Part shown: positions 1 through 43,792 of the stretch, in pieces
Layout of the letters: each line of letters begins with the position of its first letter
Position numbering within the stretch: position 1 is the first letter of the stretch
From: an uncultured virus (IMG/VR IMGVR_UViG_3300048839_001435)
Lineage: Duplodnaviria; Heunggongvirae; Uroviricota; Caudoviricetes
Reading direction: 5' to 3' (one strand)
DNA: 43,792 nucleotides
IMG/VR virus record: IMGVR_UViG_3300048839_001435
The notes under the pieces: model-generated
The model's database searches: none
What the model saw: the letters and a program-made list of their open reading frames with translations, nothing else
Told to the model about the DNA's origin: nothing
Position numbers and translations under genes: made by a program

Positions 1-1562
1 AGCAGATCACGAAGCAGGCGATCTAGATCGCCTTCGCCTTCGGGCAAGGCGAAGGCGTTCTTCAGGACGTCGATAGCGGCCTCGGCGGCGGGGACGCCCA
101 GCTTGTCGCCCGTGTCGAGCTTGAGCCTGAGCGCATCGATGATGCCGCGCTCGACAGGGTGATCCGCCACGAGGTACCGGACGTTCATGGGGCGCAGCGG
201 TGAGAACGTGCGCATCTCGGCCTGGGCGATCAGCGCCGGCGTGAAGTCGACCTCGGCGAAGATGGCCAGGCGCGCATCGGACAAGTCGATGCCGACCTGA
301 CCGACGGCGATGGTGATGACCAGCGCTGCGCCCGGCGTCTTGCGCCAGTCGGCGAGCGCCTCCTCGCGCTTCATCGTCGAGACGTCGCCGGTGACCAAGA
401 AGCTCGGGTACTTCTTGCGCAGGCTCTGGTGGATGTGCTTGGCCGTCGACTTGTGCCAGGTCCAGATGACGACTCGCTCGTCGTTGTCGAGATCGGCCTT
501 GGCAGCTTCGATGGCGACCGGCGCCTTGGCCAAAGACAGCGTCGAGCGGTACTGCGCGATCGCGCCGATCGTCGTCGACGAATCGGACGACGCGCGACCT
601 GCGGCGACGACCAGATCTAGCTCCAGGCGTTGCTCAGCGGTGAGATCGACGAGCAGGATGTCTCGGGTGACCGGCGGCAGCGTCGGCGCGATGTCCTCCC
701 AGCGACGGTAGAGCATCATCTCGGTGAGCCGTTGCTTCAGCTCGGCCTCGTTGCGCGTGCCGTCGAACTTGGCACCCCACGCTGTCTCGACGGCGTTGGT
801 GTACTGGCTGGCGAACTCGAAGAAGGACCCGAAGGCTCCGGGAGCGACGAGACCGAGCAGCGGCCACAGCCCTTGGGGCTTGTTCCACAGCGGCGTGCCT
901 GTCAGCGCCGCGATCTTCTCGGCGCGGGACGCCAGAAACGCGGCGGCCAACGTCCGCTTGCTCTTGCGGTTGCTCAACACGTGAGCTTCGTCGAGGATCA
1001 GCGTACCGATCTGAAGGCTGGCGTCTTGCCACGCTGCCAGGATGTCGTAGTGTCCGACGACGATCGGCGCTTCGAGTTTGGCGCGATCGAAGGTCTGGCC
1101 GGTGATGACCGAGACCTCCGTATCAGGGAACCGCCGCGCGATCCATCCCCGCCAGACTTCCCGAACTGGCAGCGGCGTGATGACAACGAGTCGACCACAC
1201 GCCGGGTCGTGGAACATCAGAGACTGCAACGTCTTGCCCGTCCGCGGGGTGTCCGCGACCAGGACACCGCGACGACGCGCGGCGAAGGCGACGCCGACGT
1301 GCTGATGCGGTCGGAGCTGGAAGCCGAGCGGCTCGGTCTCCCGGTTGCGATCGAGGCAGTCCTGCTCGAACGTCGTGTTGGCGGCGGCCAGCTCGGCGGC
1401 CAGGTAGTCGCGGCCTTCTTGGAACAGCGGCAGCGACACCCGCGGCAGCTCGATCGTCCGGCCCCAGCATTGCGCCTTGGGGACTTGAGCGAGCTGCGCC
1501 CACAAGTCCTGGCGATATGGCATGGTGAACCAATCGGGACGCTTGGGGTGGGGGACGATCAC
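1..1562 (-). CDS. SNF2/SMARCAL1-like SF2 helicase, runs off the left edge (absent from the ORF track)
   Basis: Manual translation: Q motif LRPHQ, Walker A VADTPRTGKT, motif II LILDEAH, motif III LTGTPLWN, C-terminal GIDLSDARLAIFAEVDFTPALIAQAEMR. Start is GTG 1562 (8 nt after TG-C-TAGGGT) or ATG 1523. Confidence 0.9.
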   Translation of the reverse strand, partial: MIVPHPKRPDWFTMPYRQDLWAQLAQVPKAQCWGRTIELPRVSLPLFQEGRDYLAAELAAANTTFEQDCLDRNRETEPLGFQLRPHQHVGVAFAARRRGVLVADTPRTGKTLQSLMFHDPACGRLVVITPLPVREVWRGWIARRFPDTEVSVITGQTFDRAKLEAPIVVGHYDILAAWQDASLQIGTLILDEAHVLSNRKSKRTLAAAFLASRAEKIAALTGTPLWNKPQGLWPLLGLVAPGAFGSFFEFASQYTNAVETAWGAKFDGTRNEAELKQRLTEMMLYRRWEDIAPTLPPVTRDILLVDLTAEQRLELDLVVAAGRASSDSSTTIGAIAQYRSTLSLAKAPVAIEAAKADLDNDERVVIWTWHKSTAKHIHQSLRKKYPSFLVTGDVSTMKREEALADWRKTPGAALVITIAVGQVGIDLSDARLAIFAEVDFTPALIAQAEMRTFSPLRPMNVRYLVADHPVERGIIDALRLKLDTGDKLGVPAAEAAIDVLKNAFALPEGEGDLDRLLRDL

Positions 1563-1599
1563 AGAACCGGACCCTAGCACTGGGGTGAGACACCACGGT

Positions 1600-3327
1600 A
1601 TGGTGGTGCCGATCGCGAAGCGTCAGGCCCTTGTGCTAGGTTGCCGGACCCCGGGAGAATCCTTGGCTGGATCCAGGTTCACAGATCGCGCCGCCGCGCG
1701 CATCATCATCGACGGCACGATCGACGCCAAGGGGATTCGCCCCGAGGTCAAACGTCGTCGCGTGATTCAGACCGTCATCAACCACGAGCTGTCGCTGGAG
1801 AGCGAGTGGTTGTACGAGAGCCTCGCCGAGAAGGCGTACTTCCGCAGCGGCGGTGAGATCTTCTCGCTGACCGACACGGCCGAGCTGGCCGCGTTTCTCC
1901 AGGAGGAGTACGGCATCCACGGCGGCACCGACTGGATGAAGACGATCGTGCAGGCGTTCGTCGCCAAGGGGCGTCGCAAAGGCACCGAGAAGATCGGCCG
2001 GCGCTTCGTCGCGTTCGACTCGGCAGATCAGGTGCTACGCCTGTCGCGCTGGAACGGCACGGTGCGCTGCCTCGACGGCAATTCGATCTATGAAGAGCCC
2101 AACGGCATCAACGCGTTCTTCATGGACGACGACAAGGGCGTCGACGTCGACGACTTCGACCTCGACATCGGACCGCACGGCGAGCTGATCCCGTACATCA
2201 CCGACTTGGCGTTCTCCGAGGAGACCCTCGGCGGTATCACACCCGAGCAGCAGAAGTTGCTGCTCACGGTCTGGCTGTTCGCGCTCGCATTCCCCGACCT
2301 GGTCACGGCCAAGCCGATCCTGATCCTCGAAGGTCCGCCGGGCAGCGGCAAGTCGCTCAAGGCGATCGTGCTCCAGGCGTTGGTGCACGGCAAAGAGCAC
2401 GGCCTGATCTTGAACAAGGACGGCCAGCGCGACTTCCCCGTGCAGCTGCTGCGCAGCCCCGTCGCAGTCTTCGACAACGTCGACAGCTACGTCGACTGGA
2501 TCCCCGACGAGATCTGCGCCTACACGACGGTCGGGCAGTGGGAGAAGCGTAAGCTCTACACCGACGACGACGGCACGACGATTCGGCCGATGTCGTTCCC
2601 GGTGATCGCCAGCAAGAACCCGACGTCGTTCCGGCGTGAAGACGTCGCCGACCGTACGATCATCATGCGCCTGAAGCGTCGGCAGGGCGGCTTTCTGCCG
2701 ATGCAGCACATCATGAGGGACCTCCGCGAGCGGCGCGGAAAGCTGTTCGGCGAGTACCTCTACATCTGCAATCAGCTCGTGGCTGCGATCCGGGGCGGCA
2801 TCTGGGATCAGTGTCAGCAGTTCGTCTCGGACTTCCGGCAGGCGGACTTCGCGCAGATGGGCTTTCTGGTCGGGTCCGCGTTGGGCTGGGACCAGGAAGA
2901 CGTCGCCGCCGCGTTCGAGGCGCTGTCCACCGAGCAGAAGCTGCACGCTGCCGAGAACGACGAGGTCGCCGAGACGATGGTGTCGTGGTTCCACCAGTAC
3001 AAGCAGTACAACCGCGACCAGTTCCTCTCGGTGCACACAATCTACACCCAGATGGAGAGCCAAGCCGCCGGCGCAGGCACGAAGCTGCGGTTCTCGGTCA
3101 ACACGCTCGGCGCCAAGCTGCGTTCGGGGCTCGCCGACAACCGCTTCGAGATCACGAGCCGTGCCGTCGACGGCCAGTTCCGCTACCAGATCCAGCTCCA
3201 AGGTCTGGCGCCGGATATCTCGTCGGCGAACATGGCGAACGTCGTGCCGTTCATCCGCCCGGAGGGCTTCAACGCCCCGCGCGCGGTCGGCGCCGCCGAC
3301 GACGGCATCCTGGACGGCGATGATTGA
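1600..3327 (+). CDS. Viral SF3-like replicative helicase/ATPase, no recognisable primase domain
   Basis: Walker A ILEGPPGSGKS, Walker B VAVFDNV, KRKLYTDDD and REDVADR motifs typical of phage primase-associated helicases. ATG 1600 preferred to 1522, which overlaps the divergent gene. Confidence 0.75.
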   Translation: MVVPIAKRQALVLGCRTPGESLAGSRFTDRAAARIIIDGTIDAKGIRPEVKRRRVIQTVINHELSLESEWLYESLAEKAYFRSGGEIFSLTDTAELAAFLQEEYGIHGGTDWMKTIVQAFVAKGRRKGTEKIGRRFVAFDSADQVLRLSRWNGTVRCLDGNSIYEEPNGINAFFMDDDKGVDVDDFDLDIGPHGELIPYITDLAFSEETLGGITPEQQKLLLTVWLFALAFPDLVTAKPILILEGPPGSGKSLKAIVLQALVHGKEHGLILNKDGQRDFPVQLLRSPVAVFDNVDSYVDWIPDEICAYTTVGQWEKRKLYTDDDGTTIRPMSFPVIASKNPTSFRREDVADRTIIMRLKRRQGGFLPMQHIMRDLRERRGKLFGEYLYICNQLVAAIRGGIWDQCQQFVSDFRQADFAQMGFLVGSALGWDQEDVAAAFEALSTEQKLHAAENDEVAETMVSWFHQYKQYNRDQFLSVHTIYTQMESQAAGAGTKLRFSVNTLGAKLRSGLADNRFEITSRAVDGQFRYQIQLQGLAPDISSANMANVVPFIRPEGFNAPRAVGAADDGILDGDD

Positions 3328-3922
3328 TGTCGTGGCCCAATGCATGATCTGCGAGTCGGCGCTGGCGGTGAACGACTATCTATGTGCGCGGTGCTGGCGT
3401 GACCCGCACACCAACGAATGCCTGGGCTGCGGTGCTCGCAGCAACAGCTACATCGACTACGCCTACTACTGCGCGAAGTGCTCGGAGGACGGGCACTACC
3501 GGCCAGGACAGACCCGCTTGTTTGAAAAGCTAGGCCCCGTAGATAAGGTGTACGACATCCAATCCGGGAAGGTGTTCGTCTTCGGCTCGAACCTCGGAGG
3601 CCGCCACGGTGCCGGCGCGGCGCTGTTCGCCGCACGCTACATGGGCGCCGTCCCCGGGTGCGGTGCTGGTCCGATGCCGTCTCGGGACAACCCCCGATGC
3701 TGGGGGATCCCTACCAAGGACGCCCAGCTGAAGACGTTGCCGCTGGAGCAGATCCGGCTGAGCGTCCAGGAGTTCATCGCGTTCGCGGTGGTGCGGCCGG
3801 ACTTGGAATTTTTCGTGACCCCTGTAGGATGCGGCCTCGCCGGATACCGCCACCCCCAGATCGCCCCCATGTTCGCGGACGCCCCGCCGAACTGTGAGCT
3901 GCCGAACGGCTGGCGGTTCTAA
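3320..3922 (+). CDS. Double Zn-ribbon fused to macrodomain-like (A1S_2505-type) phage protein
   Basis: Four CxxC pairs, then VFVFGSNLGGRHGAGAA, WGIPTKD, FFVTPVGCGLAG. The start overlaps the end of the helicase gene. Confidence 0.75.
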   Translation: MIDVVAQCMICESALAVNDYLCARCWRDPHTNECLGCGARSNSYIDYAYYCAKCSEDGHYRPGQTRLFEKLGPVDKVYDIQSGKVFVFGSNLGGRHGAGAALFAARYMGAVPGCGAGPMPSRDNPRCWGIPTKDAQLKTLPLEQIRLSVQEFIAFAVVRPDLEFFVTPVGCGLAGYRHPQIAPMFADAPPNCELPNGWRF

Positions 3923-3981
3923 GTCACTAGATCTATGACAATTTGTGGTGGGTCACTCGACCGTGCTACGGTCGCGACCCT

Positions 3982-4584
3982 ATGTGGCTGACCCTCGTAC
4001 CTGTCGTGGTCGTAGCCCTTGCGCGGCCTGGCGCCGTGGAGGACGTGGTGGCTGCGAAGCAGGAGGTTCGTGCCGCCCGGTTGGCTGCTGCCGTCCAGCA
4101 GACCGCCCCGCGCTACCTGACCCCCGCGAGAGCCCTGGAACACGCCCGTGCGGCGGTCGCCGCCGAGCTTCCCGACGTGCCGGCCGAGCTGCTGCTTGGC
4201 ATGGCGTACGTCGAGTCTCGCTACACGGTGGACTCGGTCAGCCGCGTGCAGGGCTCCAAGCGCGTGACCGGAAAGGTCGGGACCAAGGTCGTCGGCCGCG
4301 GACCCTATTTCTGCGGTGTGGTGCAGACCGCCGCCAAGCACAGCTGGGCGCGCTGCCTGGCCATGCGTGACGTGCGTCTGGGGTACCAGCTCGGGGCTGA
4401 GGAGCTTCAGCAGTGGCGTCGGGCGTGTACGCGCAAGCGGGTACGTGACGTCGAGACGTGCATGTTGAACGGCCACGGTGGCGGCTGGCCGGCGGTCGAA
4501 CGCGCAACGTCGACGTATCCCCGGAGGGTCAAGGCGCGGGAAGCGCGGATCCGGCGGATCGTAGCGCGCCTTGACAACAGCTAG
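3982..4584 (+). CDS. SLT-like lytic transglycosylase with N-terminal signal/anchor
   Basis: Hydrophobic N-terminus, LLLGMAYVESRY (catalytic Glu-Ser) and CGVVQT (GxxQ). Confidence 0.65.
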   Translation: MWLTLVPVVVVALARPGAVEDVVAAKQEVRAARLAAAVQQTAPRYLTPARALEHARAAVAAELPDVPAELLLGMAYVESRYTVDSVSRVQGSKRVTGKVGTKVVGRGPYFCGVVQTAAKHSWARCLAMRDVRLGYQLGAEELQQWRRACTRKRVRDVETCMLNGHGGGWPAVERATSTYPRRVKAREARIRRIVARLDNS

Positions 4585-4612
4585 CGATCGTATTACAAAC
4601 GACGGCATCAAC

Positions 4613-5161
4613 ATGCCGATCGTCGAACGCTCTTTCCAGATCCGGTCCGTCAAGCACGTGCTCACGATGGATTCCAGCGCCGTGCTGGCGGTCCTCGCCA
4701 AGCAGAAGCGCGTGGACGTGCACGCCGATGATGCCTTCGAGTTGGTCATCAGCTTCCGGGGCGACCACCTGGTGATGCCCTCCAGCGAGGAGACGCTGAC
4801 GGGGCTCGTCAAGGACCTCGGCCTCGACAACGACGACGGCATCTTCCGCGCCTCCGGCAAGGGGATGTGGTCCTGGCGCGTCTGGCTCAAGACGGCCGGC
4901 ATGTCGGCCCTGCTCCGCAGCAGCCAGAGCCAGGACGGCGAGTGGTTCTACGAGACCATCGCGGTGATGCCCTTCGACGCCATCTCGCTCCCGCAGCTGT
5001 CCGAGGAGGACCACCGGCGGCTCCAGGCGATCTTCGAGGAGCGCCAGGCCGCGCTGGTGGCGCCGGTGCCGGTCATCGTCGGGGTCAAGGAGGCCAAGAA
5101 GCGCGCCCCGCGGGCCCGCCCCCGGACCGCCAAGCCGCGCCCCCGCCACGGTAGGAAGTAG
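4613..5161 (+). CDS. Hypothetical protein with basic C-terminal tail
   Basis: ORF with strong GC3 codon bias, no recognised motif. Confidence 0.7.
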   Translation: MPIVERSFQIRSVKHVLTMDSSAVLAVLAKQKRVDVHADDAFELVISFRGDHLVMPSSEETLTGLVKDLGLDNDDGIFRASGKGMWSWRVWLKTAGMSALLRSSQSQDGEWFYETIAVMPFDAISLPQLSEEDHRRLQAIFEERQAALVAPVPVIVGVKEAKKRAPRARPRTAKPRPRHGRK

Positions 5162-5164
5162 CTC

Positions 5165-5220
5165 GTGACCGTCGATCGCGACAAGCTCCGCCGCGCTCGC
5201 CGAGAAGGACGGGGCGATGA
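5165..5220 (+). pseudogene. Collapsed remnant of a gene resembling 6209..6592 (5' end joined to 3' end)
   Basis: 5166-5190 matches 6210-6234 (22/25 nt) and 5189-5216 matches 6559-6586 (25/28 nt). Confidence 0.55.
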
Positions 5221-5263
5221 GATCCCGCATCGATGCCGAGATCGGTGGGAAGGTGAGGACGGA

Positions 5264-5761
5264 ATGAAGGCAGCTACGGAGATGACCACCGCCGAAATCC
5301 GTGACGAGCTGAAGAAGCTCAACAGCGTGCTCGACGAACACGAGGCTGCACGACGCGATCCGGACTACGAAGGTCGTGGAGGTTCCCCCGGCGAAGGCAT
5401 GTACGAACGCCACGAGGAGCTGACGGTCGAGCTGCGTCGCCGGAAGGACAAGCTGCTCGTGTGGGCGCGGCAGTACGACATCGCGTATTTCGACACGCAG
5501 CCCGAAGACGAGGTTGCGCGTTTGCGCGCCGAGGTCGAGCAGTTGCGGGAGCTGCTGGCTGAGGCTGGAGCCGCCATCGAAGCAACCAGCCACGCCGTAG
5601 CGATCGAAGACATGGACGCATTCGCGATGGAGCTGGACACGATGTACGCCGCCCACAAGGCGCGGCTGCTCCAGACGTGGATGCACCACAAGTGGCTGCG
5701 GCGGAACGCCGACTTGCTGAGCCGCATCGACGCGATCGTCGAGAAGGATGGTGCGGGATGA
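5264..5761 (+). CDS. Ead/Ea22-like early phage protein (coiled-coil)
   Basis: EVARLRAEVEQLRELL segment and C-terminal KDGA shared with 6209..6592. ATGA overlap with the next gene. The ORF could start at 5165. Confidence 0.6.
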   Translation: MKAATEMTTAEIRDELKKLNSVLDEHEAARRDPDYEGRGGSPGEGMYERHEELTVELRRRKDKLLVWARQYDIAYFDTQPEDEVARLRAEVEQLRELLAEAGAAIEATSHAVAIEDMDAFAMELDTMYAAHKARLLQTWMHHKWLRRNADLLSRIDAIVEKDGAG

Positions 5762-5949
5762 CGAAAACCGTCTGTACGCTGTGCGACCGTGCCGAGTGCG
5801 GAGTCTCTGCCGCGTCGGCGAGGATCGACGACGAAAGCGGCAGCGTGTTCTCTGTCCACGAGACGCGCGAGTCGGCCAAGAAGCAGATCGAGAAGTTCTC
5901 GTGGCGCTCGTCGACATACCGCATCGAAGAACACGAGGTGAAGTCGTGA
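5758..5949 (+). CDS. Small Cys-containing hypothetical protein
   Basis: ATGA-coupled start, MTKTVCTLCDRAECG. Confidence 0.5.
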   Translation: MTKTVCTLCDRAECGVSAASARIDDESGSVFSVHETRESAKKQIEKFSWRSSTYRIEEHEVKS

Positions 5950-6005
5950 AGCCGCTCCGCGGTGACAGTCGGGTGTGACTTCCTGGATGCACGAAAGGCG
6001 AAGCG

Positions 6006-6209
6006 ATGATCAAGGTCCGCAGCGAAGTGAGCGTCTACGAGGTCAACGGGAAAGAACAGGCCGGACTGTCCCGGCCGAAGATCGCGATCGAGTCGCACTG
6101 GAACCGCGACGCGCTCGTGACGATCTGCATCGGCGACGAGTCGGTGACGGTCGTGGCGACCGACCTGCTCGCGGCTATCAAGAACGCCTGCAACTCGGCG
6201 AGGTACTGA
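6006..6209 (+). CDS. Small hypothetical protein
   Basis: Purine-rich RBS-like sequence upstream, TGATG coupling to the next gene. Confidence 0.65.
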   Translation: MIKVRSEVSVYEVNGKEQAGLSRPKIAIESHWNRDALVTICIGDESVTVVATDLLAAIKNACNSARY

Positions 6210-6592
6210 TGACGATCGACCGCGACAAGCTCCGCGCGATCGCGCATGGCGCACGTCCTACGTGGACGGACGGAACCGAGACGAACATCAGGTCATACCT
6301 GCGCGAGGAGAGCGCGGCGCATGCGATCGCGGCCAACCCGACCGCCGTGCTCGCGCTGCTCGAAGCGCTCGAAGCGGCGGAACGCGAATCCGCGTACCGC
6401 ATCGATGCGGAGACGCGAGCGGCGAAGGAGCGTGACGAGGCGCGGGCCGAGGTCGAGCGGTTGCGTGCGCTGCTGGCCAGGATCTTGAAGTACGCGCGCG
6501 AGGACAGGGCGAGAACGCCAGGAGCAACGCGGCTTGCTCGTGCTCTTGACGAGGCGGACGCCGCGCTCGCCGGAAAGGACGGTGCGAGGTGA
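6209..6592 (+). CDS. Ead/Ea22-like early phage protein
   Basis: MTIDRDKLRAIA, IAANPTAVLALLEALEAAE and ERDEARAEVERLR match the Ea22/Ead pattern. Translationally coupled at both ends. Confidence 0.7.
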   Translation: MTIDRDKLRAIAHGARPTWTDGTETNIRSYLREESAAHAIAANPTAVLALLEALEAAERESAYRIDAETRAAKERDEARAEVERLRALLARILKYAREDRARTPGATRLARALDEADAALAGKDGAR

Positions 6593-6969
6593 GCGATGAG
6601 GCATGCGTCTCGTGGTGTCCGCAGTGTGGGCCAGGTGTCAGCATCGACGAGGACGGTTGCTGCGAGTCGTGTGGTGCGACCGCGACTGGCGCATGGGCCA
6701 GCCGCGCCATCGAGCAGGCCGCCGAGGTCGATCGGCTCAAGGAGGAGCGGGACGAGGCGAAGAAGAAGGTCGCGCGCTACAAGCAGGCCGTCGCCGATCA
6801 GCTGCACGCCGACATGGCCGAGATCGTCGGCCAGCGCGACGCTGCCGAGCAGCGCACGGCCGAGGTGATCGCGGCGTGGCTCGACAGGCAGTACGGCAGC
6901 ATTGGAATCCACGGACGGATCGCGCAGAACATCCGCGCCGGGATGTGGCGTAAGGAGGCGACTAAGTGA
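6589..6969 (+). CDS. Zn-finger plus coiled-coil early protein
   Basis: CPQCG...CCESCG, EVDRLKEERDEA. GTGA overlaps at both ends. Confidence 0.7.
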   Translation: MSDEACVSWCPQCGPGVSIDEDGCCESCGATATGAWASRAIEQAAEVDRLKEERDEAKKKVARYKQAVADQLHADMAEIVGQRDAAEQRTAEVIAAWLDRQYGSIGIHGRIAQNIRAGMWRKEATK

Positions 6970-7349
6970 GCGCACCCAAGAAGAAGAAGAAGAAGAAGTC
7001 GCCGAAGGCAGTGGCGAAGCCGCCGTGGCCGACGGCACCGGGGTTCACGGCCGTGAAGTTCGGCCACAAGCCGCTCAAGTGGCAGATCACGCAAGCCGAC
7101 ACGCCGCAGTACCTGTACGTGACGGTCGTCGGACACACTGCGTATCTGCACGCCGAGCCGAACACGCTGCGCGTGGCGGCTCCGGAGGACGCCGTGAGCA
7201 TGCACACGTTCTTCACGACACCGCTGCCGGTGCAGGCTTTCCGCGCAGACCCCACGAAGGCGGCCGATCAGGATCTGATCGCGCTGATGCGGGTGTTCTC
7301 AGTGTTGGAGGCCGAGCTGCGTGCGCGGATCCTCGCGAGGCGTGCGTGA
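6966..7349 (+). CDS. Hypothetical protein with N-terminal K7 tract
   Basis: GTGA-coupled, RBS AAGGAGG upstream, (AAG)7 at 6978-6998. Confidence 0.65.
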   Translation: MSAPKKKKKKKSPKAVAKPPWPTAPGFTAVKFGHKPLKWQITQADTPQYLYVTVVGHTAYLHAEPNTLRVAAPEDAVSMHTFFTTPLPVQAFRADPTKAADQDLIALMRVFSVLEAELRARILARRA

Positions 7350-7840
7350 TGTCCTCCGCGATCGCCCATCGGACCCACCAGCTCGCGCCGCGAATGCGCA
7401 GCTGCTATCGGTCGACGTCGAGTAGTCGCGCTGTCTCCGCAGCGCGGTCGATGTCCTTCACGCTCTCGGGGACGGCCACACGACGCAGTAGCCGCCTCGC
7501 CTCGGTGTGTGAGTCGGGTACGAACGCCCCGGAGTACGTCGTGGTGCTGGAGCAGCTGGGCTAGTGCCGGAGGACGCTCGGCGTGACGCTGATCCTGGTC
7601 TGCTCGCGCTGGGGGAGGTACAGCGTAGCTCGCGTGCGCTTTCAGCGCAGTGGTGTGACCATGCCTGTCGTGCTATGCTGCTCCAGCATCTCGCGCGGCC
7701 GGTACGGTGGGCGTCGAGCGTCGTGGTGCTGCGCAGCGCGTAGACATCGCCGCCGGGTGCTTCAACACCTACGCTGAGCCCAGTGGGCTAGTCTGGGTGG
7801 AGGGCTACCCAATCGCCGTAGATTTCGATAGTCTCGTGGC

Positions 7841-8431
7841 GTGGATCTGCGCTTCGCCCTCAGTAGTTTGGTCGCGCTCGTCGGCGTTGGGGTCATGGCT
7901 GCAGTCGCTGGGCGCCGCAGCCACGAGCAGGATTTGCGTGGCGGAGAGCGGTGGTCCGAAGAGGATGTCCAGAAGGTGCTGGAGTTCGCCCGGCGAGGCA
8001 TGTCCGCGAGCGCGATCGCGCAGCGAATCGGTATGGCGCCGCGGACTGTGTTGATTAAAATGCGCGCTGCGGGGATTCCAGCGCGTCCTCGCGGTGGTTC
8101 GAGGGCTGGCGTTAAAAAATGGACGGAAGCCGACACGCAGCAAGTTCTCAAGTTTGCTAGAGAAGGCGTGCCTTTGATCGAAATCTCGCGACGTGTCGGG
8201 ATGTCCCAGGCGCACGTAGAAAAGATCCTGGTGAAAGAGCACGTCAAGGTGAGGCGGGGTATTCCCCCGATCCTAACCTCGACGACGACTACGAAGGTCA
8301 AGCAGCGCAGCACGTCCGTCGCGTTGGTCCAGCCCGGGTGTTGGGCAACGATGTGGCACGGACGATCAACGGCTTGCTGCTCGTACAGCGCGAGCGCTAA
8401 CCGCCAGACGGCCCCGAGGGCGTCGATTTAG
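7841..8431 (+). CDS. Membrane-anchored tandem HTH protein (paralog 1, C-terminus possibly decayed)
   Basis: N-terminal TM, QDLRG linker, two HTH repeats (GMSASAIAQRIGM, GVPLIEISRRVGM). TAGTCT lies 6 nt before the GTG. Confidence 0.7.
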   Translation: MDLRFALSSLVALVGVGVMAAVAGRRSHEQDLRGGERWSEEDVQKVLEFARRGMSASAIAQRIGMAPRTVLIKMRAAGIPARPRGGSRAGVKKWTEADTQQVLKFAREGVPLIEISRRVGMSQAHVEKILVKEHVKVRRGIPPILTSTTTTKVKQRSTSVALVQPGCWATMWHGRSTACCSYSASANRQTAPRASI

Positions 8432-9398
8432 CTACGCGCAGTCGGTACCGGAGAGTGGGCTCCGGAATTCCGTGCTTCCATGCAGCCGCGTACACGCTCA
8501 TTCCTCGTGAGACATCGGCCATCGCAGCGTCCATCTGAAGTTTGGTCCACCGGGGGGCGTCCCGTCGGTCTTGGGCGATGATGTATCCCACATAAATCGG
8601 GTCTTCATCTAGCAGTCGAACGATCTCGTCCTGCTTGAAGCCCAGTGCGACCGCTTCTGCGACATTGTCGCGGCGTACAGCGTCTGCCCCGCGAGGACGT
8701 CGCACGGGAATGCCTTCTCGCCGCAGGATTCTCAACACACGTGGCGTAGGCACTCCAACACGAATGGAGATCTCGGTCGCGGACACCCCCTCTCTGGCGA
8801 GCGCGAGAAGTTGTTCAACAGGCGTTGGCGTAGTCGCGCTAGAGCCTCGGGGGCGCACAGGAATTCCAGCAGCGCGGACGAGGTCCGTTACACTCGGGCG
8901 TGATACGCCAGTGCGCTCCGCGATCTCCCGCAGCGCCATTCCCCGCCTGGCGAACTCCAGTACCTGTTGCTTGGCCTCTTCCGTCAGTTTGACGCGCGGC
9001 GGTTGACGTGCGACTGGAACTCCAGCGGCGTGCATATAGTTCCGCGCTTGGGCGTACGACATCCCAATACGCTGCGAGATTTCCCGTGCACTCGCCCCTT
9101 GACGAATAAGCTCCAACACCTTCTCTTTGTCCGCCATCCAACGGCCCCTGGGCTGCACGGGAATTCCGGCTTGACGCATGTACCTCATAACGGTCTTTGG
9201 CGTCATACCGATTCGCTGTGCGATCGCGTTCGCGGACATACCGCGCCGGGCGAACTCCAGCGCCTGCTGTTTGTACTCCTCTGGCCACGTCTGTTTGCCG
9301 TGCAGATCCTGTTCGGGGCTGCGGCGCCCGGCGACTGCGGTCATCAGACCGACACCAGTGAGTGCGACCAAACCACTGAGGACGAGGCGCAAATCCAT
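8397..9398 (-). CDS. Membrane-anchored multi-HTH protein ending in a Psq/CENP-B-like HTH (paralog 2)
   Basis: MDLRLVLSGLVALTGVGLM TM, QDLHG, four clear HTH repeats, then WTKLQMDAAMADVSRGMSVYAAAWKHGIPEPTLRYRL. TG-G-TACTAT lies 7 nt before ATG 9398. Confidence 0.8.
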   Translation of the reverse strand: MDLRLVLSGLVALTGVGLMTAVAGRRSPEQDLHGKQTWPEEYKQQALEFARRGMSANAIAQRIGMTPKTVMRYMRQAGIPVQPRGRWMADKEKVLELIRQGASAREISQRIGMSYAQARNYMHAAGVPVARQPPRVKLTEEAKQQVLEFARRGMALREIAERTGVSRPSVTDLVRAAGIPVRPRGSSATTPTPVEQLLALAREGVSATEISIRVGVPTPRVLRILRREGIPVRRPRGADAVRRDNVAEAVALGFKQDEIVRLLDEDPIYVGYIIAQDRRDAPRWTKLQMDAAMADVSRGMSVYAAAWKHGIPEPTLRYRLRVAKSTPSGPSGG

Positions 9399-9426
9399 AC
9401 CTCTGATAGTACCAAAAATCACGGTG

Positions 9427-10425
9427 CTAGGCCACCCCTCCTCCTCCGGGCGCTCTCGGCGCACCCTTGGCTTGGCCCGAACTTGCCGTGCGAAGCCGGT
9501 GCAATACAACAAAATACGACACGTTGTGTTTCAGCGCGGCGGCGTGCGGGGTCATTCCTCGCGCAACATCGGCCAGCGCCGCGCGCACCGCGAGCACCGT
9601 GGCGCTGCGCTGCGGTCTTGCAGCTACATTCGCCACATACAGTGGGTTCTCGTCGAGCAGTTGAACGATCTCGTCCTGCGTGAAACCCAGCTTGAGGGCT
9701 TCCACGACAGCGTCCTGGCGTTCAATAGATGACAGCCCTCGTCGGCCTCCACGCATACGCACTAGGATCGCACCTACGGGCACCCCCGTAGCTTCCGAGG
9801 CATCTCGGCTCGGGATACCGTCGGCAACTAGCTGCAACGCTCGCTGCAGGTCGGCTGGTTGCCAAGTGTCACGCGGGAGGTCCCAAGCCTCGCCACGCAT
9901 GATCTTGTGGCGGATCTGGGCTGAGGCTTCCTCGACTTTGTCTTCCGCGTAGATCAACAGGTATTGAGTGCGGTTGAACTGATCGAGAGTGATCTCGGCG
10001 CCGTACATCATCGCCGGCTGGACGCGGATGGCGTCCAGGGCAACATCACGTTGGTGCGTTCTGGCGGCGCTCGAAAACCCGAGGAGCCAAGGCCGTAGAT
10101 ATTCGAGGAGGACTTGGTTCTCGTCGGAGTAGTCGAGCGGGTCGAACTCGCCGACCTCGACAACAGTGGTGCCGACTGGATCGATGACGCTCTCCGGAGG
10201 GCGGCGCCAGGCGAGCGCGTATCCCGACAGGCCGATACGCCAGCCGACGGGATGCGCACGCAGTCCGAAGACTTGGTGGGGCTCCTTCGGCCATAGCTCG
10301 GGTAGCCGAAGAAACGCCTTTCGAGGATCGATCGGCTGCGAGATGACGGCACTGATGTACGCCGCCCGTGCCGGCGTCAGCCAGTCGACGAGTCCCTTGA
10401 CCTCGTTCAAGTCGTCGACGTTCAT
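9427..10425 (-). CDS. Unknown N-terminal domain plus HTH and Psq-like C-terminal module shared with 8397..9398
   Basis: ATGA overlap with the ART gene stop. LGFTQDEIVQLLDENPLYV aligns with LGFKQDEIVRLLDEDPIYV. Confidence 0.7.
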   Translation of the reverse strand: MNVDDLNEVKGLVDWLTPARAAYISAVISQPIDPRKAFLRLPELWPKEPHQVFGLRAHPVGWRIGLSGYALAWRRPPESVIDPVGTTVVEVGEFDPLDYSDENQVLLEYLRPWLLGFSSAARTHQRDVALDAIRVQPAMMYGAEITLDQFNRTQYLLIYAEDKVEEASAQIRHKIMRGEAWDLPRDTWQPADLQRALQLVADGIPSRDASEATGVPVGAILVRMRGGRRGLSSIERQDAVVEALKLGFTQDEIVQLLDENPLYVANVAARPQRSATVLAVRAALADVARGMTPHAAALKHNVSYFVVLHRLRTASSGQAKGAPRAPGGGGVA

Positions 10426-11222
10426 TCGACGATGCTCCCGCTGTGCAGCGACCAGGTACCCTGGTTGCCTGTGGCGCTCTTGATCTGCCACGGCTCGAAG
10501 GCGATGTACGAGAGCCCGCCGCCTTCGATGGTGTTGCGGTAGATGACTCCGTCGTAGCCCTTGGCCACGAGGTAGTCCTTGACGCTGTTGCCGAGTTCCT
10601 CGGCGGCAATCTCCCGAGGCGTCGTCGTGTAGTCCGAGGACTCGTCGAGCACCTCGCCGAGCGCGTACGCGTACGCCTCCGCTTTGGTCATGCACTCGTC
10701 GTTGACGATGGCGTACGGTGGCGGTGTGCCGGGACCGCAGTCCTCGTCGACGGTCTCGAAGTCGCCGAAGGCTTCGATCCAGTCGTCGATCTCGCGGCTG
10801 TCGCCATGCTCGTAGATGAACGCGATCAGCTCCTCGTCGGAATCGAAGTAGATCGGGTTCTCGATGCGGAGGTAGACCGGAATCACCCGCGGCCACGCGG
10901 GCTGCTCGACGTGCCTGGCCTCGACGAATCGCCGCTGATCCCAGGTCGCTGCCTCACCCTTGGCGAAGCGGGCCGCGAGCTGGGCGTCCGCCGTGAAGTG
11001 CGGGCCGATGTACGCCCCAGGATCGTTGGAACCGGAGATGACGATCTCGCGCTCCCAGTCGTTCTCGCCGGGGAGGTACTGCGTCCCCGTAGCGAACTCG
11101 ACGAAGTCCAGCGGCGACCGCGTCGCGTGATAGACGACGAGCGGCGCGCCAGCATCGGTGACGATCTTGGAGCGCCCGAACCAGTGCCAGAACTTGTCGT
11201 TGAGTGGCGCGGCGCCGAGCAT
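10422..11222 (-). CDS. ADP-ribosyltransferase-like protein (ART-PolyVal type)
   Basis: FWHWFGRSKIV..GAPLVVYHAT, PVYLRIENP, KGYDGVIY, YIAFEPWQIKSATGNQGT: the signature of ART domains in polyvalent proteins. Confidence 0.75.
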   Translation of the reverse strand: MLGAAPLNDKFWHWFGRSKIVTDAGAPLVVYHATRSPLDFVEFATGTQYLPGENDWEREIVISGSNDPGAYIGPHFTADAQLAARFAKGEAATWDQRRFVEARHVEQPAWPRVIPVYLRIENPIYFDSDEELIAFIYEHGDSREIDDWIEAFGDFETVDEDCGPGTPPPYAIVNDECMTKAEAYAYALGEVLDESSDYTTTPREIAAEELGNSVKDYLVAKGYDGVIYRNTIEGGGLSYIAFEPWQIKSATGNQGTWSLHSGSIVE

Positions 11223-11240
11223 CGTTTCTAGCCTATCGCA

Positions 11241-11256
11241 GATCGGAGCTGCGATC
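11241..11256. promoter_or_regulatory. 16-bp palindromic operator copy GATCGGAGCTGCGATC
   Basis: 5 nt upstream of minus-strand TAGGCT (11230-11235), which lies 7 nt before the ART start. Confidence 0.8.
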
Positions 11257-12101
11257 TATCGGCGGCTGCGGAAGAAGCCCCCCTCGACGATGAACGCGTG
11301 GCCAGGGTCGGTGATCACAACGATCGGACGAGAGAAGTCGTCTCGCAACACAGCACCGACATTACCGGTGTGCACGTCGGCTAGCAGCGCTCCGCGATCG
11401 AGGTAGTGGCCCAGCGTCGCGCCGACGTAGGTGCTGAACTCGTTGGCGTGCTCCATGAACTCCGCGGTGACCTCGCAGATCCGCAGGCACATGGCGGCAC
11501 GGTACGCGCTCTTGACGTTCGGTAGTGGGATGTTGTTCCAACCGCTGAAGTCCCAAGTGACGCGATCGTCGACGTAGTCCGCCGCCCACGACGCCAGCGC
11601 CAGAGTTTGCTCCAGCACTTTCTCGGGATGTTTGGCGCGCCGCACGACGGAGACGACCTGCCCGGCGTGCCGCTGGAACGTCAGCAGCATGTTGGCGAAC
11701 TCGCGCTTCGCGCGCCCCTCGTAGTCGTGCCGATGGATGACTTGAGGACTGAGGACCTTACCGACATCGAAGGCGCCCTCGCGCCAGATGAGGGCCGACG
11801 GCCGTCCACGGAACTGGGACGGCAGCACGACCGCCTTGTGGTACCGGACGATGCCGTCGGGCCAACCGCCTTCGGCGGCGGCCAGCGCCATGGCCCAGTC
11901 GATGAACTTGACCTCGGTCGGGTCCGTCGAGACTTTCAGAACGACGTCAGGAGCCGACGTCGCGTAGACGCAGCCGTAGTGGCCGCAGCCTAGCGGGGCG
12001 CCGACGGGGTGCCACTGTTCAGGGACGCCGCGCAGGGCCTCGGGGCCGAACTCGCGCAGGATACGAGCGACCGACGCGCTGGAGATGCCTAGCTGAGCCA
12101 C
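11256..12101 (-). CDS. Protein-kinase-fold phosphotransferase
   Basis: Gly loop LGCGHYGCVY, VVLKV lysine, catalytic loop LADVHTGNV, metal-binding ITDPG. Confidence 0.8.
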   Translation of the reverse strand: MAQLGISSASVARILREFGPEALRGVPEQWHPVGAPLGCGHYGCVYATSAPDVVLKVSTDPTEVKFIDWAMALAAAEGGWPDGIVRYHKAVVLPSQFRGRPSALIWREGAFDVGKVLSPQVIHRHDYEGRAKREFANMLLTFQRHAGQVVSVVRRAKHPEKVLEQTLALASWAADYVDDRVTWDFSGWNNIPLPNVKSAYRAAMCLRICEVTAEFMEHANEFSTYVGATLGHYLDRGALLADVHTGNVGAVLRDDFSRPIVVITDPGHAFIVEGGFFRSRR

Positions 12102-12114
12102 TCCGCGAGTCTAC

Positions 12115-12130
12115 GATCCCAGCCAGGATC
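12115..12130. promoter_or_regulatory. 16-bp operator copy GATCCCAGCCAGGATC
   Basis: 1 nt upstream of minus-strand TAGACT (12108-12113), which lies 6 nt before the kinase GTG. More diverged copy. Confidence 0.6.
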
Positions 12131-12890
12131 TACGCTAGCCTCCTGAGCCCATGTGCCTTCGGTGACCCTAGATCAAGGAACCTGACGTTCCTGACGCGAG
12201 CGCGGCTCCACCACAAACCTTCGGACCTCGACGCGTGAGTCTTCGCCAAGCGCTGGGAGGCTGTCAGCCCGTGGCCGGGCCGCCAGCCGCTGCGCGGCCC
12301 GTGATAGTGCAGAATGCTAGGCGAAGACATCGAAGTTCGGACGGATCTTCGATCCGATCCCGCCTGATAGACTGATGTAGTACGGTCTACAGTAGGCCGT
12401 AGTGCTCACCGACATGCACGATCGCCGCACCAGATTAGGCACCGTACAGCGCCATCGGTGCGCATAGATACCCGCCAGCGTCATCACATCGCAATGATCG
12501 CGGAGACGATCCGTTGAGTGCACCTCTGAATGGTATTGATGTAGCAGCGTTCGCCGTGCCTCGCATGCCCTGCGTGCCCGACGTGATCGGCGGGCGCCTG
12601 ATGGGTCACGCACGTTTTGGTGATGCACTCGAATCGGCTCGGGCGCCCGGCGAGGCGAGCCTCTACCGTCAGTATGACGCCTTCGGTCCATATGAGATAT
12701 GGCATGCGCACCCCGTCGACACGCCACGCGCCGAAGTTCTTCGGACAGGCGAGAGTGTGCAATGTCACCGCATGCGGCACCCAAAGAACTCCGGTGCGGA
12801 GGATGAGTAGGTCGATGCTGGCCGCGAGGACCTTGGCGTAGAACGGGTCTTCCGGTAGCGCACGGCTGTGCTGTAGAGGTTCCGTAGGAT

Positions 12891-13190
12891 CTACGTCCAC
12901 GGCCCCTGCCCCGTGAGCTTGCCGTAGATGATCCCGACGTCGTCCTTGTCGAGATCCACACCCTTCGTCTCCAGGTGCTCGGCCGCGGCTTCGGTGACGA
13001 ATGGCAGCACGCCCTGGAGCCGCGGCGGGATGTCGCGTGCCTTGCGGACTTCGAGGCCCCAGCGCTCGCCGGGGATCTCCTGGGGGTCGCGGATGATCTG
13101 GAGCCCCGCCGCCATCGCGGCCTCCTGGGACTCGGCGTAGATGAACAGATCGAACCCGAGCACGACGTTGTAGAGCTTGATGTCCGCCAT
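12891..13190 (-). CDS. Hypothetical protein
   Basis: MADIKLYNVVLG, strong codon bias. TG-A-TACGTT lies 7 nt before the ATG. Confidence 0.7.
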   Translation of the reverse strand: MADIKLYNVVLGFDLFIYAESQEAAMAAGLQIIRDPQEIPGERWGLEVRKARDIPPRLQGVLPFVTEAAAEHLETKGVDLDKDDVGIIYGKLTGQGPWT

Positions 13191-13419
13191 CGCGGGCAAC
13201 GTATCACGCGGGTATGACACCTTCAGGCTAGGCCGGGCAGCCTAGTCTGGGAAGATCCTTTTGTCTTTGGGTTCGGCCGGCCCCACATAGTGCTCGGCCG
13301 ACCCCACACAGTGCGCGAGATGGACGCCTGCCGCGATTGGGCGCTGACGCTACGTGAGAACCGGAAACGTTGCTTCTGTGTGTATGGTAGCCACTTAGCC
13401 CATCGGTGAAACGCGACGA

Positions 13420-14010
13420 TCATAGCGCGCACGCGAGGCGGAAGTGGCCGAGGGCCCACGCCGCGCGGAACGCGTCGACGAGTCGTGGATCCGCGGCGAC
13501 CCCGAGGACGTCCCGCTGTCGCGCTTGCATGACGTCGACCTCGATGTCGATCAGCTTGGCGCTGAAAGCCTCGAACAAGTTCCCGAGGCGCTCGACGAAG
13601 GCGGTGCCGCCTCCGTCGGACTTGGCGATGCCGAGCTGCGTGATCGCCAGCGCCGTCTCCAACGCTTGCGCTGCCGGCGGGTCGACGTAGATCTGGGGAA
13701 CGGTGTTCCGCCAGTCTCCGACGCGCCAGTAGTCTTCTGGATCGGTCATGCCGTGCATGATGATGTCCGTGAGCGCGTTCGAGATGCGGTCGATCTCCAG
13801 CGGCTGCACCCGTCGATGCTTGAGCCACAGCGCGTGACACAGCTGCGCCGCGCTCTGCCACTTCCGCCACGGCGGGTGCGCCCAGTCGGCCGGCTGCTTG
13901 CCGTACCGAGGTACGTTCGTGACCGCGTCCGCGATCGTGTCCCAGGCATCGCGCTCGCGGCGAGGTACCTTGGGGACGGCCCTGATCGACTTCTTCGTCT
14001 TGTGCGGCAT
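13420..14010 (-). CDS. Hypothetical protein
   Basis: 196-aa ORF with coding-like composition. Confidence 0.7.
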   Translation of the reverse strand: MPHKTKKSIRAVPKVPRRERDAWDTIADAVTNVPRYGKQPADWAHPPWRKWQSAAQLCHALWLKHRRVQPLEIDRISNALTDIIMHGMTDPEDYWRVGDWRNTVPQIYVDPPAAQALETALAITQLGIAKSDGGGTAFVERLGNLFEAFSAKLIDIEVDVMQARQRDVLGVAADPRLVDAFRAAWALGHFRLACAL

Positions 14011-14268
14011 GTTGACTTGGGTGTAATACTACGGCGCGGGAGTGATCTACCGCGTTATGGGCGCTGCGCTGCTCCACTTCCAACTACAACACATTCAGCG
14101 GCCTAGTTTGTGCACGACGCAGGTCGTGCGCCTCGGCTCCGCCGGACAAGTTCGCGAGCAGCACATTTACCGAAGCTCGATACAACGCCAGCGCGGCGGC
14201 AAAGTGACCGCGCATACCGTGCAACGGCTGGCGTAGCTGTCAGGCGGAACTGCTAGGGTCGGGCCTCC

Positions 14269-15831
14269 ATGGCCCCTCGCGTTTGGACCCCGCAGCAGCA
14301 ACGTATCTTCCAGTGGATGGCCAACGGCCAAGGCCACCTGATCATCCGCGCCCGCGCCGGCGCCGGCAAGACCAGCACGCTCCACGAAGGGATCTGTCGA
14401 CACGTACCGCGAACCCAGCGGGTGCTGGTCACGGCCTTCAACAAGCACACCGCGACCGACGTCCAGTCCAAGATCGGGTCGGGGTTCACCAACGTCGTCG
14501 TCAAGACGGCTCACGCGTTGGGCTATCAGATCCTGCGCGAGAAGCTCGGCGGCCTGCGCGTCGACGCTCGCCGGACGAAGACCCTGACGCAGCAGATCAT
14601 GGGGCGCGGCAAGCACGTGTGGGCCATCGCGCAGTTCGCGGACCGTATCAAGGACGGCGCGCCGTGGGCGCAGTCCGTCGAGGACATCATCGACCACGGC
14701 CGCCGGCTCGACGTGCTGCTCGAAGAGAAGGACATGCCGTTGGCCGAACAGGCAGCGCTGGTCCAGCGGGTGCTCCAGGCGTCGCTCCAAGTGTCCGGCG
14801 AGGTGGCCTTCAGCGATCAGATCTTCGTGCCCTACCGACGCGGTTGGACTCCGCTCGACCAGTTCGACCTCGTGGTCGTCGACGAGCTACAAGACATGGC
14901 CCCGGCGCAGATCGAACTGGCGCTGCAGAGCCTCTCCCCCGAGGGGCGCTTCGTCGCCGCAGGAGACGACCGGCAAATGATCTACGCCTGGCGCGGCGCG
15001 ACCGTGAACGGCCTCGACGACATCAAGGCGCAGCTCAAGGCCACCGAGCTGCCCCTGACGGTGAGCTTCCGGTGCTCCAAGAGCGTCGTGGCCGAGGCGC
15101 GCAAGGTCGTGGGCGACATCCAAGCTCTCTCGACGGCGATCGACGGCGCGATCGGCATGCTGAAGAAGTCCGAGATGCTCAACGAGATCTCGACGCTGCT
15201 GTCGGACCCGAACAACACCCTCAGCGTCTACGTGCTGTCCCGGTTCAACGCGCCGCTGTTCCCGTTGGCGTTGGAGTTCGTCGGCCGTCGAGTCCCGGTG
15301 CTGATCCAAGGCAAGGACTACGGGCAGCGGATGGTCGACCTGGTCGAGAAGATGGGCGCGACGACCAAGCCGCAGCTCATCAGCAAGCTCGATCTGTGGG
15401 CCAAGAGCCGGCTCCGCTACATCTCGCCGGAGAGCAAGGACCCCGAGGACAAGCGCGCTCGTGCCGAGGTCGAGGACTTCGTCAAGGGCATCAAGCTGGT
15501 CGCCGAACGGGCCAGCGCCGTCGCCGAGATTCCGACGATGATCCGGACGCTGTTCGAGGGTGGCGGCAGTCAGTCCCGGCAGGTGACGCTGTCCACAGTG
15601 CACCGGGTCAAGGGGTTCGAGGCGGACTTGGTGTTCGTCTTGGCCGACACGCTGGTGACGAAGAACAAGCGGTTGCTGTGGCGCATCGATTGTGATACGA
15701 GCGAGAAGAACATCGAATACGTCGCCGTGACCCGCGCCAAGGCCGAGCTGTGGTGGGTCGTCCCCGACGACAAGGAGGCCGAAGCTGAAGAAGTCGACTT
15801 CACCGGGTGGGACCGCAGCTGGTGGGCGTGA
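14269..15831 (+). CDS. UvrD/Rep-like SF1 helicase
   Basis: ARAGAGKT, VTAFN, VVDELQD, GDDRQMIYAWRGA, SFRC, STVHRVKGFEAD, YVAVTRAK. Confidence 0.92.
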   Translation: MAPRVWTPQQQRIFQWMANGQGHLIIRARAGAGKTSTLHEGICRHVPRTQRVLVTAFNKHTATDVQSKIGSGFTNVVVKTAHALGYQILREKLGGLRVDARRTKTLTQQIMGRGKHVWAIAQFADRIKDGAPWAQSVEDIIDHGRRLDVLLEEKDMPLAEQAALVQRVLQASLQVSGEVAFSDQIFVPYRRGWTPLDQFDLVVVDELQDMAPAQIELALQSLSPEGRFVAAGDDRQMIYAWRGATVNGLDDIKAQLKATELPLTVSFRCSKSVVAEARKVVGDIQALSTAIDGAIGMLKKSEMLNEISTLLSDPNNTLSVYVLSRFNAPLFPLALEFVGRRVPVLIQGKDYGQRMVDLVEKMGATTKPQLISKLDLWAKSRLRYISPESKDPEDKRARAEVEDFVKGIKLVAERASAVAEIPTMIRTLFEGGGSQSRQVTLSTVHRVKGFEADLVFVLADTLVTKNKRLLWRIDCDTSEKNIEYVAVTRAKAELWWVVPDDKEAEAEEVDFTGWDRSWWA

Positions 15832-16166
15832 CAGCGCCACGCTGATCGTAGCCGCCGGGCACGCGAACCTACTGCTCGGCAGTACCTGCCGCGCACGCTC
15901 GCCGCGTTGGCGTAGTTCGAGCACGAACATCTGCACGATCCTTCAAGGGCAGCAGCGGATCGCGAGGTTGGGATGATCTTTCGGATCTCGATCTGGCGGC
16001 AAAACGGGCGCATCGAAGTTTCACCGCAAGCGCCGATCGCCGGTCGTGCGAGCGTGAGCGGTGCGGGCGGCCCGTCGGCGTATAGCTACTCCAGTAGCGC
16101 TAAGTCAGTAGCGATCCGCGTACTGTCGAAGTGCCGGCATCCGCGAATCGAGATCCTGAGCTGAAC

Positions 16167-16529
16167 ATGTCGGCGATACCAACCCAACCACCCGCAGTAG
16201 CCACGTTGATGGCTGTGCTCAAGAGCGTCGAGGACGCGGTCGGTGCGCCGGCGAGCTACGACGAGGACCTCGGCTGGTGCGTCCCCGTAGGGCAGTGGTG
16301 GCGTGGGCAGCGGATGCGCCGCGGTCGCCGATTTCGGGTGGAGTGGCTCGGCGCCACCTCGGTGGTTACTGTCGAACTCTACGTGAACCGCCGGCGCGTG
16401 AACGCCGTGTGCTGGCGGCCCACGTGGAAGACGTCGTACGACTTGCACATCGAGGCACACAACAAGACGGCGGTCATCGCAGCTTTGCAGCGAGAAGTCG
16501 CCACGAAGTCTCGCGCGAGGCGCCTGTGA
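16167..16529 (+). CDS. Hypothetical protein
   Basis: Plausible ORF from ATG 16167, no motif. Confidence 0.55.
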   Translation: MSAIPTQPPAVATLMAVLKSVEDAVGAPASYDEDLGWCVPVGQWWRGQRMRRGRRFRVEWLGATSVVTVELYVNRRRVNAVCWRPTWKTSYDLHIEAHNKTAVIAALQREVATKSRARRL

Positions 16530-16727
16530 TCGCGCTGTTCTTCGACACGACGTGGCGTCACACTTCGCGGAGTCGTGCGCGGACTGAAGGGTTCGAAACG
16601 AGCTTGTCTCGAAGCCGCCTGTACTCTCGTCTTTGGACCGGAAGGCACTCTTCGAGTGCGTCACGGCTCACGGACGACGTGGACCGCCCCGGATACTATC
16701 CGGTGCTGGCGTTGGGTTGCCTAGCTT

Positions 16728-16743
16728 GATCCTGGCCAGGATC
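16728..16743. promoter_or_regulatory. 16-bp operator copy GATCCTGGCCAGGATC (perfect palindrome)
   Basis: 6 nt upstream of TACTGT (16750-16755), which lies 5 nt before ATG 16761. Confidence 0.65.
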
Positions 16744-16760
16744 TCGCGCTACTGTCGGGC

Positions 16761-17732
16761 ATGCCCGCGAGCGCCGCTGACTACGCCCTGATCGCCGGAA
16801 CCGAGATCGCCGAGAAGGACCCGGCGCAGGCGCGCCTGCTGTACATCTACCGGCTGGCACCGGCCGTGCGGCGGTACATCGACGGCAAGACGCCCGACTG
16901 GCCTGTGGTTCGTGTGGGCTCGGGTCTGTCGGCGAAGCTGACGACGGTCGCGAGCTGGCCCGAGTATGTGCTGACCGCGTGGACCCAAGCCGGTGGCTGG
17001 CAGATCCCGGCTCGTGGCCTGCTGATGAAGGTCAACCTCGTGCCGGCGCTGATCCGATCGTCGACCAAGCCGTGGGCGCCGGTATCGTGGGCGGAGGGCG
17101 GTCACCTTTTGGTTCCGATCCAACAGTCGGCGGCCTTCCACGCGACCAAGTGGATCGCGATGCAGAAGAGCCTGCTGTGGGATTCGACCGCGGGGTACTC
17201 GACGATCAAGGCGCTGGTGGACATCGTCACCCTGAAGCCGAGCTACGGTGAGATCACGCCGGCGCTGCTGGTTCACGCGATGGCTGCGCTCGCCGCTGGC
17301 GAGCCGTACGTGCTGGCCAAGCACGAAGCTGTCGTACGCGAGGCTATCGAAGCGGCGGAAGCGATGGCTCCGTGGCCCAAGTGGGGTCGTGGTGGCGGCC
17401 CGTTGCCGTGGAGCGACTCGAAGGTACTCACGCCCAGCATGCAGGAGCGTGAAGCATTCGCGACGAGCTTGCGGAACCTCCAGAGCGCCCTGGAGGCCGG
17501 GCGCGCGATCAAGGGTCAAGCCGCGGCGGGGTTCGACGCCTTGCTGACCAACCTGGAGAACGCGATGGCGAATGCTCCCGGCGACAGCATGCCGCCGCCG
17601 GAGGCGAGCTGGTGGAGCCGGAGGGCGACTTGGCAGCAGGTCGGCATCGTGCTCGCCGGCGCCGGCGCAGCGTACTACAGCTACAAACACGTCAAGCAAC
17701 GCCGCGCAACGCGCAACCTCCTGCCGGCGTAG
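16761..17732 (+). CDS. Putative virion membrane protein, C-terminal TM anchor
   Basis: VGIVLAGAGAAYYSY followed by basic residues, preceded by an operator. Confidence 0.7.
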   Translation: MPASAADYALIAGTEIAEKDPAQARLLYIYRLAPAVRRYIDGKTPDWPVVRVGSGLSAKLTTVASWPEYVLTAWTQAGGWQIPARGLLMKVNLVPALIRSSTKPWAPVSWAEGGHLLVPIQQSAAFHATKWIAMQKSLLWDSTAGYSTIKALVDIVTLKPSYGEITPALLVHAMAALAAGEPYVLAKHEAVVREAIEAAEAMAPWPKWGRGGGPLPWSDSKVLTPSMQEREAFATSLRNLQSALEAGRAIKGQAAAGFDALLTNLENAMANAPGDSMPPPEASWWSRRATWQQVGIVLAGAGAAYYSYKHVKQRRATRNLLPA

Positions 17733-17743
17733 AGGAGTCTTCG

Positions 17744-18061
17744 GTGCCAAAGCGCGGCCAGATCTGTCTCGTCGGTTACCGACAAGTTGGCAAGGGGTAC
17801 TACTTCGTGCTCGCCCGAGGGAAGTCGGGTCAGCTCAAGAAGAGCTACGCGTGCTGGCGGTCCCGCCCGACGGCTGAGCGTGAGCTGCTGCGATACAAGC
17901 AGCTGTACCAAGACGAATATGCACAGGCACGTCAGCTGTTCGAGGCCATCGACAAGCCAAACCCAATCGGGTTGTGTCGGATGCGCGATGATCACGTGTG
18001 TACGCCAATCACCGAGCCGTTGGCGTTGGCTGGCGCACGGCGACCTCGCCGGAGGAGGTAA
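17744..18061 (+). CDS. Basic protein ending LAG-ARRPRRRR
   Basis: RBS GAGGAG before GTG 17744. Confidence 0.65.
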   Translation: MPKRGQICLVGYRQVGKGYYFVLARGKSGQLKKSYACWRSRPTAERELLRYKQLYQDEYAQARQLFEAIDKPNPIGLCRMRDDHVCTPITEPLALAGARRPRRRR

Positions 18062-18064
18062 CCC

Positions 18065-18616
18065 GTGTTGATGTCGAGCACTCTCACAACTTCGGCGATC
18101 ACGCAGTATCGCGATGCGCGCGCTGCACAGTCGGCGAAGGTCCGCGAGTTCGTCGCGGACGTCAAACGCCAACGGCCTGGAACGTATTACTACGTCACAC
18201 GAAGTGCAGGCGCCCAGAAGGGCGGCGTGATGGCCGAGGAGCGAGCCTTCGGCTACTACTGGGCGCACGGCGCGTTCGAGGAGATCGGACTCGCCCTGCG
18301 CCGTATGGGCGTCAACGTCGCGTTCCAGCTGCAAGCACCGAGCACACCCGACGCAAGGCTCGTCGCCGCCGCGATCCCCGACGTCGACCAGCAGGTATTG
18401 GGTGTTCCAGCGCACCTGAAGCGCGCCGAGGCGGCTCTAGCGGCATTCGACGCCGAGACCGCGCGGGTCGCCTCGCAGATGACGACCGACAGCATGCGTA
18501 TTACGGCGACGCCGCCTCCGGGACCGGTCTCGACGCCGCTGGTGTTCGTCGGGATCGTAGCCGTGGCTGGACTGGCTGCTGTGCTCGTCCGGCGGCACCG
18601 CCGCGCTGAGGGCTAG
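18065..18616 (+). CDS. C-terminally anchored membrane protein, cargo-less paralog of 33573..34403
   Basis: RBS GGAGG. FQLQAPS and QQVLGVPA...LAAFDAET align with the HicA-fusion protein. Confidence 0.75.
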   Translation: MLMSSTLTTSAITQYRDARAAQSAKVREFVADVKRQRPGTYYYVTRSAGAQKGGVMAEERAFGYYWAHGAFEEIGLALRRMGVNVAFQLQAPSTPDARLVAAAIPDVDQQVLGVPAHLKRAEAALAAFDAETARVASQMTTDSMRITATPPPGPVSTPLVFVGIVAVAGLAAVLVRRHRRAEG

Positions 18617-18659
18617 CCGAAGGGCCCCTGCGTGGGCTGAAGGCGCGCTCGCGCGCGCG

Positions 18660-19110
18660 TAGCCGGCCTATACCTGGACTATAGCCCGTGGTATAGCTGG
18701 GTAGCGGGTTAGGGCTATACCCGGCACCCGCAGGCGGGTAGCGGAAATTTGGGTGGTTCGGCGGGTGCGGTTGTCGGCGCCTGCCTAGACACCCCGCCAG
18801 AGGTCACCATTTGCCCCAGGACGGCCGGAAAGGGGTGGGGGTGCCTCCTGACCAGGGTCGGCCTCTTACGCGGCCCTTGGCGCGCGATTCAGCGCTTCAG
18901 GCGATATGCTGTCTTTTGCGATCTGGCTTACGGGTTCGGCGGGGCCCCTCCCGCGCGCGTCGTGCCCTAGTGGATCCGTTTAGCTATAATCCACTCCTAT
19001 AAATACAAACGGTTTATAGCTAATTCGATCCACACGCGAGACGCGTGAGGGGAGTAGAGCCATCAAACACGTATTCCAACAAACAACTGGCAAGTGTTGG
19101 GCCAAGTTTT
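18660..19110. other. Long intergenic region with CTATA/TATAG inverted repeats and an AT-rich tract, candidate replication origin
   Basis: TATAGCCC 18680-87 pairs with GGGCTATA 18712-19, AGCTATAA 18982-89 pairs with TTATAGCT 19014-21, AT-rich stretch about 18980-19110. Confidence 0.35.
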
Positions 19111-19166
19111 GGGGTGTTCAGCAGGGATCTGCGCTTAGCGTAGCAACGCGCGCGCCAAACACATAC

Positions 19167-21080
19167 GTGGTCGACGCTACACTAGCTGTCTTAACATTTG
19201 ACGGAACCCGAGATTCCTTGGTAAACGGGATCGCTGCTAAGTCTGCAGCAGCCCACGAAACCGATTTCCGTGTTTTTAAGGCTGTGACTCGGAAATACAG
19301 TGAACTAGGAGAACCCGTGACACTTCGTCTGAATTCGCCGGACAACGCTCAGACTCGCGCCGCGTTGGAACAGTTGTTGAAAGCGGTTCCAACCAGCGCG
19401 TTCGAGCACCTCCGAAACCCCAAGACGGTGTCGGGATGGAAGTACGTCTACCCGAACGGTAGGGCGTTCATCGGCCGCGTCGCCGGCAAGTACCACACCA
19501 ACGCTTGGCGCGACGCGACGTTGTGCGCCGCGGAGTTGTTCTTGTTGGAGAACCCCAACAGTCCGGTCGGCAAGATCTACGCACGTCTCGTCGCGGGAGA
19601 TGCGCCGGATCAGATCGCCGAACTGCGGGCTGCTCTCGGTGCTCAGGGGCCTGCTGCGCAACGCCAGACAGAGCCTCCGCCGGAGCGTGTGCCTGCGTGG
19701 GACGCCGACCCCGCAGTGGGAATCATCGAGAACAAAATCGTCGCGGTCGTCAAGGCCATCAACGCCATGGAGCGCGCCGGCGACGAAGACGGTCTGGAGA
19801 AGCTCAAGGAGGTTCTGGCGCGGTTGACGGTCGAGTTCAACCAAGCAACGCGCCGCGCCGATCGCCGCGCCGAAGAACTGGCGCAGGCGAAAGCCAAAGC
19901 AACTCTCGATACTATGCTTGCCGAGGACCCCGATCTGCGCGCAGCTTTGGCCGAGGTTCGCGCCAACCCCAGCAGCGTCAGCTCGCGGATGATTCACGAC
20001 TTCGCCACGGAGAAGGCGCGAGCCGCGTTCGCGGCGACGCTACAAGGGGACCACAGCTACGTGCCCACACACATCAACCTGCGCCCGAGCGTCGACTACG
20101 CCGTGGTGCAAGGTGTGATGTCGTACTGGTACCACTGGATCGGCGCCAAGATGGGCTCGATCCAAGATCCGGTGTTCGACAACATCGGTCTGGACAACCC
20201 GCTGGCGGCCCCCGAGATTCGCCGGCTGCTGGCTCAGGGCATCCCGGCCGACTTCCTGTACCACCCGCAGACGAAGCAGCTGCTGCACGACATGAGCGAC
20301 CCGGCAGGACCGCCGGCGACGGGCTTCCCGTGTACGATCGGCGCGGCGGCGATGCTGGTCCACCTGCGGCCGGCGACTCACCTCGTGCCGTGGCAGCCGC
20401 TGCCCGACGATGCTGCGTGTGACGTCGGCATGCTCGCCGACTTCGTGATGGGCTACGACCCGAAGCAGACCGCCATGACCGGCCGGGCGCAGCCTCTGAA
20501 GCTGCCGAGCTACCTGCGTGGCGCGGACGCGCAGCGGTTCCCGGTGCTGACGGTGCCGGAGGCTTTTCTCACCTGGACACTTGCTATCGCCGCCGCATCT
20601 GGAGTAGGGTCTGGATACGCTAAAGTGGTACTCTCGGCGCAGACTGCCGTCGATCGGGTCGCCGCGTATACGAATCTCCGGGTGTCTCGGGCCTTCGGAC
20701 AGACCTCGACCGTCGAAAACTGGAAGAATATCAGCCAGTTGTGGACGAGTCGGAGGGCTCTCGGCGAGCCCGAATCGGAGATCCGAGCCGACCTCGGGGA
20801 CCCGCCGGTCCGGCCCGATTTGGAGCCCGACTGGCACGGGCCTGTCCTGCGCCTGAAGGCCGCCGTCATCGAGCAGCTGCCGATGTTCGCCCACTGGGCC
20901 AGCATGCCGGCGCTGCTGCACGGTGCCGGTCAGCGGTTCGAGCCGCTCGACGTCCTGGGAGAGCTGGACCGCGCCAAGACGCCGCCGGCGCTTCCGCCGG
21001 CTCCCGAACCCAAGCCGGCACGCGCCCCCGTGCTGATGCCTTGGATCACGCCGGCGCCGTGGGACGACGAGACTGCGTAA
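19167..21080 (+). CDS. Large hypothetical protein (coiled-coil middle, Pro-rich tail), start uncertain
   Basis: 637-codon ORF, strong codon bias from about 19400 onward. Confidence 0.75.
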   Translation: MVDATLAVLTFDGTRDSLVNGIAAKSAAAHETDFRVFKAVTRKYSELGEPVTLRLNSPDNAQTRAALEQLLKAVPTSAFEHLRNPKTVSGWKYVYPNGRAFIGRVAGKYHTNAWRDATLCAAELFLLENPNSPVGKIYARLVAGDAPDQIAELRAALGAQGPAAQRQTEPPPERVPAWDADPAVGIIENKIVAVVKAINAMERAGDEDGLEKLKEVLARLTVEFNQATRRADRRAEELAQAKAKATLDTMLAEDPDLRAALAEVRANPSSVSSRMIHDFATEKARAAFAATLQGDHSYVPTHINLRPSVDYAVVQGVMSYWYHWIGAKMGSIQDPVFDNIGLDNPLAAPEIRRLLAQGIPADFLYHPQTKQLLHDMSDPAGPPATGFPCTIGAAAMLVHLRPATHLVPWQPLPDDAACDVGMLADFVMGYDPKQTAMTGRAQPLKLPSYLRGADAQRFPVLTVPEAFLTWTLAIAAASGVGSGYAKVVLSAQTAVDRVAAYTNLRVSRAFGQTSTVENWKNISQLWTSRRALGEPESEIRADLGDPPVRPDLEPDWHGPVLRLKAAVIEQLPMFAHWASMPALLHGAGQRFEPLDVLGELDRAKTPPALPPAPEPKPARAPVLMPWITPAPWDDETA

Positions 21081-21084
21081 CGCG

Positions 21085-21339
21085 ATGCGTTGGCTGTGCC
21101 CCAAGCATCGCGTCGCCGGTCTCGAAACGGATCGCGCCTGCTGTCGTAGTGCCTTCTGGGCGACCGCCGCAGTCGATCAGCGGGTGTGGTATGACATCCG
21201 CATCGCCTGCAAGTCGAAGGAGGATCGTCTCGCGATCGCCCTCTGGGGGTCGATCGACACCAAACAGGCGATGGCCAAGGGCGCGGCGCGGCCGTGTATC
21301 GCCGCTCGGTGGATCGTCTTCGAGATCGAGGTGAGCTGA
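21085..21339 (+). CDS. Small hypothetical protein
   Basis: Starts 4 nt after the previous stop, coding-like composition. Confidence 0.5.
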   Translation: MRWLCPKHRVAGLETDRACCRSAFWATAAVDQRVWYDIRIACKSKEDRLAIALWGSIDTKQAMAKGAARPCIAARWIVFEIEVS

Positions 21340-22417
21340 TATGCTCAGTGCACAGTACATCGGCGCCGTCGAGACTCCACTCGCCCCACGCCCGCGGAGT
21401 CGCGTGCGTACCGGGCGGCGGATCGTTCGAGGGTCCGTTGCGCAGGCGGCGGCACGAGCTAGAGCAAACTCCGTCTCACGCGCATCCGACGGCATGCCTG
21501 CGTACAGGATGTCTCGTGCTGCAGCGCGAGTGCGGAAGCGGCCCTCCACATCGCGTTCACGCGGCACGGCGTCCGAGAGCCGGCCACAACCGTCGACGCG
21601 GGCTCTGGCGTAAGTCGACATGTGTAGTTTGCACTACATCGCCACGACTTCGGTCACGCCTCAATTGCGGTGGCGCAGCTGGGCACGTACCAAGGACCTA
21701 ATCGTTCGGTGGTCCTTGTCGCACACGTCACGGCTCAGAACCCACTCCGTCTCGCACACCGAAGCGTCAGCATATCACTGATGCCATTGCCGCCGATTCT
21801 GTACAGATACACTCGGCTGCCGTCGACGTGCCGATCCCGCCGCGGCCGTTGGGTCGTGTGGGTCAACCGCATCAGAGGACAGCGACGCTGCCCCGGGAGC
21901 AGTTCGCGCTTGTGTGTACTGCGGTGACCGCCTAGTGTATCGCCATACAGAAAATGACGCCGACGTTGGAATATGGCCTGTGTGTTTGGGCGGTTGGCGA
22001 CCCTCGCACACGTCTGAGCTGGTCGCGGAGTCGACGCGCTACGCGGGCCACTTCTCGCAATGGTTGCGCGCGGACGGCCGCCAACTGTAGTCGGAACTGG
22101 GCGATCAGGTTTGGCTACGGCCGCGCCGCGCCGGCGCAGAACATACTGCAGGCGTTACACTGAGAACTCACACGTGATCGCACTACTGCACCGCGCACAT
22201 CTCCACCGAGATTATCGTCTCGGTGCCGCCCGGAAGGCGTCCAGAAGCGACGCGCGTACTCGAACCCTATGGCCTCGCGCAACATGTCGTGTGCGGGACG
22301 CTGCGGTTCGCGCGGGCAGCACAACCCGCTCGGGCGTCGACTGGCGGGCCACGTCTACGTGCGCCTGCCGCTATCAGCACCTGGCTGGCCCGGACGGCCG
22401 CCTACCGCTGCACGCAC

Positions 22418-22849
22418 TCAACTGAGCACGGGCTCGTTGTCGTCGTCGTCGCCCTCTTCGTCGTCGTCGAGGTCGACATCGTCAGCCACGTCCGTCCGGT
22501 CGCGGTACGCGATGGCGCCCAGCTCGCCGTCGTCGCGGGCCTTCACGATCGCCGCCGTGCTGGCACGGTCGAGCAGATCGATCAGGTCCCGGAGCATGTT
22601 GACTTGCTCGGCCAGATAGTCGCTGTCACCAGAGGCCAGTCCCTGGCGAACCGCCGACACGATCTCGCGGATGTGCTGATCGTCGGTGTACGGGCGCCAG
22701 ACGACGAGGAACGCGCCGTGCCAGCCGCGCTCCCTGATGAGGTCCCCCATCAGCTCTGAGAGCTTCGAGGGATCCCGCGTCACGGTACGTGGCTCCTCGT
22801 CGTCAGCAGTCAGATCCGGCAGCGCCGGCGCGTAGACCTTGGCGCCCAC
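22418..22849 (-). CDS. Hypothetical protein with acidic tail
   Basis: Abuts the upstream gene stop, DDVDLDDDEEGDDDD tail. Confidence 0.7.
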   Translation of the reverse strand: MGAKVYAPALPDLTADDEEPRTVTRDPSKLSELMGDLIRERGWHGAFLVVWRPYTDDQHIREIVSAVRQGLASGDSDYLAEQVNMLRDLIDLLDRASTAAIVKARDDGELGAIAYRDRTDVADDVDLDDDEEGDDDDNEPVLS

Positions 22850-23581
22850 TCAGAGCACCACCTTCGACGCCGCGACACTGATGTTGGCGATGTCGGTGAT
22901 GCCGGCGCGGCGGGCCGCGTCGAGCGCCTCCTCGACGGTGTGGCCGAGGGCGTACACGCGCGGCATCTTCCCCTGGTTCGGTCCGAACTTGGGGATGATC
23001 TGCCACAGCTGGGAACCCTGGAGCTTGGCGATCTTGTCGGCGAACGCCTGACCGAGCGCCGCCTCGCCGGCGGCCAGCTTGGCGGCCACCTCGGCCGCCG
23101 CCGCAGCCGCCCTGACGTCTGCCGCCGCCGCCGCGTCGCGCGACGCAGCCTCGGCCGCCTCGACTGCGGCCCGCGCCTCGGACATCGCAGCGTACGCCTC
23201 GCTGGCGGCGTTCTGGGCCGTCTGCAGCTCGACCGTCATCCGCGCGACCTCGGCCTCGGCCGCGTTGGCGCGCCCTTCGACCAGTGCCCCGGCAGCCACC
23301 TGCTCGGTCAGGTGCGCCACGCGCCCCTCGGCCTCGGCCAGCTGCGTGTTGGCCTGGACGAGCGCAGCCGTCGTCTGGGAGAGCGCCGACTCCAGCTCGG
23401 CGATGCGCGGGTCCACCGCGGCGACCGCAGCGTCCGACACGTCGAACGTCTCGGGAGCGCCGGAGACATCGACGGTGTCGGTGACGGCGTCGGTAGTCGT
23501 CGTGGCGTCGGTGACAACGACAACGTCGACCGACGAGGCGTCGGAGGTGGCTTCCTTGCGGGGCTTGCGATCACGGGCCAT
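22850..23581 (-). CDS. Ala-rich coiled-coil protein
   Basis: MARDRKPRK start after a GAGGA RBS, long heptad region, operator upstream. Confidence 0.75.
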   Translation of the reverse strand: MARDRKPRKEATSDASSVDVVVVTDATTTTDAVTDTVDVSGAPETFDVSDAAVAAVDPRIAELESALSQTTAALVQANTQLAEAEGRVAHLTEQVAAGALVEGRANAAEAEVARMTVELQTAQNAASEAYAAMSEARAAVEAAEAASRDAAAAADVRAAAAAAEVAAKLAAGEAALGQAFADKIAKLQGSQLWQIIPKFGPNQGKMPRVYALGHTVEEALDAARRAGITDIANISVAASKVVL

Positions 23582-23659
23582 GGGTAGGCTTCCTCGGGCT
23601 TGGGGAGCTGTCACGCTACCAAAGGGCTGTGACACACTTCGGCGCACCCCAAGCCTATC

Positions 23660-23675
23660 GATCGCAGCCGCGATC
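23660..23675. promoter_or_regulatory. 16-bp operator copy GATCGCAGCCGCGATC
   Basis: Intergenic, 2 nt upstream of minus-strand TAGGCT (23652-23657). Confidence 0.8.
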
Positions 23676-23683
23676 CGCAAGTG

Positions 23684-24118
23684 CTAGGCGTCCGTCGAGC
23701 TGCCCCGCTCCAGCACGCGCCACCACTCCCCGACGAGGTCCTCCCGGACGAGCTTCTTGGCGTCGGGGTGCATTCTTGGATCGAACGTATCTTCCGGCGG
23801 TACGGGACCCAGACGATCGAAGTTCCAGACCTCCGCGCCGACGTAGAGTCCGGCGTTCCTCGCGAACCGCGCCGTCACTCCATCTTCGCCAAACGTCCAG
23901 ACCCCGAACGTATCTCCTGAACGCGACAAGGTCGTCATCAGGTTCAACGCGCCCGCCATCACGTATCGGTCTCCGTCGACCCACGCCAGTCCGCCTCCAG
24001 GTTCGATCGGAAACCACACGTCAGGCGCTCGTGGGTCCTGGTTCATCTCCAGTGCCCAGGTCGACACCCAACGGAACCACGCTGGCGTCGGACTGCATAC
24101 GTACACGATCATGCTCAT
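23684..24118 (-). CDS. Hypothetical protein
   Basis: Trp-rich ORF from ATG 24118. Confidence 0.6.
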   Translation of the reverse strand: MSMIVYVCSPTPAWFRWVSTWALEMNQDPRAPDVWFPIEPGGGLAWVDGDRYVMAGALNLMTTLSRSGDTFGVWTFGEDGVTARFARNAGLYVGAEVWNFDRLGPVPPEDTFDPRMHPDAKKLVREDLVGEWWRVLERGSSTDA

Positions 24119-24184
24119 CAGTCTCAGCTGAGCCGGCGTATGTTGCAACCCACAGCCACCGACGACTTTCGTCGAAACCGCCGC

Positions 24185-24463
24185 ATGGACATCACGAAGA
24201 AGTTCCGGGGTGTGGCCACCGAGCAATCGCGGATCTCGTGGCTGGTTTCAGAGACGGAGCGCCTTCTCCATCCGTTCGCGATGCCCAGGCGAAAGCTACG
24301 GCTGCGCGACGCTGACTTGACGCGAATCAAGGGCACACCTGTCCGCGTGACGCCGTATGGCGCGAAGCTGAGGAGCATCTACGCCAGCACCCTGAGTACG
24401 GATCGCCGACTACCGCGAGCCGGACGCATAGGTTCGTTCGAGGGCCGGCGTCTCTGGTTGTAA
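24185..24463 (+). CDS. Small basic hypothetical protein
   Basis: ORF divergent from 24118, no motif. Confidence 0.4.
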   Translation: MDITKKFRGVATEQSRISWLVSETERLLHPFAMPRRKLRLRDADLTRIKGTPVRVTPYGAKLRSIYASTLSTDRRLPRAGRIGSFEGRRLWL

Positions 24464-24962
24464 AGAGATCGGGAGTTAGAGAACCCCATCGGGATGCGCC
24501 ACCGGATGGACGAGAACGAGCGCGCTCGGTTCCCTAGCCGCACACGCGCGCGGCTGATCCTGGGCCACGTCCAGAACACCGTCGAAGCGGCTATCGCAAG
24601 CGATCGAGAGGCGTCCATGGCCACGGGATCCGTAGCGGGATGTAGGGCGCGAGCACGCGGGCGTAGCTTCCGTGCCGCGATACGGCTGAGGCTACGCAAG
24701 TGCGGGATCGCTGTGACCGTCGAGGATCTCGTACTACGGCTGATGCTGCGGGCGCGGGCGTGGCCGCGGGGCGGCGACCACGTAAAAGCCGCAACAGGCA
24801 AAGAGATGGGCGCCTCTACCGCAGTGCTTGGGGGGACGGGAACGGTAGAGGCGCCGAGGGGTGCTCGATCCATGTGCGTGGAGATCACCCGGTAAGGGCG
24901 AGAGTACACGGTGTGCCTTGGCTGCGCAAGACCCTGTTTCACTGGACGTAGGTTCTTGAGCT

Positions 24963-25262
24963 ATGATCAGGGCCATGCGCGGAGATGTATCCCACGCCGA
25001 CGTAGTCGACGCTGCCCAGAAGGCATTCGGCCGCTCGGCGACGCGTATCAAGAACATCGTCACGACGGACGGGTTGGCCAGGATCCTGGTTCACACCGAT
25101 CATCGTGGCGGCCAGATCACGCTCGAAGAGCTGGTCACCTTGGCCTACTACCTGAGCCTCGACGCCGCCAGCGTGTCCCTGTGGGACATCGAGGCGAACG
25201 TCATCGAGGTCATCGTCGATCTGGAACCGCGTACGCCGGTGGAGCGTCCTCCTAGAGTCTGA
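24963..25262 (+). CDS. Hypothetical protein
   Basis: TAGGTT lies 8 nt before the ATG, coding-like composition. Confidence 0.6.
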   Translation: MIRAMRGDVSHADVVDAAQKAFGRSATRIKNIVTTDGLARILVHTDHRGGQITLEELVTLAYYLSLDAASVSLWDIEANVIEVIVDLEPRTPVERPPRV

Positions 25263-25295
25263 TGCTCTAGCAGTACCACCGGCGACTGACACAGC

Positions 25296-25697
25296 TCACA
25301 GGCTGAGCGGCGTGGCGACTTCGCCGGGCTTGCGCCCTGCGCGCTCCAGCTCACGCTGCCGGGCGCCCTCGCAGAACGACTTGGTGTCCTTGACCCACTC
25401 CTTGTCGTCCTCGTCGATGCCGGGCATCGTCTCGAAGATCTCGACGAAGCGCAGCAGTCTCTGCCACGGCCAGCCCTTGACGTTGTCGTAGTGCAGCTCG
25501 CCGATGCCGAAGCCGATGGCCCAGCGCGCCATCCGCATGGCCTCGACTGCCTGTGCCAGCTGCGGGATCTGCCCCAGTTGCTGCTGTGCGATCTGCGTCC
25601 GCAGGCGAGCCGCCTCGTTCTCGGCGTCTTCCTTGGCCTTGACGAGCGCTTGCAGCGCCCCGAAGTCGATCTCGGTCCGTGCCTTCGTGATGCTCAC
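25296..25697 (-). CDS. Hypothetical protein
   Basis: RBS AGGGGAG before GTG 25697, strong codon bias. Confidence 0.7.
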   Translation of the reverse strand: MSITKARTEIDFGALQALVKAKEDAENEAARLRTQIAQQQLGQIPQLAQAVEAMRMARWAIGFGIGELHYDNVKGWPWQRLLRFVEIFETMPGIDEDDKEWVKDTKSFCEGARQRELERAGRKPGEVATPLSL

Positions 25698-25719
25698 GAG
25701 GTTCTCCCCTGTTTGAGTC

Positions 25720-25980
25720 TCAGCCGTCCTGAGAAGCAGCGACAGCTGCATCGACGTACCACACCCAGAAACGGACGTCACCTTTTGGCGTGGGGTCGAT
25801 GACCCACGGCCACCACGGCATCGTCTGCGCCCGCGCGACAGCCTCCATCACGGGCTCGCCTGGAGTCCGACGCAGGATCCGCTTCACCGAGTTGGGGGGT
25901 GCATCGAACAGCGCGCCCAGCGTGTGCTGATTCTGGGCCCACGCTTGCTGCTCTCGTCGGAGCTTGTCCTTGTTGGCCAT
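25720..25980 (-). CDS. Hypothetical protein
   Basis: MANKDKLRREQQ ORF in the same operon. Confidence 0.6.
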   Translation of the reverse strand: MANKDKLRREQQAWAQNQHTLGALFDAPPNSVKRILRRTPGEPVMEAVARAQTMPWWPWVIDPTPKGDVRFWVWYVDAAVAASQDG

Positions 25981-26008
25981 AGCTACATCCGGTTGTACTA
26001 CAAACGCA

Positions 26009-26329
26009 CTAGTTCCGGCTACGGCGCATCCGCGCCAGCTGCGTGAACAGCTCCTTCCAGTCGATAGCGGCAGCCGCAACGACCGCTCGGCGCGTGAACA
26101 GCAACGCGAACGGAACTGGACGACCTGTCGGGTTCTTGACCTTGATGATCTTGGGTCCGATCTCGTCCAGAAGCAAGCCGGCGGAGCGCGGCCAGCTGAT
26201 CAGCAGCGGCACGTCGTTGTCCAGATCCAGAGGTTTCTCGACGGCGACTTCTACCGTAGCGCCGGGCGCGGCCACACCGAACGCCGGGCTACGCCACGTC
26301 TTCGACGGACTCACTGTCGACTTCGTCAT
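26009..26329 (-). CDS. Hypothetical protein, start uncertain
   Basis: Fills the operon gap, coding-like C-terminal half. Confidence 0.5.
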   Translation of the reverse strand: MTKSTVSPSKTWRSPAFGVAAPGATVEVAVEKPLDLDNDVPLLISWPRSAGLLLDEIGPKIIKVKNPTGRPVPFALLFTRRAVVAAAAIDWKELFTQLARMRRSRN

Positions 26330-26603
26330 CGGGCTCACTCTCGTCGATCCGGTTGGGGTCCACCAGCGCGGCGGCGTCGAGCGCGACGACCTTGCCGGCA
26401 CGGCGGCGTGTGGCGGTCTCCGGCACCGGAAAGCCGAACCGCTCGCAGAAGAACCGGAAGTGGTTCTGGCTCAGCCCGAGCCGCGTACACGCCACGTCCC
26501 AGTCGCCCTCGGCCGTTTCGAGCGCGTACTCGATGGCGTGACGTTGAGCCTGCTCGACGGCGAAGTAGAACGGCGAGTCCTTGCGGGCTGATTCACGCGC
26601 CAT
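26289..26603 (-). CDS. Fis-type HTH DNA-binding protein
   Basis: AVEQAQRHAIEYALETAEGDWDVACTRLGLSQNHF follows the Fis/HTH_8 pattern, acidic tail. Confidence 0.6.
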   Translation of the reverse strand: MARESARKDSPFYFAVEQAQRHAIEYALETAEGDWDVACTRLGLSQNHFRFFCERFGFPVPETATRRRAGKVVALDAAALVDPNRIDESEPDDEVDSESVEDVA

Positions 26604-26946
26604 GTCCAGACTCCGTGGGCTCGTCGTCCGACACCGCCGAGCCGAGGAACTCCAGCGCCTTCAGGTGCAACGCTGCGACGAGCGGCGTCGTGATCGTGGC
26701 GCACAGCCCGCCGACGATCCACGTGACGGGATCGGCGCCATCGAGCCCGGCGAAGTCCAGGTTGTAGATAGTTCCGCCGGTGACCGTGATCCCGAACCCG
26801 TACCAGGTGCCTGCGCAGGCTGCGCAGTCCATGAAGCTGGCGATCGCCTTGGGATACCGACTCCACAGCGGCGCTGTGATCGCCGCGCGCGAGCCTAGGT
26901 AATACAACGCTGCCGCGATCAGCGGATAGATGAAGAATGCAGTCAT
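26593..26946 (-). CDS. DUF1360-like small membrane protein
   Basis: Hydrophobic segments flanking FMDCAACAGTWYG (CxxC..W), RBS GGAGG. Confidence 0.6.
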   Translation of the reverse strand: MTAFFIYPLIAAALYYLGSRAAITAPLWSRYPKAIASFMDCAACAGTWYGFGITVTGGTIYNLDFAGLDGADPVTWIVGGLCATITTPLVAALHLKALEFLGSAVSDDEPTESGHGA

Positions 26947-26956
26947 GTTGTCCTCC

Positions 26957-26972
26957 GATCGTAGCTACGATC
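26957..26972. promoter_or_regulatory. 16-bp operator copy GATCGTAGCTACGATC (perfect palindrome)
   Basis: Directly upstream of the GGAGG RBS of 26593..26946. Confidence 0.75.
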
Positions 26973-26981
26973 CCAGGGGAT

Positions 26982-27416
26982 TCAATCCCCCACGTCTTCC
27001 TTCAGCTCCTCGGGCAGCTTGTCCAGCTTGGCTCCCGCCGTCGCGATCGACGCGCCCTGGCGACCCGTCCAACGATCGCACAGATAGGCGTTGTGGACGA
27101 AGTCGGTGCCCGAGTGTCCGGGCAGGCAGATCCCCCACACGCCCAGCGCCACGCCGTGGTCCATCGTATCGACCATCGCCTTGATGTTCATGCACAGCGG
27201 CGCTTCTTCTCCTCGGGGATCGTTCAGTGAGATCTGGAGCGCACGGGCCAGATCCTGCTGGCGGTTCAACGTCCACTTGCCCTTGGCGAGTTGGTCGTTG
27301 TTCCAGTGGATGCACGACCAACAGCCTCGGGCCCGCTCGAACGTGCGGTCCTTGAACATGTCGGCGGCTACAAAAGCACCCTCTTCCGGCTTGGCCGGCT
27401 TGCGATCGTCTGCCAT
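26982..27416 (-). CDS. Cys-rich hypothetical protein (possible metal binding)
   Basis: CWSCIHW, GICLP and YLCDRW motifs. Confidence 0.7.
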   Translation of the reverse strand: MADDRKPAKPEEGAFVAADMFKDRTFERARGCWSCIHWNNDQLAKGKWTLNRQQDLARALQISLNDPRGEEAPLCMNIKAMVDTMDHGVALGVWGICLPGHSGTDFVHNAYLCDRWTGRQGASIATAGAKLDKLPEELKEDVGD

Positions 27417-27440
27417 GGCCCTTACAGATACCCCAAAGCA

Positions 27441-27456
27441 GATCGCGGCTGCGATT
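27441..27456. promoter_or_regulatory. 16-bp operator copy GATCGCGGCTGCGATT
   Basis: Between the divergent genes starting at 27416(-) and 27497(+). Confidence 0.75.
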
Positions 27457-27496
27457 AATTGGTGTCGTCCCGAGATCTGAGTAGGATGCCGACAGC

Positions 27497-29899
27497 ATGT
27501 CGAAGTCTCCCAAGGAGCCGCTGCGCCTCGATCCCGCCAAGCTGATGACGATGAAGGAGCCTTTCATCGTCCGCGTCGAGAAGATGCGCGGGTCGTCCCG
27601 GATGCCGATCGAGCTGCCCGTCCGTGGCGACGGGCTGGCTCCCGGTGAAGGCTGGGACAAGGACTCGATCCTCAAGATCGACAACTGGCTCGCCACGACC
27701 TGGAGCGGTGGCGGCGTCTACCGGATCCTGGTCGTCGACCAGCAGGGCGACCGGCTGGAGTGGGAGTCGGTCTACGACCCTCGGCAGTTCCCCGAGCGCA
27801 TCCCCGAGACGATGACGCCTGTCGGCAGCGCCCCGGCCGCCGCACCAGCCCCTCAGGCCGCGACAGCTACGTTCAACGGCTCGTGGCCTCCACAGGTCAT
27901 CGGCTGGTCGACGCCGCCCCAGGTGTCGGGCAACTCGGGGCCGCAGCAGAGCACGGCAGGGCCCTGGGCGCAGCCGGGCGCCGGCGCTCCGGGGATGCCG
28001 CCCCCGGGCTACAACGGCAGCAGCGGCAACGGCTTCAACGGCAACGGCAACGGCAACTACAACAACGGCAACGGTGGCGGCGGATGGGCCGCGCCGGGCT
28101 GGACGCCGCCCTCGTCCCGTCGGCGGTATTCCCCTCGTCCCTGGAGTGACGACACCGTGTCCAATCCCTGGTTCTCTCCCCCGCCCCCTGTGACGCCCTA
28201 CCGCGAGCGCGAGCGCGACGATCGCGGTGAGGAGGAACGCCGCAAGCTGCAGGAGCAGCTCCAGAAGATGCAGGAGGAGCGGCTCGCAGCCAACTACCAG
28301 GCGCAGCTCGACCGGCTCCAGCAAGAGCACCGCATGCAGCTCCAGGCGCTCCAGGAGGAGATCCGCCGCAACGCCGAGCGGCTGGCGACGACGAGCGCCA
28401 CCAGCCCCGAGGCCGAGCAGCTCCGCGAGCAGCGGGCACAGCTGGAGCGCGAGCGCCTGATCGCCCAGCAGGAGGAGAAGGAGCGCCGTGAGGAACTCCG
28501 GCGTGAGCACGAGCGCCTCCAGCTCGAAGATCGCTTCCGGCAGATGCAGGAGATGATCGTCAAGACGAACGAGGCCGCTCAGAACCAGCTGCGCGAGATC
28601 GTCAACGTCATCTCCACCAAGTCGACTGGTCCCGACCCGGCCGTCAGCCAGCTCCAGGACCAGCTCCGGGCGCAGCAGGAGGAGATGCGTCGGGCGCAGG
28701 AGCGCCTGGAGAACGAGAACCGCATGCGCGAGATGCGCGAGCAGATGCGCATGCAGGAAGAGGCCAACCGGCGTCAGCTGGAGGCGCTCCAGATGCAGCT
28801 GCAGCAGAACCGCGGACCGGACCCGGCACTGACGCTGATGCAGACCCTGATGGATCGTCAGACCGCGGCGATGCAGGAGGCGATGCGGAACCAGCAGCAG
28901 ACGTTCGATCGTATGAACAACCAGTCCATGACGGCGCGCGATGTGATCGCGCTCGTCAAGGACAGCAGCAGCGGCATCGACGACCTGCGCAAGACGCTCA
29001 CGAACACCTACAGCGACATCTTCAACACCCAGAAGATGGTCGTCGAGCACGCGATGCAGCTCTCCGGCGGCGGCGGCCCGTCGCTGGGTGAGCGCGTGAT
29101 CGAGGGCGCTGTCGAGCGCGTGGGTGCGCTCGCCGACAAGTATCTCACCGTCCAGCGGGATCGGACCGTGAGCGCGGCCAAGGCGCAGCAGGCCCAGGCC
29201 GATGCGGCGGCGGCTCAGGCCGCGGCCTACGCGGCAGCTGTCCAGCGGAACGCGCCTGCGGGCGCGGCGCAGGCGACACCTCCCGCGTCGCCGGCGGCAC
29301 AGGCGGCGGCGCAGGCCGCTGCTCAGGTCAAGAAGCAGCAGCGGCAGGCGTCTACCACGGCGCCCGCGGAGTCGGCCTCGGGCGGCCTCGGAGATGCTGG
29401 CGCCGCCACTGGCGCCCCTGGCGCGACGACGCCGCCGATGGGCAAGGTGATCCAGATGCGGCGCCACGGCCGGACCGACGAGGAGTGGTTCGGCCTCGCG
29501 CTGCCCGAGGTCAAGAAGCTGCGGACCGGCGTGGCCAAGTTCCTCCAGTCGATCGGCCGAATGGACGCCCAGGGCAACCACGACCCCGACCTCGACGAGA
29601 ACGGCAACCCGATCGGCTACGGCCCCGAGCAGTGCGCGCAGTTCCTGCTCATCGGCGCCAACCGCATCAGCGGCCTGAACGTCGCCGTCCCCGCCTTCGA
29701 CAACCTCTTCAAAGAGGGCCGCTTCGCCGACTTCCTGGACGTCGTCCTGCCGGATGCGCCGCAGCCGTTCCGCGATGACGTCGTCAAGTGCGTCCTCGCC
29801 GAGATGGAGGCCGCTGGCGAAGGGCCGGAGGTCGCCGACGTCGACGACGAGACCGACGAAGCCGACGATGATGAGGCCGAGGACGAGGCCGCCGAGTAG
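27497..29899 (+). CDS. 800-aa protein: globular head, P/G/N low-complexity region, long Q/E/R coiled coil, acidic tail
   Basis: Very strong codon bias, TAGGAT 9 nt before the ATG, followed by a terminator. Confidence 0.85.
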   Translation: MSKSPKEPLRLDPAKLMTMKEPFIVRVEKMRGSSRMPIELPVRGDGLAPGEGWDKDSILKIDNWLATTWSGGGVYRILVVDQQGDRLEWESVYDPRQFPERIPETMTPVGSAPAAAPAPQAATATFNGSWPPQVIGWSTPPQVSGNSGPQQSTAGPWAQPGAGAPGMPPPGYNGSSGNGFNGNGNGNYNNGNGGGGWAAPGWTPPSSRRRYSPRPWSDDTVSNPWFSPPPPVTPYRERERDDRGEEERRKLQEQLQKMQEERLAANYQAQLDRLQQEHRMQLQALQEEIRRNAERLATTSATSPEAEQLREQRAQLERERLIAQQEEKERREELRREHERLQLEDRFRQMQEMIVKTNEAAQNQLREIVNVISTKSTGPDPAVSQLQDQLRAQQEEMRRAQERLENENRMREMREQMRMQEEANRRQLEALQMQLQQNRGPDPALTLMQTLMDRQTAAMQEAMRNQQQTFDRMNNQSMTARDVIALVKDSSSGIDDLRKTLTNTYSDIFNTQKMVVEHAMQLSGGGGPSLGERVIEGAVERVGALADKYLTVQRDRTVSAAKAQQAQADAAAAQAAAYAAAVQRNAPAGAAQATPPASPAAQAAAQAAAQVKKQQRQASTTAPAESASGGLGDAGAATGAPGATTPPMGKVIQMRRHGRTDEEWFGLALPEVKKLRTGVAKFLQSIGRMDAQGNHDPDLDENGNPIGYGPEQCAQFLLIGANRISGLNVAVPAFDNLFKEGRFADFLDVVLPDAPQPFRDDVVKCVLAEMEAAGEGPEVADVDDETDEADDDEAEDEAAE

Positions 29900-29924
29900 C
29901 GCGGCGCGCGCCTCGATTCAGTCT

Positions 29925-29953
29925 GCCGCCCCACTCGGGGCGGTTTTTTTTTT
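29925..29953 (+). terminator. Rho-independent terminator
   Basis: Stem GCCGCCCC, loop ACTC, GGGGCGGT, then a 10-T run, between convergent genes. Confidence 0.85.
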
Positions 29954-29967
29954 GGCTACTAGACGCC

Positions 29968-31032
29968 TTAGCAGCCACGGTAGGCGATGTTGCGCATCTC
30001 CCCGCCCCACAGCTCAGCGAGGTCGTCCTCGTGGTTCCGTAGCACGTGCAACATGTCCTCGAAGTTCCACTCCCATGTCACCGCCGACACGGCTCGTCCG
30101 AGGCTATCGTTGCCCCACTGAAGGATCCCCCCGAACAGTAGATTGTCGATCAGGCCGTCCGGGATCGCGTCGACGTTCTTCTCGATCTTGTCTCGACACG
30201 CCTCGGGCAAGCCGTCGCCGAAGAACGGCAGCAGCACGTCACGCCGAAACTCCTTCCGGGCGTGCTCGTCCCAGGCGTCATCTTGCATTACCGATTCGAC
30301 TTCACCATGAGTGTCGTCGTCGAACAGAGGATAGTCGCTCAGACCGCGAATCTTCTCGATCAGCTGCAGCGGGATCGGTTGCATCAACGGGATCGCCGCC
30401 TGATGCACCCCGTAGCCGTCGGTCAGATCGACCGTGACGGCGGCGTAGTTGTTCTTGATCCACTGCCAGTTGGCGCGCTGCGTGTCGTGCCCGATGTGCG
30501 GTCCCCAGGTCGTCTCGGGAATGATCAGAATAGGCACGCTCGGTGCGGAGTGCGCTGGCACCGAACGCACGGCGCGCATGCTGTAGACACCGCTCCAGTC
30601 CCCCGCGATGGCTTCGTCGTCGTCGCCTTCTTCCAGGACTAGGTATTCCACAGGTGCATCGACGCCGGCCCCCACCGGGGCAATCCACGCGCGCTTCGCG
30701 CGCGGATGCCATACGAGCCAGTGGCCTTGGAGGCTGTCGTCGTCGTAGACGATCGCCACCATCGACCAACCGTCGCTCCACCCGCGCGTACCCGCCAGCT
30801 GGAACACCCAGCGCACCACGACGAGGGGCGTACCGTGCCGTCGGTGCTGCTCGACGAGCATGGCCGACAACCCCGAGATCGTGTCTTGGTTCCGGCGCAT
30901 CACCGACACCGTGGGCTGCGGGCTGATCAAGTTGTTCAGCATCCACGCGATGTACTGACGCTGATCCGGTGGCATGGACTCGACACCGGGCAGCACCCGA
31001 ATCGACTCCGCTGTGAATGGTGCCTCGATCAT
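29968..31032 (-). CDS. Hypothetical acidic protein
   Basis: 354 aa, ATGA-coupled to the upstream gene. Confidence 0.75.
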   Translation of the reverse strand: MIEAPFTAESIRVLPGVESMPPDQRQYIAWMLNNLISPQPTVSVMRRNQDTISGLSAMLVEQHRRHGTPLVVVRWVFQLAGTRGWSDGWSMVAIVYDDDSLQGHWLVWHPRAKRAWIAPVGAGVDAPVEYLVLEEGDDDEAIAGDWSGVYSMRAVRSVPAHSAPSVPILIIPETTWGPHIGHDTQRANWQWIKNNYAAVTVDLTDGYGVHQAAIPLMQPIPLQLIEKIRGLSDYPLFDDDTHGEVESVMQDDAWDEHARKEFRRDVLLPFFGDGLPEACRDKIEKNVDAIPDGLIDNLLFGGILQWGNDSLGRAVSAVTWEWNFEDMLHVLRNHEDDLAELWGGEMRNIAYRGC

Positions 31033-31991
31033 CGCCGGTCTCTGCGCCGCTCGAAGCGCTTCACGAAGTCACCGTCGTCGATGTTGTTCATCAAGGACAG
31101 CAGGTTGTCCTCGATGTACTGCCTCGGAGTCTTGTGAGCGTACATCAGCTCAGCCATCGGCGTATCGCGTACGGCATTGGTCAGATCCCAGACTGCAGGG
31201 AAGTAGCCCATGTCAGTCCTCGGCCAGATGCCGTAGAGCGCATCTACGAGCGTCTCGCCGTGGTGAGGATACTTGCGGCGTAGTTGGCGTTGGACCTTGG
31301 GCGACAAGTGCTCCCACACGGCACCGAAGTCGAGGTTCACGGTGTTGAGCGTGTCGTCGGTAGCGACGTCGAAGTCGTTCTTCCACTCTCGGTAGGCTTC
31401 GTCAACACACTCCTGCTCGGCCGCGTTGGCGCGTTCGTCGGCGTCGTCTTCGTCGAGCCCCTCGTCTTCAGCTTCTTGCTTGGCGTATCGCCAGGCATCG
31501 ATGCAGCCGTCTCGAACGCGGTCTCCGACCTTCTCGTCCCAGGCGTGCTCGAATTCGATCGCCTCGACGAAGTCGTGGTGCCAGAACCAGAGCGGAGTCT
31601 GGTCGTCCATGAACGCCCGCAGATCGTAGAACACTCGACGATCCTCCGGCCATCCGGCACGGGTCAGCTGGTCGGGCGGATCCCCGATGGCCGCCTGGGC
31701 CGCGGGAAACCAGATCAGGTTCTCGTGTTCGTGATGCTTCACGAATGGACGCTCGTGCCGCGTCAAGGCCGACACGTTCATCTTGGTGAGTGAGTTGCGC
31801 AAGAACAGCTCGACGGACACCAGATCGACATCGGTCCCCGTCTGCGTCGGATCGTTGGTCTCCGCGATCGCCGCGAAGTAGGTGCAGAACTCCGGCATGG
31901 GCACGAACTTCTTGGTGCCGACCATCAAGTTCGACGCGCTCAGCGCACGGCAGATCGCGGCGGGCGTGATTCGGTTGACGAGCCTAGTCAT
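31029..31991 (-). CDS. Hypothetical acidic protein
   Basis: RBS GGAGG before ATG 31991, EAEDEGLDEDDADE tract. Confidence 0.75.
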   Translation of the reverse strand: MTRLVNRITPAAICRALSASNLMVGTKKFVPMPEFCTYFAAIAETNDPTQTGTDVDLVSVELFLRNSLTKMNVSALTRHERPFVKHHEHENLIWFPAAQAAIGDPPDQLTRAGWPEDRRVFYDLRAFMDDQTPLWFWHHDFVEAIEFEHAWDEKVGDRVRDGCIDAWRYAKQEAEDEGLDEDDADERANAAEQECVDEAYREWKNDFDVATDDTLNTVNLDFGAVWEHLSPKVQRQLRRKYPHHGETLVDALYGIWPRTDMGYFPAVWDLTNAVRDTPMAELMYAHKTPRQYIEDNLLSLMNNIDDGDFVKRFERRRDRR

Positions 31992-33231
31992 CGGTTTCCT
32001 CCAACTCGTCTTCGGCCCCCGTGAACCGCGAGACGATATCGTATCGCGCACCTCGCGGCGCGTTGGCCGCGATCCACCGCTCCGCGTGATGCTCGGCGTG
32101 TTCGACGTCCCAGAACTTCTCTGGCAGCACAACAACCTTCTCGGAGGTGAAGATCGCCGCCTGGAACTCCATGGAACGGCCGATCGGCAGCGGGATGCCT
32201 TGCTTCATCGCTTCGAGACGCACCGCCGACGGCAGTCCGCGGTCAGTGTTCTCGTCGACGGACACGACGAGGTCGGGATCCGCCGCACCCGTCGCCGGCA
32301 AGTGGACCGTCTTCGAGCCATCTCGGGTCTGAATCGTCCACGTTTGCCTGTCAGCGCTCAGCGTGGCGAATGCTTCCGTGCGCTCGATGTCGACGGCGCC
32401 GATCCATTCACCCATGTGCAGCACGATCTCCGCAACGTCGATCCCTGGGAGCTTGTCGTCGAAGCCATTCAGGTTGAGCAGGTACTCGCGGTAGTATTCG
32501 TAGCGCCGTTCTTGAACGGATGCGTTGTCGTCCGAGCCCGGGTGTTCGCGGACAGCTTCTCGCCACGCCTCTTCGCGGTCGTCTTTGAAACGATCGTCCT
32601 GTTCGACGAACTCCTCGAACGTCGAGTAACCTTCTTGGCTGTACTCGATGTAGACGCCGTACGGGCCGAGATCGTACCCGGCTTCTTGCCCGACGACTTG
32701 GATCTCGACGCTGGTGTCCGTCAACGCGACGGACCCGTTGAAGTCGAAGTCGATCGGGTCGGCATAGCGCAGAAAGCGCGCGATGTCGTCGCTGACTGGC
32801 AGCGGCGTGATGTCGATCGGCCCAGCCCAGCTGCCGTCTTGGAGCAGTACGAACCCCGTCGGCCGCTTGTACAGGTCGAGCACGGCGACGAGGTAGCACC
32901 CGAAGTCGAGCGGCGGTGGCTCGGCATCCCCACGCTCGGCGAGCCGCAGTTCGACTTCGACGGCCATCCGGCGCCGCGGAATCGCGTCGAGCTTCAAGCT
33001 CGTCGGCAGCAGCCACGGCTTCCAGTCCGCAGGCAGGATCTCCTGGGTGCGGCCCTTCTCGAACGTTTCCGTGAAGACGCCATGGAACCGCCCGATCGCG
33101 CTGACGATGATGGCGTCGTCGTCTTCCTGATTCTCTGCAGGCGTACTGAGGATCGCCGCGGCGTAAGCCGCCTTCGGCCAGCCTTGATACTGCCAGCTGA
33201 AGCACTTCAGTAGCTCGTCTGGGTCGACCAT
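31984..33231 (-). CDS. Hypothetical acidic protein
   Basis: 415 aa, TG-A-TAGACT upstream. Confidence 0.75.
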   Translation of the reverse strand: MVDPDELLKCFSWQYQGWPKAAYAAAILSTPAENQEDDDAIIVSAIGRFHGVFTETFEKGRTQEILPADWKPWLLPTSLKLDAIPRRRMAVEVELRLAERGDAEPPPLDFGCYLVAVLDLYKRPTGFVLLQDGSWAGPIDITPLPVSDDIARFLRYADPIDFDFNGSVALTDTSVEIQVVGQEAGYDLGPYGVYIEYSQEGYSTFEEFVEQDDRFKDDREEAWREAVREHPGSDDNASVQERRYEYYREYLLNLNGFDDKLPGIDVAEIVLHMGEWIGAVDIERTEAFATLSADRQTWTIQTRDGSKTVHLPATGAADPDLVVSVDENTDRGLPSAVRLEAMKQGIPLPIGRSMEFQAAIFTSEKVVVLPEKFWDVEHAEHHAERWIAANAPRGARYDIVSRFTGAEDELEETDD

Positions 33232-33247
33232 CTCGACCGCCAGTCTA

Positions 33248-33565
33248 TCACCGGCGGCGCCGGCCCAGCCCGTAGTTCTGCTTCTTCTCCAGCTGGCGCG
33301 CCGCCGCCCACTCCATCTCGAAGTTGGCGTTGTAGATGCGCAGCAGCGTGAAGATGGAGATGAGTCCCGAGGCCAGCACAGCGCCGGCGAACGCCTTCCT
33401 GGCGGGCACGCCCACCGCCAGAAACGGCGGCGCGATCATCAGGGTCCGTGCGATCGTCCACCCGGCGAGCCTGATGCCACTGCCGTTCTTCTTCTCCAGT
33501 ACGTCGGCGACCGTACGATAGGTTGGCAGCGCAGGGGTTGTGGCGTCTTCAACGTCGTCGTTCAT
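33248..33565 (-). CDS. Small membrane protein ending GLG-RRRR
   Basis: Two hydrophobic segments, basic tail after GLG. Confidence 0.7.
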   Translation of the reverse strand: MNDDVEDATTPALPTYRTVADVLEKKNGSGIRLAGWTIARTLMIAPPFLAVGVPARKAFAGAVLASGLISIFTLLRIYNANFEMEWAAARQLEKKQNYGLGRRRR

Positions 33566-33572
33566 GACTATC

Positions 33573-34403
33573 TCACTTGCGCCCCGATGAACGCGCCAGC
33601 CGGCGCAGGTTGGCGAGGAAGTTCTTCCACGAACGATGATCGCTCGGCGTGCTCGCGGCGAATGCGATGCTGCCGTTGGGGTGCGTCCAGCGGTAGTGGC
33701 CGCCCTTGGTCTTGGTGACCGTCCAGCCCTCGCGACGCAGCTCCTCGGCGACCGTGGAGTCCACGCGCTTGAAGATCCGGCGGATGTCCCGCTGGTCCAG
33801 GGGCTTCGGCCCTTGCAAGGCCGGCGCAGCCGGCGCAGCCGACGATGCGCGCCGCCTGAGCGCGATGGCGAACAGTGCGATGATCGCCAGGCCGCCGACC
33901 GCTATCCACTTCGTGGTGTCGGTGATCTGGATCGCCGACGTCGCGGAGCCCTTCTGCGCACGCGTATCCGACGGCGGCGACGAAACCGCCATCCGGTTGA
34001 TGGCCGCCTGAGTCTCGGCGTCGTACGCCGCGAGCCACGCAGCCAGCTTCTCGCGCGCGGCGGGCAGCCCCAGCACCTGCTGGAGTCCGGCCTCGCGCTG
34101 GAGCCCCAGCTTCTGGACGATCGTCGCCGCGGTACCGCTCGGCGCCTGGAACACGAACGGGACGACGATCTTGGCGGCAGCCAGCGGCTTGCGTACCTCG
34201 GCGTAGAATGCCTGCGGGCTCCACAGCACGACGTTGCGCCCATCGGCTTCGTGGTACTGCACGAGTTCGCCAGTGCCGCCGATCAGGAAGAGCGCATTCG
34301 GTCGGCTCAGCTCAGTCAACAGACTTCGTTGCCCTGCCGACGACGCCGCACGGCTCCGCTGGTACGCTTCGATCGACATCGGCACTGTCGTCCCCAGTTG
34401 CAT
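33573..34403 (-). CDS. Membrane carrier protein fused to a C-terminal HicA-like RNase domain
   Basis: MQLG start (TGATG-coupled), TM KWIAVGGLAIIALFAIAL, linker APALQG, then EGWTVTKTKGGHYRWTHPNG...STPSDHRSWKNFLANLRR. Confidence 0.8.
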   Translation of the reverse strand: MQLGTTVPMSIEAYQRSRAASSAGQRSLLTELSRPNALFLIGGTGELVQYHEADGRNVVLWSPQAFYAEVRKPLAAAKIVVPFVFQAPSGTAATIVQKLGLQREAGLQQVLGLPAAREKLAAWLAAYDAETQAAINRMAVSSPPSDTRAQKGSATSAIQITDTTKWIAVGGLAIIALFAIALRRRASSAAPAAPALQGPKPLDQRDIRRIFKRVDSTVAEELRREGWTVTKTKGGHYRWTHPNGSIAFAASTPSDHRSWKNFLANLRRLARSSGRK

Positions 34404-34849
34404 CACAGGCGGTCTCCGTAGGTACGGTAGAAGTAGATGCCGGCGGCGACGCCGCCGATGACCAACGCAGGCACGAGGTACTTGCGCCACGGCGACTCTT
34501 CGTAGGTCGCCTTGACCATGAACGCCTCGACGAATCGCAGCGCGACGGCCACGGTGGGCCCTGCGTCGATTGCGCTGTCGCCGTCACCCTCGTCGGCGAC
34601 GTTGTCGAGCGGGAACGGCATGAAGATCAGCCGTTCGACCGTCAGGCGGTCCCACGCAGCTTTCTGCTGCGCGAGCAGGGACTGCGGCCACCAGACGACC
34701 TTGCGGCCCGACAGCGTCATCACCGGCGTCACGACTGCGCGTGGCGACCTGGCGATCCGCGCGGTGCTGTAGCCGGCGGTCTTGAGTCCGCGCAGGTAGC
34801 CGCGCAGGTCCCTCACGACGGCCAGATCCTCCGGCGAGTCCAGCAGCAT
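34403..34849 (-). CDS. C-terminally anchored membrane protein
   Basis: TM YLVPALVIGGVAAGIYFY, translational coupling. Confidence 0.7.
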   Translation of the reverse strand: MLLDSPEDLAVVRDLRGYLRGLKTAGYSTARIARSPRAVVTPVMTLSGRKVVWWPQSLLAQQKAAWDRLTVERLIFMPFPLDNVADEGDGDSAIDAGPTVAVALRFVEAFMVKATYEESPWRKYLVPALVIGGVAAGIYFYRTYGDRL

Positions 34850-34856
34850 CGTCACG

Positions 34857-35447
34857 TCACACCGTCGCAGCTGCGCCGCGCCGCTCGGCGCGAACGGCAC
34901 GAACCAGGTTGTAGAGCGAGACGGCGACGACCGCGCTCGTCGAGAGCGCGGTCAGCAGGAACATCCGACGGCGGTGATTCTCCTCCGCGATGAGCACCTG
35001 CGCCTGCCAGGGCGCCAGTGACGGATCGAGGGTCGGCGCCGTCCCCGGAACGGTGCCTGGCGTCGTCGGCGGGACCATCGTGTCGCCCAGCCCAGGGCCG
35101 GGCCCGACGCCAGGCGTCCACGGCGGCGGCATGTAGCCGTTCGCGGTCCGGATCCAGCCGCTCCGCACGGGCGTGTACCCCCGGTGCGGCGCCAGCTCGG
35201 CATCGGTCGGGATGCCGCCCAGCACTCGGCGCACCGACGGACCGGCCACGCCGAACGGCGCGCGGAACGGTGCGCCCAGTGCCGTGTCGTAGTAGAACCC
35301 CTGCTCCCCGCGTTGGTTGTAGTAGGGATCGAACGGCGGCAACTGAGGCGCGTTGTCCGGGCCCGAGCTGGTGATCTCCCAGGGGTAGGCGTTCTTGATC
35401 TGGCCGTACGGCGTCAGGACGATGCCGAGCTGCGAACCGGATGGCAT
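34857..35447 (-). CDS. Pro/Gly-rich membrane protein with several LG motifs
   Basis: SQLG, ALG, VLGG, GLGD, C-terminal TM. First gene after an operator and TG-A-TAGGCT. Confidence 0.75.
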   Translation of the reverse strand: MPSGSQLGIVLTPYGQIKNAYPWEITSSGPDNAPQLPPFDPYYNQRGEQGFYYDTALGAPFRAPFGVAGPSVRRVLGGIPTDAELAPHRGYTPVRSGWIRTANGYMPPPWTPGVGPGPGLGDTMVPPTTPGTVPGTAPTLDPSLAPWQAQVLIAEENHRRRMFLLTALSTSAVVAVSLYNLVRAVRAERRGAAATV

Positions 35448-35464
35448 GTCAGCAGCCTATCACG

Positions 35465-35480
35465 GATCGCAGCCGCGATC
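35465..35480. promoter_or_regulatory. 16-bp operator copy GATCGCAGCCGCGATC
   Basis: 5 nt upstream of minus-strand TAGGCT (35454-35459), which lies 6 nt before ATG 35447. Confidence 0.85.
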
Positions 35481-35481
35481 T

Positions 35482-35784
35482 CTAGCGAGACTTGATCCGC
35501 TTGTACACGCGGACGCCGCCGTAGGCGAGTGCGCCGCCGAGGGCGATGCCGAACAGCAGCTGCCCGATCGACGTTCCGGCGCCGGCGAGCTGGAGCGTCT
35601 TGCGCCCGAGGCCAGTCCCGGCGTTGGCGGGGTTGGTCCACCAAGTCGTCTGGCCCACGCACTTGGGGCACCCAAGGGCGGCGTCGTCGATCAGCTGCCT
35701 GGACGGCGTCGCGTCGATCTGGAGAGACGTCGTGCCCGGAGCGACTCCGACGGCATCGACGAACCTGACGTTCTGGATGCTCAT
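35482..35784 (-). CDS. Small membrane protein sharing VGVAPGTT with the putative capsid protein
   Basis: ATGA-coupled start MSIQNV, ALG, GLG, LAG, C-terminal TM plus basic tail. Confidence 0.75.
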   Translation of the reverse strand: MSIQNVRFVDAVGVAPGTTSLQIDATPSRQLIDDAALGCPKCVGQTTWWTNPANAGTGLGRKTLQLAGAGTSIGQLLFGIALGGALAYGGVRVYKRIKSR

Positions 35785-36032
35785 CGGAACGTTCCCTTCT
35801 TGTCGAGGTAGTAGTACGTGCCGCCCGCTGCAGCGATGCCGATCAGGACGAAGCTCCACCACGGGATCGCGCCGGGCAGATCCGGCGACAGCGGACCCGG
35901 TGTGATCGTCAGCCCGGCGTCGGACTGCGGGCCTGGCGTCGTCGCGACTTGCGTCGTGCCGCTGCCCGATGACGTGGGGAACGTCTTCGGCCGAAGATCG
36001 AAGACGTTCCTGAACAGATTGCCGGTCAGCAT
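35781..36032 (-). CDS. Small C-terminally anchored membrane protein
   Basis: RBS AGGAG, starts MLTG, TM WWSFVLIGIAAAGGTYYYL. Confidence 0.75.
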   Translation of the reverse strand: MLTGNLFRNVFDLRPKTFPTSSGSGTTQVATTPGPQSDAGLTITPGPLSPDLPGAIPWWSFVLIGIAAAGGTYYYLDKKGTFR

Positions 36033-36118
36033 CAGAATCTCCTGGCCTGCCAGTAGGACCACGCCGCCGCCAGACTGGCGACGCCGAACAGCACGGACAA
36101 CCCTGCGATCGTCTTCAT
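36032..36118 (-). CDS. 28-aa single-TM microprotein (not in the ORF track)
   Basis: MKTIAGLSVLFGVASLAAAWSYWQARRF, GAGGA RBS, TGATG overlap with the next gene. Confidence 0.6.
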   Translation of the reverse strand: MKTIAGLSVLFGVASLAAAWSYWQARRF

Positions 36119-36125
36119 CGAGTCC

Positions 36126-36281
36126 TCACTTCTTGAGCACGAGGTAGGCGCCGCCGGCGACGACGACGATGCCCGCAGCGATCAACGCCCACGGTGTCTT
36201 GGACTTCGCCGCAGGCGTGACGAGGTGGCGAGGATCGAAGACCATCAGCCGCGGTTCGACAGCCGAGTCTGCGCGCAGCAT
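36126..36281 (-). CDS. 51-aa single-TM protein (not in the ORF track)
   Basis: Ends PWALIAAGIVVVAGGAYLVLKK, the same YLVLKK end as the upstream gene. Confidence 0.7.
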   Translation of the reverse strand: MLRADSAVEPRLMVFDPRHLVTPAAKSKTPWALIAAGIVVVAGGAYLVLKK

Positions 36282-36284
36282 GGT

Positions 36285-37103
36285 TCACTTCTTCAGCACG
36301 AGGTAGAGCCCTCCGAGGAGGACGATGCCGCCCGCGATCGCGAGGCCGACCGTCGTCGGATTCCACGCCGAAGGCGCCGAGGGAAGGAACCCACCGGCCT
36401 CGCCGGCGGCGCCGCGCCGCTTGGCGATGTAGATCTGGATCCCAACCGCCAGCGGCTTGGCCGAGGTGCGGACGAAGTTCGTCGCTGCGGTCGTGACGGT
36501 CTTGCTGATCAGGGCGCCCTGCAGCGCCGCCGTCATCGCCAGGCGCATCGTCTCGCCGCCCTTGATGTCGCCGGAGACGTACGCCATCGAGTTGGCGAGG
36601 GCGCTGAGCGTGCCGTAGTTGACGACGCCCGTGATGCCTCCGGGGTCAGTGTTCAGTCCGAGCGCTGCTAGATCCGTGAGCGCCTGCTGGAGCGCTGCAA
36701 CGCCGTCTCCGGGGACGTCGTTGGGGGCGTCCTTCATGTTGGCCGCTGGCACCCACCCCAGACCGCCCGTCGAGTAGACCTGCCACCAGCCGCCGCTGAC
36801 GGCCAGCACCTTGACCCGCGTGTTGATGCCGAGCGTACCGATCGTCTTGGACTTGGCGTTCGGCTGCTGGTAGACCGCGGTCGACTTCGTGGCGACGGCG
36901 GGGAAGCCGCCGCTGTCCGCTGCTCCGAGCGGCCCGTAGAGCGCTGCGCCGTCTGCGTAGTTGGCGTTGACCTCGGGCGACGGCGTCCACTCGGCGGGCG
37001 TCCGCGCCATCGAGCCGGCCGGTCCGCCACTGTAGACGTGGATCGGATAGGCACCTGGCATCCCTAGCCCGGCCGAGCCCATGTTCAGGCGGATGTGGGT
37101 CAT
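36285..37103 (-). CDS. SH3b plus peptidoglycan-binding-like domain protein with C-terminal TM
   Basis: AVYQQPNAKSKTIGTL...GWWQV...GWVPAANM (SH3b), VAALQQAL...PGGITGVVNYGT (PG_binding_1-like), N-terminal GLG and PLG. Confidence 0.75.
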   Translation of the reverse strand: MTHIRLNMGSAGLGMPGAYPIHVYSGGPAGSMARTPAEWTPSPEVNANYADGAALYGPLGAADSGGFPAVATKSTAVYQQPNAKSKTIGTLGINTRVKVLAVSGGWWQVYSTGGLGWVPAANMKDAPNDVPGDGVAALQQALTDLAALGLNTDPGGITGVVNYGTLSALANSMAYVSGDIKGGETMRLAMTAALQGALISKTVTTAATNFVRTSAKPLAVGIQIYIAKRRGAAGEAGGFLPSAPSAWNPTTVGLAIAGGIVLLGGLYLVLKK

Positions 37104-37123
37104 ATGCACCCGAGGCTATCTCA

Positions 37124-37139
37124 GATCCCAGCTGCGATC
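37124..37139. promoter_or_regulatory. 16-bp operator copy GATCCCAGCTGCGATC
   Basis: Between the divergent SH3b and transglutaminase genes, 5 nt from minus-strand TAGCCT. Confidence 0.8.
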
Positions 37140-37175
37140 TAGCGGTAGGTTTTGAGATCGCGTATGTTGGAAGCC

Positions 37176-37925
37176 ATGGCGTTCCGTACTCCTCCTTGGT
37201 TTCCGGCGGCGTTCGCAGCTGGAGCGGCTCTGATCGGCGTCGGAGGGTACTGGTGGCTTCGTCGGCAGAACCTACAGTCACGGCTCGCGGGGCCCAGCTA
37301 CGGGCTGGGCCGCACCAGCCAGGTCATCGAAGACCTGGCACCACAGGCGCCGCTGCTGGAGACGAACAAGGTCGGCGACATGGTCGTGCGGCACTTCCGC
37401 CAGAAAGACATGCCGATCGAGACGCGCGTCCGACACATCCAGGACCTGACCTGGAAGTCGATCATGGACCCGCGGATGCGCAAGATCGCGCTGGCGATCA
37501 CGCACAGCTGCCCCGAGCGCGACGTGATGTGTGAGGCACGCGCGATCTACAAGGCCGTCAAGAACCGCGTGCGCTACACTGGCGATGTCGGAGTGGTCAA
37601 GCAGCCGTCTGGCGCCGAGGAAGGCGTCGACCTGTTCCAGTCCGCGTACCGGACGTGGGAGTTCCGCGGAGGCGACTGCGACGATCAGAGCATCCTCGTC
37701 AGCACGCTGCTGGCGCTCAACGGCATCACGCCGCGGCTGCGCGTGACCGCCGAGAAGAAGAAGAACGCCGACTACGGACACATCTACCCGGTGTTCGGCA
37801 CGCCGAAGATCACCCCCAAGAAGTGGGTCGGCATCGACACCACGCTGCCGGGCAAGAACAACTTCGGCAAGGAAGCGCCGTTCGCGCGGGACATCAACTT
37901 CATCGTCCGCGACGTCGCCGCCTGA
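37176..37925 (+). CDS. Membrane-anchored transglutaminase-like cysteine protease
   Basis: N-terminal TM, LAG and GLG linker, VRYTGD, triad GDCDD / YGHIYP / WVGID. Confidence 0.85.
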   Translation: MAFRTPPWFPAAFAAGAALIGVGGYWWLRRQNLQSRLAGPSYGLGRTSQVIEDLAPQAPLLETNKVGDMVVRHFRQKDMPIETRVRHIQDLTWKSIMDPRMRKIALAITHSCPERDVMCEARAIYKAVKNRVRYTGDVGVVKQPSGAEEGVDLFQSAYRTWEFRGGDCDDQSILVSTLLALNGITPRLRVTAEKKKNADYGHIYPVFGTPKITPKKWVGIDTTLPGKNNFGKEAPFARDINFIVRDVAA

Positions 37926-37958
37926 CGGCGGCGCCCAATCTTTCTGGAGATCATTCCG

Positions 37959-38228
37959 ATGACGCAGATCGACGTTCCCGTTTCTCTCCTCGGCCTCAAC
38001 GAAGCTGCCTCGTGGAAGCGCTCGGCGTTCGCCGTCGTGTCCCTCGCCTCTGGCGCGCTGTCGGCGTACCACGGCACCAAGCGCAACAACTCCATCGGCT
38101 GGGGCATCGCCTGGGGTCTGCTCGGCGGTGCGTTTCCGATCCTGACGCCGGCGATCGCCTTCGGTCAGGGCTTCGCCAAGCGCAAGTCGGGCAGCCTCAG
38201 CGGCGCGCGACGTCCCGGGCGCTGGTAG
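37959..38228 (+). CDS. Small membrane protein ending LSG-ARRPGRW
   Basis: SAYHGTKRNNSIGWGIAWGLLGG, RBS GGAG. Confidence 0.75.
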   Translation: MTQIDVPVSLLGLNEAASWKRSAFAVVSLASGALSAYHGTKRNNSIGWGIAWGLLGGAFPILTPAIAFGQGFAKRKSGSLSGARRPGRW

Positions 38229-38265
38229 TGGCGCCGCATTGACTTTCCTCGTCGGGAGACCGACG

Positions 38266-38514
38266 ATGAAGTTCATGCGCCGCCCGAGCTTCGATGCTGC
38301 CGAAGTTGCCGAACGTCTGACTCGCGCTGCCAAGGCGGCCAAGCGCGGCAACTGCGGCGAGGCGTTGGTCCAGCTGGAGCACGTCCCCGACGAAGCTGCG
38401 CTCGATCAGGAGACGCGGGTCTGGCGCGCGCGGGTCAAGAAGCTCGCAGCGCGCTGCGTCCGCGACGTCGGCCTCCACGGGCGCGTCTTGCGCAAGCGCA
38501 AGAAGCGCAAGTAG
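38266..38514 (+). CDS. Small basic protein ending GLHG-RVLRKRKKRK
   Basis: RBS GGGAG before ATG 38266. Confidence 0.65.
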   Translation: MKFMRRPSFDAAEVAERLTRAAKAAKRGNCGEALVQLEHVPDEAALDQETRVWRARVKKLAARCVRDVGLHGRVLRKRKKRK

Positions 38515-38515
38515 C

Positions 38516-38752
38516 TCACGCGACGGGGGGCACCGGCGGCAACGGCGGCAACGCCACCGGCTTGCGCAGCTGCTTGACCGCGTAGATGGCCCCGAGCACC
38601 GCGCCGGTGATCGCGATGCCGATGCCGAGCGCACCGAGATCCTGCCAGGTGCTCCACGGCTGCTGGCTTTCGGCCTCCAGCTCCTCGGCCTCGTCCGACG
38701 CGGACTGCGTCTGCTGCTGAGCTACGATGTCTACCAGGGGCGACGGATCCAT
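38516..38752 (-). CDS. Small single-TM protein
   Basis: LGALGIGIAITGAVLGAIYAV, TAGAAT 6 nt before the ATG. Confidence 0.7.
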   Translation of the reverse strand: MDPSPLVDIVAQQQTQSASDEAEELEAESQQPWSTWQDLGALGIGIAITGAVLGAIYAVKQLRKPVALPPLPPVPPVA

Positions 38753-38761
38753 AGGGGTATT

Positions 38762-39922
38762 CTACTCCAGGCGCATGAACCAGTACACAGGCTCACCAGA
38801 AGCTGCGAGGACGAAGAACCCCGGGGCGTTGCGCGATATTCTCGATCCTGCCACGTGCCTCGGGTAGATCGCGATCGTACTGTTCGGAAAGCGCGCGGGG
38901 TTGACGTGCTGCGTGAAAGTATCTCCGGTCTCGACGGGCCAGCCTCGCCCAAGATCGCTGATCCGTCCTGTATCGTCGAAGACCAGCGGAAACTGAAGGT
39001 AGCGCATACCGAAGCTGAAGGGCGGAGGCAACAGCACGAACCGTTCACCACTGGAAAACATCCGCAGTGTCTCTGCGGAGGCAAACTCTCGAAGAGCTAC
39101 CACAGCTTCTAGCTCCTCAGCCTCAGGCACACGGCGCAGCACCCAATCGCTCATGGTGACGTCAGGCGGTAGGTTTGGAGCCAAGCCATACCGCATTGGC
39201 TCGCGCGGATGCAGGATGTCCTCGTCGATCTGGGCTCGGATGCGAACCTCGGCATCCGCGACCAGCTCGAAAGTGAATTCGCCGTTGTGGCGGTCCAACA
39301 CCAGCGATGGTGCCGTGCGGACGTCTCCTGCGGGCCAGTAGATCAGTTGGTACTCTCCATCGGCATACACGCGTCCGAAGGAAGTCGCGAGGTGTTTCAG
39401 GTAGCTCTCGGTGTAGTCGCTAGGGTCGAGCGTGGACTTGACGAAGACGTACGCCCGCGTAACGACGTCTGCTGAGTAAACGCCGTGCGCATGTGCTGCG
39501 ACGTGTCCACCAAGGACAGCGTGCATGGCCGCCATCGTCAGCTCGGGGTGCATGCGCGAGGAGAAGACCGCAGACCTCGACGGAAAGATCGGAGTGGATA
39601 CGAACCACTTGTAGCCTTCGGCGCCTCGCCAGTAGGACAACGTCGGCTCGTTCCGACGCTGGGCGAGCCACATGGTCTCGACGTACAGTGGGTGATCCGT
39701 GCTCCACGGTGCGCGACCAACGCTGAAGTGAATCGAGCGCGCGTCGTAGGCTGCGTTCACGATCGCATCGAGCGCCCAGAACACACGCTCGACGTCCTGC
39801 GCTGGGATGGATTGCCATACCCCCAGCAGATAGCCGGCCTTCTCCATCGCGTACGGATCCGGCTGAAGCACCTCGGCGAGCACCTCAACGGGGATGTGGC
39901 TTGGGTGCGCGAACGCCGTCAC
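38762..39922 (-). CDS. Hypothetical protein with weaker codon bias
   Basis: 386-aa ORF, TG-G-TAGGGT 6 nt before the GTG. Confidence 0.7.
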   Translation of the reverse strand: MTAFAHPSHIPVEVLAEVLQPDPYAMEKAGYLLGVWQSIPAQDVERVFWALDAIVNAAYDARSIHFSVGRAPWSTDHPLYVETMWLAQRRNEPTLSYWRGAEGYKWFVSTPIFPSRSAVFSSRMHPELTMAAMHAVLGGHVAAHAHGVYSADVVTRAYVFVKSTLDPSDYTESYLKHLATSFGRVYADGEYQLIYWPAGDVRTAPSLVLDRHNGEFTFELVADAEVRIRAQIDEDILHPREPMRYGLAPNLPPDVTMSDWVLRRVPEAEELEAVVALREFASAETLRMFSSGERFVLLPPPFSFGMRYLQFPLVFDDTGRISDLGRGWPVETGDTFTQHVNPARFPNSTIAIYPRHVAGSRISRNAPGFFVLAASGEPVYWFMRLE

Positions 39923-39947
39923 CGTCCGACCCTACCACGGAGGGCTG

Positions 39948-39963
39948 GATCGCTGCTGCGATC
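39948..39963. promoter_or_regulatory. 16-bp operator copy GATCGCTGCTGCGATC
   Basis: 6 nt upstream of TAGGCT (39970-39975, preceded by TG-C), between divergent genes. Confidence 0.85.
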
Positions 39964-39988
39964 AAGTGCTAGGCTCGAAACCACCAAC

Positions 39989-40450
39989 ATGCTCGGCTTC
40001 ATCCCGGACTTCCAGTTCTCGCCGGACGCGAACATCAACCCGTACGTCAATCCGACGGTGTCGATGCCGTCTGGGATGTACCAAGCCGGCATCTACACGA
40101 CGCAGCCCACCTACAGCGGATCGCCGTCGGTCACGCCGCCGCCGCCAGATCCCATGTCGTGGAGCGTTCGCGGCATCCACTGGAACTGGCGCAACCCCGG
40201 CGCGCCGCCGTGGGCGTACAACCCGTCTGGCCTCGGCTACGTGATGGCGTGGCCGCAGCCGCCCGTCGCCGGCGCCGTCAAGGCGCTCGCCGGTCCGGTC
40301 GCCGGCCCGCGGATCACGGCGCTGCCGCCGTCCATGGTCGCCGCGCTCGCCGACGGCGGCTTCGTGTCCACGCACAAGTGGAAGCTGCTCGCCGGTCTGC
40401 TCGGCCTCGGCGCCGGCTACTTCGCGTACACCCGCTACCTCGCGAAGTGA
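39989..40450 (+). CDS. Pro-rich membrane protein, starts MLG, C-terminal TM
   Basis: MLG, SGLG, ALAG, TM KWKLLAGLLGLGAGYFAY. Confidence 0.75.
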   Translation: MLGFIPDFQFSPDANINPYVNPTVSMPSGMYQAGIYTTQPTYSGSPSVTPPPPDPMSWSVRGIHWNWRNPGAPPWAYNPSGLGYVMAWPQPPVAGAVKALAGPVAGPRITALPPSMVAALADGGFVSTHKWKLLAGLLGLGAGYFAYTRYLAK

Positions 40451-40459
40451 GCCCTGGCG

Positions 40460-40828
40460 ATGGACTACACCGACGAGGACTACCAGAACCTGGGCGAGCA
40501 GCACAGCTTCACCAAGGACTATGGCCTCGGTGAAGTCGAACTCGTCGACGGGCCTCCGGCGGACAGCGTCTTCATCGACGCCTCCGGCAACTGGGTCTAT
40601 CCCACGACGCCGCTGCAGATCGGCCCCCGTGGCGTTCTCGGGGGCGTGGTCGACACGTTCAAGAGCATCTGGGGCGGAGCCAGCAGCACCGCCGAAGGCG
40701 CGGCCGACGTCTACGCGTGGTGGCAGATGCACAAGCGCAAGATCTACATCGGCACCGCGCTCGTCGTCGGCGTCGCTGGCGGTCTCCTGCTGTGGCGCAT
40801 CGTCGCCGGCAGCGACTCGCGGCGCTAG
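40460..40828 (+). CDS. C-terminally anchored membrane protein
   Basis: NLG, YGLG, VLGG, TM IYIGTALVVGVAGGLLLW. Confidence 0.75.
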   Translation: MDYTDEDYQNLGEQHSFTKDYGLGEVELVDGPPADSVFIDASGNWVYPTTPLQIGPRGVLGGVVDTFKSIWGGASSTAEGAADVYAWWQMHKRKIYIGTALVVGVAGGLLLWRIVAGSDSRR

Positions 40829-41104
40829 CTAGTCGTCCTTCTTCGGGTCGGGTAGTGGCGGACGCTCCGTGGCGCCGGGCGCGTGGCCGAGGCGGCTGCG
40901 CTCAGCCTGCTGCTGCTTCAACGCGCCGACGACATCGACGGGATCGAACCTGTACTGCTCGCCGACGCGGAAGAACGGAATCGTGCCCGTCTTGACGTAG
41001 CGGTGCACCGTCGGCAGCGAGATGCGCAGGTAGTCGGCCAGCTCCCGCGGCGACATCACGCGCTGAGGTGCCAGCGGAGTTGGTGCTTTCGGCCTTCGCG
41101 ACAT
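40829..41104 (-). CDS. Excisionase/MerR-like HTH (HTH_17) DNA-binding protein
   Basis: MSPRELADYLRISLPTVHRYVKTGTIPFFRVGEQYRF. Confidence 0.88.
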   Translation of the reverse strand: MSRRPKAPTPLAPQRVMSPRELADYLRISLPTVHRYVKTGTIPFFRVGEQYRFDPVDVVGALKQQQAERSRLGHAPGATERPPLPDPKKDD

Positions 41105-41253
41105 TCGTCCTGCGATAGTGCCGCAGCAACTGCACGACGTCCAGCAAACGCGAAGTCGGCTGGAATCGCGTAGTTCGCTCGTGCAGGGCGTAAAACCAGT
41201 GATCATGTCGAGTCACCAACGCAACCCGCGAAAACTCCTGCGAAAACCCCATT

Positions 41254-41269
41254 GATCGCAGCAGCGATC
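41254..41269. promoter_or_regulatory. 16-bp operator copy GATCGCAGCAGCGATC
   Basis: 5 nt upstream of TAGCCT (41275-41280), ATG at 41291. Confidence 0.85.
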
Positions 41270-41290
41270 CGCGTTAGCCTGTTGAACATC

Positions 41291-41881
41291 ATGGCACTCA
41301 ACAAGCACGGCGCCGAGGCGCACTTCGTTCGTCCCGACCGCGTCGGGTACACCAGTGTCCTCCAGGCGATCCCCGGCTACCAGCCGGTGCAGAACGCGCA
41401 GGAAGTCGCCTGGCGCTTCGTCGGAGCGCCGTTCTACTCGACGGGTCCCGGCACGTTCGCCGGTGCCTTCGGCGCGCCGAAGATGTCGCTGCGGGATCGC
41501 CTGCGGATGTTCTTCTTCAAGTTCAAGGTCCGCCAGCAGCAGCGCGCCATCGCGAAGGTCGCGGCGCTGCCGGCGCCGCAGCCCAACGTGCCCGCGGTCG
41601 CCGAGTCGACGCCGGCGCAGGCGCACGTCACCCGCGACGCCGCCGCTCTGGCGATCACGGCGGGCATCGTGCAGTCGGGTTCGCAGCTGGTTCCGGCCGG
41701 GGTCGTTCGCCCCGAGGTCGTCGCCGGCTCGCGCATCAGCTACAGCACGGCCGTCGGCGAGCCGTTCGGCTTCTCGTCGCTGATCACCTCGCAGGTGCAG
41801 AACCCGTACATCGGGCAGCTGGCTGCCGAGAGCGCCTGGCACAAGTTCTTCTTCCAGCGCACCCGCGGCCTGGGGCGCTAG
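41291..41881 (+). CDS. Putative structural protein ending RGLGR
   Basis: Strong codon bias, preceded by an operator. Confidence 0.7.
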   Translation: MALNKHGAEAHFVRPDRVGYTSVLQAIPGYQPVQNAQEVAWRFVGAPFYSTGPGTFAGAFGAPKMSLRDRLRMFFFKFKVRQQQRAIAKVAALPAPQPNVPAVAESTPAQAHVTRDAAALAITAGIVQSGSQLVPAGVVRPEVVAGSRISYSTAVGEPFGFSSLITSQVQNPYIGQLAAESAWHKFFFQRTRGLGR

Positions 41882-41899
41882 TTCCTCGCTGATCGCGTC

Positions 41900-42232
41900 A
41901 TGGCGAAGCAGAGCAGCATCCTCACGCTCGACGGTCCGGATCTCGGACAAGTGGTCGATCCGTACGAGCCGTACCAGCCGGAGCCCGTGACTCCGGCGGC
42001 GCCTGCGCGCCCTCGCAAGAAGCAGAAGAAGGCCGCGCAGCCGAAGGCCGCCGCGAAGCACGTCCCCCTGCCCACCAACCCCAACGTCGGCGACTGCGCC
42101 TGTCGGTGGAACTGGCGCAAGCAGCGCTGGGCGCGGCTGTGCTTCGTTGGCAAGGGCAACGGCCCCGGGCAGTCGCGCTCGGGCTGGATCGTCCGCGGCA
42201 ACGGCTCGACCTGCGAGGTCACCAAGAAGTAG
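41900..42232 (+). CDS. Basic Lys/Pro-rich protein with Cys-containing C-terminal domain
   Basis: LDGPDLG near the N-terminus, RPRKKQKK, CACRW...LCF...TCE. Confidence 0.7.
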   Translation: MAKQSSILTLDGPDLGQVVDPYEPYQPEPVTPAAPARPRKKQKKAAQPKAAAKHVPLPTNPNVGDCACRWNWRKQRWARLCFVGKGNGPGQSRSGWIVRGNGSTCEVTKK

Positions 42233-42311
42233 TTCGTGAAATCGGCGCTCAGGTGAGCCTCACCCGCGCTGAAACTGTTCAACCCCCGCAACGACACACA
42301 GGAGAATGCAC

Positions 42312-42962
42312 ATGTCCAGCTTGATGGGTGAGGTCGATCTTCTCGGCCTCGACGAGTTCGGTCAGAACCCCGGGATGCGCACCGTCTACGGTGCCCTGAT
42401 CGGCGCTGGCGTCGCCAGCGTCGCGACGGTCGCCGCCAAGAACCTCACCGACCCGGGCACCTGGGCGAACGACAACGCGGAGTGGGTCGGCCTCGGCGCC
42501 GGCCTGCTCACCGCCGGCGCGATGTACGCGATGCCGGGCACCCGCCACGCGGCGGTGTGGGCCGCGGGCACCGCGGCGCTGAGCCTCGGCGTCATCGCGA
42601 TCGCCAAGAAGGTCCTCGGCGGTGGCGGCGTCCTGGGCGGCCTCGGCATCCCGTCGGCGGGTCCGGTCCCGCAGGTGTACGGCGCGGGCCTCGGCCTGCC
42701 GGGCATCTACGCGCCGGCGCCGGTCGCCAACATCGCGCCGGGCTACTCGGGCGCGACGAACGCCGGTCTCGCCGAGGCGAGCATCGGGCCGGTGCCGCAG
42801 GTGTACGGCACGGGTCTGTCGGGTCCGCAGCTGGGCTCGCAGGTCCCCGTCAGCCTGCTCGGCAACAGCCTCGGCGCGCAGCAGGCGTCGCTCCTGGGCG
42901 GCCCGCTGACCGACGGCCTCTCGGCGATGTACGGCCAGACCGTCTTCGGCGAGGCGCGCTGA
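42312..42962 (+). CDS. Putative major virion membrane protein (about 3 TM) with Gly-rich, LG-punctuated tail
   Basis: RBS CAGGAG, repeat GPVPQVYG twice, many LG/LSG motifs, directly before the putative capsid gene. Confidence 0.75.
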   Translation: MSSLMGEVDLLGLDEFGQNPGMRTVYGALIGAGVASVATVAAKNLTDPGTWANDNAEWVGLGAGLLTAGAMYAMPGTRHAAVWAAGTAALSLGVIAIAKKVLGGGGVLGGLGIPSAGPVPQVYGAGLGLPGIYAPAPVANIAPGYSGATNAGLAEASIGPVPQVYGTGLSGPQLGSQVPVSLLGNSLGAQQASLLGGPLTDGLSAMYGQTVFGEAR

Positions 42963-42976
42963 CGCGCAAGATAGTA

Positions 42977-43035
42977 GATCGCGGCTGCGATCCCAAAATC
43001 GCAGTTGCGATCTCTAGCTGATCGCAGCTACGATA
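42977..43035. promoter_or_regulatory. Triple operator array upstream of the putative capsid gene
   Basis: GATCGCGGCTGCGATC 42977-92, AATCGCAGTTGCGATC 42997-43012, GATCGCAGCTACGATA 43020-35 overlapping TACTGT. Confidence 0.85.
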
Positions 43036-43139
43036 CTGTTCATCGGGAGGCGTGAAGTCTCCCAGGCAAATCACCGGGTCCGCCGGGGCTACATCGGCCC
43101 TCCTGACCCAAACCGACAACCGACTCAGGAGAAAAGCAC

Positions 43140-43792
43140 ATGATCGGCTCCGTAGGCGTGGCACCGGGCACCACCACTCTCAAGCTCCCGGACGGTTCGG
43201 CCATCCAGATCAGCGACTGGATCGACGACCGCTACTACAGCACCATCCAGCTGACGAACGGCCAGAGCACGCCCCTGGAGGCGTTCTCCGCCGGCCGCAG
43301 CCAGACGATCCCGGGCGGCACCCGGACCATGACCCGCGTCGACACGAACGTGCCGCGCTCGGGCGACGGCGGTCTGCCGAAGGACCACGAGATGCTGATC
43401 TACTCGATCGGCGTCTTCATGACGCGCGTGATGCGCGCCAACTCGGCGGGCAACGTCACGCTCGCCGACGCGTCGGGCTCGCTCTCGAACCCGCCGCAGC
43501 TGCAGACCCTGTTCTCGTTCGACCGCGTCACCTTCCTGGAGATGCAGTACAACGGGAAGACCTACTCGTCGGGTGTCATGCAGGACTACCCGCAGGGTCA
43601 CGGCTACTGGCTGTTCACCACGAACAGCGACACCGAGCTGGCGGAGAACGGCGTCCCCTCGCCGCGCGACCGCAACTCGCTCGTCCTGCCGATCCACCTC
43701 CGTGAGCAGCTGTCCTACAAGATGGTGTTCAACCCGGAGGCGGCGGTGGTCATCAGCCAGACCGCGTCCGACGGCGGCACCGCCCTGACGTT
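43140..43792 (+). CDS. Probable major capsid protein (jelly-roll type inferred), truncated by the right edge (absent from the ORF track)
   Basis: Open to the window end: MIGSVGVAPGTTTLKLPDG..YYSTIQL..VDTNVPRSGDGGLPKDHEMLIYSIGV..YPQGHG..ENGVPSP..LVLPIHL. Beta-strand-like pattern, RBS CAGGAG, near-optimal codons, three operators. The CDS is secure, the capsid call is inference. Confidence 0.55.
   Translation, partial: MIGSVGVAPGTTTLKLPDGSAIQISDWIDDRYYSTIQLTNGQSTPLEAFSAGRSQTIPGGTRTMTRVDTNVPRSGDGGLPKDHEMLIYSIGVFMTRVMRANSAGNVTLADASGSLSNPPQLQTLFSFDRVTFLEMQYNGKTYSSGVMQDYPQGHGYWLFTTNSDTELAENGVPSPRDRNSLVLPIHLREQLSYKMVFNPEAAVVISQTASDGGTALT

Follow-up and report, generated by a model that had tools for sequence, protein, structure and literature searches.

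A block of small genes in an uncultured virus raises the question of how a bacterial virion might release proteins that it has anchored in its own membrane. The window analysed here is the whole 43,792-nucleotide stretch of IMG/VR record IMGVR_UViG_3300048839_001435, with a G+C content of 65%. The original prediction for its last part held that a Cys-His-Asp enzyme cuts at LG or LxG to free anchored effectors and basic peptides, and all peptide strings that it quoted occur in the translations. The genes concerned share a short linear motif, with a G-L-G core and LG or LxG as weaker forms, that is non-random, specific to the module and conserved in relatives (Table 1). Its best reading, a tentative one, is as a putative cleavage site of the transglutaminase-like enzyme g9.

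Table 1. Features of the module and of two HTH-array genes elsewhere in the window
Feature	Positions	Strand	Matches, orthologues and GLG codons
g1, two-helix membrane protein, basic C-terminal tail ...NYGLGRRRR	33248..33565	-	orthologues in 14 loci, 27-74% identity; GLG 33263-33271
g2, N-domain, membrane helix (residues 163-185), APALQG, HicA-like C-terminal domain	33573..34403	-	PF07927 20.3 bits, under cut-off of 27; phrog_2089 E 3e-13; no orthologue in 23 loci
g3, tail-anchored, lineage-specific; helix 140-158 then RTYGDRL	34403..34900	-	no family match, no orthologue in compared loci
g4, conserved tail-anchored; N-terminal ...QLG/IVLTPYG, internal VLGG-IPTD, GPGLGD	34857..35447	-	15 orthologues; GLG 35085-35093
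g5, tail-anchored, contains TGLGRK	35482..35784	-	
g6, tail-anchored small protein (MLTG...)	35781..36032	-	no orthologue in compared loci
g7, tail-anchored, 51 aa	36126..36281	-	
g8, SH3b domain, C-terminal membrane helix 251-274, two GLG	36285..37109	-	PF08239 E 6e-9; GLG 37062-37070 and 36756-36764
g9, membrane-anchored transglutaminase-like Cys-His-Asp enzyme, candidate protease	37152..37925	+	PF01841 23.4 bits vs cut-off 23; 269 homologues
GLG codons in g9 anchor-to-domain linker (...SYGLGRT...)	37302..37310	+	
g10, conserved small membrane protein	37959..38228	+	13 orthologues, ending GFGK[RP]K
g11, small basic-tailed protein (GLHGRVLRKRKKRK), lineage-specific	38239..38514	+	
g12, small membrane protein	38516..38752	-	
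g13, 386 aa	38762..39922	-	no family match, orthologue or GLG
g14, conserved tail-anchored; N-terminal MLG/FIPDFQFS, internal PSGLGY	39989..40450	+	11 orthologues; no Pfam match
g15, tail-anchored, contains DYGLGE	40460..40828	+	
g16, HTH_17 DNA-binding protein, module-conserved	40829..41206	-	PF12728 E 7e-12; 18 orthologues
g17, conserved, C-terminal ...TRGLGR	41252..41881	+	15 orthologues
g18, small Cys-rich basic protein, N-terminal ...ILTLDG	41900..42232	+	6 orthologues, all start ...[IVL]MTLSG
g19, glycine-rich membrane protein, three GLG	42306..42962	+	18 orthologues
g20, candidate jelly-roll major capsid protein, most conserved module gene; extends past window end	43140..43790	+	37-71% identity in 21 loci; no GLG
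Membrane-anchored HTH-array protein: helix, GRRSHEQDLRG, HTH repeats; outside 33248-43792	7841..8431	+	
Paralogous membrane-anchored HTH-array protein: helix, GRRSPEQDLHG, HTH repeats	8397..9512	-	

The module comprises the 20 curated genes of positions 33248-43792 (3305 aa); the 42 genes called elsewhere in the window (9531 aa) form the comparison set. LG or LxG occurs 82 times in the module against 54.4 expected from whole-protein shuffles (sd 6.5), a count that none of 1000 shuffles reached. The excess persists under 20-residue block shuffles (58.4 expected, 0/1000) and with hydrophobic segments excluded (70 observed, 43.5 expected, 0/1000). The original prediction, which had named a lack of such enrichment as grounds for abandoning it, is thus borne out on this point. 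The remaining 42 genes show no excess (131 vs 120.0 expected, 137/1000 shuffles). Glycine-rich g19 by itself accounts for 11 of the 47 LG and 10 of the 44 LxG in the module, which without it still holds 64 LG/LxG where 45.0 are expected (2/2000 shuffles). GLG is the stronger signal, although its definition as the refined motif came post hoc from the data themselves. The module contains 13 against 3.3 expected (0/1000 shuffles), and the remainder of the window 2 where 4.6 are expected. GLG falls outside membrane helices, and its codons vary from site to site among the 13, which identifies a protein-level signal and excludes a DNA repeat.

Modules of the window and four related complete viral genomes, which are non-independent samples, carry a 3-5-fold over-representation of GLG that is absent elsewhere in these genomes. 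With genes from a crude GC3-based caller, used for both the complete genomes and the related loci, module counts were 10 vs 2.8 expected in G003, 13 vs 2.5 in G002, 11 vs 2.6 in G004 and 19 vs 4.4 in G005 (0/500 shuffles in each). The rest of these genomes gave 13 vs 11.0, 9 vs 10.4, 14 vs 10.8 and 13 vs 10.0, respectively. The order of the residues matters for the excess: counts of GLG, LGG and GGL are 66, 25 and 17 in the five modules and 51, 49 and 57 in the rest of the genomes. In an unbiased tripeptide ranking of 11 close loci, GLG took first place with 106 against 30.3 expected. Leu stands two residues before GLG at 25 of the 66 sites, a 4.2-fold excess that points to an extended form, L-x-G-L-G.

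These data leave very little credence for the view, already disfavoured, that the motif is a functionless by-product of Gly/Leu-rich low-complexity linkers in a GC-rich genome. The G+C content of the window, the large share of g19 and the post hoc choice of the refined motif would suit it. Such linkers do not account for an excess that survives block shuffling, exclusion of hydrophobic segments and removal of g19, depends on residue order, is missing elsewhere in the same genomes and tops an unbiased scan. They also do not account for the retention of the motif at junctions, despite variable, indel-bearing flanks, in aligned orthologues of 30-50% identity.

The excess has limits among more distant relatives. 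Upstream of the capsid gene in distant-capsid clades there is no excess of GLG (2 vs 2.6 expected in L066, 2 vs 2.5 in L067), and in L072-L078 between 72 and 167 of 300 shuffles reached the observed count. Of 28 informative loci, only 10 attained the level of at most 1/300 shuffles. As the distant clades nevertheless retain the enzyme, its range does not coincide with that of the motif.

In orthologues the motif follows membrane anchors, precedes basic tails or stands at N-termini. The positional classes first proposed are therefore found in several families, but not for every listed instance. Conserved sites occur in g1, where G[LM]xG follows helix 2 ahead of an RRPxRR-type tail in 12 of 14 orthologues (the predicted GLG-RRRR), and in g9. 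The N-terminal LG of g4 is kept in 14 of 15 orthologues, alongside GLGx-IPTD and LSGL[GR] sites, and that of g14 in all 11 as LG-[ILMF]-IP, with an LxGLG mid-site. At one mid-protein position of g17, GLG is found in 7 of 15 orthologues and [SG]GLR in 3 more. The g19 orthologues contain tandem LNGLG-x-P repeats of 11 residues each. In loci L007 and L009 the g14 N-domain is fused to a g10-type anchor immediately after LxG(L)G, and an architecture of helix, basic residues and xLG recurs with unrelated payloads, namely the enzyme, the two HTH arrays and an EncFtn-like protein in G002. A separate motif, VGVAPGTT of g20, is repeated in the N-terminus of g5.

About half of the instances originally listed lie in unconserved genes. 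MQLG, MLTG, APALQG, GLHG, QDL[RH]G and LAG-ARRPRRRR belong to genes without an orthologue in the compared loci or genomes. LSG-ARRPGRW of g10 is kept in none of 13 orthologues, and the MAQLG of a supposed kinase, a label with no Pfam match behind it, is lost in its single orthologue. An ADP-ribosyltransferase had been placed at 39989, which is the start of g14; the ART-PolyVal gene lies at 10422-11222 on the minus strand and likewise begins MLG. The PLG of g8 does not separate an anchor from the SH3b domain, as had been claimed, because the membrane helix is C-terminal.

The predicted Cys-His-Asp enzyme is real and a core gene of the module. In 27 of 29 related loci, a g9-type enzyme and the jelly-roll capsid-like gene are less than 10 kb apart, and the triad of the enzyme (Cys176, His210, Asp229) is invariant in 32 family sequences. 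In the same 32, the proposed LG between anchor and core is present, with L52 in at least 90% and G53 invariant. The model (pLDDT 88.6) has a transglutaminase/papain-like fold, with residues 44-53, which contain its own GLG, predicted to be disordered (pLDDT under 50). Among its fold matches are the putative proteases 3kd4 (Z 13.9) and 3isr (Z 11.1), and further proteases matched are LapG (Z 9.5) and CPR-C4 (Z 9.0). Factor XIII and transglutaminases 2 and 3 also match (Z 9.3-10.3). This fold, together with LQG at some sites, would fit genuine transglutaminase activity, with virion proteins cross-linked at donor or acceptor sites marked by the motif, the alternative that the original prediction had offered. 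That is quite improbable, as the surroundings of the 66 GLG sites show no conserved Gln or Lys, the residue just before the motif is one of N, L, A, R and S, and the characterised small bacterial members among the fold matches are mostly hydrolases.

The motif would instead most likely serve as a proteolytic processing site in flexible linkers joining a membrane anchor to a payload, be it a folded domain, a basic tail or an N-terminal leader. The most likely protease would be g9, which bears the same motif in its own linker. Cutting, during or after assembly, may detach payloads from the viral membrane, such as the enzyme itself, the g4 and g14 ectodomains, basic tails and HTH arrays. LapG is described as a transglutaminase-like protease that frees an anchored adhesin by cutting, which speaks for release of payloads by g9. 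PMC4246237 gives the adenovirus pVI cut site as IVGL/G. L-x-G-L-G has the shape of this adenovirus type-2 site; the exact scissile bond, like the cleavage itself, we infer. The adenovirus-type consensus drawn on originally is not enriched in the window ([MIL]xGxG 7 vs 5.6 expected, [MIL]xGGx 9 vs 5.7), but [MIL]xGxG is enriched in the modules of the four relatives (14 vs 5.7, 13 vs 4.5, 11 vs 5.1 and 22 vs 7.9).

Some features sit uneasily with processing. In most orthologues of g4 and several of g14, the N-terminal LG comes within 2-4 residues of the start, and trimming so short a leader is odd for an endoprotease. The tandem repeats of g19 orthologues could mark sites of binding no less than of cleavage, and would suit multivalent binding. 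In a possible though somewhat doubtful reading, the motif stays uncut and serves as a docking or hinge element through which membrane proteins bind the capsid shell or one another during assembly. The enzyme would then act on the cell wall as a virion-associated endopeptidase or isopeptidase, together with the SH3b protein at entry. Going by its fold neighbours, which include two pseudomurein endoisopeptidases, PeiP (Z 10.1) and PeiW (Z 9.0), g9 might just as well be an isopeptidase with which the virion attacks the cell wall. Peptidoglycan binding also marks its gene neighbours, as the SH3b gene g8 adjoins it, and in L002 a neighbour has a weak PG_binding_3 match (E 0.002). Retention of the enzyme in distant clades without GLG excess also agrees with docking, as does the family-wide x-L-G-R after its anchor. 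This is kept even in the L066/L067 clade and so may be a structural feature of the enzyme. However, relatives own separate wall hydrolases (GH25 with PG_binding_1 and an M23 peptidase in G002, a PG_binding_1 endolysin-like gene in G003), and no docking partner has been identified. Placement at junctions, in both orientations and with payloads as far apart as an EncFtn-like domain and HTH arrays, is what release through cutting predicts.

It is unlikely that the motif is processed by another protease, host or unrecognised viral, with g9 in some other role. Most genes of these viruses lack a family assignment and could hide one, and GLG excess and enzyme presence do not coincide across clades. 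Nonetheless, no second protease conserved across relatives was found, whereas g9 lies inside the module and is itself motif-bearing. G003 has a trypsin-like gene, but neither the window nor G002, G004 or G005 shares it. No Peptidase_C5 or Peptidase_C48 occurs in the five genomes, and the only peptidase in a Pfam scan of G002 was the M23 enzyme.

Processing by g9, the preferred reading, would take place in a virion that plausibly contains lipid, as originally suggested. The g20 model (about 235 aa at full length, pLDDT 75.3) is a jelly roll nearest to capsid proteins of membrane-containing viruses, with matches (VIA Z) to those of SPV1 (7.2), STIV, HHIV-2, HCIV-1 and P23-77 VP17 (6.2-6.6) and P23-77 VP16 (5.2). 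In addition, about 14 of the 20 module genes encode a hydrophobic helix. The best explanation of the region is as a module for virion-membrane and structural proteins in an undescribed clade of large bacterial viruses that have a jelly-roll capsid-like protein. No terminase, portal or HK97 capsid gene is recognisable in this 77-138 kb viral lineage, which makes the lineage notable in its own right.

The window has a G+C content of 65%, and third-position GC together with ORF structure delimits a module of 20 genes (g1–g20) at 33248–43792. A hydrophobicity scan finds a hydrophobic helix in 14 of the 20, mostly as a single C-terminal anchor followed by a few basic residues; one of these helices, in g17, probably reflects a wrongly called start codon, and the C-terminal helix of g14 lies slightly below the threshold. 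Only four of the 20 genes are named by family searches. These are g9, which encodes a membrane-anchored, transglutaminase-like enzyme, together with g8, g16, and g2, whose C-terminal domain also matches phrog_2089 (E 3e-13) and phrog_353 'toxin' (E 2e-4). Outside the module, the window encodes an SNF2 helicase, a UvrD-type helicase, and one further protein that resembles a primase-helicase. Two HTH-array paralogues lie tail-to-tail with a 35-nt overlap, each running from an N-terminal membrane helix through GRRS-x-EQDL[RH]G into an array of helix-turn-helix repeats; such tethering of DNA-binding arrays to a membrane is unusual. Arg-rich C-terminal tails of the form G-A-RRP-x-RR recur among unrelated proteins.

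Coordinates and family matches of the features discussed (window positions unless a related locus is named).
Feature	Location	Strand	Match or remark
HTH-array paralogue	7841-8431	+	
HTH-array paralogue	8397-9512	-	
ART-PolyVal ADP-ribosyltransferase domain gene	10422-11222	-	PF18760, E 1.8e-14; starts MLG
ORF starting MAQLG	11256-12101		
ORF with LAGARRPRRRR tail	ends near 18060	+	
g2			HicA-like C-terminal domain, sub-threshold: PF07927, 20.3 bits vs cut-off 27, E 6e-4
g5	35482-35784	-	small, tail-anchored
g8			SH3_3, E 6e-9
g9 (enzyme)	37152-37925	+	Transglut_core (PF01841), 23.4 bits vs cut-off 23, marginal
g10, LSGARRPGRW tail	38196-38228		
g14	starts at 39989		begins MLGFIPDF...
g16			HTH_17, E 7e-12
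g18	41900-42232	+	small, basic, Cys-rich
g20	43140-43790	+	candidate jelly-roll capsid-like gene, runs off window end
g1 orthologues, RRPKRR / RRPMRR tails	C-termini		
Fused g4 + g1 orthologues	L002:5397-6182	-	one open frame
Thioredoxin-like gene (G003)	L034:12603-12965		
Thioredoxin-like gene (G002)	L038:9445-9801		
EncFtn-like domain (G002)	L036:10380-10907	-	E 7.8e-10
RIIA-like protein (G002)	L037:4205-6286	-	phrog_612, E 6e-90

The module is distinguished by a short linear motif. The original prediction held that the enzyme is a maturation protease cutting at LG or LxG in a lipid-containing virion. All peptides that it quoted are present in the translations, and LG/LxG is enriched above chance in the module, including outside hydrophobic segments, but not in the other window genes. 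The tripeptide GLG gives a sharper signal, which is also seen when the glycine-rich g19 is left out. GLG was refined after the alignments had been seen, LG/LxG having been set beforehand by the original prediction; GLG then ranked first in an unbiased tripeptide scan of 11 close loci, with 106 sites observed against 30.3 expected. The 13 GLG sites of the window differ in codons, so the signal lies at the protein level and a DNA-level repeat is ruled out as its source. Beside these counts, the reading of the motif as an artefact of composition is highly improbable.

Observed and expected motif counts, with shuffles reaching the observed count.
Motif	Gene set	Observed	Expected	Shuffles
LG/LxG	20 module genes, whole-protein shuffle	82	54.4	0/1000
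LG/LxG	20 module genes, 20-residue block shuffle	82	58.4	0/1000
LG/LxG	20 module genes, outside hydrophobic segments	70	43.5	0/1000
LG/LxG	module minus g19	64	45.0	2/2000
LG/LxG	42 other window genes	131	120.0	137/1000
GLG	window module	13	3.3	0/1000
GLG	window module minus g19	10	2.4	0/2000
GLG	rest of window	2	4.6	
GLG	G002 module	13	2.5	0/500
GLG	G002 rest	9	10.4	
GLG	G003 module	10	2.8	0/500
GLG	G003 rest	13	11.0	
GLG	G004 module	11	2.6	0/500
GLG	G004 rest	14	10.8	
GLG	G005 module	19	4.4	0/500
GLG	G005 rest	13	10.0	
[MIL]xGxG	window	7	5.6	
[MIL]xGGx	window	9	5.7	

Several particulars of the prediction need correction or lack support. The gene at 39989 that it called an ART is g14, and the ART-PolyVal gene, which also starts MLG, lies elsewhere. 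The ORF described as a kinase has no Pfam match, and its MAQLG start is lost in the single orthologue. PLG was placed between anchor and SH3b domain in g8, where the helix is in fact C-terminal, and the LSG tail of g10 is found in none of 13 orthologues. The adenovirus-type patterns that it named show no excess in the window.

The enzyme has 269 homologues at E ≤ 1e-3, nearly all metagenomic, and among deposited phages neither the region nor the enzyme has a close DNA or protein relative. A single-sequence scan of IMG/VR returned none either, but alignment-based scans succeeded, yielding 19 IMG/VR loci and 11 MAG loci. The MAG labels conflict (Actinomycetes, Tessaracoccus, Polyangiales, and others), as expected of mis-binned viral contigs. 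Four records of 77.5–85.7 kb are classed with terminal repeats, measured at 127, 127, 127, and 90 nt; the three 127-nt repeats may be assembly overlaps of circular contigs. Gene order is conserved for g1, g4, g9, g10, g14, g16, g17, g18, g19, and g20. Among the 23 loci compared, g8 has four weak orthologues only and the other nine module genes have none.

The prediction asked for a check of conservation in homologous genomes. GLG is over-represented in the syntenic module of each of the four complete relatives (G002–G005; L031–L049) and not in the rest of their genomes, with the reservation that these genomes share ancestry and that their genes come from a simple in-house caller with some wrong-strand calls. 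Summed over the five modules, GLG occurs 66 times, LGG 25 times, and GGL 17 times, against 51, 49, and 57 in the rest of the genomes. The 66 sites have Leu two residues before in 25 cases, Asn immediately before in 11, and Pro two after in 13, which points to a fuller form L-x-G-L-G-[ILMR]-P. The pattern [MIL]xGxG is also enriched in the modules of the four relatives (14 vs 5.7, 13 vs 4.5, 11 vs 5.1, and 22 vs 7.9 expected; 0–5/500 shuffles), with no clear enrichment of [MIL]xGGx there. A neighbouring clade (L059, L061, L062, L064, L065, L069, L070) favours GFG, with 28 sites against 6.1 expected, alongside RRR; within it, L070 has ten of each of GLG and GFG. Two more distant clades show nothing comparable in the tripeptide ranking.

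Orthologue alignments show that the motif is kept while its flanks vary in sequence and length. In the enzyme itself, the anchor helix is followed by basic residues and then x-L-G-R, with L52 conserved in at least 90% and G53 invariant among 32 sequences. Set beside the genome-wide preferred motif (GLG or GFG), the linker keeps x-L-G-R in the clades where it was readable (L050–L070), and in the enzyme model the GLG linker (residues 44–53) is the sole internal low-confidence stretch. The same succession of helix, basic residues, and xLG is seen in both HTH-array proteins of the window and in an EncFtn-like (encapsulated-ferritin-like) protein of G002. The latter domain lies behind an N-terminal membrane helix and KTAKTRPLG; as a cargo, a ferritin-like protein tethered to the membrane of a virus would be peculiar.

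Elsewhere in the module, g1 carries DAR-x-[TS]-G-L-A-G after helix 2, followed by a variable spacer and an RRPxRR tail (12/14). An N-terminal M-x-L-G-[IV][IV]L-x-P is present in 14 of 15 g4 sequences, which internally have a basic helix followed by GLGx-IPTD, and LSGL[GR] ~40 residues ahead of the anchor. All 11 g14 sequences have N-terminal LG-[ILMF]-IP-x-[WYF]-QFS, with LxGLG between the N-domain and the anchor. At one alignment position of g17, GLG is found in 7 of 15 and [SG]GLR in three more, and all six g18 sequences keep an N-terminal ...MTLSG. Domain shuffling is also apparent, as L007 and L009 fuse the g14 N-domain to a g10-type anchor directly after LxG(L)G, and L002 holds g4 and g1 orthologues in one open frame. 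For the HTH arrays, the ART-PolyVal gene, the ORF with the LAGARRPRRRR tail, and the majority of singleton genes, the four complete relatives yielded no orthologue.

Two small module proteins have features of their own. The N-terminus of g5, ...VDAVGVAPGTTSLQI, repeats the conserved N-terminal VGVAPGTTT[LI] of g20, and judging from this resemblance g5 could be a membrane protein mimicking the N-terminal arm of the capsid-like protein. The g18 protein has the pattern C-x-C ... C-F-V-G-K ... R-S-G-W behind its conserved leader and could belong to a DNA-associated core. Relative to its orthologues, the copy in the window contains an additional ~45-residue Pro/Lys-rich insert.

The simplest account of the motif is that a viral protease recognises it as a processing site, because it is specific to junctions, order, and module, because it is reused in unrelated proteins and in both anchor orientations, and because the enzyme itself carries it in a disordered linker. 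The protease in question would then be the transglutaminase-like enzyme, and we put forward this combination tentatively. The main rival, a distinct, if somewhat doubtful, possibility only slightly less probable than this reading, is that the motif is functional but uncut, serving as a docking or hinge element, and that the enzyme is a virion wall-cutting enzyme working with the SH3b protein. This rival better explains the tandem repeats in g19 orthologues, the clades that have the enzyme without a GLG excess, and the very N-terminal LG sites, which in most g4 orthologues lie just 2–4 residues from the start codon. The junction-specific placement and the reuse in both orientations favour processing.

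The enzyme has the features of its superfamily. Two orthologues exceed its marginal Transglut_core match (28.8 and 29.8 bits), and C176, H210, and D229, a Cys-His-Asp triad, are invariant in 32 aligned homologues. The model (pLDDT 88.6) has a transglutaminase/papain-like core behind an N-terminal helix, and eight Foldseek matches reach E ≤ 1e-3. Its structural neighbours include two structural-genomics entries labelled 'putative protease', 3kd4 (VIA Z 13.9, rmsd 3.0, 141 aligned) and 3isr (Z 11.1), followed by Factor XIII (Z 10.3), the pseudomurein isopeptidase PeiP (Z 10.1), TglA (Z 10.0), LapG (Z 9.5, rmsd 3.7 over 135 residues; Foldseek E 7e-4), the CPR-C4 protease (Z 9.0), and the pseudomurein isopeptidase PeiW (Z 9.0). 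With neighbours this mixed, the fold alone leaves protease, wall isopeptidase, and cross-linker undecided. A search of PDB sequences with the enzyme-family profile gave nothing significant, and no LapG chain at E ≤ 1. The original prediction had offered QLG/LQG as glutamine donors for an alternative; a true cross-linker, for which Factor XIII stands among the neighbours, is very unlikely.

Processing of the motif by some other protease is also unlikely. By sequence searches, the enzyme is the only conserved candidate protease found. A trypsin-like peptidase of G003, considered as the core maturation protease, has no counterpart in G002, G004, G005, or the window. An adenain or Ulp1-like protease was likewise rejected, since PF00770 (Peptidase_C5) and PF02902 (Peptidase_C48) match none of five related genomes at E ≤ 1; Pfam scans of 50 window ORFs also gave no match to either family. 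From the Pfam scan of G002, the sole additions are an M23 peptidase and a GH25 endolysin.

The placement and partners of the enzyme were also considered. Of the 29 loci recovered via the capsid-like gene, 27 have the enzyme no more than 10 kb from it. One of the remaining two is truncated upstream. The other is G006 (holding L071; linear, 88% complete), which has no enzyme match in 98.5 kb and one GLG against 1.6 expected, in what is a single incomplete record. In the 10 kb upstream of the capsid-like gene, GLG stands at ≤1/300 shuffles in 10 of 28 informative loci, all of the closer clades; in the 10 kb downstream no locus does so, the lowest being 15/300. Basic residues flank the enzyme helix on both sides, so the positive-inside rule gives no topology. 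A complex prediction of enzyme residues 55–257 with g4 residues 1–155 scored 0.24 against a mark of 0.32 and speaks neither for nor against binding.

Besides the catalytic Cys, the family has a nearly invariant Cys pair (CPERDGxCE; residues 120 and 127), and a conserved thioredoxin-like gene lies near the structural genes of two relatives; both observations hint that the particle involves disulfide chemistry. The most distant clade (G007–G009, the records of L075, L076, and L078) has the enzyme match split in two within longer open frames of 344–507 aa, in one case with an in-frame TGA. This could be a catalytic-domain insertion, or a broken or recoded gene.

The virus itself appears to be of an unusual type. 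The most conserved protein is g20, at 55–71% identity in the close clade, and it models as a jelly roll (pLDDT 75.3). Its best structural match is the SPV1 capsid protein (Z 7.2, rmsd 4.5, 135 aligned; Foldseek probability 0.95, E 0.04), followed at Z 5.2–6.6 by the capsid proteins of STIV, HHIV-2, HCIV-1, and P23-77 (VP17 and VP16). These model-based scores indicate a common fold, below the level that marks kinship. A language-model search places PM2 P2 and PRD1 P3 as the nearest named clusters at 0.76–0.77, a weak lead, and single-sequence PDB searches with the L002 orthologue of g20 and with window 1522–3327 gave nothing significant. G003 and G002 encode a DNA polymerase A-UDG fusion, SNF2, ThyX, an integrase, endolysin-type genes, and a thioredoxin-like gene, with a tailspike-like pectate-lyase protein in G003. 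Pfam scans covering 93 proteins of G003 and 98 of G002, with PHROG scans covering 54 and 41 of these, recognise no terminase, portal, or HK97 capsid gene, although divergent versions may have escaped them; Terminase_6N is found in none of five records. The same Pfam and PHROG scans recognise no FtsK/HerA-type packaging ATPase, the sole Walker-A proteins found resembling helicases or a primase-helicase. G002 has a RIIA-like protein despite the lack of recognisable tailed-phage hallmark genes. A lipid-containing, tailless particle is a reasonable inference, and the clade, consisting of viral contigs of 77–138 kb, may comprise unusually large membrane-containing tailless phages.

Known membrane-containing jelly-roll viruses (Sphaerolipoviridae P23-77, HHIV-2, HCIV-1, and SH1; SPV1, STIV, PRD1, and PM2) resemble this lineage in the jelly-roll model of g20 and in the many small membrane proteins that adjoin the capsid gene. 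However, their genomes are far smaller, and the lineage differs also in its lack of a recognised packaging ATPase. We know of no maturation protease in Sphaerolipoviridae, SPV1, STIV, PRD1, or PM2. PeiW and PeiP of methanogen viruses are, like the enzyme, virus-encoded transglutaminase-fold Cys enzymes, but they cut cell-wall isopeptide bonds, have wall-binding repeats, and share no sequence match with it; the N-terminal membrane anchor is a further difference.

Capsid-targeting leaders of the phage T4 internal proteins are removed by the prohead protease gp21. The likeness lies in loading cargo by means of a targeting element, with later release by a viral protease that recognises a short consensus, as proposed here. 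In T4 the prohead protease is of serine type, the site is LxE, and the scaffold is a protein, whereas the proposed targeting element here is a membrane anchor and the enzyme fold is papain-like. LapG, whose cleavage site is a di-alanine, has the superfamily fold and Cys-His-Asp chemistry in common with the enzyme but no sequence-level match, and is soluble, periplasmic, cellular, and LapD-regulated. As described in PMC3032545 and PMC4694147, this bacterial transglutaminase-like Cys protease frees the anchored adhesins LapA and CdrA, showing that an enzyme of this fold can set an anchored protein free with one cut; the same logic, with a small-residue motif as the site, is proposed here. For the cut itself, the analogy is the adenovirus protease (AVP, MEROPS C5), with sites (M/I/L)XGG-X and (M/I/L)XGX-G and a pVI cut at IVGL↓G as described in PMC4246237; L-x-G-L-G has the shape of its type-2 site. 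AVP is also a virus-encoded Cys enzyme whose short Gly-containing consensus is reused in many virion proteins, and the putative substrates here likewise include basic peptides and membrane-active proteins. The enzyme differs from AVP in its fold family, its membrane anchor, and its bacterial host.

Combining these elements, large viruses with an internal membrane and jelly-roll capsid would have an adenovirus-independent maturation in which an anchored protease cuts L-x-G-L↓G and frees both itself and tethered cargo. As a whole this account is doubtful. The freed cargo would comprise HTH arrays that bind DNA, a HicA-like nuclease, an EncFtn-like protein, and arginine-rich peptides; this repertoire would vary, and the particle would carry it until delivery to the next host.

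For adenoviruses, poxviruses, ASFV, and T4, it is textbook knowledge that maturation relies on site-specific proteases recognising a reusable consensus; to our knowledge there is none in prokaryotic jelly-roll or membrane-containing viruses. In a limited check of the literature, neither this lineage nor a membrane-containing phage with a transglutaminase-like maturation protease was found described. Two findings hold whether or not cleavage takes place: the conserved G-L-G linear motif specific to this module, and a viral lineage of ~80 kb without a recognisable terminase, portal, or HK97 capsid gene. If the motif is cut by the enzyme, it would allow the packaged and processed proteins of an uncultured virus clade to be predicted from sequence, give transglutaminase-fold enzymes a new role, and represent convergence with adenovirus maturation. 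Should the fuller account of released cargo also be true, prokaryotic membrane-containing viruses would in general load cargo by anchoring it to the membrane and then releasing it at specific sites.

Follow-up and report, generated by a model that had tools for sequence, protein, structure and literature searches.

A published catalogue of HicA domains distinguishes 14 gene contexts (Gerdes 2024, PMC10865869), and classes 11-14 of that survey comprise HicA-HicB fusions, HicB-HicA fusions and SMC-HicA. HicA-like proteins are also described from phages: Adephagia gp91 is reported to be toxic and paired with the HicB-like gp90 (PMC11373665), whereas the orphan LeBron gp82 is described as a solo protein, non-toxic on overexpression (PMC13148394). 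A membrane-associated type II toxin, of whatever fold, was first put forward in 2025, from sequence only (PMC11980606); in this system, ToxM-ToxR, a toxin of the RelE/BECR fold carries a membrane helix and an outer domain, according to a bioinformatic account (Gerdes 2025, PMC11980606). Here we describe a gene in a 43,792-nucleotide stretch of DNA (the window; IMG/VR record IMGVR_UViG_3300048839_001435) that encodes, in order, an N-terminal domain (N-domain), one membrane helix, an RRR and Ala/Pro linker, and a C-terminal HicA-like domain. The reading we prefer, with a probability of roughly one half, is that of a single-pass membrane protein with a HicA-type RNA-binding or RNase domain in the cytoplasm and a lineage-specific domain on the opposite side, encoded by an accessory gene.

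The fusion gene and its HicA-like domain

The start ATG of the fusion gene overlaps the stop of its upstream neighbour (TGATG), with GGAG about 10 nt before it, and GC3 is 0.85-0.90 in each of the three parts. Contigs from 4 runs in 3 studies cover the gene, none of the indels or joints listed in the contig comparison falls inside it, and a 276-aa protein in public assemblies (P0001) is 99% identical to its product. Contigs of two RNA-library runs (X5 and X7) also span it, which as contigs alone are no proof of transcription. The fusion of N-domain and HicA-like domain occurs in one 90% cluster only (6 member sequences) and appears to be specific to one lineage.

Table 1. Features of the locus in window coordinates
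Feature	Position	Strand	Character or basis
Fusion gene, whole	33573..34403	-	Intact ORF, 276 aa + stop
N-domain, residues 1-165	33909..34403	-	Lineage-specific; long helical hairpin with small inserted beta-sheet (no known fold)
Membrane helix core, residues 166-182 (WIAVGGLAIIALFAIAL)	33858..33908	-	Kyte-Doolittle, AlphaFold2
RRR (183-185) + Ala/Pro-rich linker (186-203)	33795..33857	-	Sequence
HicA-like domain, 'TPSD' subfamily, residues 204-276	33576..33794	-	PADLOC, PHROG, Pfam, 1whz_A, model
His236 codon	33696-33698	-
Downstream gene, 105 aa, two hydrophobic helices	33248..33565	-	7 nt past the fusion gene; conserved backbone gene
Upstream gene, 165 aa (GTG 34900) or 148 aa (ATG 34849)	34403..34900	-	C-terminal hydrophobic helix
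Backbone gene, 196 aa, C-terminal helix	34857..35447	-	Bounds variable slot on the other side
Cargo-less paralog, 183 aa	18065..18616	+	N-domain, membrane helix, RRHRRAEG tail

The C-terminal part matches PADLOC PDLC02910 'HicA-like' (9.1e-14, profile positions 7-61 of 61) and the PHROG families phrog_2089 (3e-13) and phrog_353, 'toxin' (1.9e-4). HicA_toxin (PF07927) is the sole Pfam match of the protein (E 6e-4), covering only profile positions 6-32 of 58. The whole protein scores 20.3 bits against it and the isolated domain 22.6 bits, both below the gathering cut-off of 27 bits. The HicA-family structure 1whz_A was matched with E 0.0023 by the protein alone and 5.4e-4 by an 83-sequence profile, over KGGH..THP.G, and 40 of 83 relatives match Pfam HicA_toxin at E up to 0.01, with no other family recurring. 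The catalytic-type histidine and the glycine upstream of it are present as G234-G235-H236; the roles of these HicA residues are described in PMC11373665, citing Makarova 2006 and Butt 2014. In a 95-sequence alignment, conservation reaches at least 90% at G226, H236, P253, D255, R257 and N261; in a domain-only alignment of 83 sequences it does so at W227 and again at His236. By sequence, the domain belongs to the HicA superfamily, and within it to what appears to be a distinct HicA-like subfamily with the signature GW..GGH..TPSDxRxxKN..LRR.

AlphaFold2 predicts the domain with pLDDT 86-96 as helix 216-225, strands 228-231, 236-240 and 246-250, and helix 256-275; this alpha-beta-beta-beta-alpha core is the order expected of the HicA dsRBD-like fold. 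Foldseek had 1whz in its best row (E 0.12) without singling out HicA, and VIA gave 6g26_E a Z of 4.1 (rmsd 3.7, 56 aligned), with unrelated chains reaching Z 4.8. A sequence-only reading of this DNA had proposed a HicA-like cargo with a GGH histidine behind a membrane anchor. The ORF, the helix and the C-terminal matches agree with this proposal; the domain keeps the histidine and matches PADLOC (9e-14) and 1WHZ, and the predicted model fits HicA, where lack of the dsRBD-like fold would have spoken against it.

The N-domain, its paralog and membrane topology

The same reading had aligned the N-domain with a second gene of the window, 15 kb away. The two proteins are 29% identical over 199 columns (BLASTP, E 2e-5; E 2.5e-7 in a database of the window's 56 proteins), and their soluble N-domains, helices omitted, give a Smith-Waterman score of 111 versus 32.8 +/- 5.8 in 1000 shuffles (z 13.4). 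None of the shuffles reaches that score, so the paralogy is significant. The motifs QAPS, QQVLG.PA and LAA.DAET are invariant in the fusion protein, in P0001 and in three orthologs of the paralog (P0151-P0153, one of them found on 13 contigs, the longest of 98.7 kb), and the predicted models of both paralogs have their secondary-structure elements in identical order. As had been claimed, both proteins run into a membrane segment and arginines: hydrophobic helices (Kyte-Doolittle) at 163-185 in the fusion protein (mean 2.06) and at 152-178 in the paralog are followed by RRR and RRHRR, respectively. The paralog terminates 8 residues past its helix, while the fusion protein continues through its APAAPALQG-type linker (ASSAAPAAPALQG) into the HicA-like domain. 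The modular carrier-cargo design suggested earlier is thereby borne out: the paralog has N-domain and helix but no cargo, and hundreds of stand-alone proteins of 60-90 aa consist of the cargo alone.

Among 5.8 and 1.84 billion proteins, only P0001 and P0151-P0153 turned up as relatives of the N-domain; none was found in IMG/VR, GTDB genomes or JGI metagenomes, and the ESM Atlas gave no usable match. Searches with the paralog model, the better one (pLDDT 74.8, pTM 0.62), gave no fold match, the best values being a Foldseek E of 0.9 and a VIA Z of 7.0, with helical-hairpin matches only. A beta-beta-beta-alpha-beta stretch had suggested that the N-domain is HicB-like. This is unsupported: PDB sequences searched with its profile yielded no HicB, the probability given by hhalign for the actinobacterial partner family was 0.1, and neither HicB nor SMC similarity was detectable in profile, Foldseek and VIA searches.

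AlphaFold2 extends the helix of the fusion protein over residues 161-187. The net charge is +14 past the helix versus +3 over the 162 residues preceding it, and because of this positive charge we place the HicA-like domain in the cytoplasm and the N-domain across the membrane. The N-domain is about 160 residues long, has no signal peptide and would be hard to export, so that a topology drawn from charge only may be wrong.

Among the 150 listed of 674 subfamily representatives (E up to 0.001), at least two further proteins, P0046 and P0068, begin with the HicA-like domain and pass straight into a hydrophobic helix (Kyte-Doolittle 2.09 and 2.23, respectively); here too, arginines flank the helix on its HicA side. 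Past its helix, P0046 has an HExxH motif in an M48-like region, a match just short of the cut-off (E 5.7e-4; 20.2 versus 20.3 bits). Since these proteins carry the membrane helix in reverse order, membrane tethering appears to recur within the HicA-like subfamily.

Partner genes, neighbours and the variable slot

None of the 322 ORF translations (at least 49 aa) of the window matches a Pfam HicB family, in a scan made without ORFs 310-711, 724-984, 1078-1305, 6006-6209, 36126-36281 and those at the window ends; the E limit was 1 for 2 of the translations, 0.01 for 49 and 0.001 for the sets of 135 and 136. This is in line with the earlier statement that the window holds no recognisable hicB. 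The survey was extended to 34 genomic subfamily members, sampled by a degenerate DNA pattern that covers only TPSDHRxxKN with Ser as TCN and Arg as CGN. Pfam HicB was absent from the 129 ORFs flanking them, so that the cognate HicB beside homologs that would have undermined the earlier reading did not turn up. Conserved, tightly linked downstream genes without a Pfam name accompany 12 of the 34, which implies that antidotes outside the Pfam families exist in the subfamily, and one may be present in the window as well. One of these partner families has an HTH-like C-terminus, and in Actinobacteria the subfamily occurs with partner genes that lack a name.

The upstream gene is an unproven candidate partner of the fusion gene. 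It is as lineage-specific as the fusion gene and is missing from the equivalent slot in two related records (L047 and L048). The soluble part of its product had no match in Pfam, PHROG, PADLOC or NCBIfam and no HTH or RHH, and a complex prediction for its residues 1-125 with the HicA-like domain gave no answer in either direction (score 0.00), the fold of this partner being itself uncertain. A resemblance seen by eye (GR.VV.W.PQ) raised the idea of a third N-domain paralog, which the HMM of the N-domain family rejects (E 4.9). The downstream two-helix gene has 122 homologs (E up to 0.01), with an identical copy on 42 contigs (the longest of 171.5 kb), and 3 IMG/VR records of 124-147 kb also carry it. 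With that many homologs, and occurring where the fusion gene is absent, it is unlikely to be a dedicated antidote.

The element belongs to a clade of 124-171 kb elements from wastewater, which we call virus-like because the viral label rests on IMG/VR and CheckV. None of 3 related records contains the Pfam families Terminase_6N or HK97-capsid, and the region as a whole had no DNA match in phage or plasmid collections. In one record (G001), 18 of the 59 ORFs of at least 200 aa have PHROG matches, mostly to replication, nucleotide-metabolism, methylase and integrase families, with one to 'virion structural/tail spike'. The slot between the 196-aa gene and the two-helix gene holds unrelated contents in L047 and L048, where the 196-aa gene is matched at 4162-5046 (E 5.5e-17) and 3798-4949 (E 5.5e-15, both BLASTP), respectively. 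Of the 3 related records, none has the N-domain family, and one has a member of the HicA-like family, at another location, as a free-standing 71-aa gene. By these sequence comparisons the fusion gene occupies an accessory position, in a variable slot between conserved genes.

Possible functions and comparison with known systems

In the preferred reading, a free-standing small 'TPSD' HicA-like gene would have been joined to one copy of a duplicated gene for N-domain and anchor, giving a moron-like accessory gene. As an endoribonuclease or RNA binder, the HicA-like domain would act where it sits, confined to the membrane. Both the RNase activity and control by tethering are inferred: tethering may limit the reach of the domain, possibly together with the state of the outer domain, and such tethered action would make a soluble HicB antidote unnecessary.

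It is rather unlikely, though worth weighing, that the HicA-like fold has no toxin role and acts as an adaptor that brings RNA, ribosomes or a partner to the membrane. The C-terminal half of the subfamily diverges from canonical HicA (TPSDxRxxKN..LRR), its Pfam HicA match being limited to profile positions of about 2-35; some members, such as L027 and L024 in our genomic sample, are without the histidine; large phages have solo copies with no annotated antidote; and PMC13148394 reports no toxicity for the orphan LeBron gp82. But the fusion protein keeps the histidine, at least 90% conserved in 83 relatives, and the glycine two residues earlier, the 12 of 34 genomic members noted above lie directly upstream of conserved partner genes as in toxin-antitoxin pairs, and the phage HicA-like protein Adephagia gp91 is described as strongly toxic (PMC11373665).

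More speculatively, and with doubtful prospects, the protein might be a one-component transmembrane sensor-RNase, whose outer domain detects an envelope event and activates the cytoplasmic HicA-type RNase through the single helix. The trigger could be another phage attaching or injecting, or wall damage, with switching for example by clustering. Outer domains would then have been recruited repeatedly (the N-domain, the M48-like peptidase region of P0046 and the domain of P0068), and the cargo-less paralog could pair with the sensor as a decoy or modulator.

We regard as quite improbable a cryptic toxin-antitoxin pair in which the partner is the translationally coupled upstream gene, the N-domain, the free paralog or the two-helix protein encoded downstream. 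In favour of the upstream gene, it overlaps the start of the fusion gene, is lineage-specific too, has a C-terminal hydrophobic helix and precedes the toxin-type gene, antitoxin-first being the commonest hicBA layout in the contexts described by PMC10865869; the subfamily, moreover, has partners without a Pfam name. However, no likeness of the upstream protein to HicB or the partner families could be detected, the N-domain profile is unlike the actinobacterial partner family (hhalign probability 0.1) and, if outside the cell, the N-domain would be out of reach of the C-terminal domain, and the downstream gene is a backbone gene also present where the fusion gene is absent.

The mechanism suggested by the sequence-only reading, in which tethering restrains the toxin until its release, possibly for host shut-off or competitor exclusion, seems very doubtful to us; in its full form, a HicA RNase held inactive by the anchor would be freed when a protease cleaves the Ala/Pro linker. 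An 18-residue Ala/Pro-rich linker does separate the RRR from the domain, no HicB is recognisable in the window and the cargo family is known as free-standing small proteins. Against this, we saw neither a cleavage site nor a protease gene nor a processed form, and tethering on the cytoplasmic face alone does not inactivate an RNase. Free relatives in three phage or plasmid records are also without annotated HicB, so the absence of HicB requires no special restraint. Finally, a reversed topology with the N-domain inside and the HicA-like domain exported or displayed outside is hardly credible, since the RRR and a +11 domain would need to be moved across the membrane, outside the cell an RNase fold would lack an obvious substrate and the arginines of P0046 and P0068 are also on the HicA side, even if a long N-domain without signal peptide favours an inside location.

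Compared with known systems, the domain is like HicA toxins (PF07927; 1WHZ, 6G26, 5YRZ) in its small size, its predicted alpha-beta-beta-beta-alpha form and its G-x-H motif, and unlike them in scoring below the Pfam cut-off, in the signature of its C-terminal half, in lying behind a membrane helix and in having no HicB found; of the HicAB type II module, neither an adjacent HicB gene nor a fused HicB domain was found. It resembles the fused classes of Gerdes 2024, as described there, in that one gene joins HicA to another domain without a separate antitoxin gene; HicA is C-terminal in classes 12-14, as here, and N-terminal in class 11. Unlike these fusions, its N-domain has no similarity to HicB or SMC that could be detected. 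Neither 'membrane' nor 'transmembrane' occurs as a word in the main text of PMC10865869, and the membrane-anchored arrangement is absent from the HicA gene contexts published in that text. Adephagia gp91 and LeBron gp82 are HicA-like and phage-borne, and gp82, like our protein, is without antitoxin, but both are described as free 70-aa proteins with no membrane anchor. In P0046 and P0068, a 'TPSD'-type domain likewise borders on a hydrophobic helix that has its arginines towards the HicA-like domain; in them, however, the HicA-like domain comes first and the outer parts are unrelated. The subfamily is well defined and is now delimited, having been missed by curated Pfam thresholds.

By analogy, the nearest published counterpart appears to be ToxM. 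ToxM as published, and our protein if the topology deduced from its charge is right, would each have a small domain of RNase-toxin type in the cytoplasm, one stretch spanning the membrane and, beyond it, a structured domain. The order is mirrored, with the toxin domain N-terminal in ToxM; ToxM is bacterial and has the upstream RHH/HTH antitoxin ToxR, whereas our gene lies on a virus-like element and nothing of this kind is recognisable upstream of it. Moreover, the toxin-type matches here are HicA-like only, and the BECR/RelE fold is that of ToxM, so the resemblance is one of design, not descent. The locus thus presents a HicA-type domain at the membrane, with no recognisable antidote, on a virus-like element common in wastewater, and together with its two mirror-image relatives it offers a test case for whether localisation or an outer sensor, instead of an antitoxin, can control a toxin-type RNase. 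If the outer domain did act as a sensor, the protein would be a HicA counterpart to the ToxM idea, borne by a virus-like element and antitoxin-less.

The fusion gene and its HicA-like domain

We read the gene at 33573..34403 (hereafter the target), with a probability of about 0.5 for the reading as a whole, as an accessory HicA-type effector that would act while confined to the membrane and would have no need for HicB. The sequence-only reading had described a HicA-like domain fused behind a membrane anchor, with a cargo-less paralog and no visible antitoxin; this description is accurate, and the feature it names is real. The ORF runs from 34403 to 33573 on the minus strand and encodes 276 aa (ORF list). 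The start chosen in that reading is likely the correct one, because the upstream gene's stop codon overlaps the target ATG (…CTGTGATGCAA…) and a GGAG lies about 10 bases 5' of it; an alternative longer start, GTG at 34490, falls within the upstream gene. The entire ORF looks coding and of a single composition, since third-position G+C is 0.85 in the N-terminal domain (N-domain), 0.85 in the helix-linker part and 0.90 in the C-terminal domain (C-domain). A 276-aa protein 99% identical to the target (P0001; differences I167M, T228M and T240A) is present in public assemblies, and contigs of four sequencing runs from three studies cover the target. The differences listed place both indels in the downstream gene and include no joint; on this evidence, the fusion did not arise through faulty assembly. 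Of the substitutions listed, three fall within the target: two are synonymous and the third is P114T. Strain substitutions listed from other samples number 3 in the 831-nt target and about 30 within about 530 nt (32677-33204) of the 415-aa gene 31984-33231, at most hinting that the target is more strongly constrained.

The only Pfam match of the target, HicA_toxin (E 6e-4), spans profile positions 6-32 of 58 and, with 20.3 bits, stays under the curated cut-off of 27. The C-domain matches PADLOC 'HicA-like' (9.1e-14, positions 7-61 of 61), phrog_2089 of unknown function (3e-13) and phrog_353 'toxin' (1.9e-4), and the HicA-family structure 1WHZ aligns to the target, KGGH..THP.G included (E 0.0023). 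Searching 1.84 billion representatives yielded 674 family matches at E <=0.001. Among the 150 listed, 148 are confined to residues 168-276, the remaining two being P0001 and the spurious repeat protein P0013; the majority are free proteins of 52-110 aa, and 19, P0001 and P0013 included, have at least 110 aa. The family consensus is GW.V..T.GGH.R..HP.G..VF..STPSD.RA.KN..A.LRR, with G, W, H, P, S, D, R and N conserved to at least 90% in 83 sequences, 40 of which match Pfam HicA_toxin at E <=0.01 (best 4.9e-6); no other family recurs. Against solved structures, the family profile matches 1WHZ (5.4e-4) and, at 0.34, the HicA chain 5yrz_B. The AlphaFold2 model of residues 204-276 (helix, helix, three strands, helix; pLDDT 86-96) has a predicted fold that fits HicA. 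Structure search adds no discrimination: 1whz is the Foldseek top row for the C-domain at E 0.12, and in VIA-align the B. pseudomallei HicA chain 6g26_E gives Z 4.1 (rmsd 3.7, 56 aligned) against up to Z 4.8 for unrelated chains.

The proposed GGH histidine is present, and G234-G235-H236 corresponds to the Gly/His pair that the available text of PMC11373665 describes as catalytically important in HicA. We regard the C-domain as a divergent lineage within the HicA superfamily, a placement established by sequence, and its homology to HicA as highly probable. His-dependent RNase activity is a more tentative prediction, at slightly less than even odds. Phage precedents for toxicity, as given in the available text of the two reports, would cut both ways: HicA-like Adephagia gp91, paired with gp90, is highly toxic (PMC11373665), whereas the orphan LeBron gp82 is non-toxic (PMC13148394). 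That the domain of the target resembles the latter and serves as a non-toxic adaptor seems to us rather unlikely.

Variable slot, neighbours and partner genes

The downstream gene (33248..33565; 105 aa, two helices) lies 7 nt past the target and has 122 homologs. An identical copy is found on 42 contigs, the longest of 171.5 kb, and the gene is carried by three related IMG/VR records of 124-147 kb (CheckV completeness 98, 67 and 94%; one with terminal repeats). The backbone kept in loci L047 and L048 consists of the 196-aa and two-helix proteins and, on the opposite strand, 800-aa, 144-aa and 117-aa proteins; the 800-aa protein has no family match and is conserved in L047 (7390-9522), L048 (7419-9518) and L049. 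The slot between the 196-aa and two-helix genes varies, holding a 165-aa gene and the target in the window and unrelated genes of 107 aa in L047 and 161 aa in L048. The N-domain family occurs in none of the three related records and the HicA-like family in one, as a free 71-aa gene located elsewhere. From this we conclude that the target is accessory and belongs to a single lineage.

Near-identical DNA occurs in metagenomes of 12 studies (wastewater, sludge, bioreactor, aquatic). The window encodes an HTH_17 protein and a UvrD-type helicase (best phage match Virus Rctr197k, 35%), and no tRNA was found in it. The related records (G001 at L051-L057, G002 and G003) are classed viral by IMG/VR, and their genes include replication, methylase, thymidylate synthase, MazG and integrase genes. 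We use the term 'virus-like' because no capsid or terminase was found in these records with two Pfam families, nor among 59 long ORFs of G001.

Features of the window and of related loci (L-numbers)
Feature	Location	Strand	Remarks
C-terminal hydrophobic helix, hydrophobic window scored	34857-35447; 36285-37109; 36126-36281	-	
C-terminal hydrophobic helix, hydrophobic window scored	38516-38752; 40460-40828		
C-terminal hydrophobic helix, hydrophobic window scored	18065-18616	+	paralog
C-terminal hydrophobic helix, read by eye	34403-34900	-	upstream gene
C-terminal hydrophobic helix, read by eye	16761-17732		
ART-PolyVal ADP-ribosyltransferase	10422-11222	-	Pfam E 1.8e-14
371-aa ORF	8397-9512	-	several HTH_23-type helix-turn-helix matches, best 4.1e-22; outside G+C-based gene list
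800-aa protein	27497-29899	+	Gly/Asn/Pro-rich stretch, long Gln/Glu/Arg-rich helical middle, acidic tail
Free 71-aa HicA-like gene (G002)	L050 1483-1698	-	overlaps end of 132-aa gene
Acidic, Cys-rich 132-aa gene (G002)	L050 1695-2093	-	no Pfam match
231-aa protein gene after 71-aa gene (G002)	L050 846-1541	-	C-terminal hydrophobic helix; no Pfam match
Actinobacterial partner gene	L004 436-939; L027 2081-2692		also L024, L041, L044
Actinobacterial partner gene	L043 1394-1921; L032 1046-1876	-	
Further small partner families, two	L008/L015/L026; L016/L039		

No hicB had been recognised in the window by eye, and among 322 translated ORFs from it, each 49 aa or longer (five short ORFs and those running off the window ends left out), none matches a HicB-type Pfam family. 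No annotated HicB lies near the free-standing relatives in Rhodococcus phage E3, Rhodobacter phage RcXuper (where the relative is annotated 'HicA-like toxin') and a Methylobacterium plasmid. We also surveyed 43 genomic loci matching a degenerate TPSDHRxxKN pattern, a sample biased by the pattern chosen, 34 of which contain a family member (hmmsearch with A4, the alignment of the HicA-like domain, E <=1e-3). Among the 129 ORFs of at least 50 aa lying within 150 bp of these 34 genes, none matches a HicB family, and the adjacent cognate HicB that would have told against the sequence-only reading does not turn up among them; the other Pfam matches in this set are two, ArsC/Glutaredoxin and a weak Cas2. 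Conserved, closely following same-strand genes are present at 12 of the 34 loci, and the TPSD subfamily (signature TPSDxRxxKN..LRR) therefore seems, in this pattern-biased sample, to include toxin-antitoxin-like pairs with a second gene unrecognised by Pfam. Seven are actinobacterial loci, in which a partner of about 170-200 aa comes directly after the TPSD-type gene, three are Acidimicrobiia loci (partner 128-130 aa, gap 2 nt), and L016 and L039 complete the twelve. The actinobacterial partner ends in an HTH-like stretch (…EIAEMLGVSRQRA..FP.PV…W.RKPGRP), its best hints in the PDB, at E 0.27-0.41, being sigma region 4 and an AlpA regulator. Because it has no Pfam match at E <=0.001 in the four scanned loci (L024, L041 and L044 left out), it is a candidate unnamed antitoxin family. 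Such pairs bring to mind a cryptic partner that neutralises the domain of the target as well, an alternative that we find distinctly unlikely.

The paralogous N-domain, membrane helix and probable tethering

The target aligns with the paralog 18065..18616 at 29% identity over 199 columns (BLASTP, E 2e-5), and when 56 window proteins are compared all against all, no other pair matches as strongly (E 2.5e-7). With membrane helices removed, the soluble domains give a Smith-Waterman score of 111 against 32.8 ± 5.8 for shuffled sequences (0 of 1000 reach 111; z 13.4), and the motifs quoted in support of paralogy are invariant in the target, P0001, the paralog and its orthologs P0151-P0153, so the paralogy stands. 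The AlphaFold2 models of both share a long N-terminal helix, three strands, helix, strand, one or two short helices, long helix and membrane helix, the sole difference being a fifth strand in the paralog (E107-112) versus a short helix in the target (H106-110). Of the two models, that of the paralog can be used (mean pLDDT 74.8, pTM 0.62); that of the target N-domain is poor (pLDDT 32-77). No known fold was found for the N-domain by Foldseek (best E 0.9) or VIA-align (best Z 7.0, none >=8, matches mainly to a helical hairpin). The sole other cross-match among the 56 proteins joins the 51-aa ORF 36126-36281 to the preceding SH3_3 protein 36285-37109 (both minus strand), whose C-terminal hydrophobic tail it repeats (52%, 29 residues, E 0.007).

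In a 19-residue hydrophobicity window, the hydrophobic stretch spans 163-185 in the target, with the core WIAVGGLAIIALFAIAL (166-182) followed by RRR, and 152-178 in the paralog, which ends in RRHRRAEG; both thus have the membrane helix and arginines proposed for them. The target is very likely a single-pass membrane protein. The earlier model, read as release of the domain by cleavage, is improbable. By the positive-inside rule, the more basic side of a membrane helix faces the cytoplasm; with a net charge of +14 in RRR plus residues 186-276 against +3 in the 162 residues before the helix, the C-terminal part should be cytoplasmic and the N-domain outward, and the HicA-like domain probably lies on the cytoplasmic face. 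A 160-residue N-domain without a signal peptide would be hard to export, which speaks against this topology, but the reverse orientation is scarcely credible. Unusually many window proteins have such C-terminal anchors (Table), several of them grouped into two clusters, one near the target and one near the paralog.

Hydrophobic windows were also scanned in the 150 listed family matches, where, besides P0001, P0046 (212 aa) and P0068 (218 aa) stand out; the weaker cases P0065, P0084 and P0148 were left out of the recurrence claim. In both, a HicA-like domain at the N-terminus runs straight into a strongly hydrophobic helix (2.09 and 2.23 on the Kyte-Doolittle scale), with LRRMG on the HicA side; an outer region comes next, which in P0046 has an HExxH region and matches Peptidase_M48 at the borderline (E 5.7e-4, 20.2 bits vs 20.3). 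This order is the reverse of that in the target, and thus membrane attachment, as judged from sequence, has arisen in at least two domain orders; basic residues point to a cytoplasmic HicA side in all three proteins. The boldest reading allowed, and a doubtful one, is a sensor-RNase that would span the membrane, work as a single component and have interchangeable outer domains. The target fusion is of a single lineage and its function is predicted only, yet it points to a recurrent, testable design.

Comparison with known systems

A full-text literature search gave no publication on a membrane-bound HicA among the matches listed. The available text of Gerdes 2024 describes 14 HicA contexts, HicB-HicA and SMC-HicA fusions included, and its main text has no occurrence of 'membrane' or 'transmembrane' (PMC10865869). 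According to the available text of Gerdes 2025 (PMC11980606), ToxM has a membrane segment between a cytoplasmic domain of RelE fold and an outer domain, is preceded by an upstream RHH or HTH antitoxin, ToxR, and is termed the first possible membrane-associated type II complex. Set beside ToxM as described there, the target, with no recognisable ToxR or HicB, carries a HicA-type domain and is like its mirror image.
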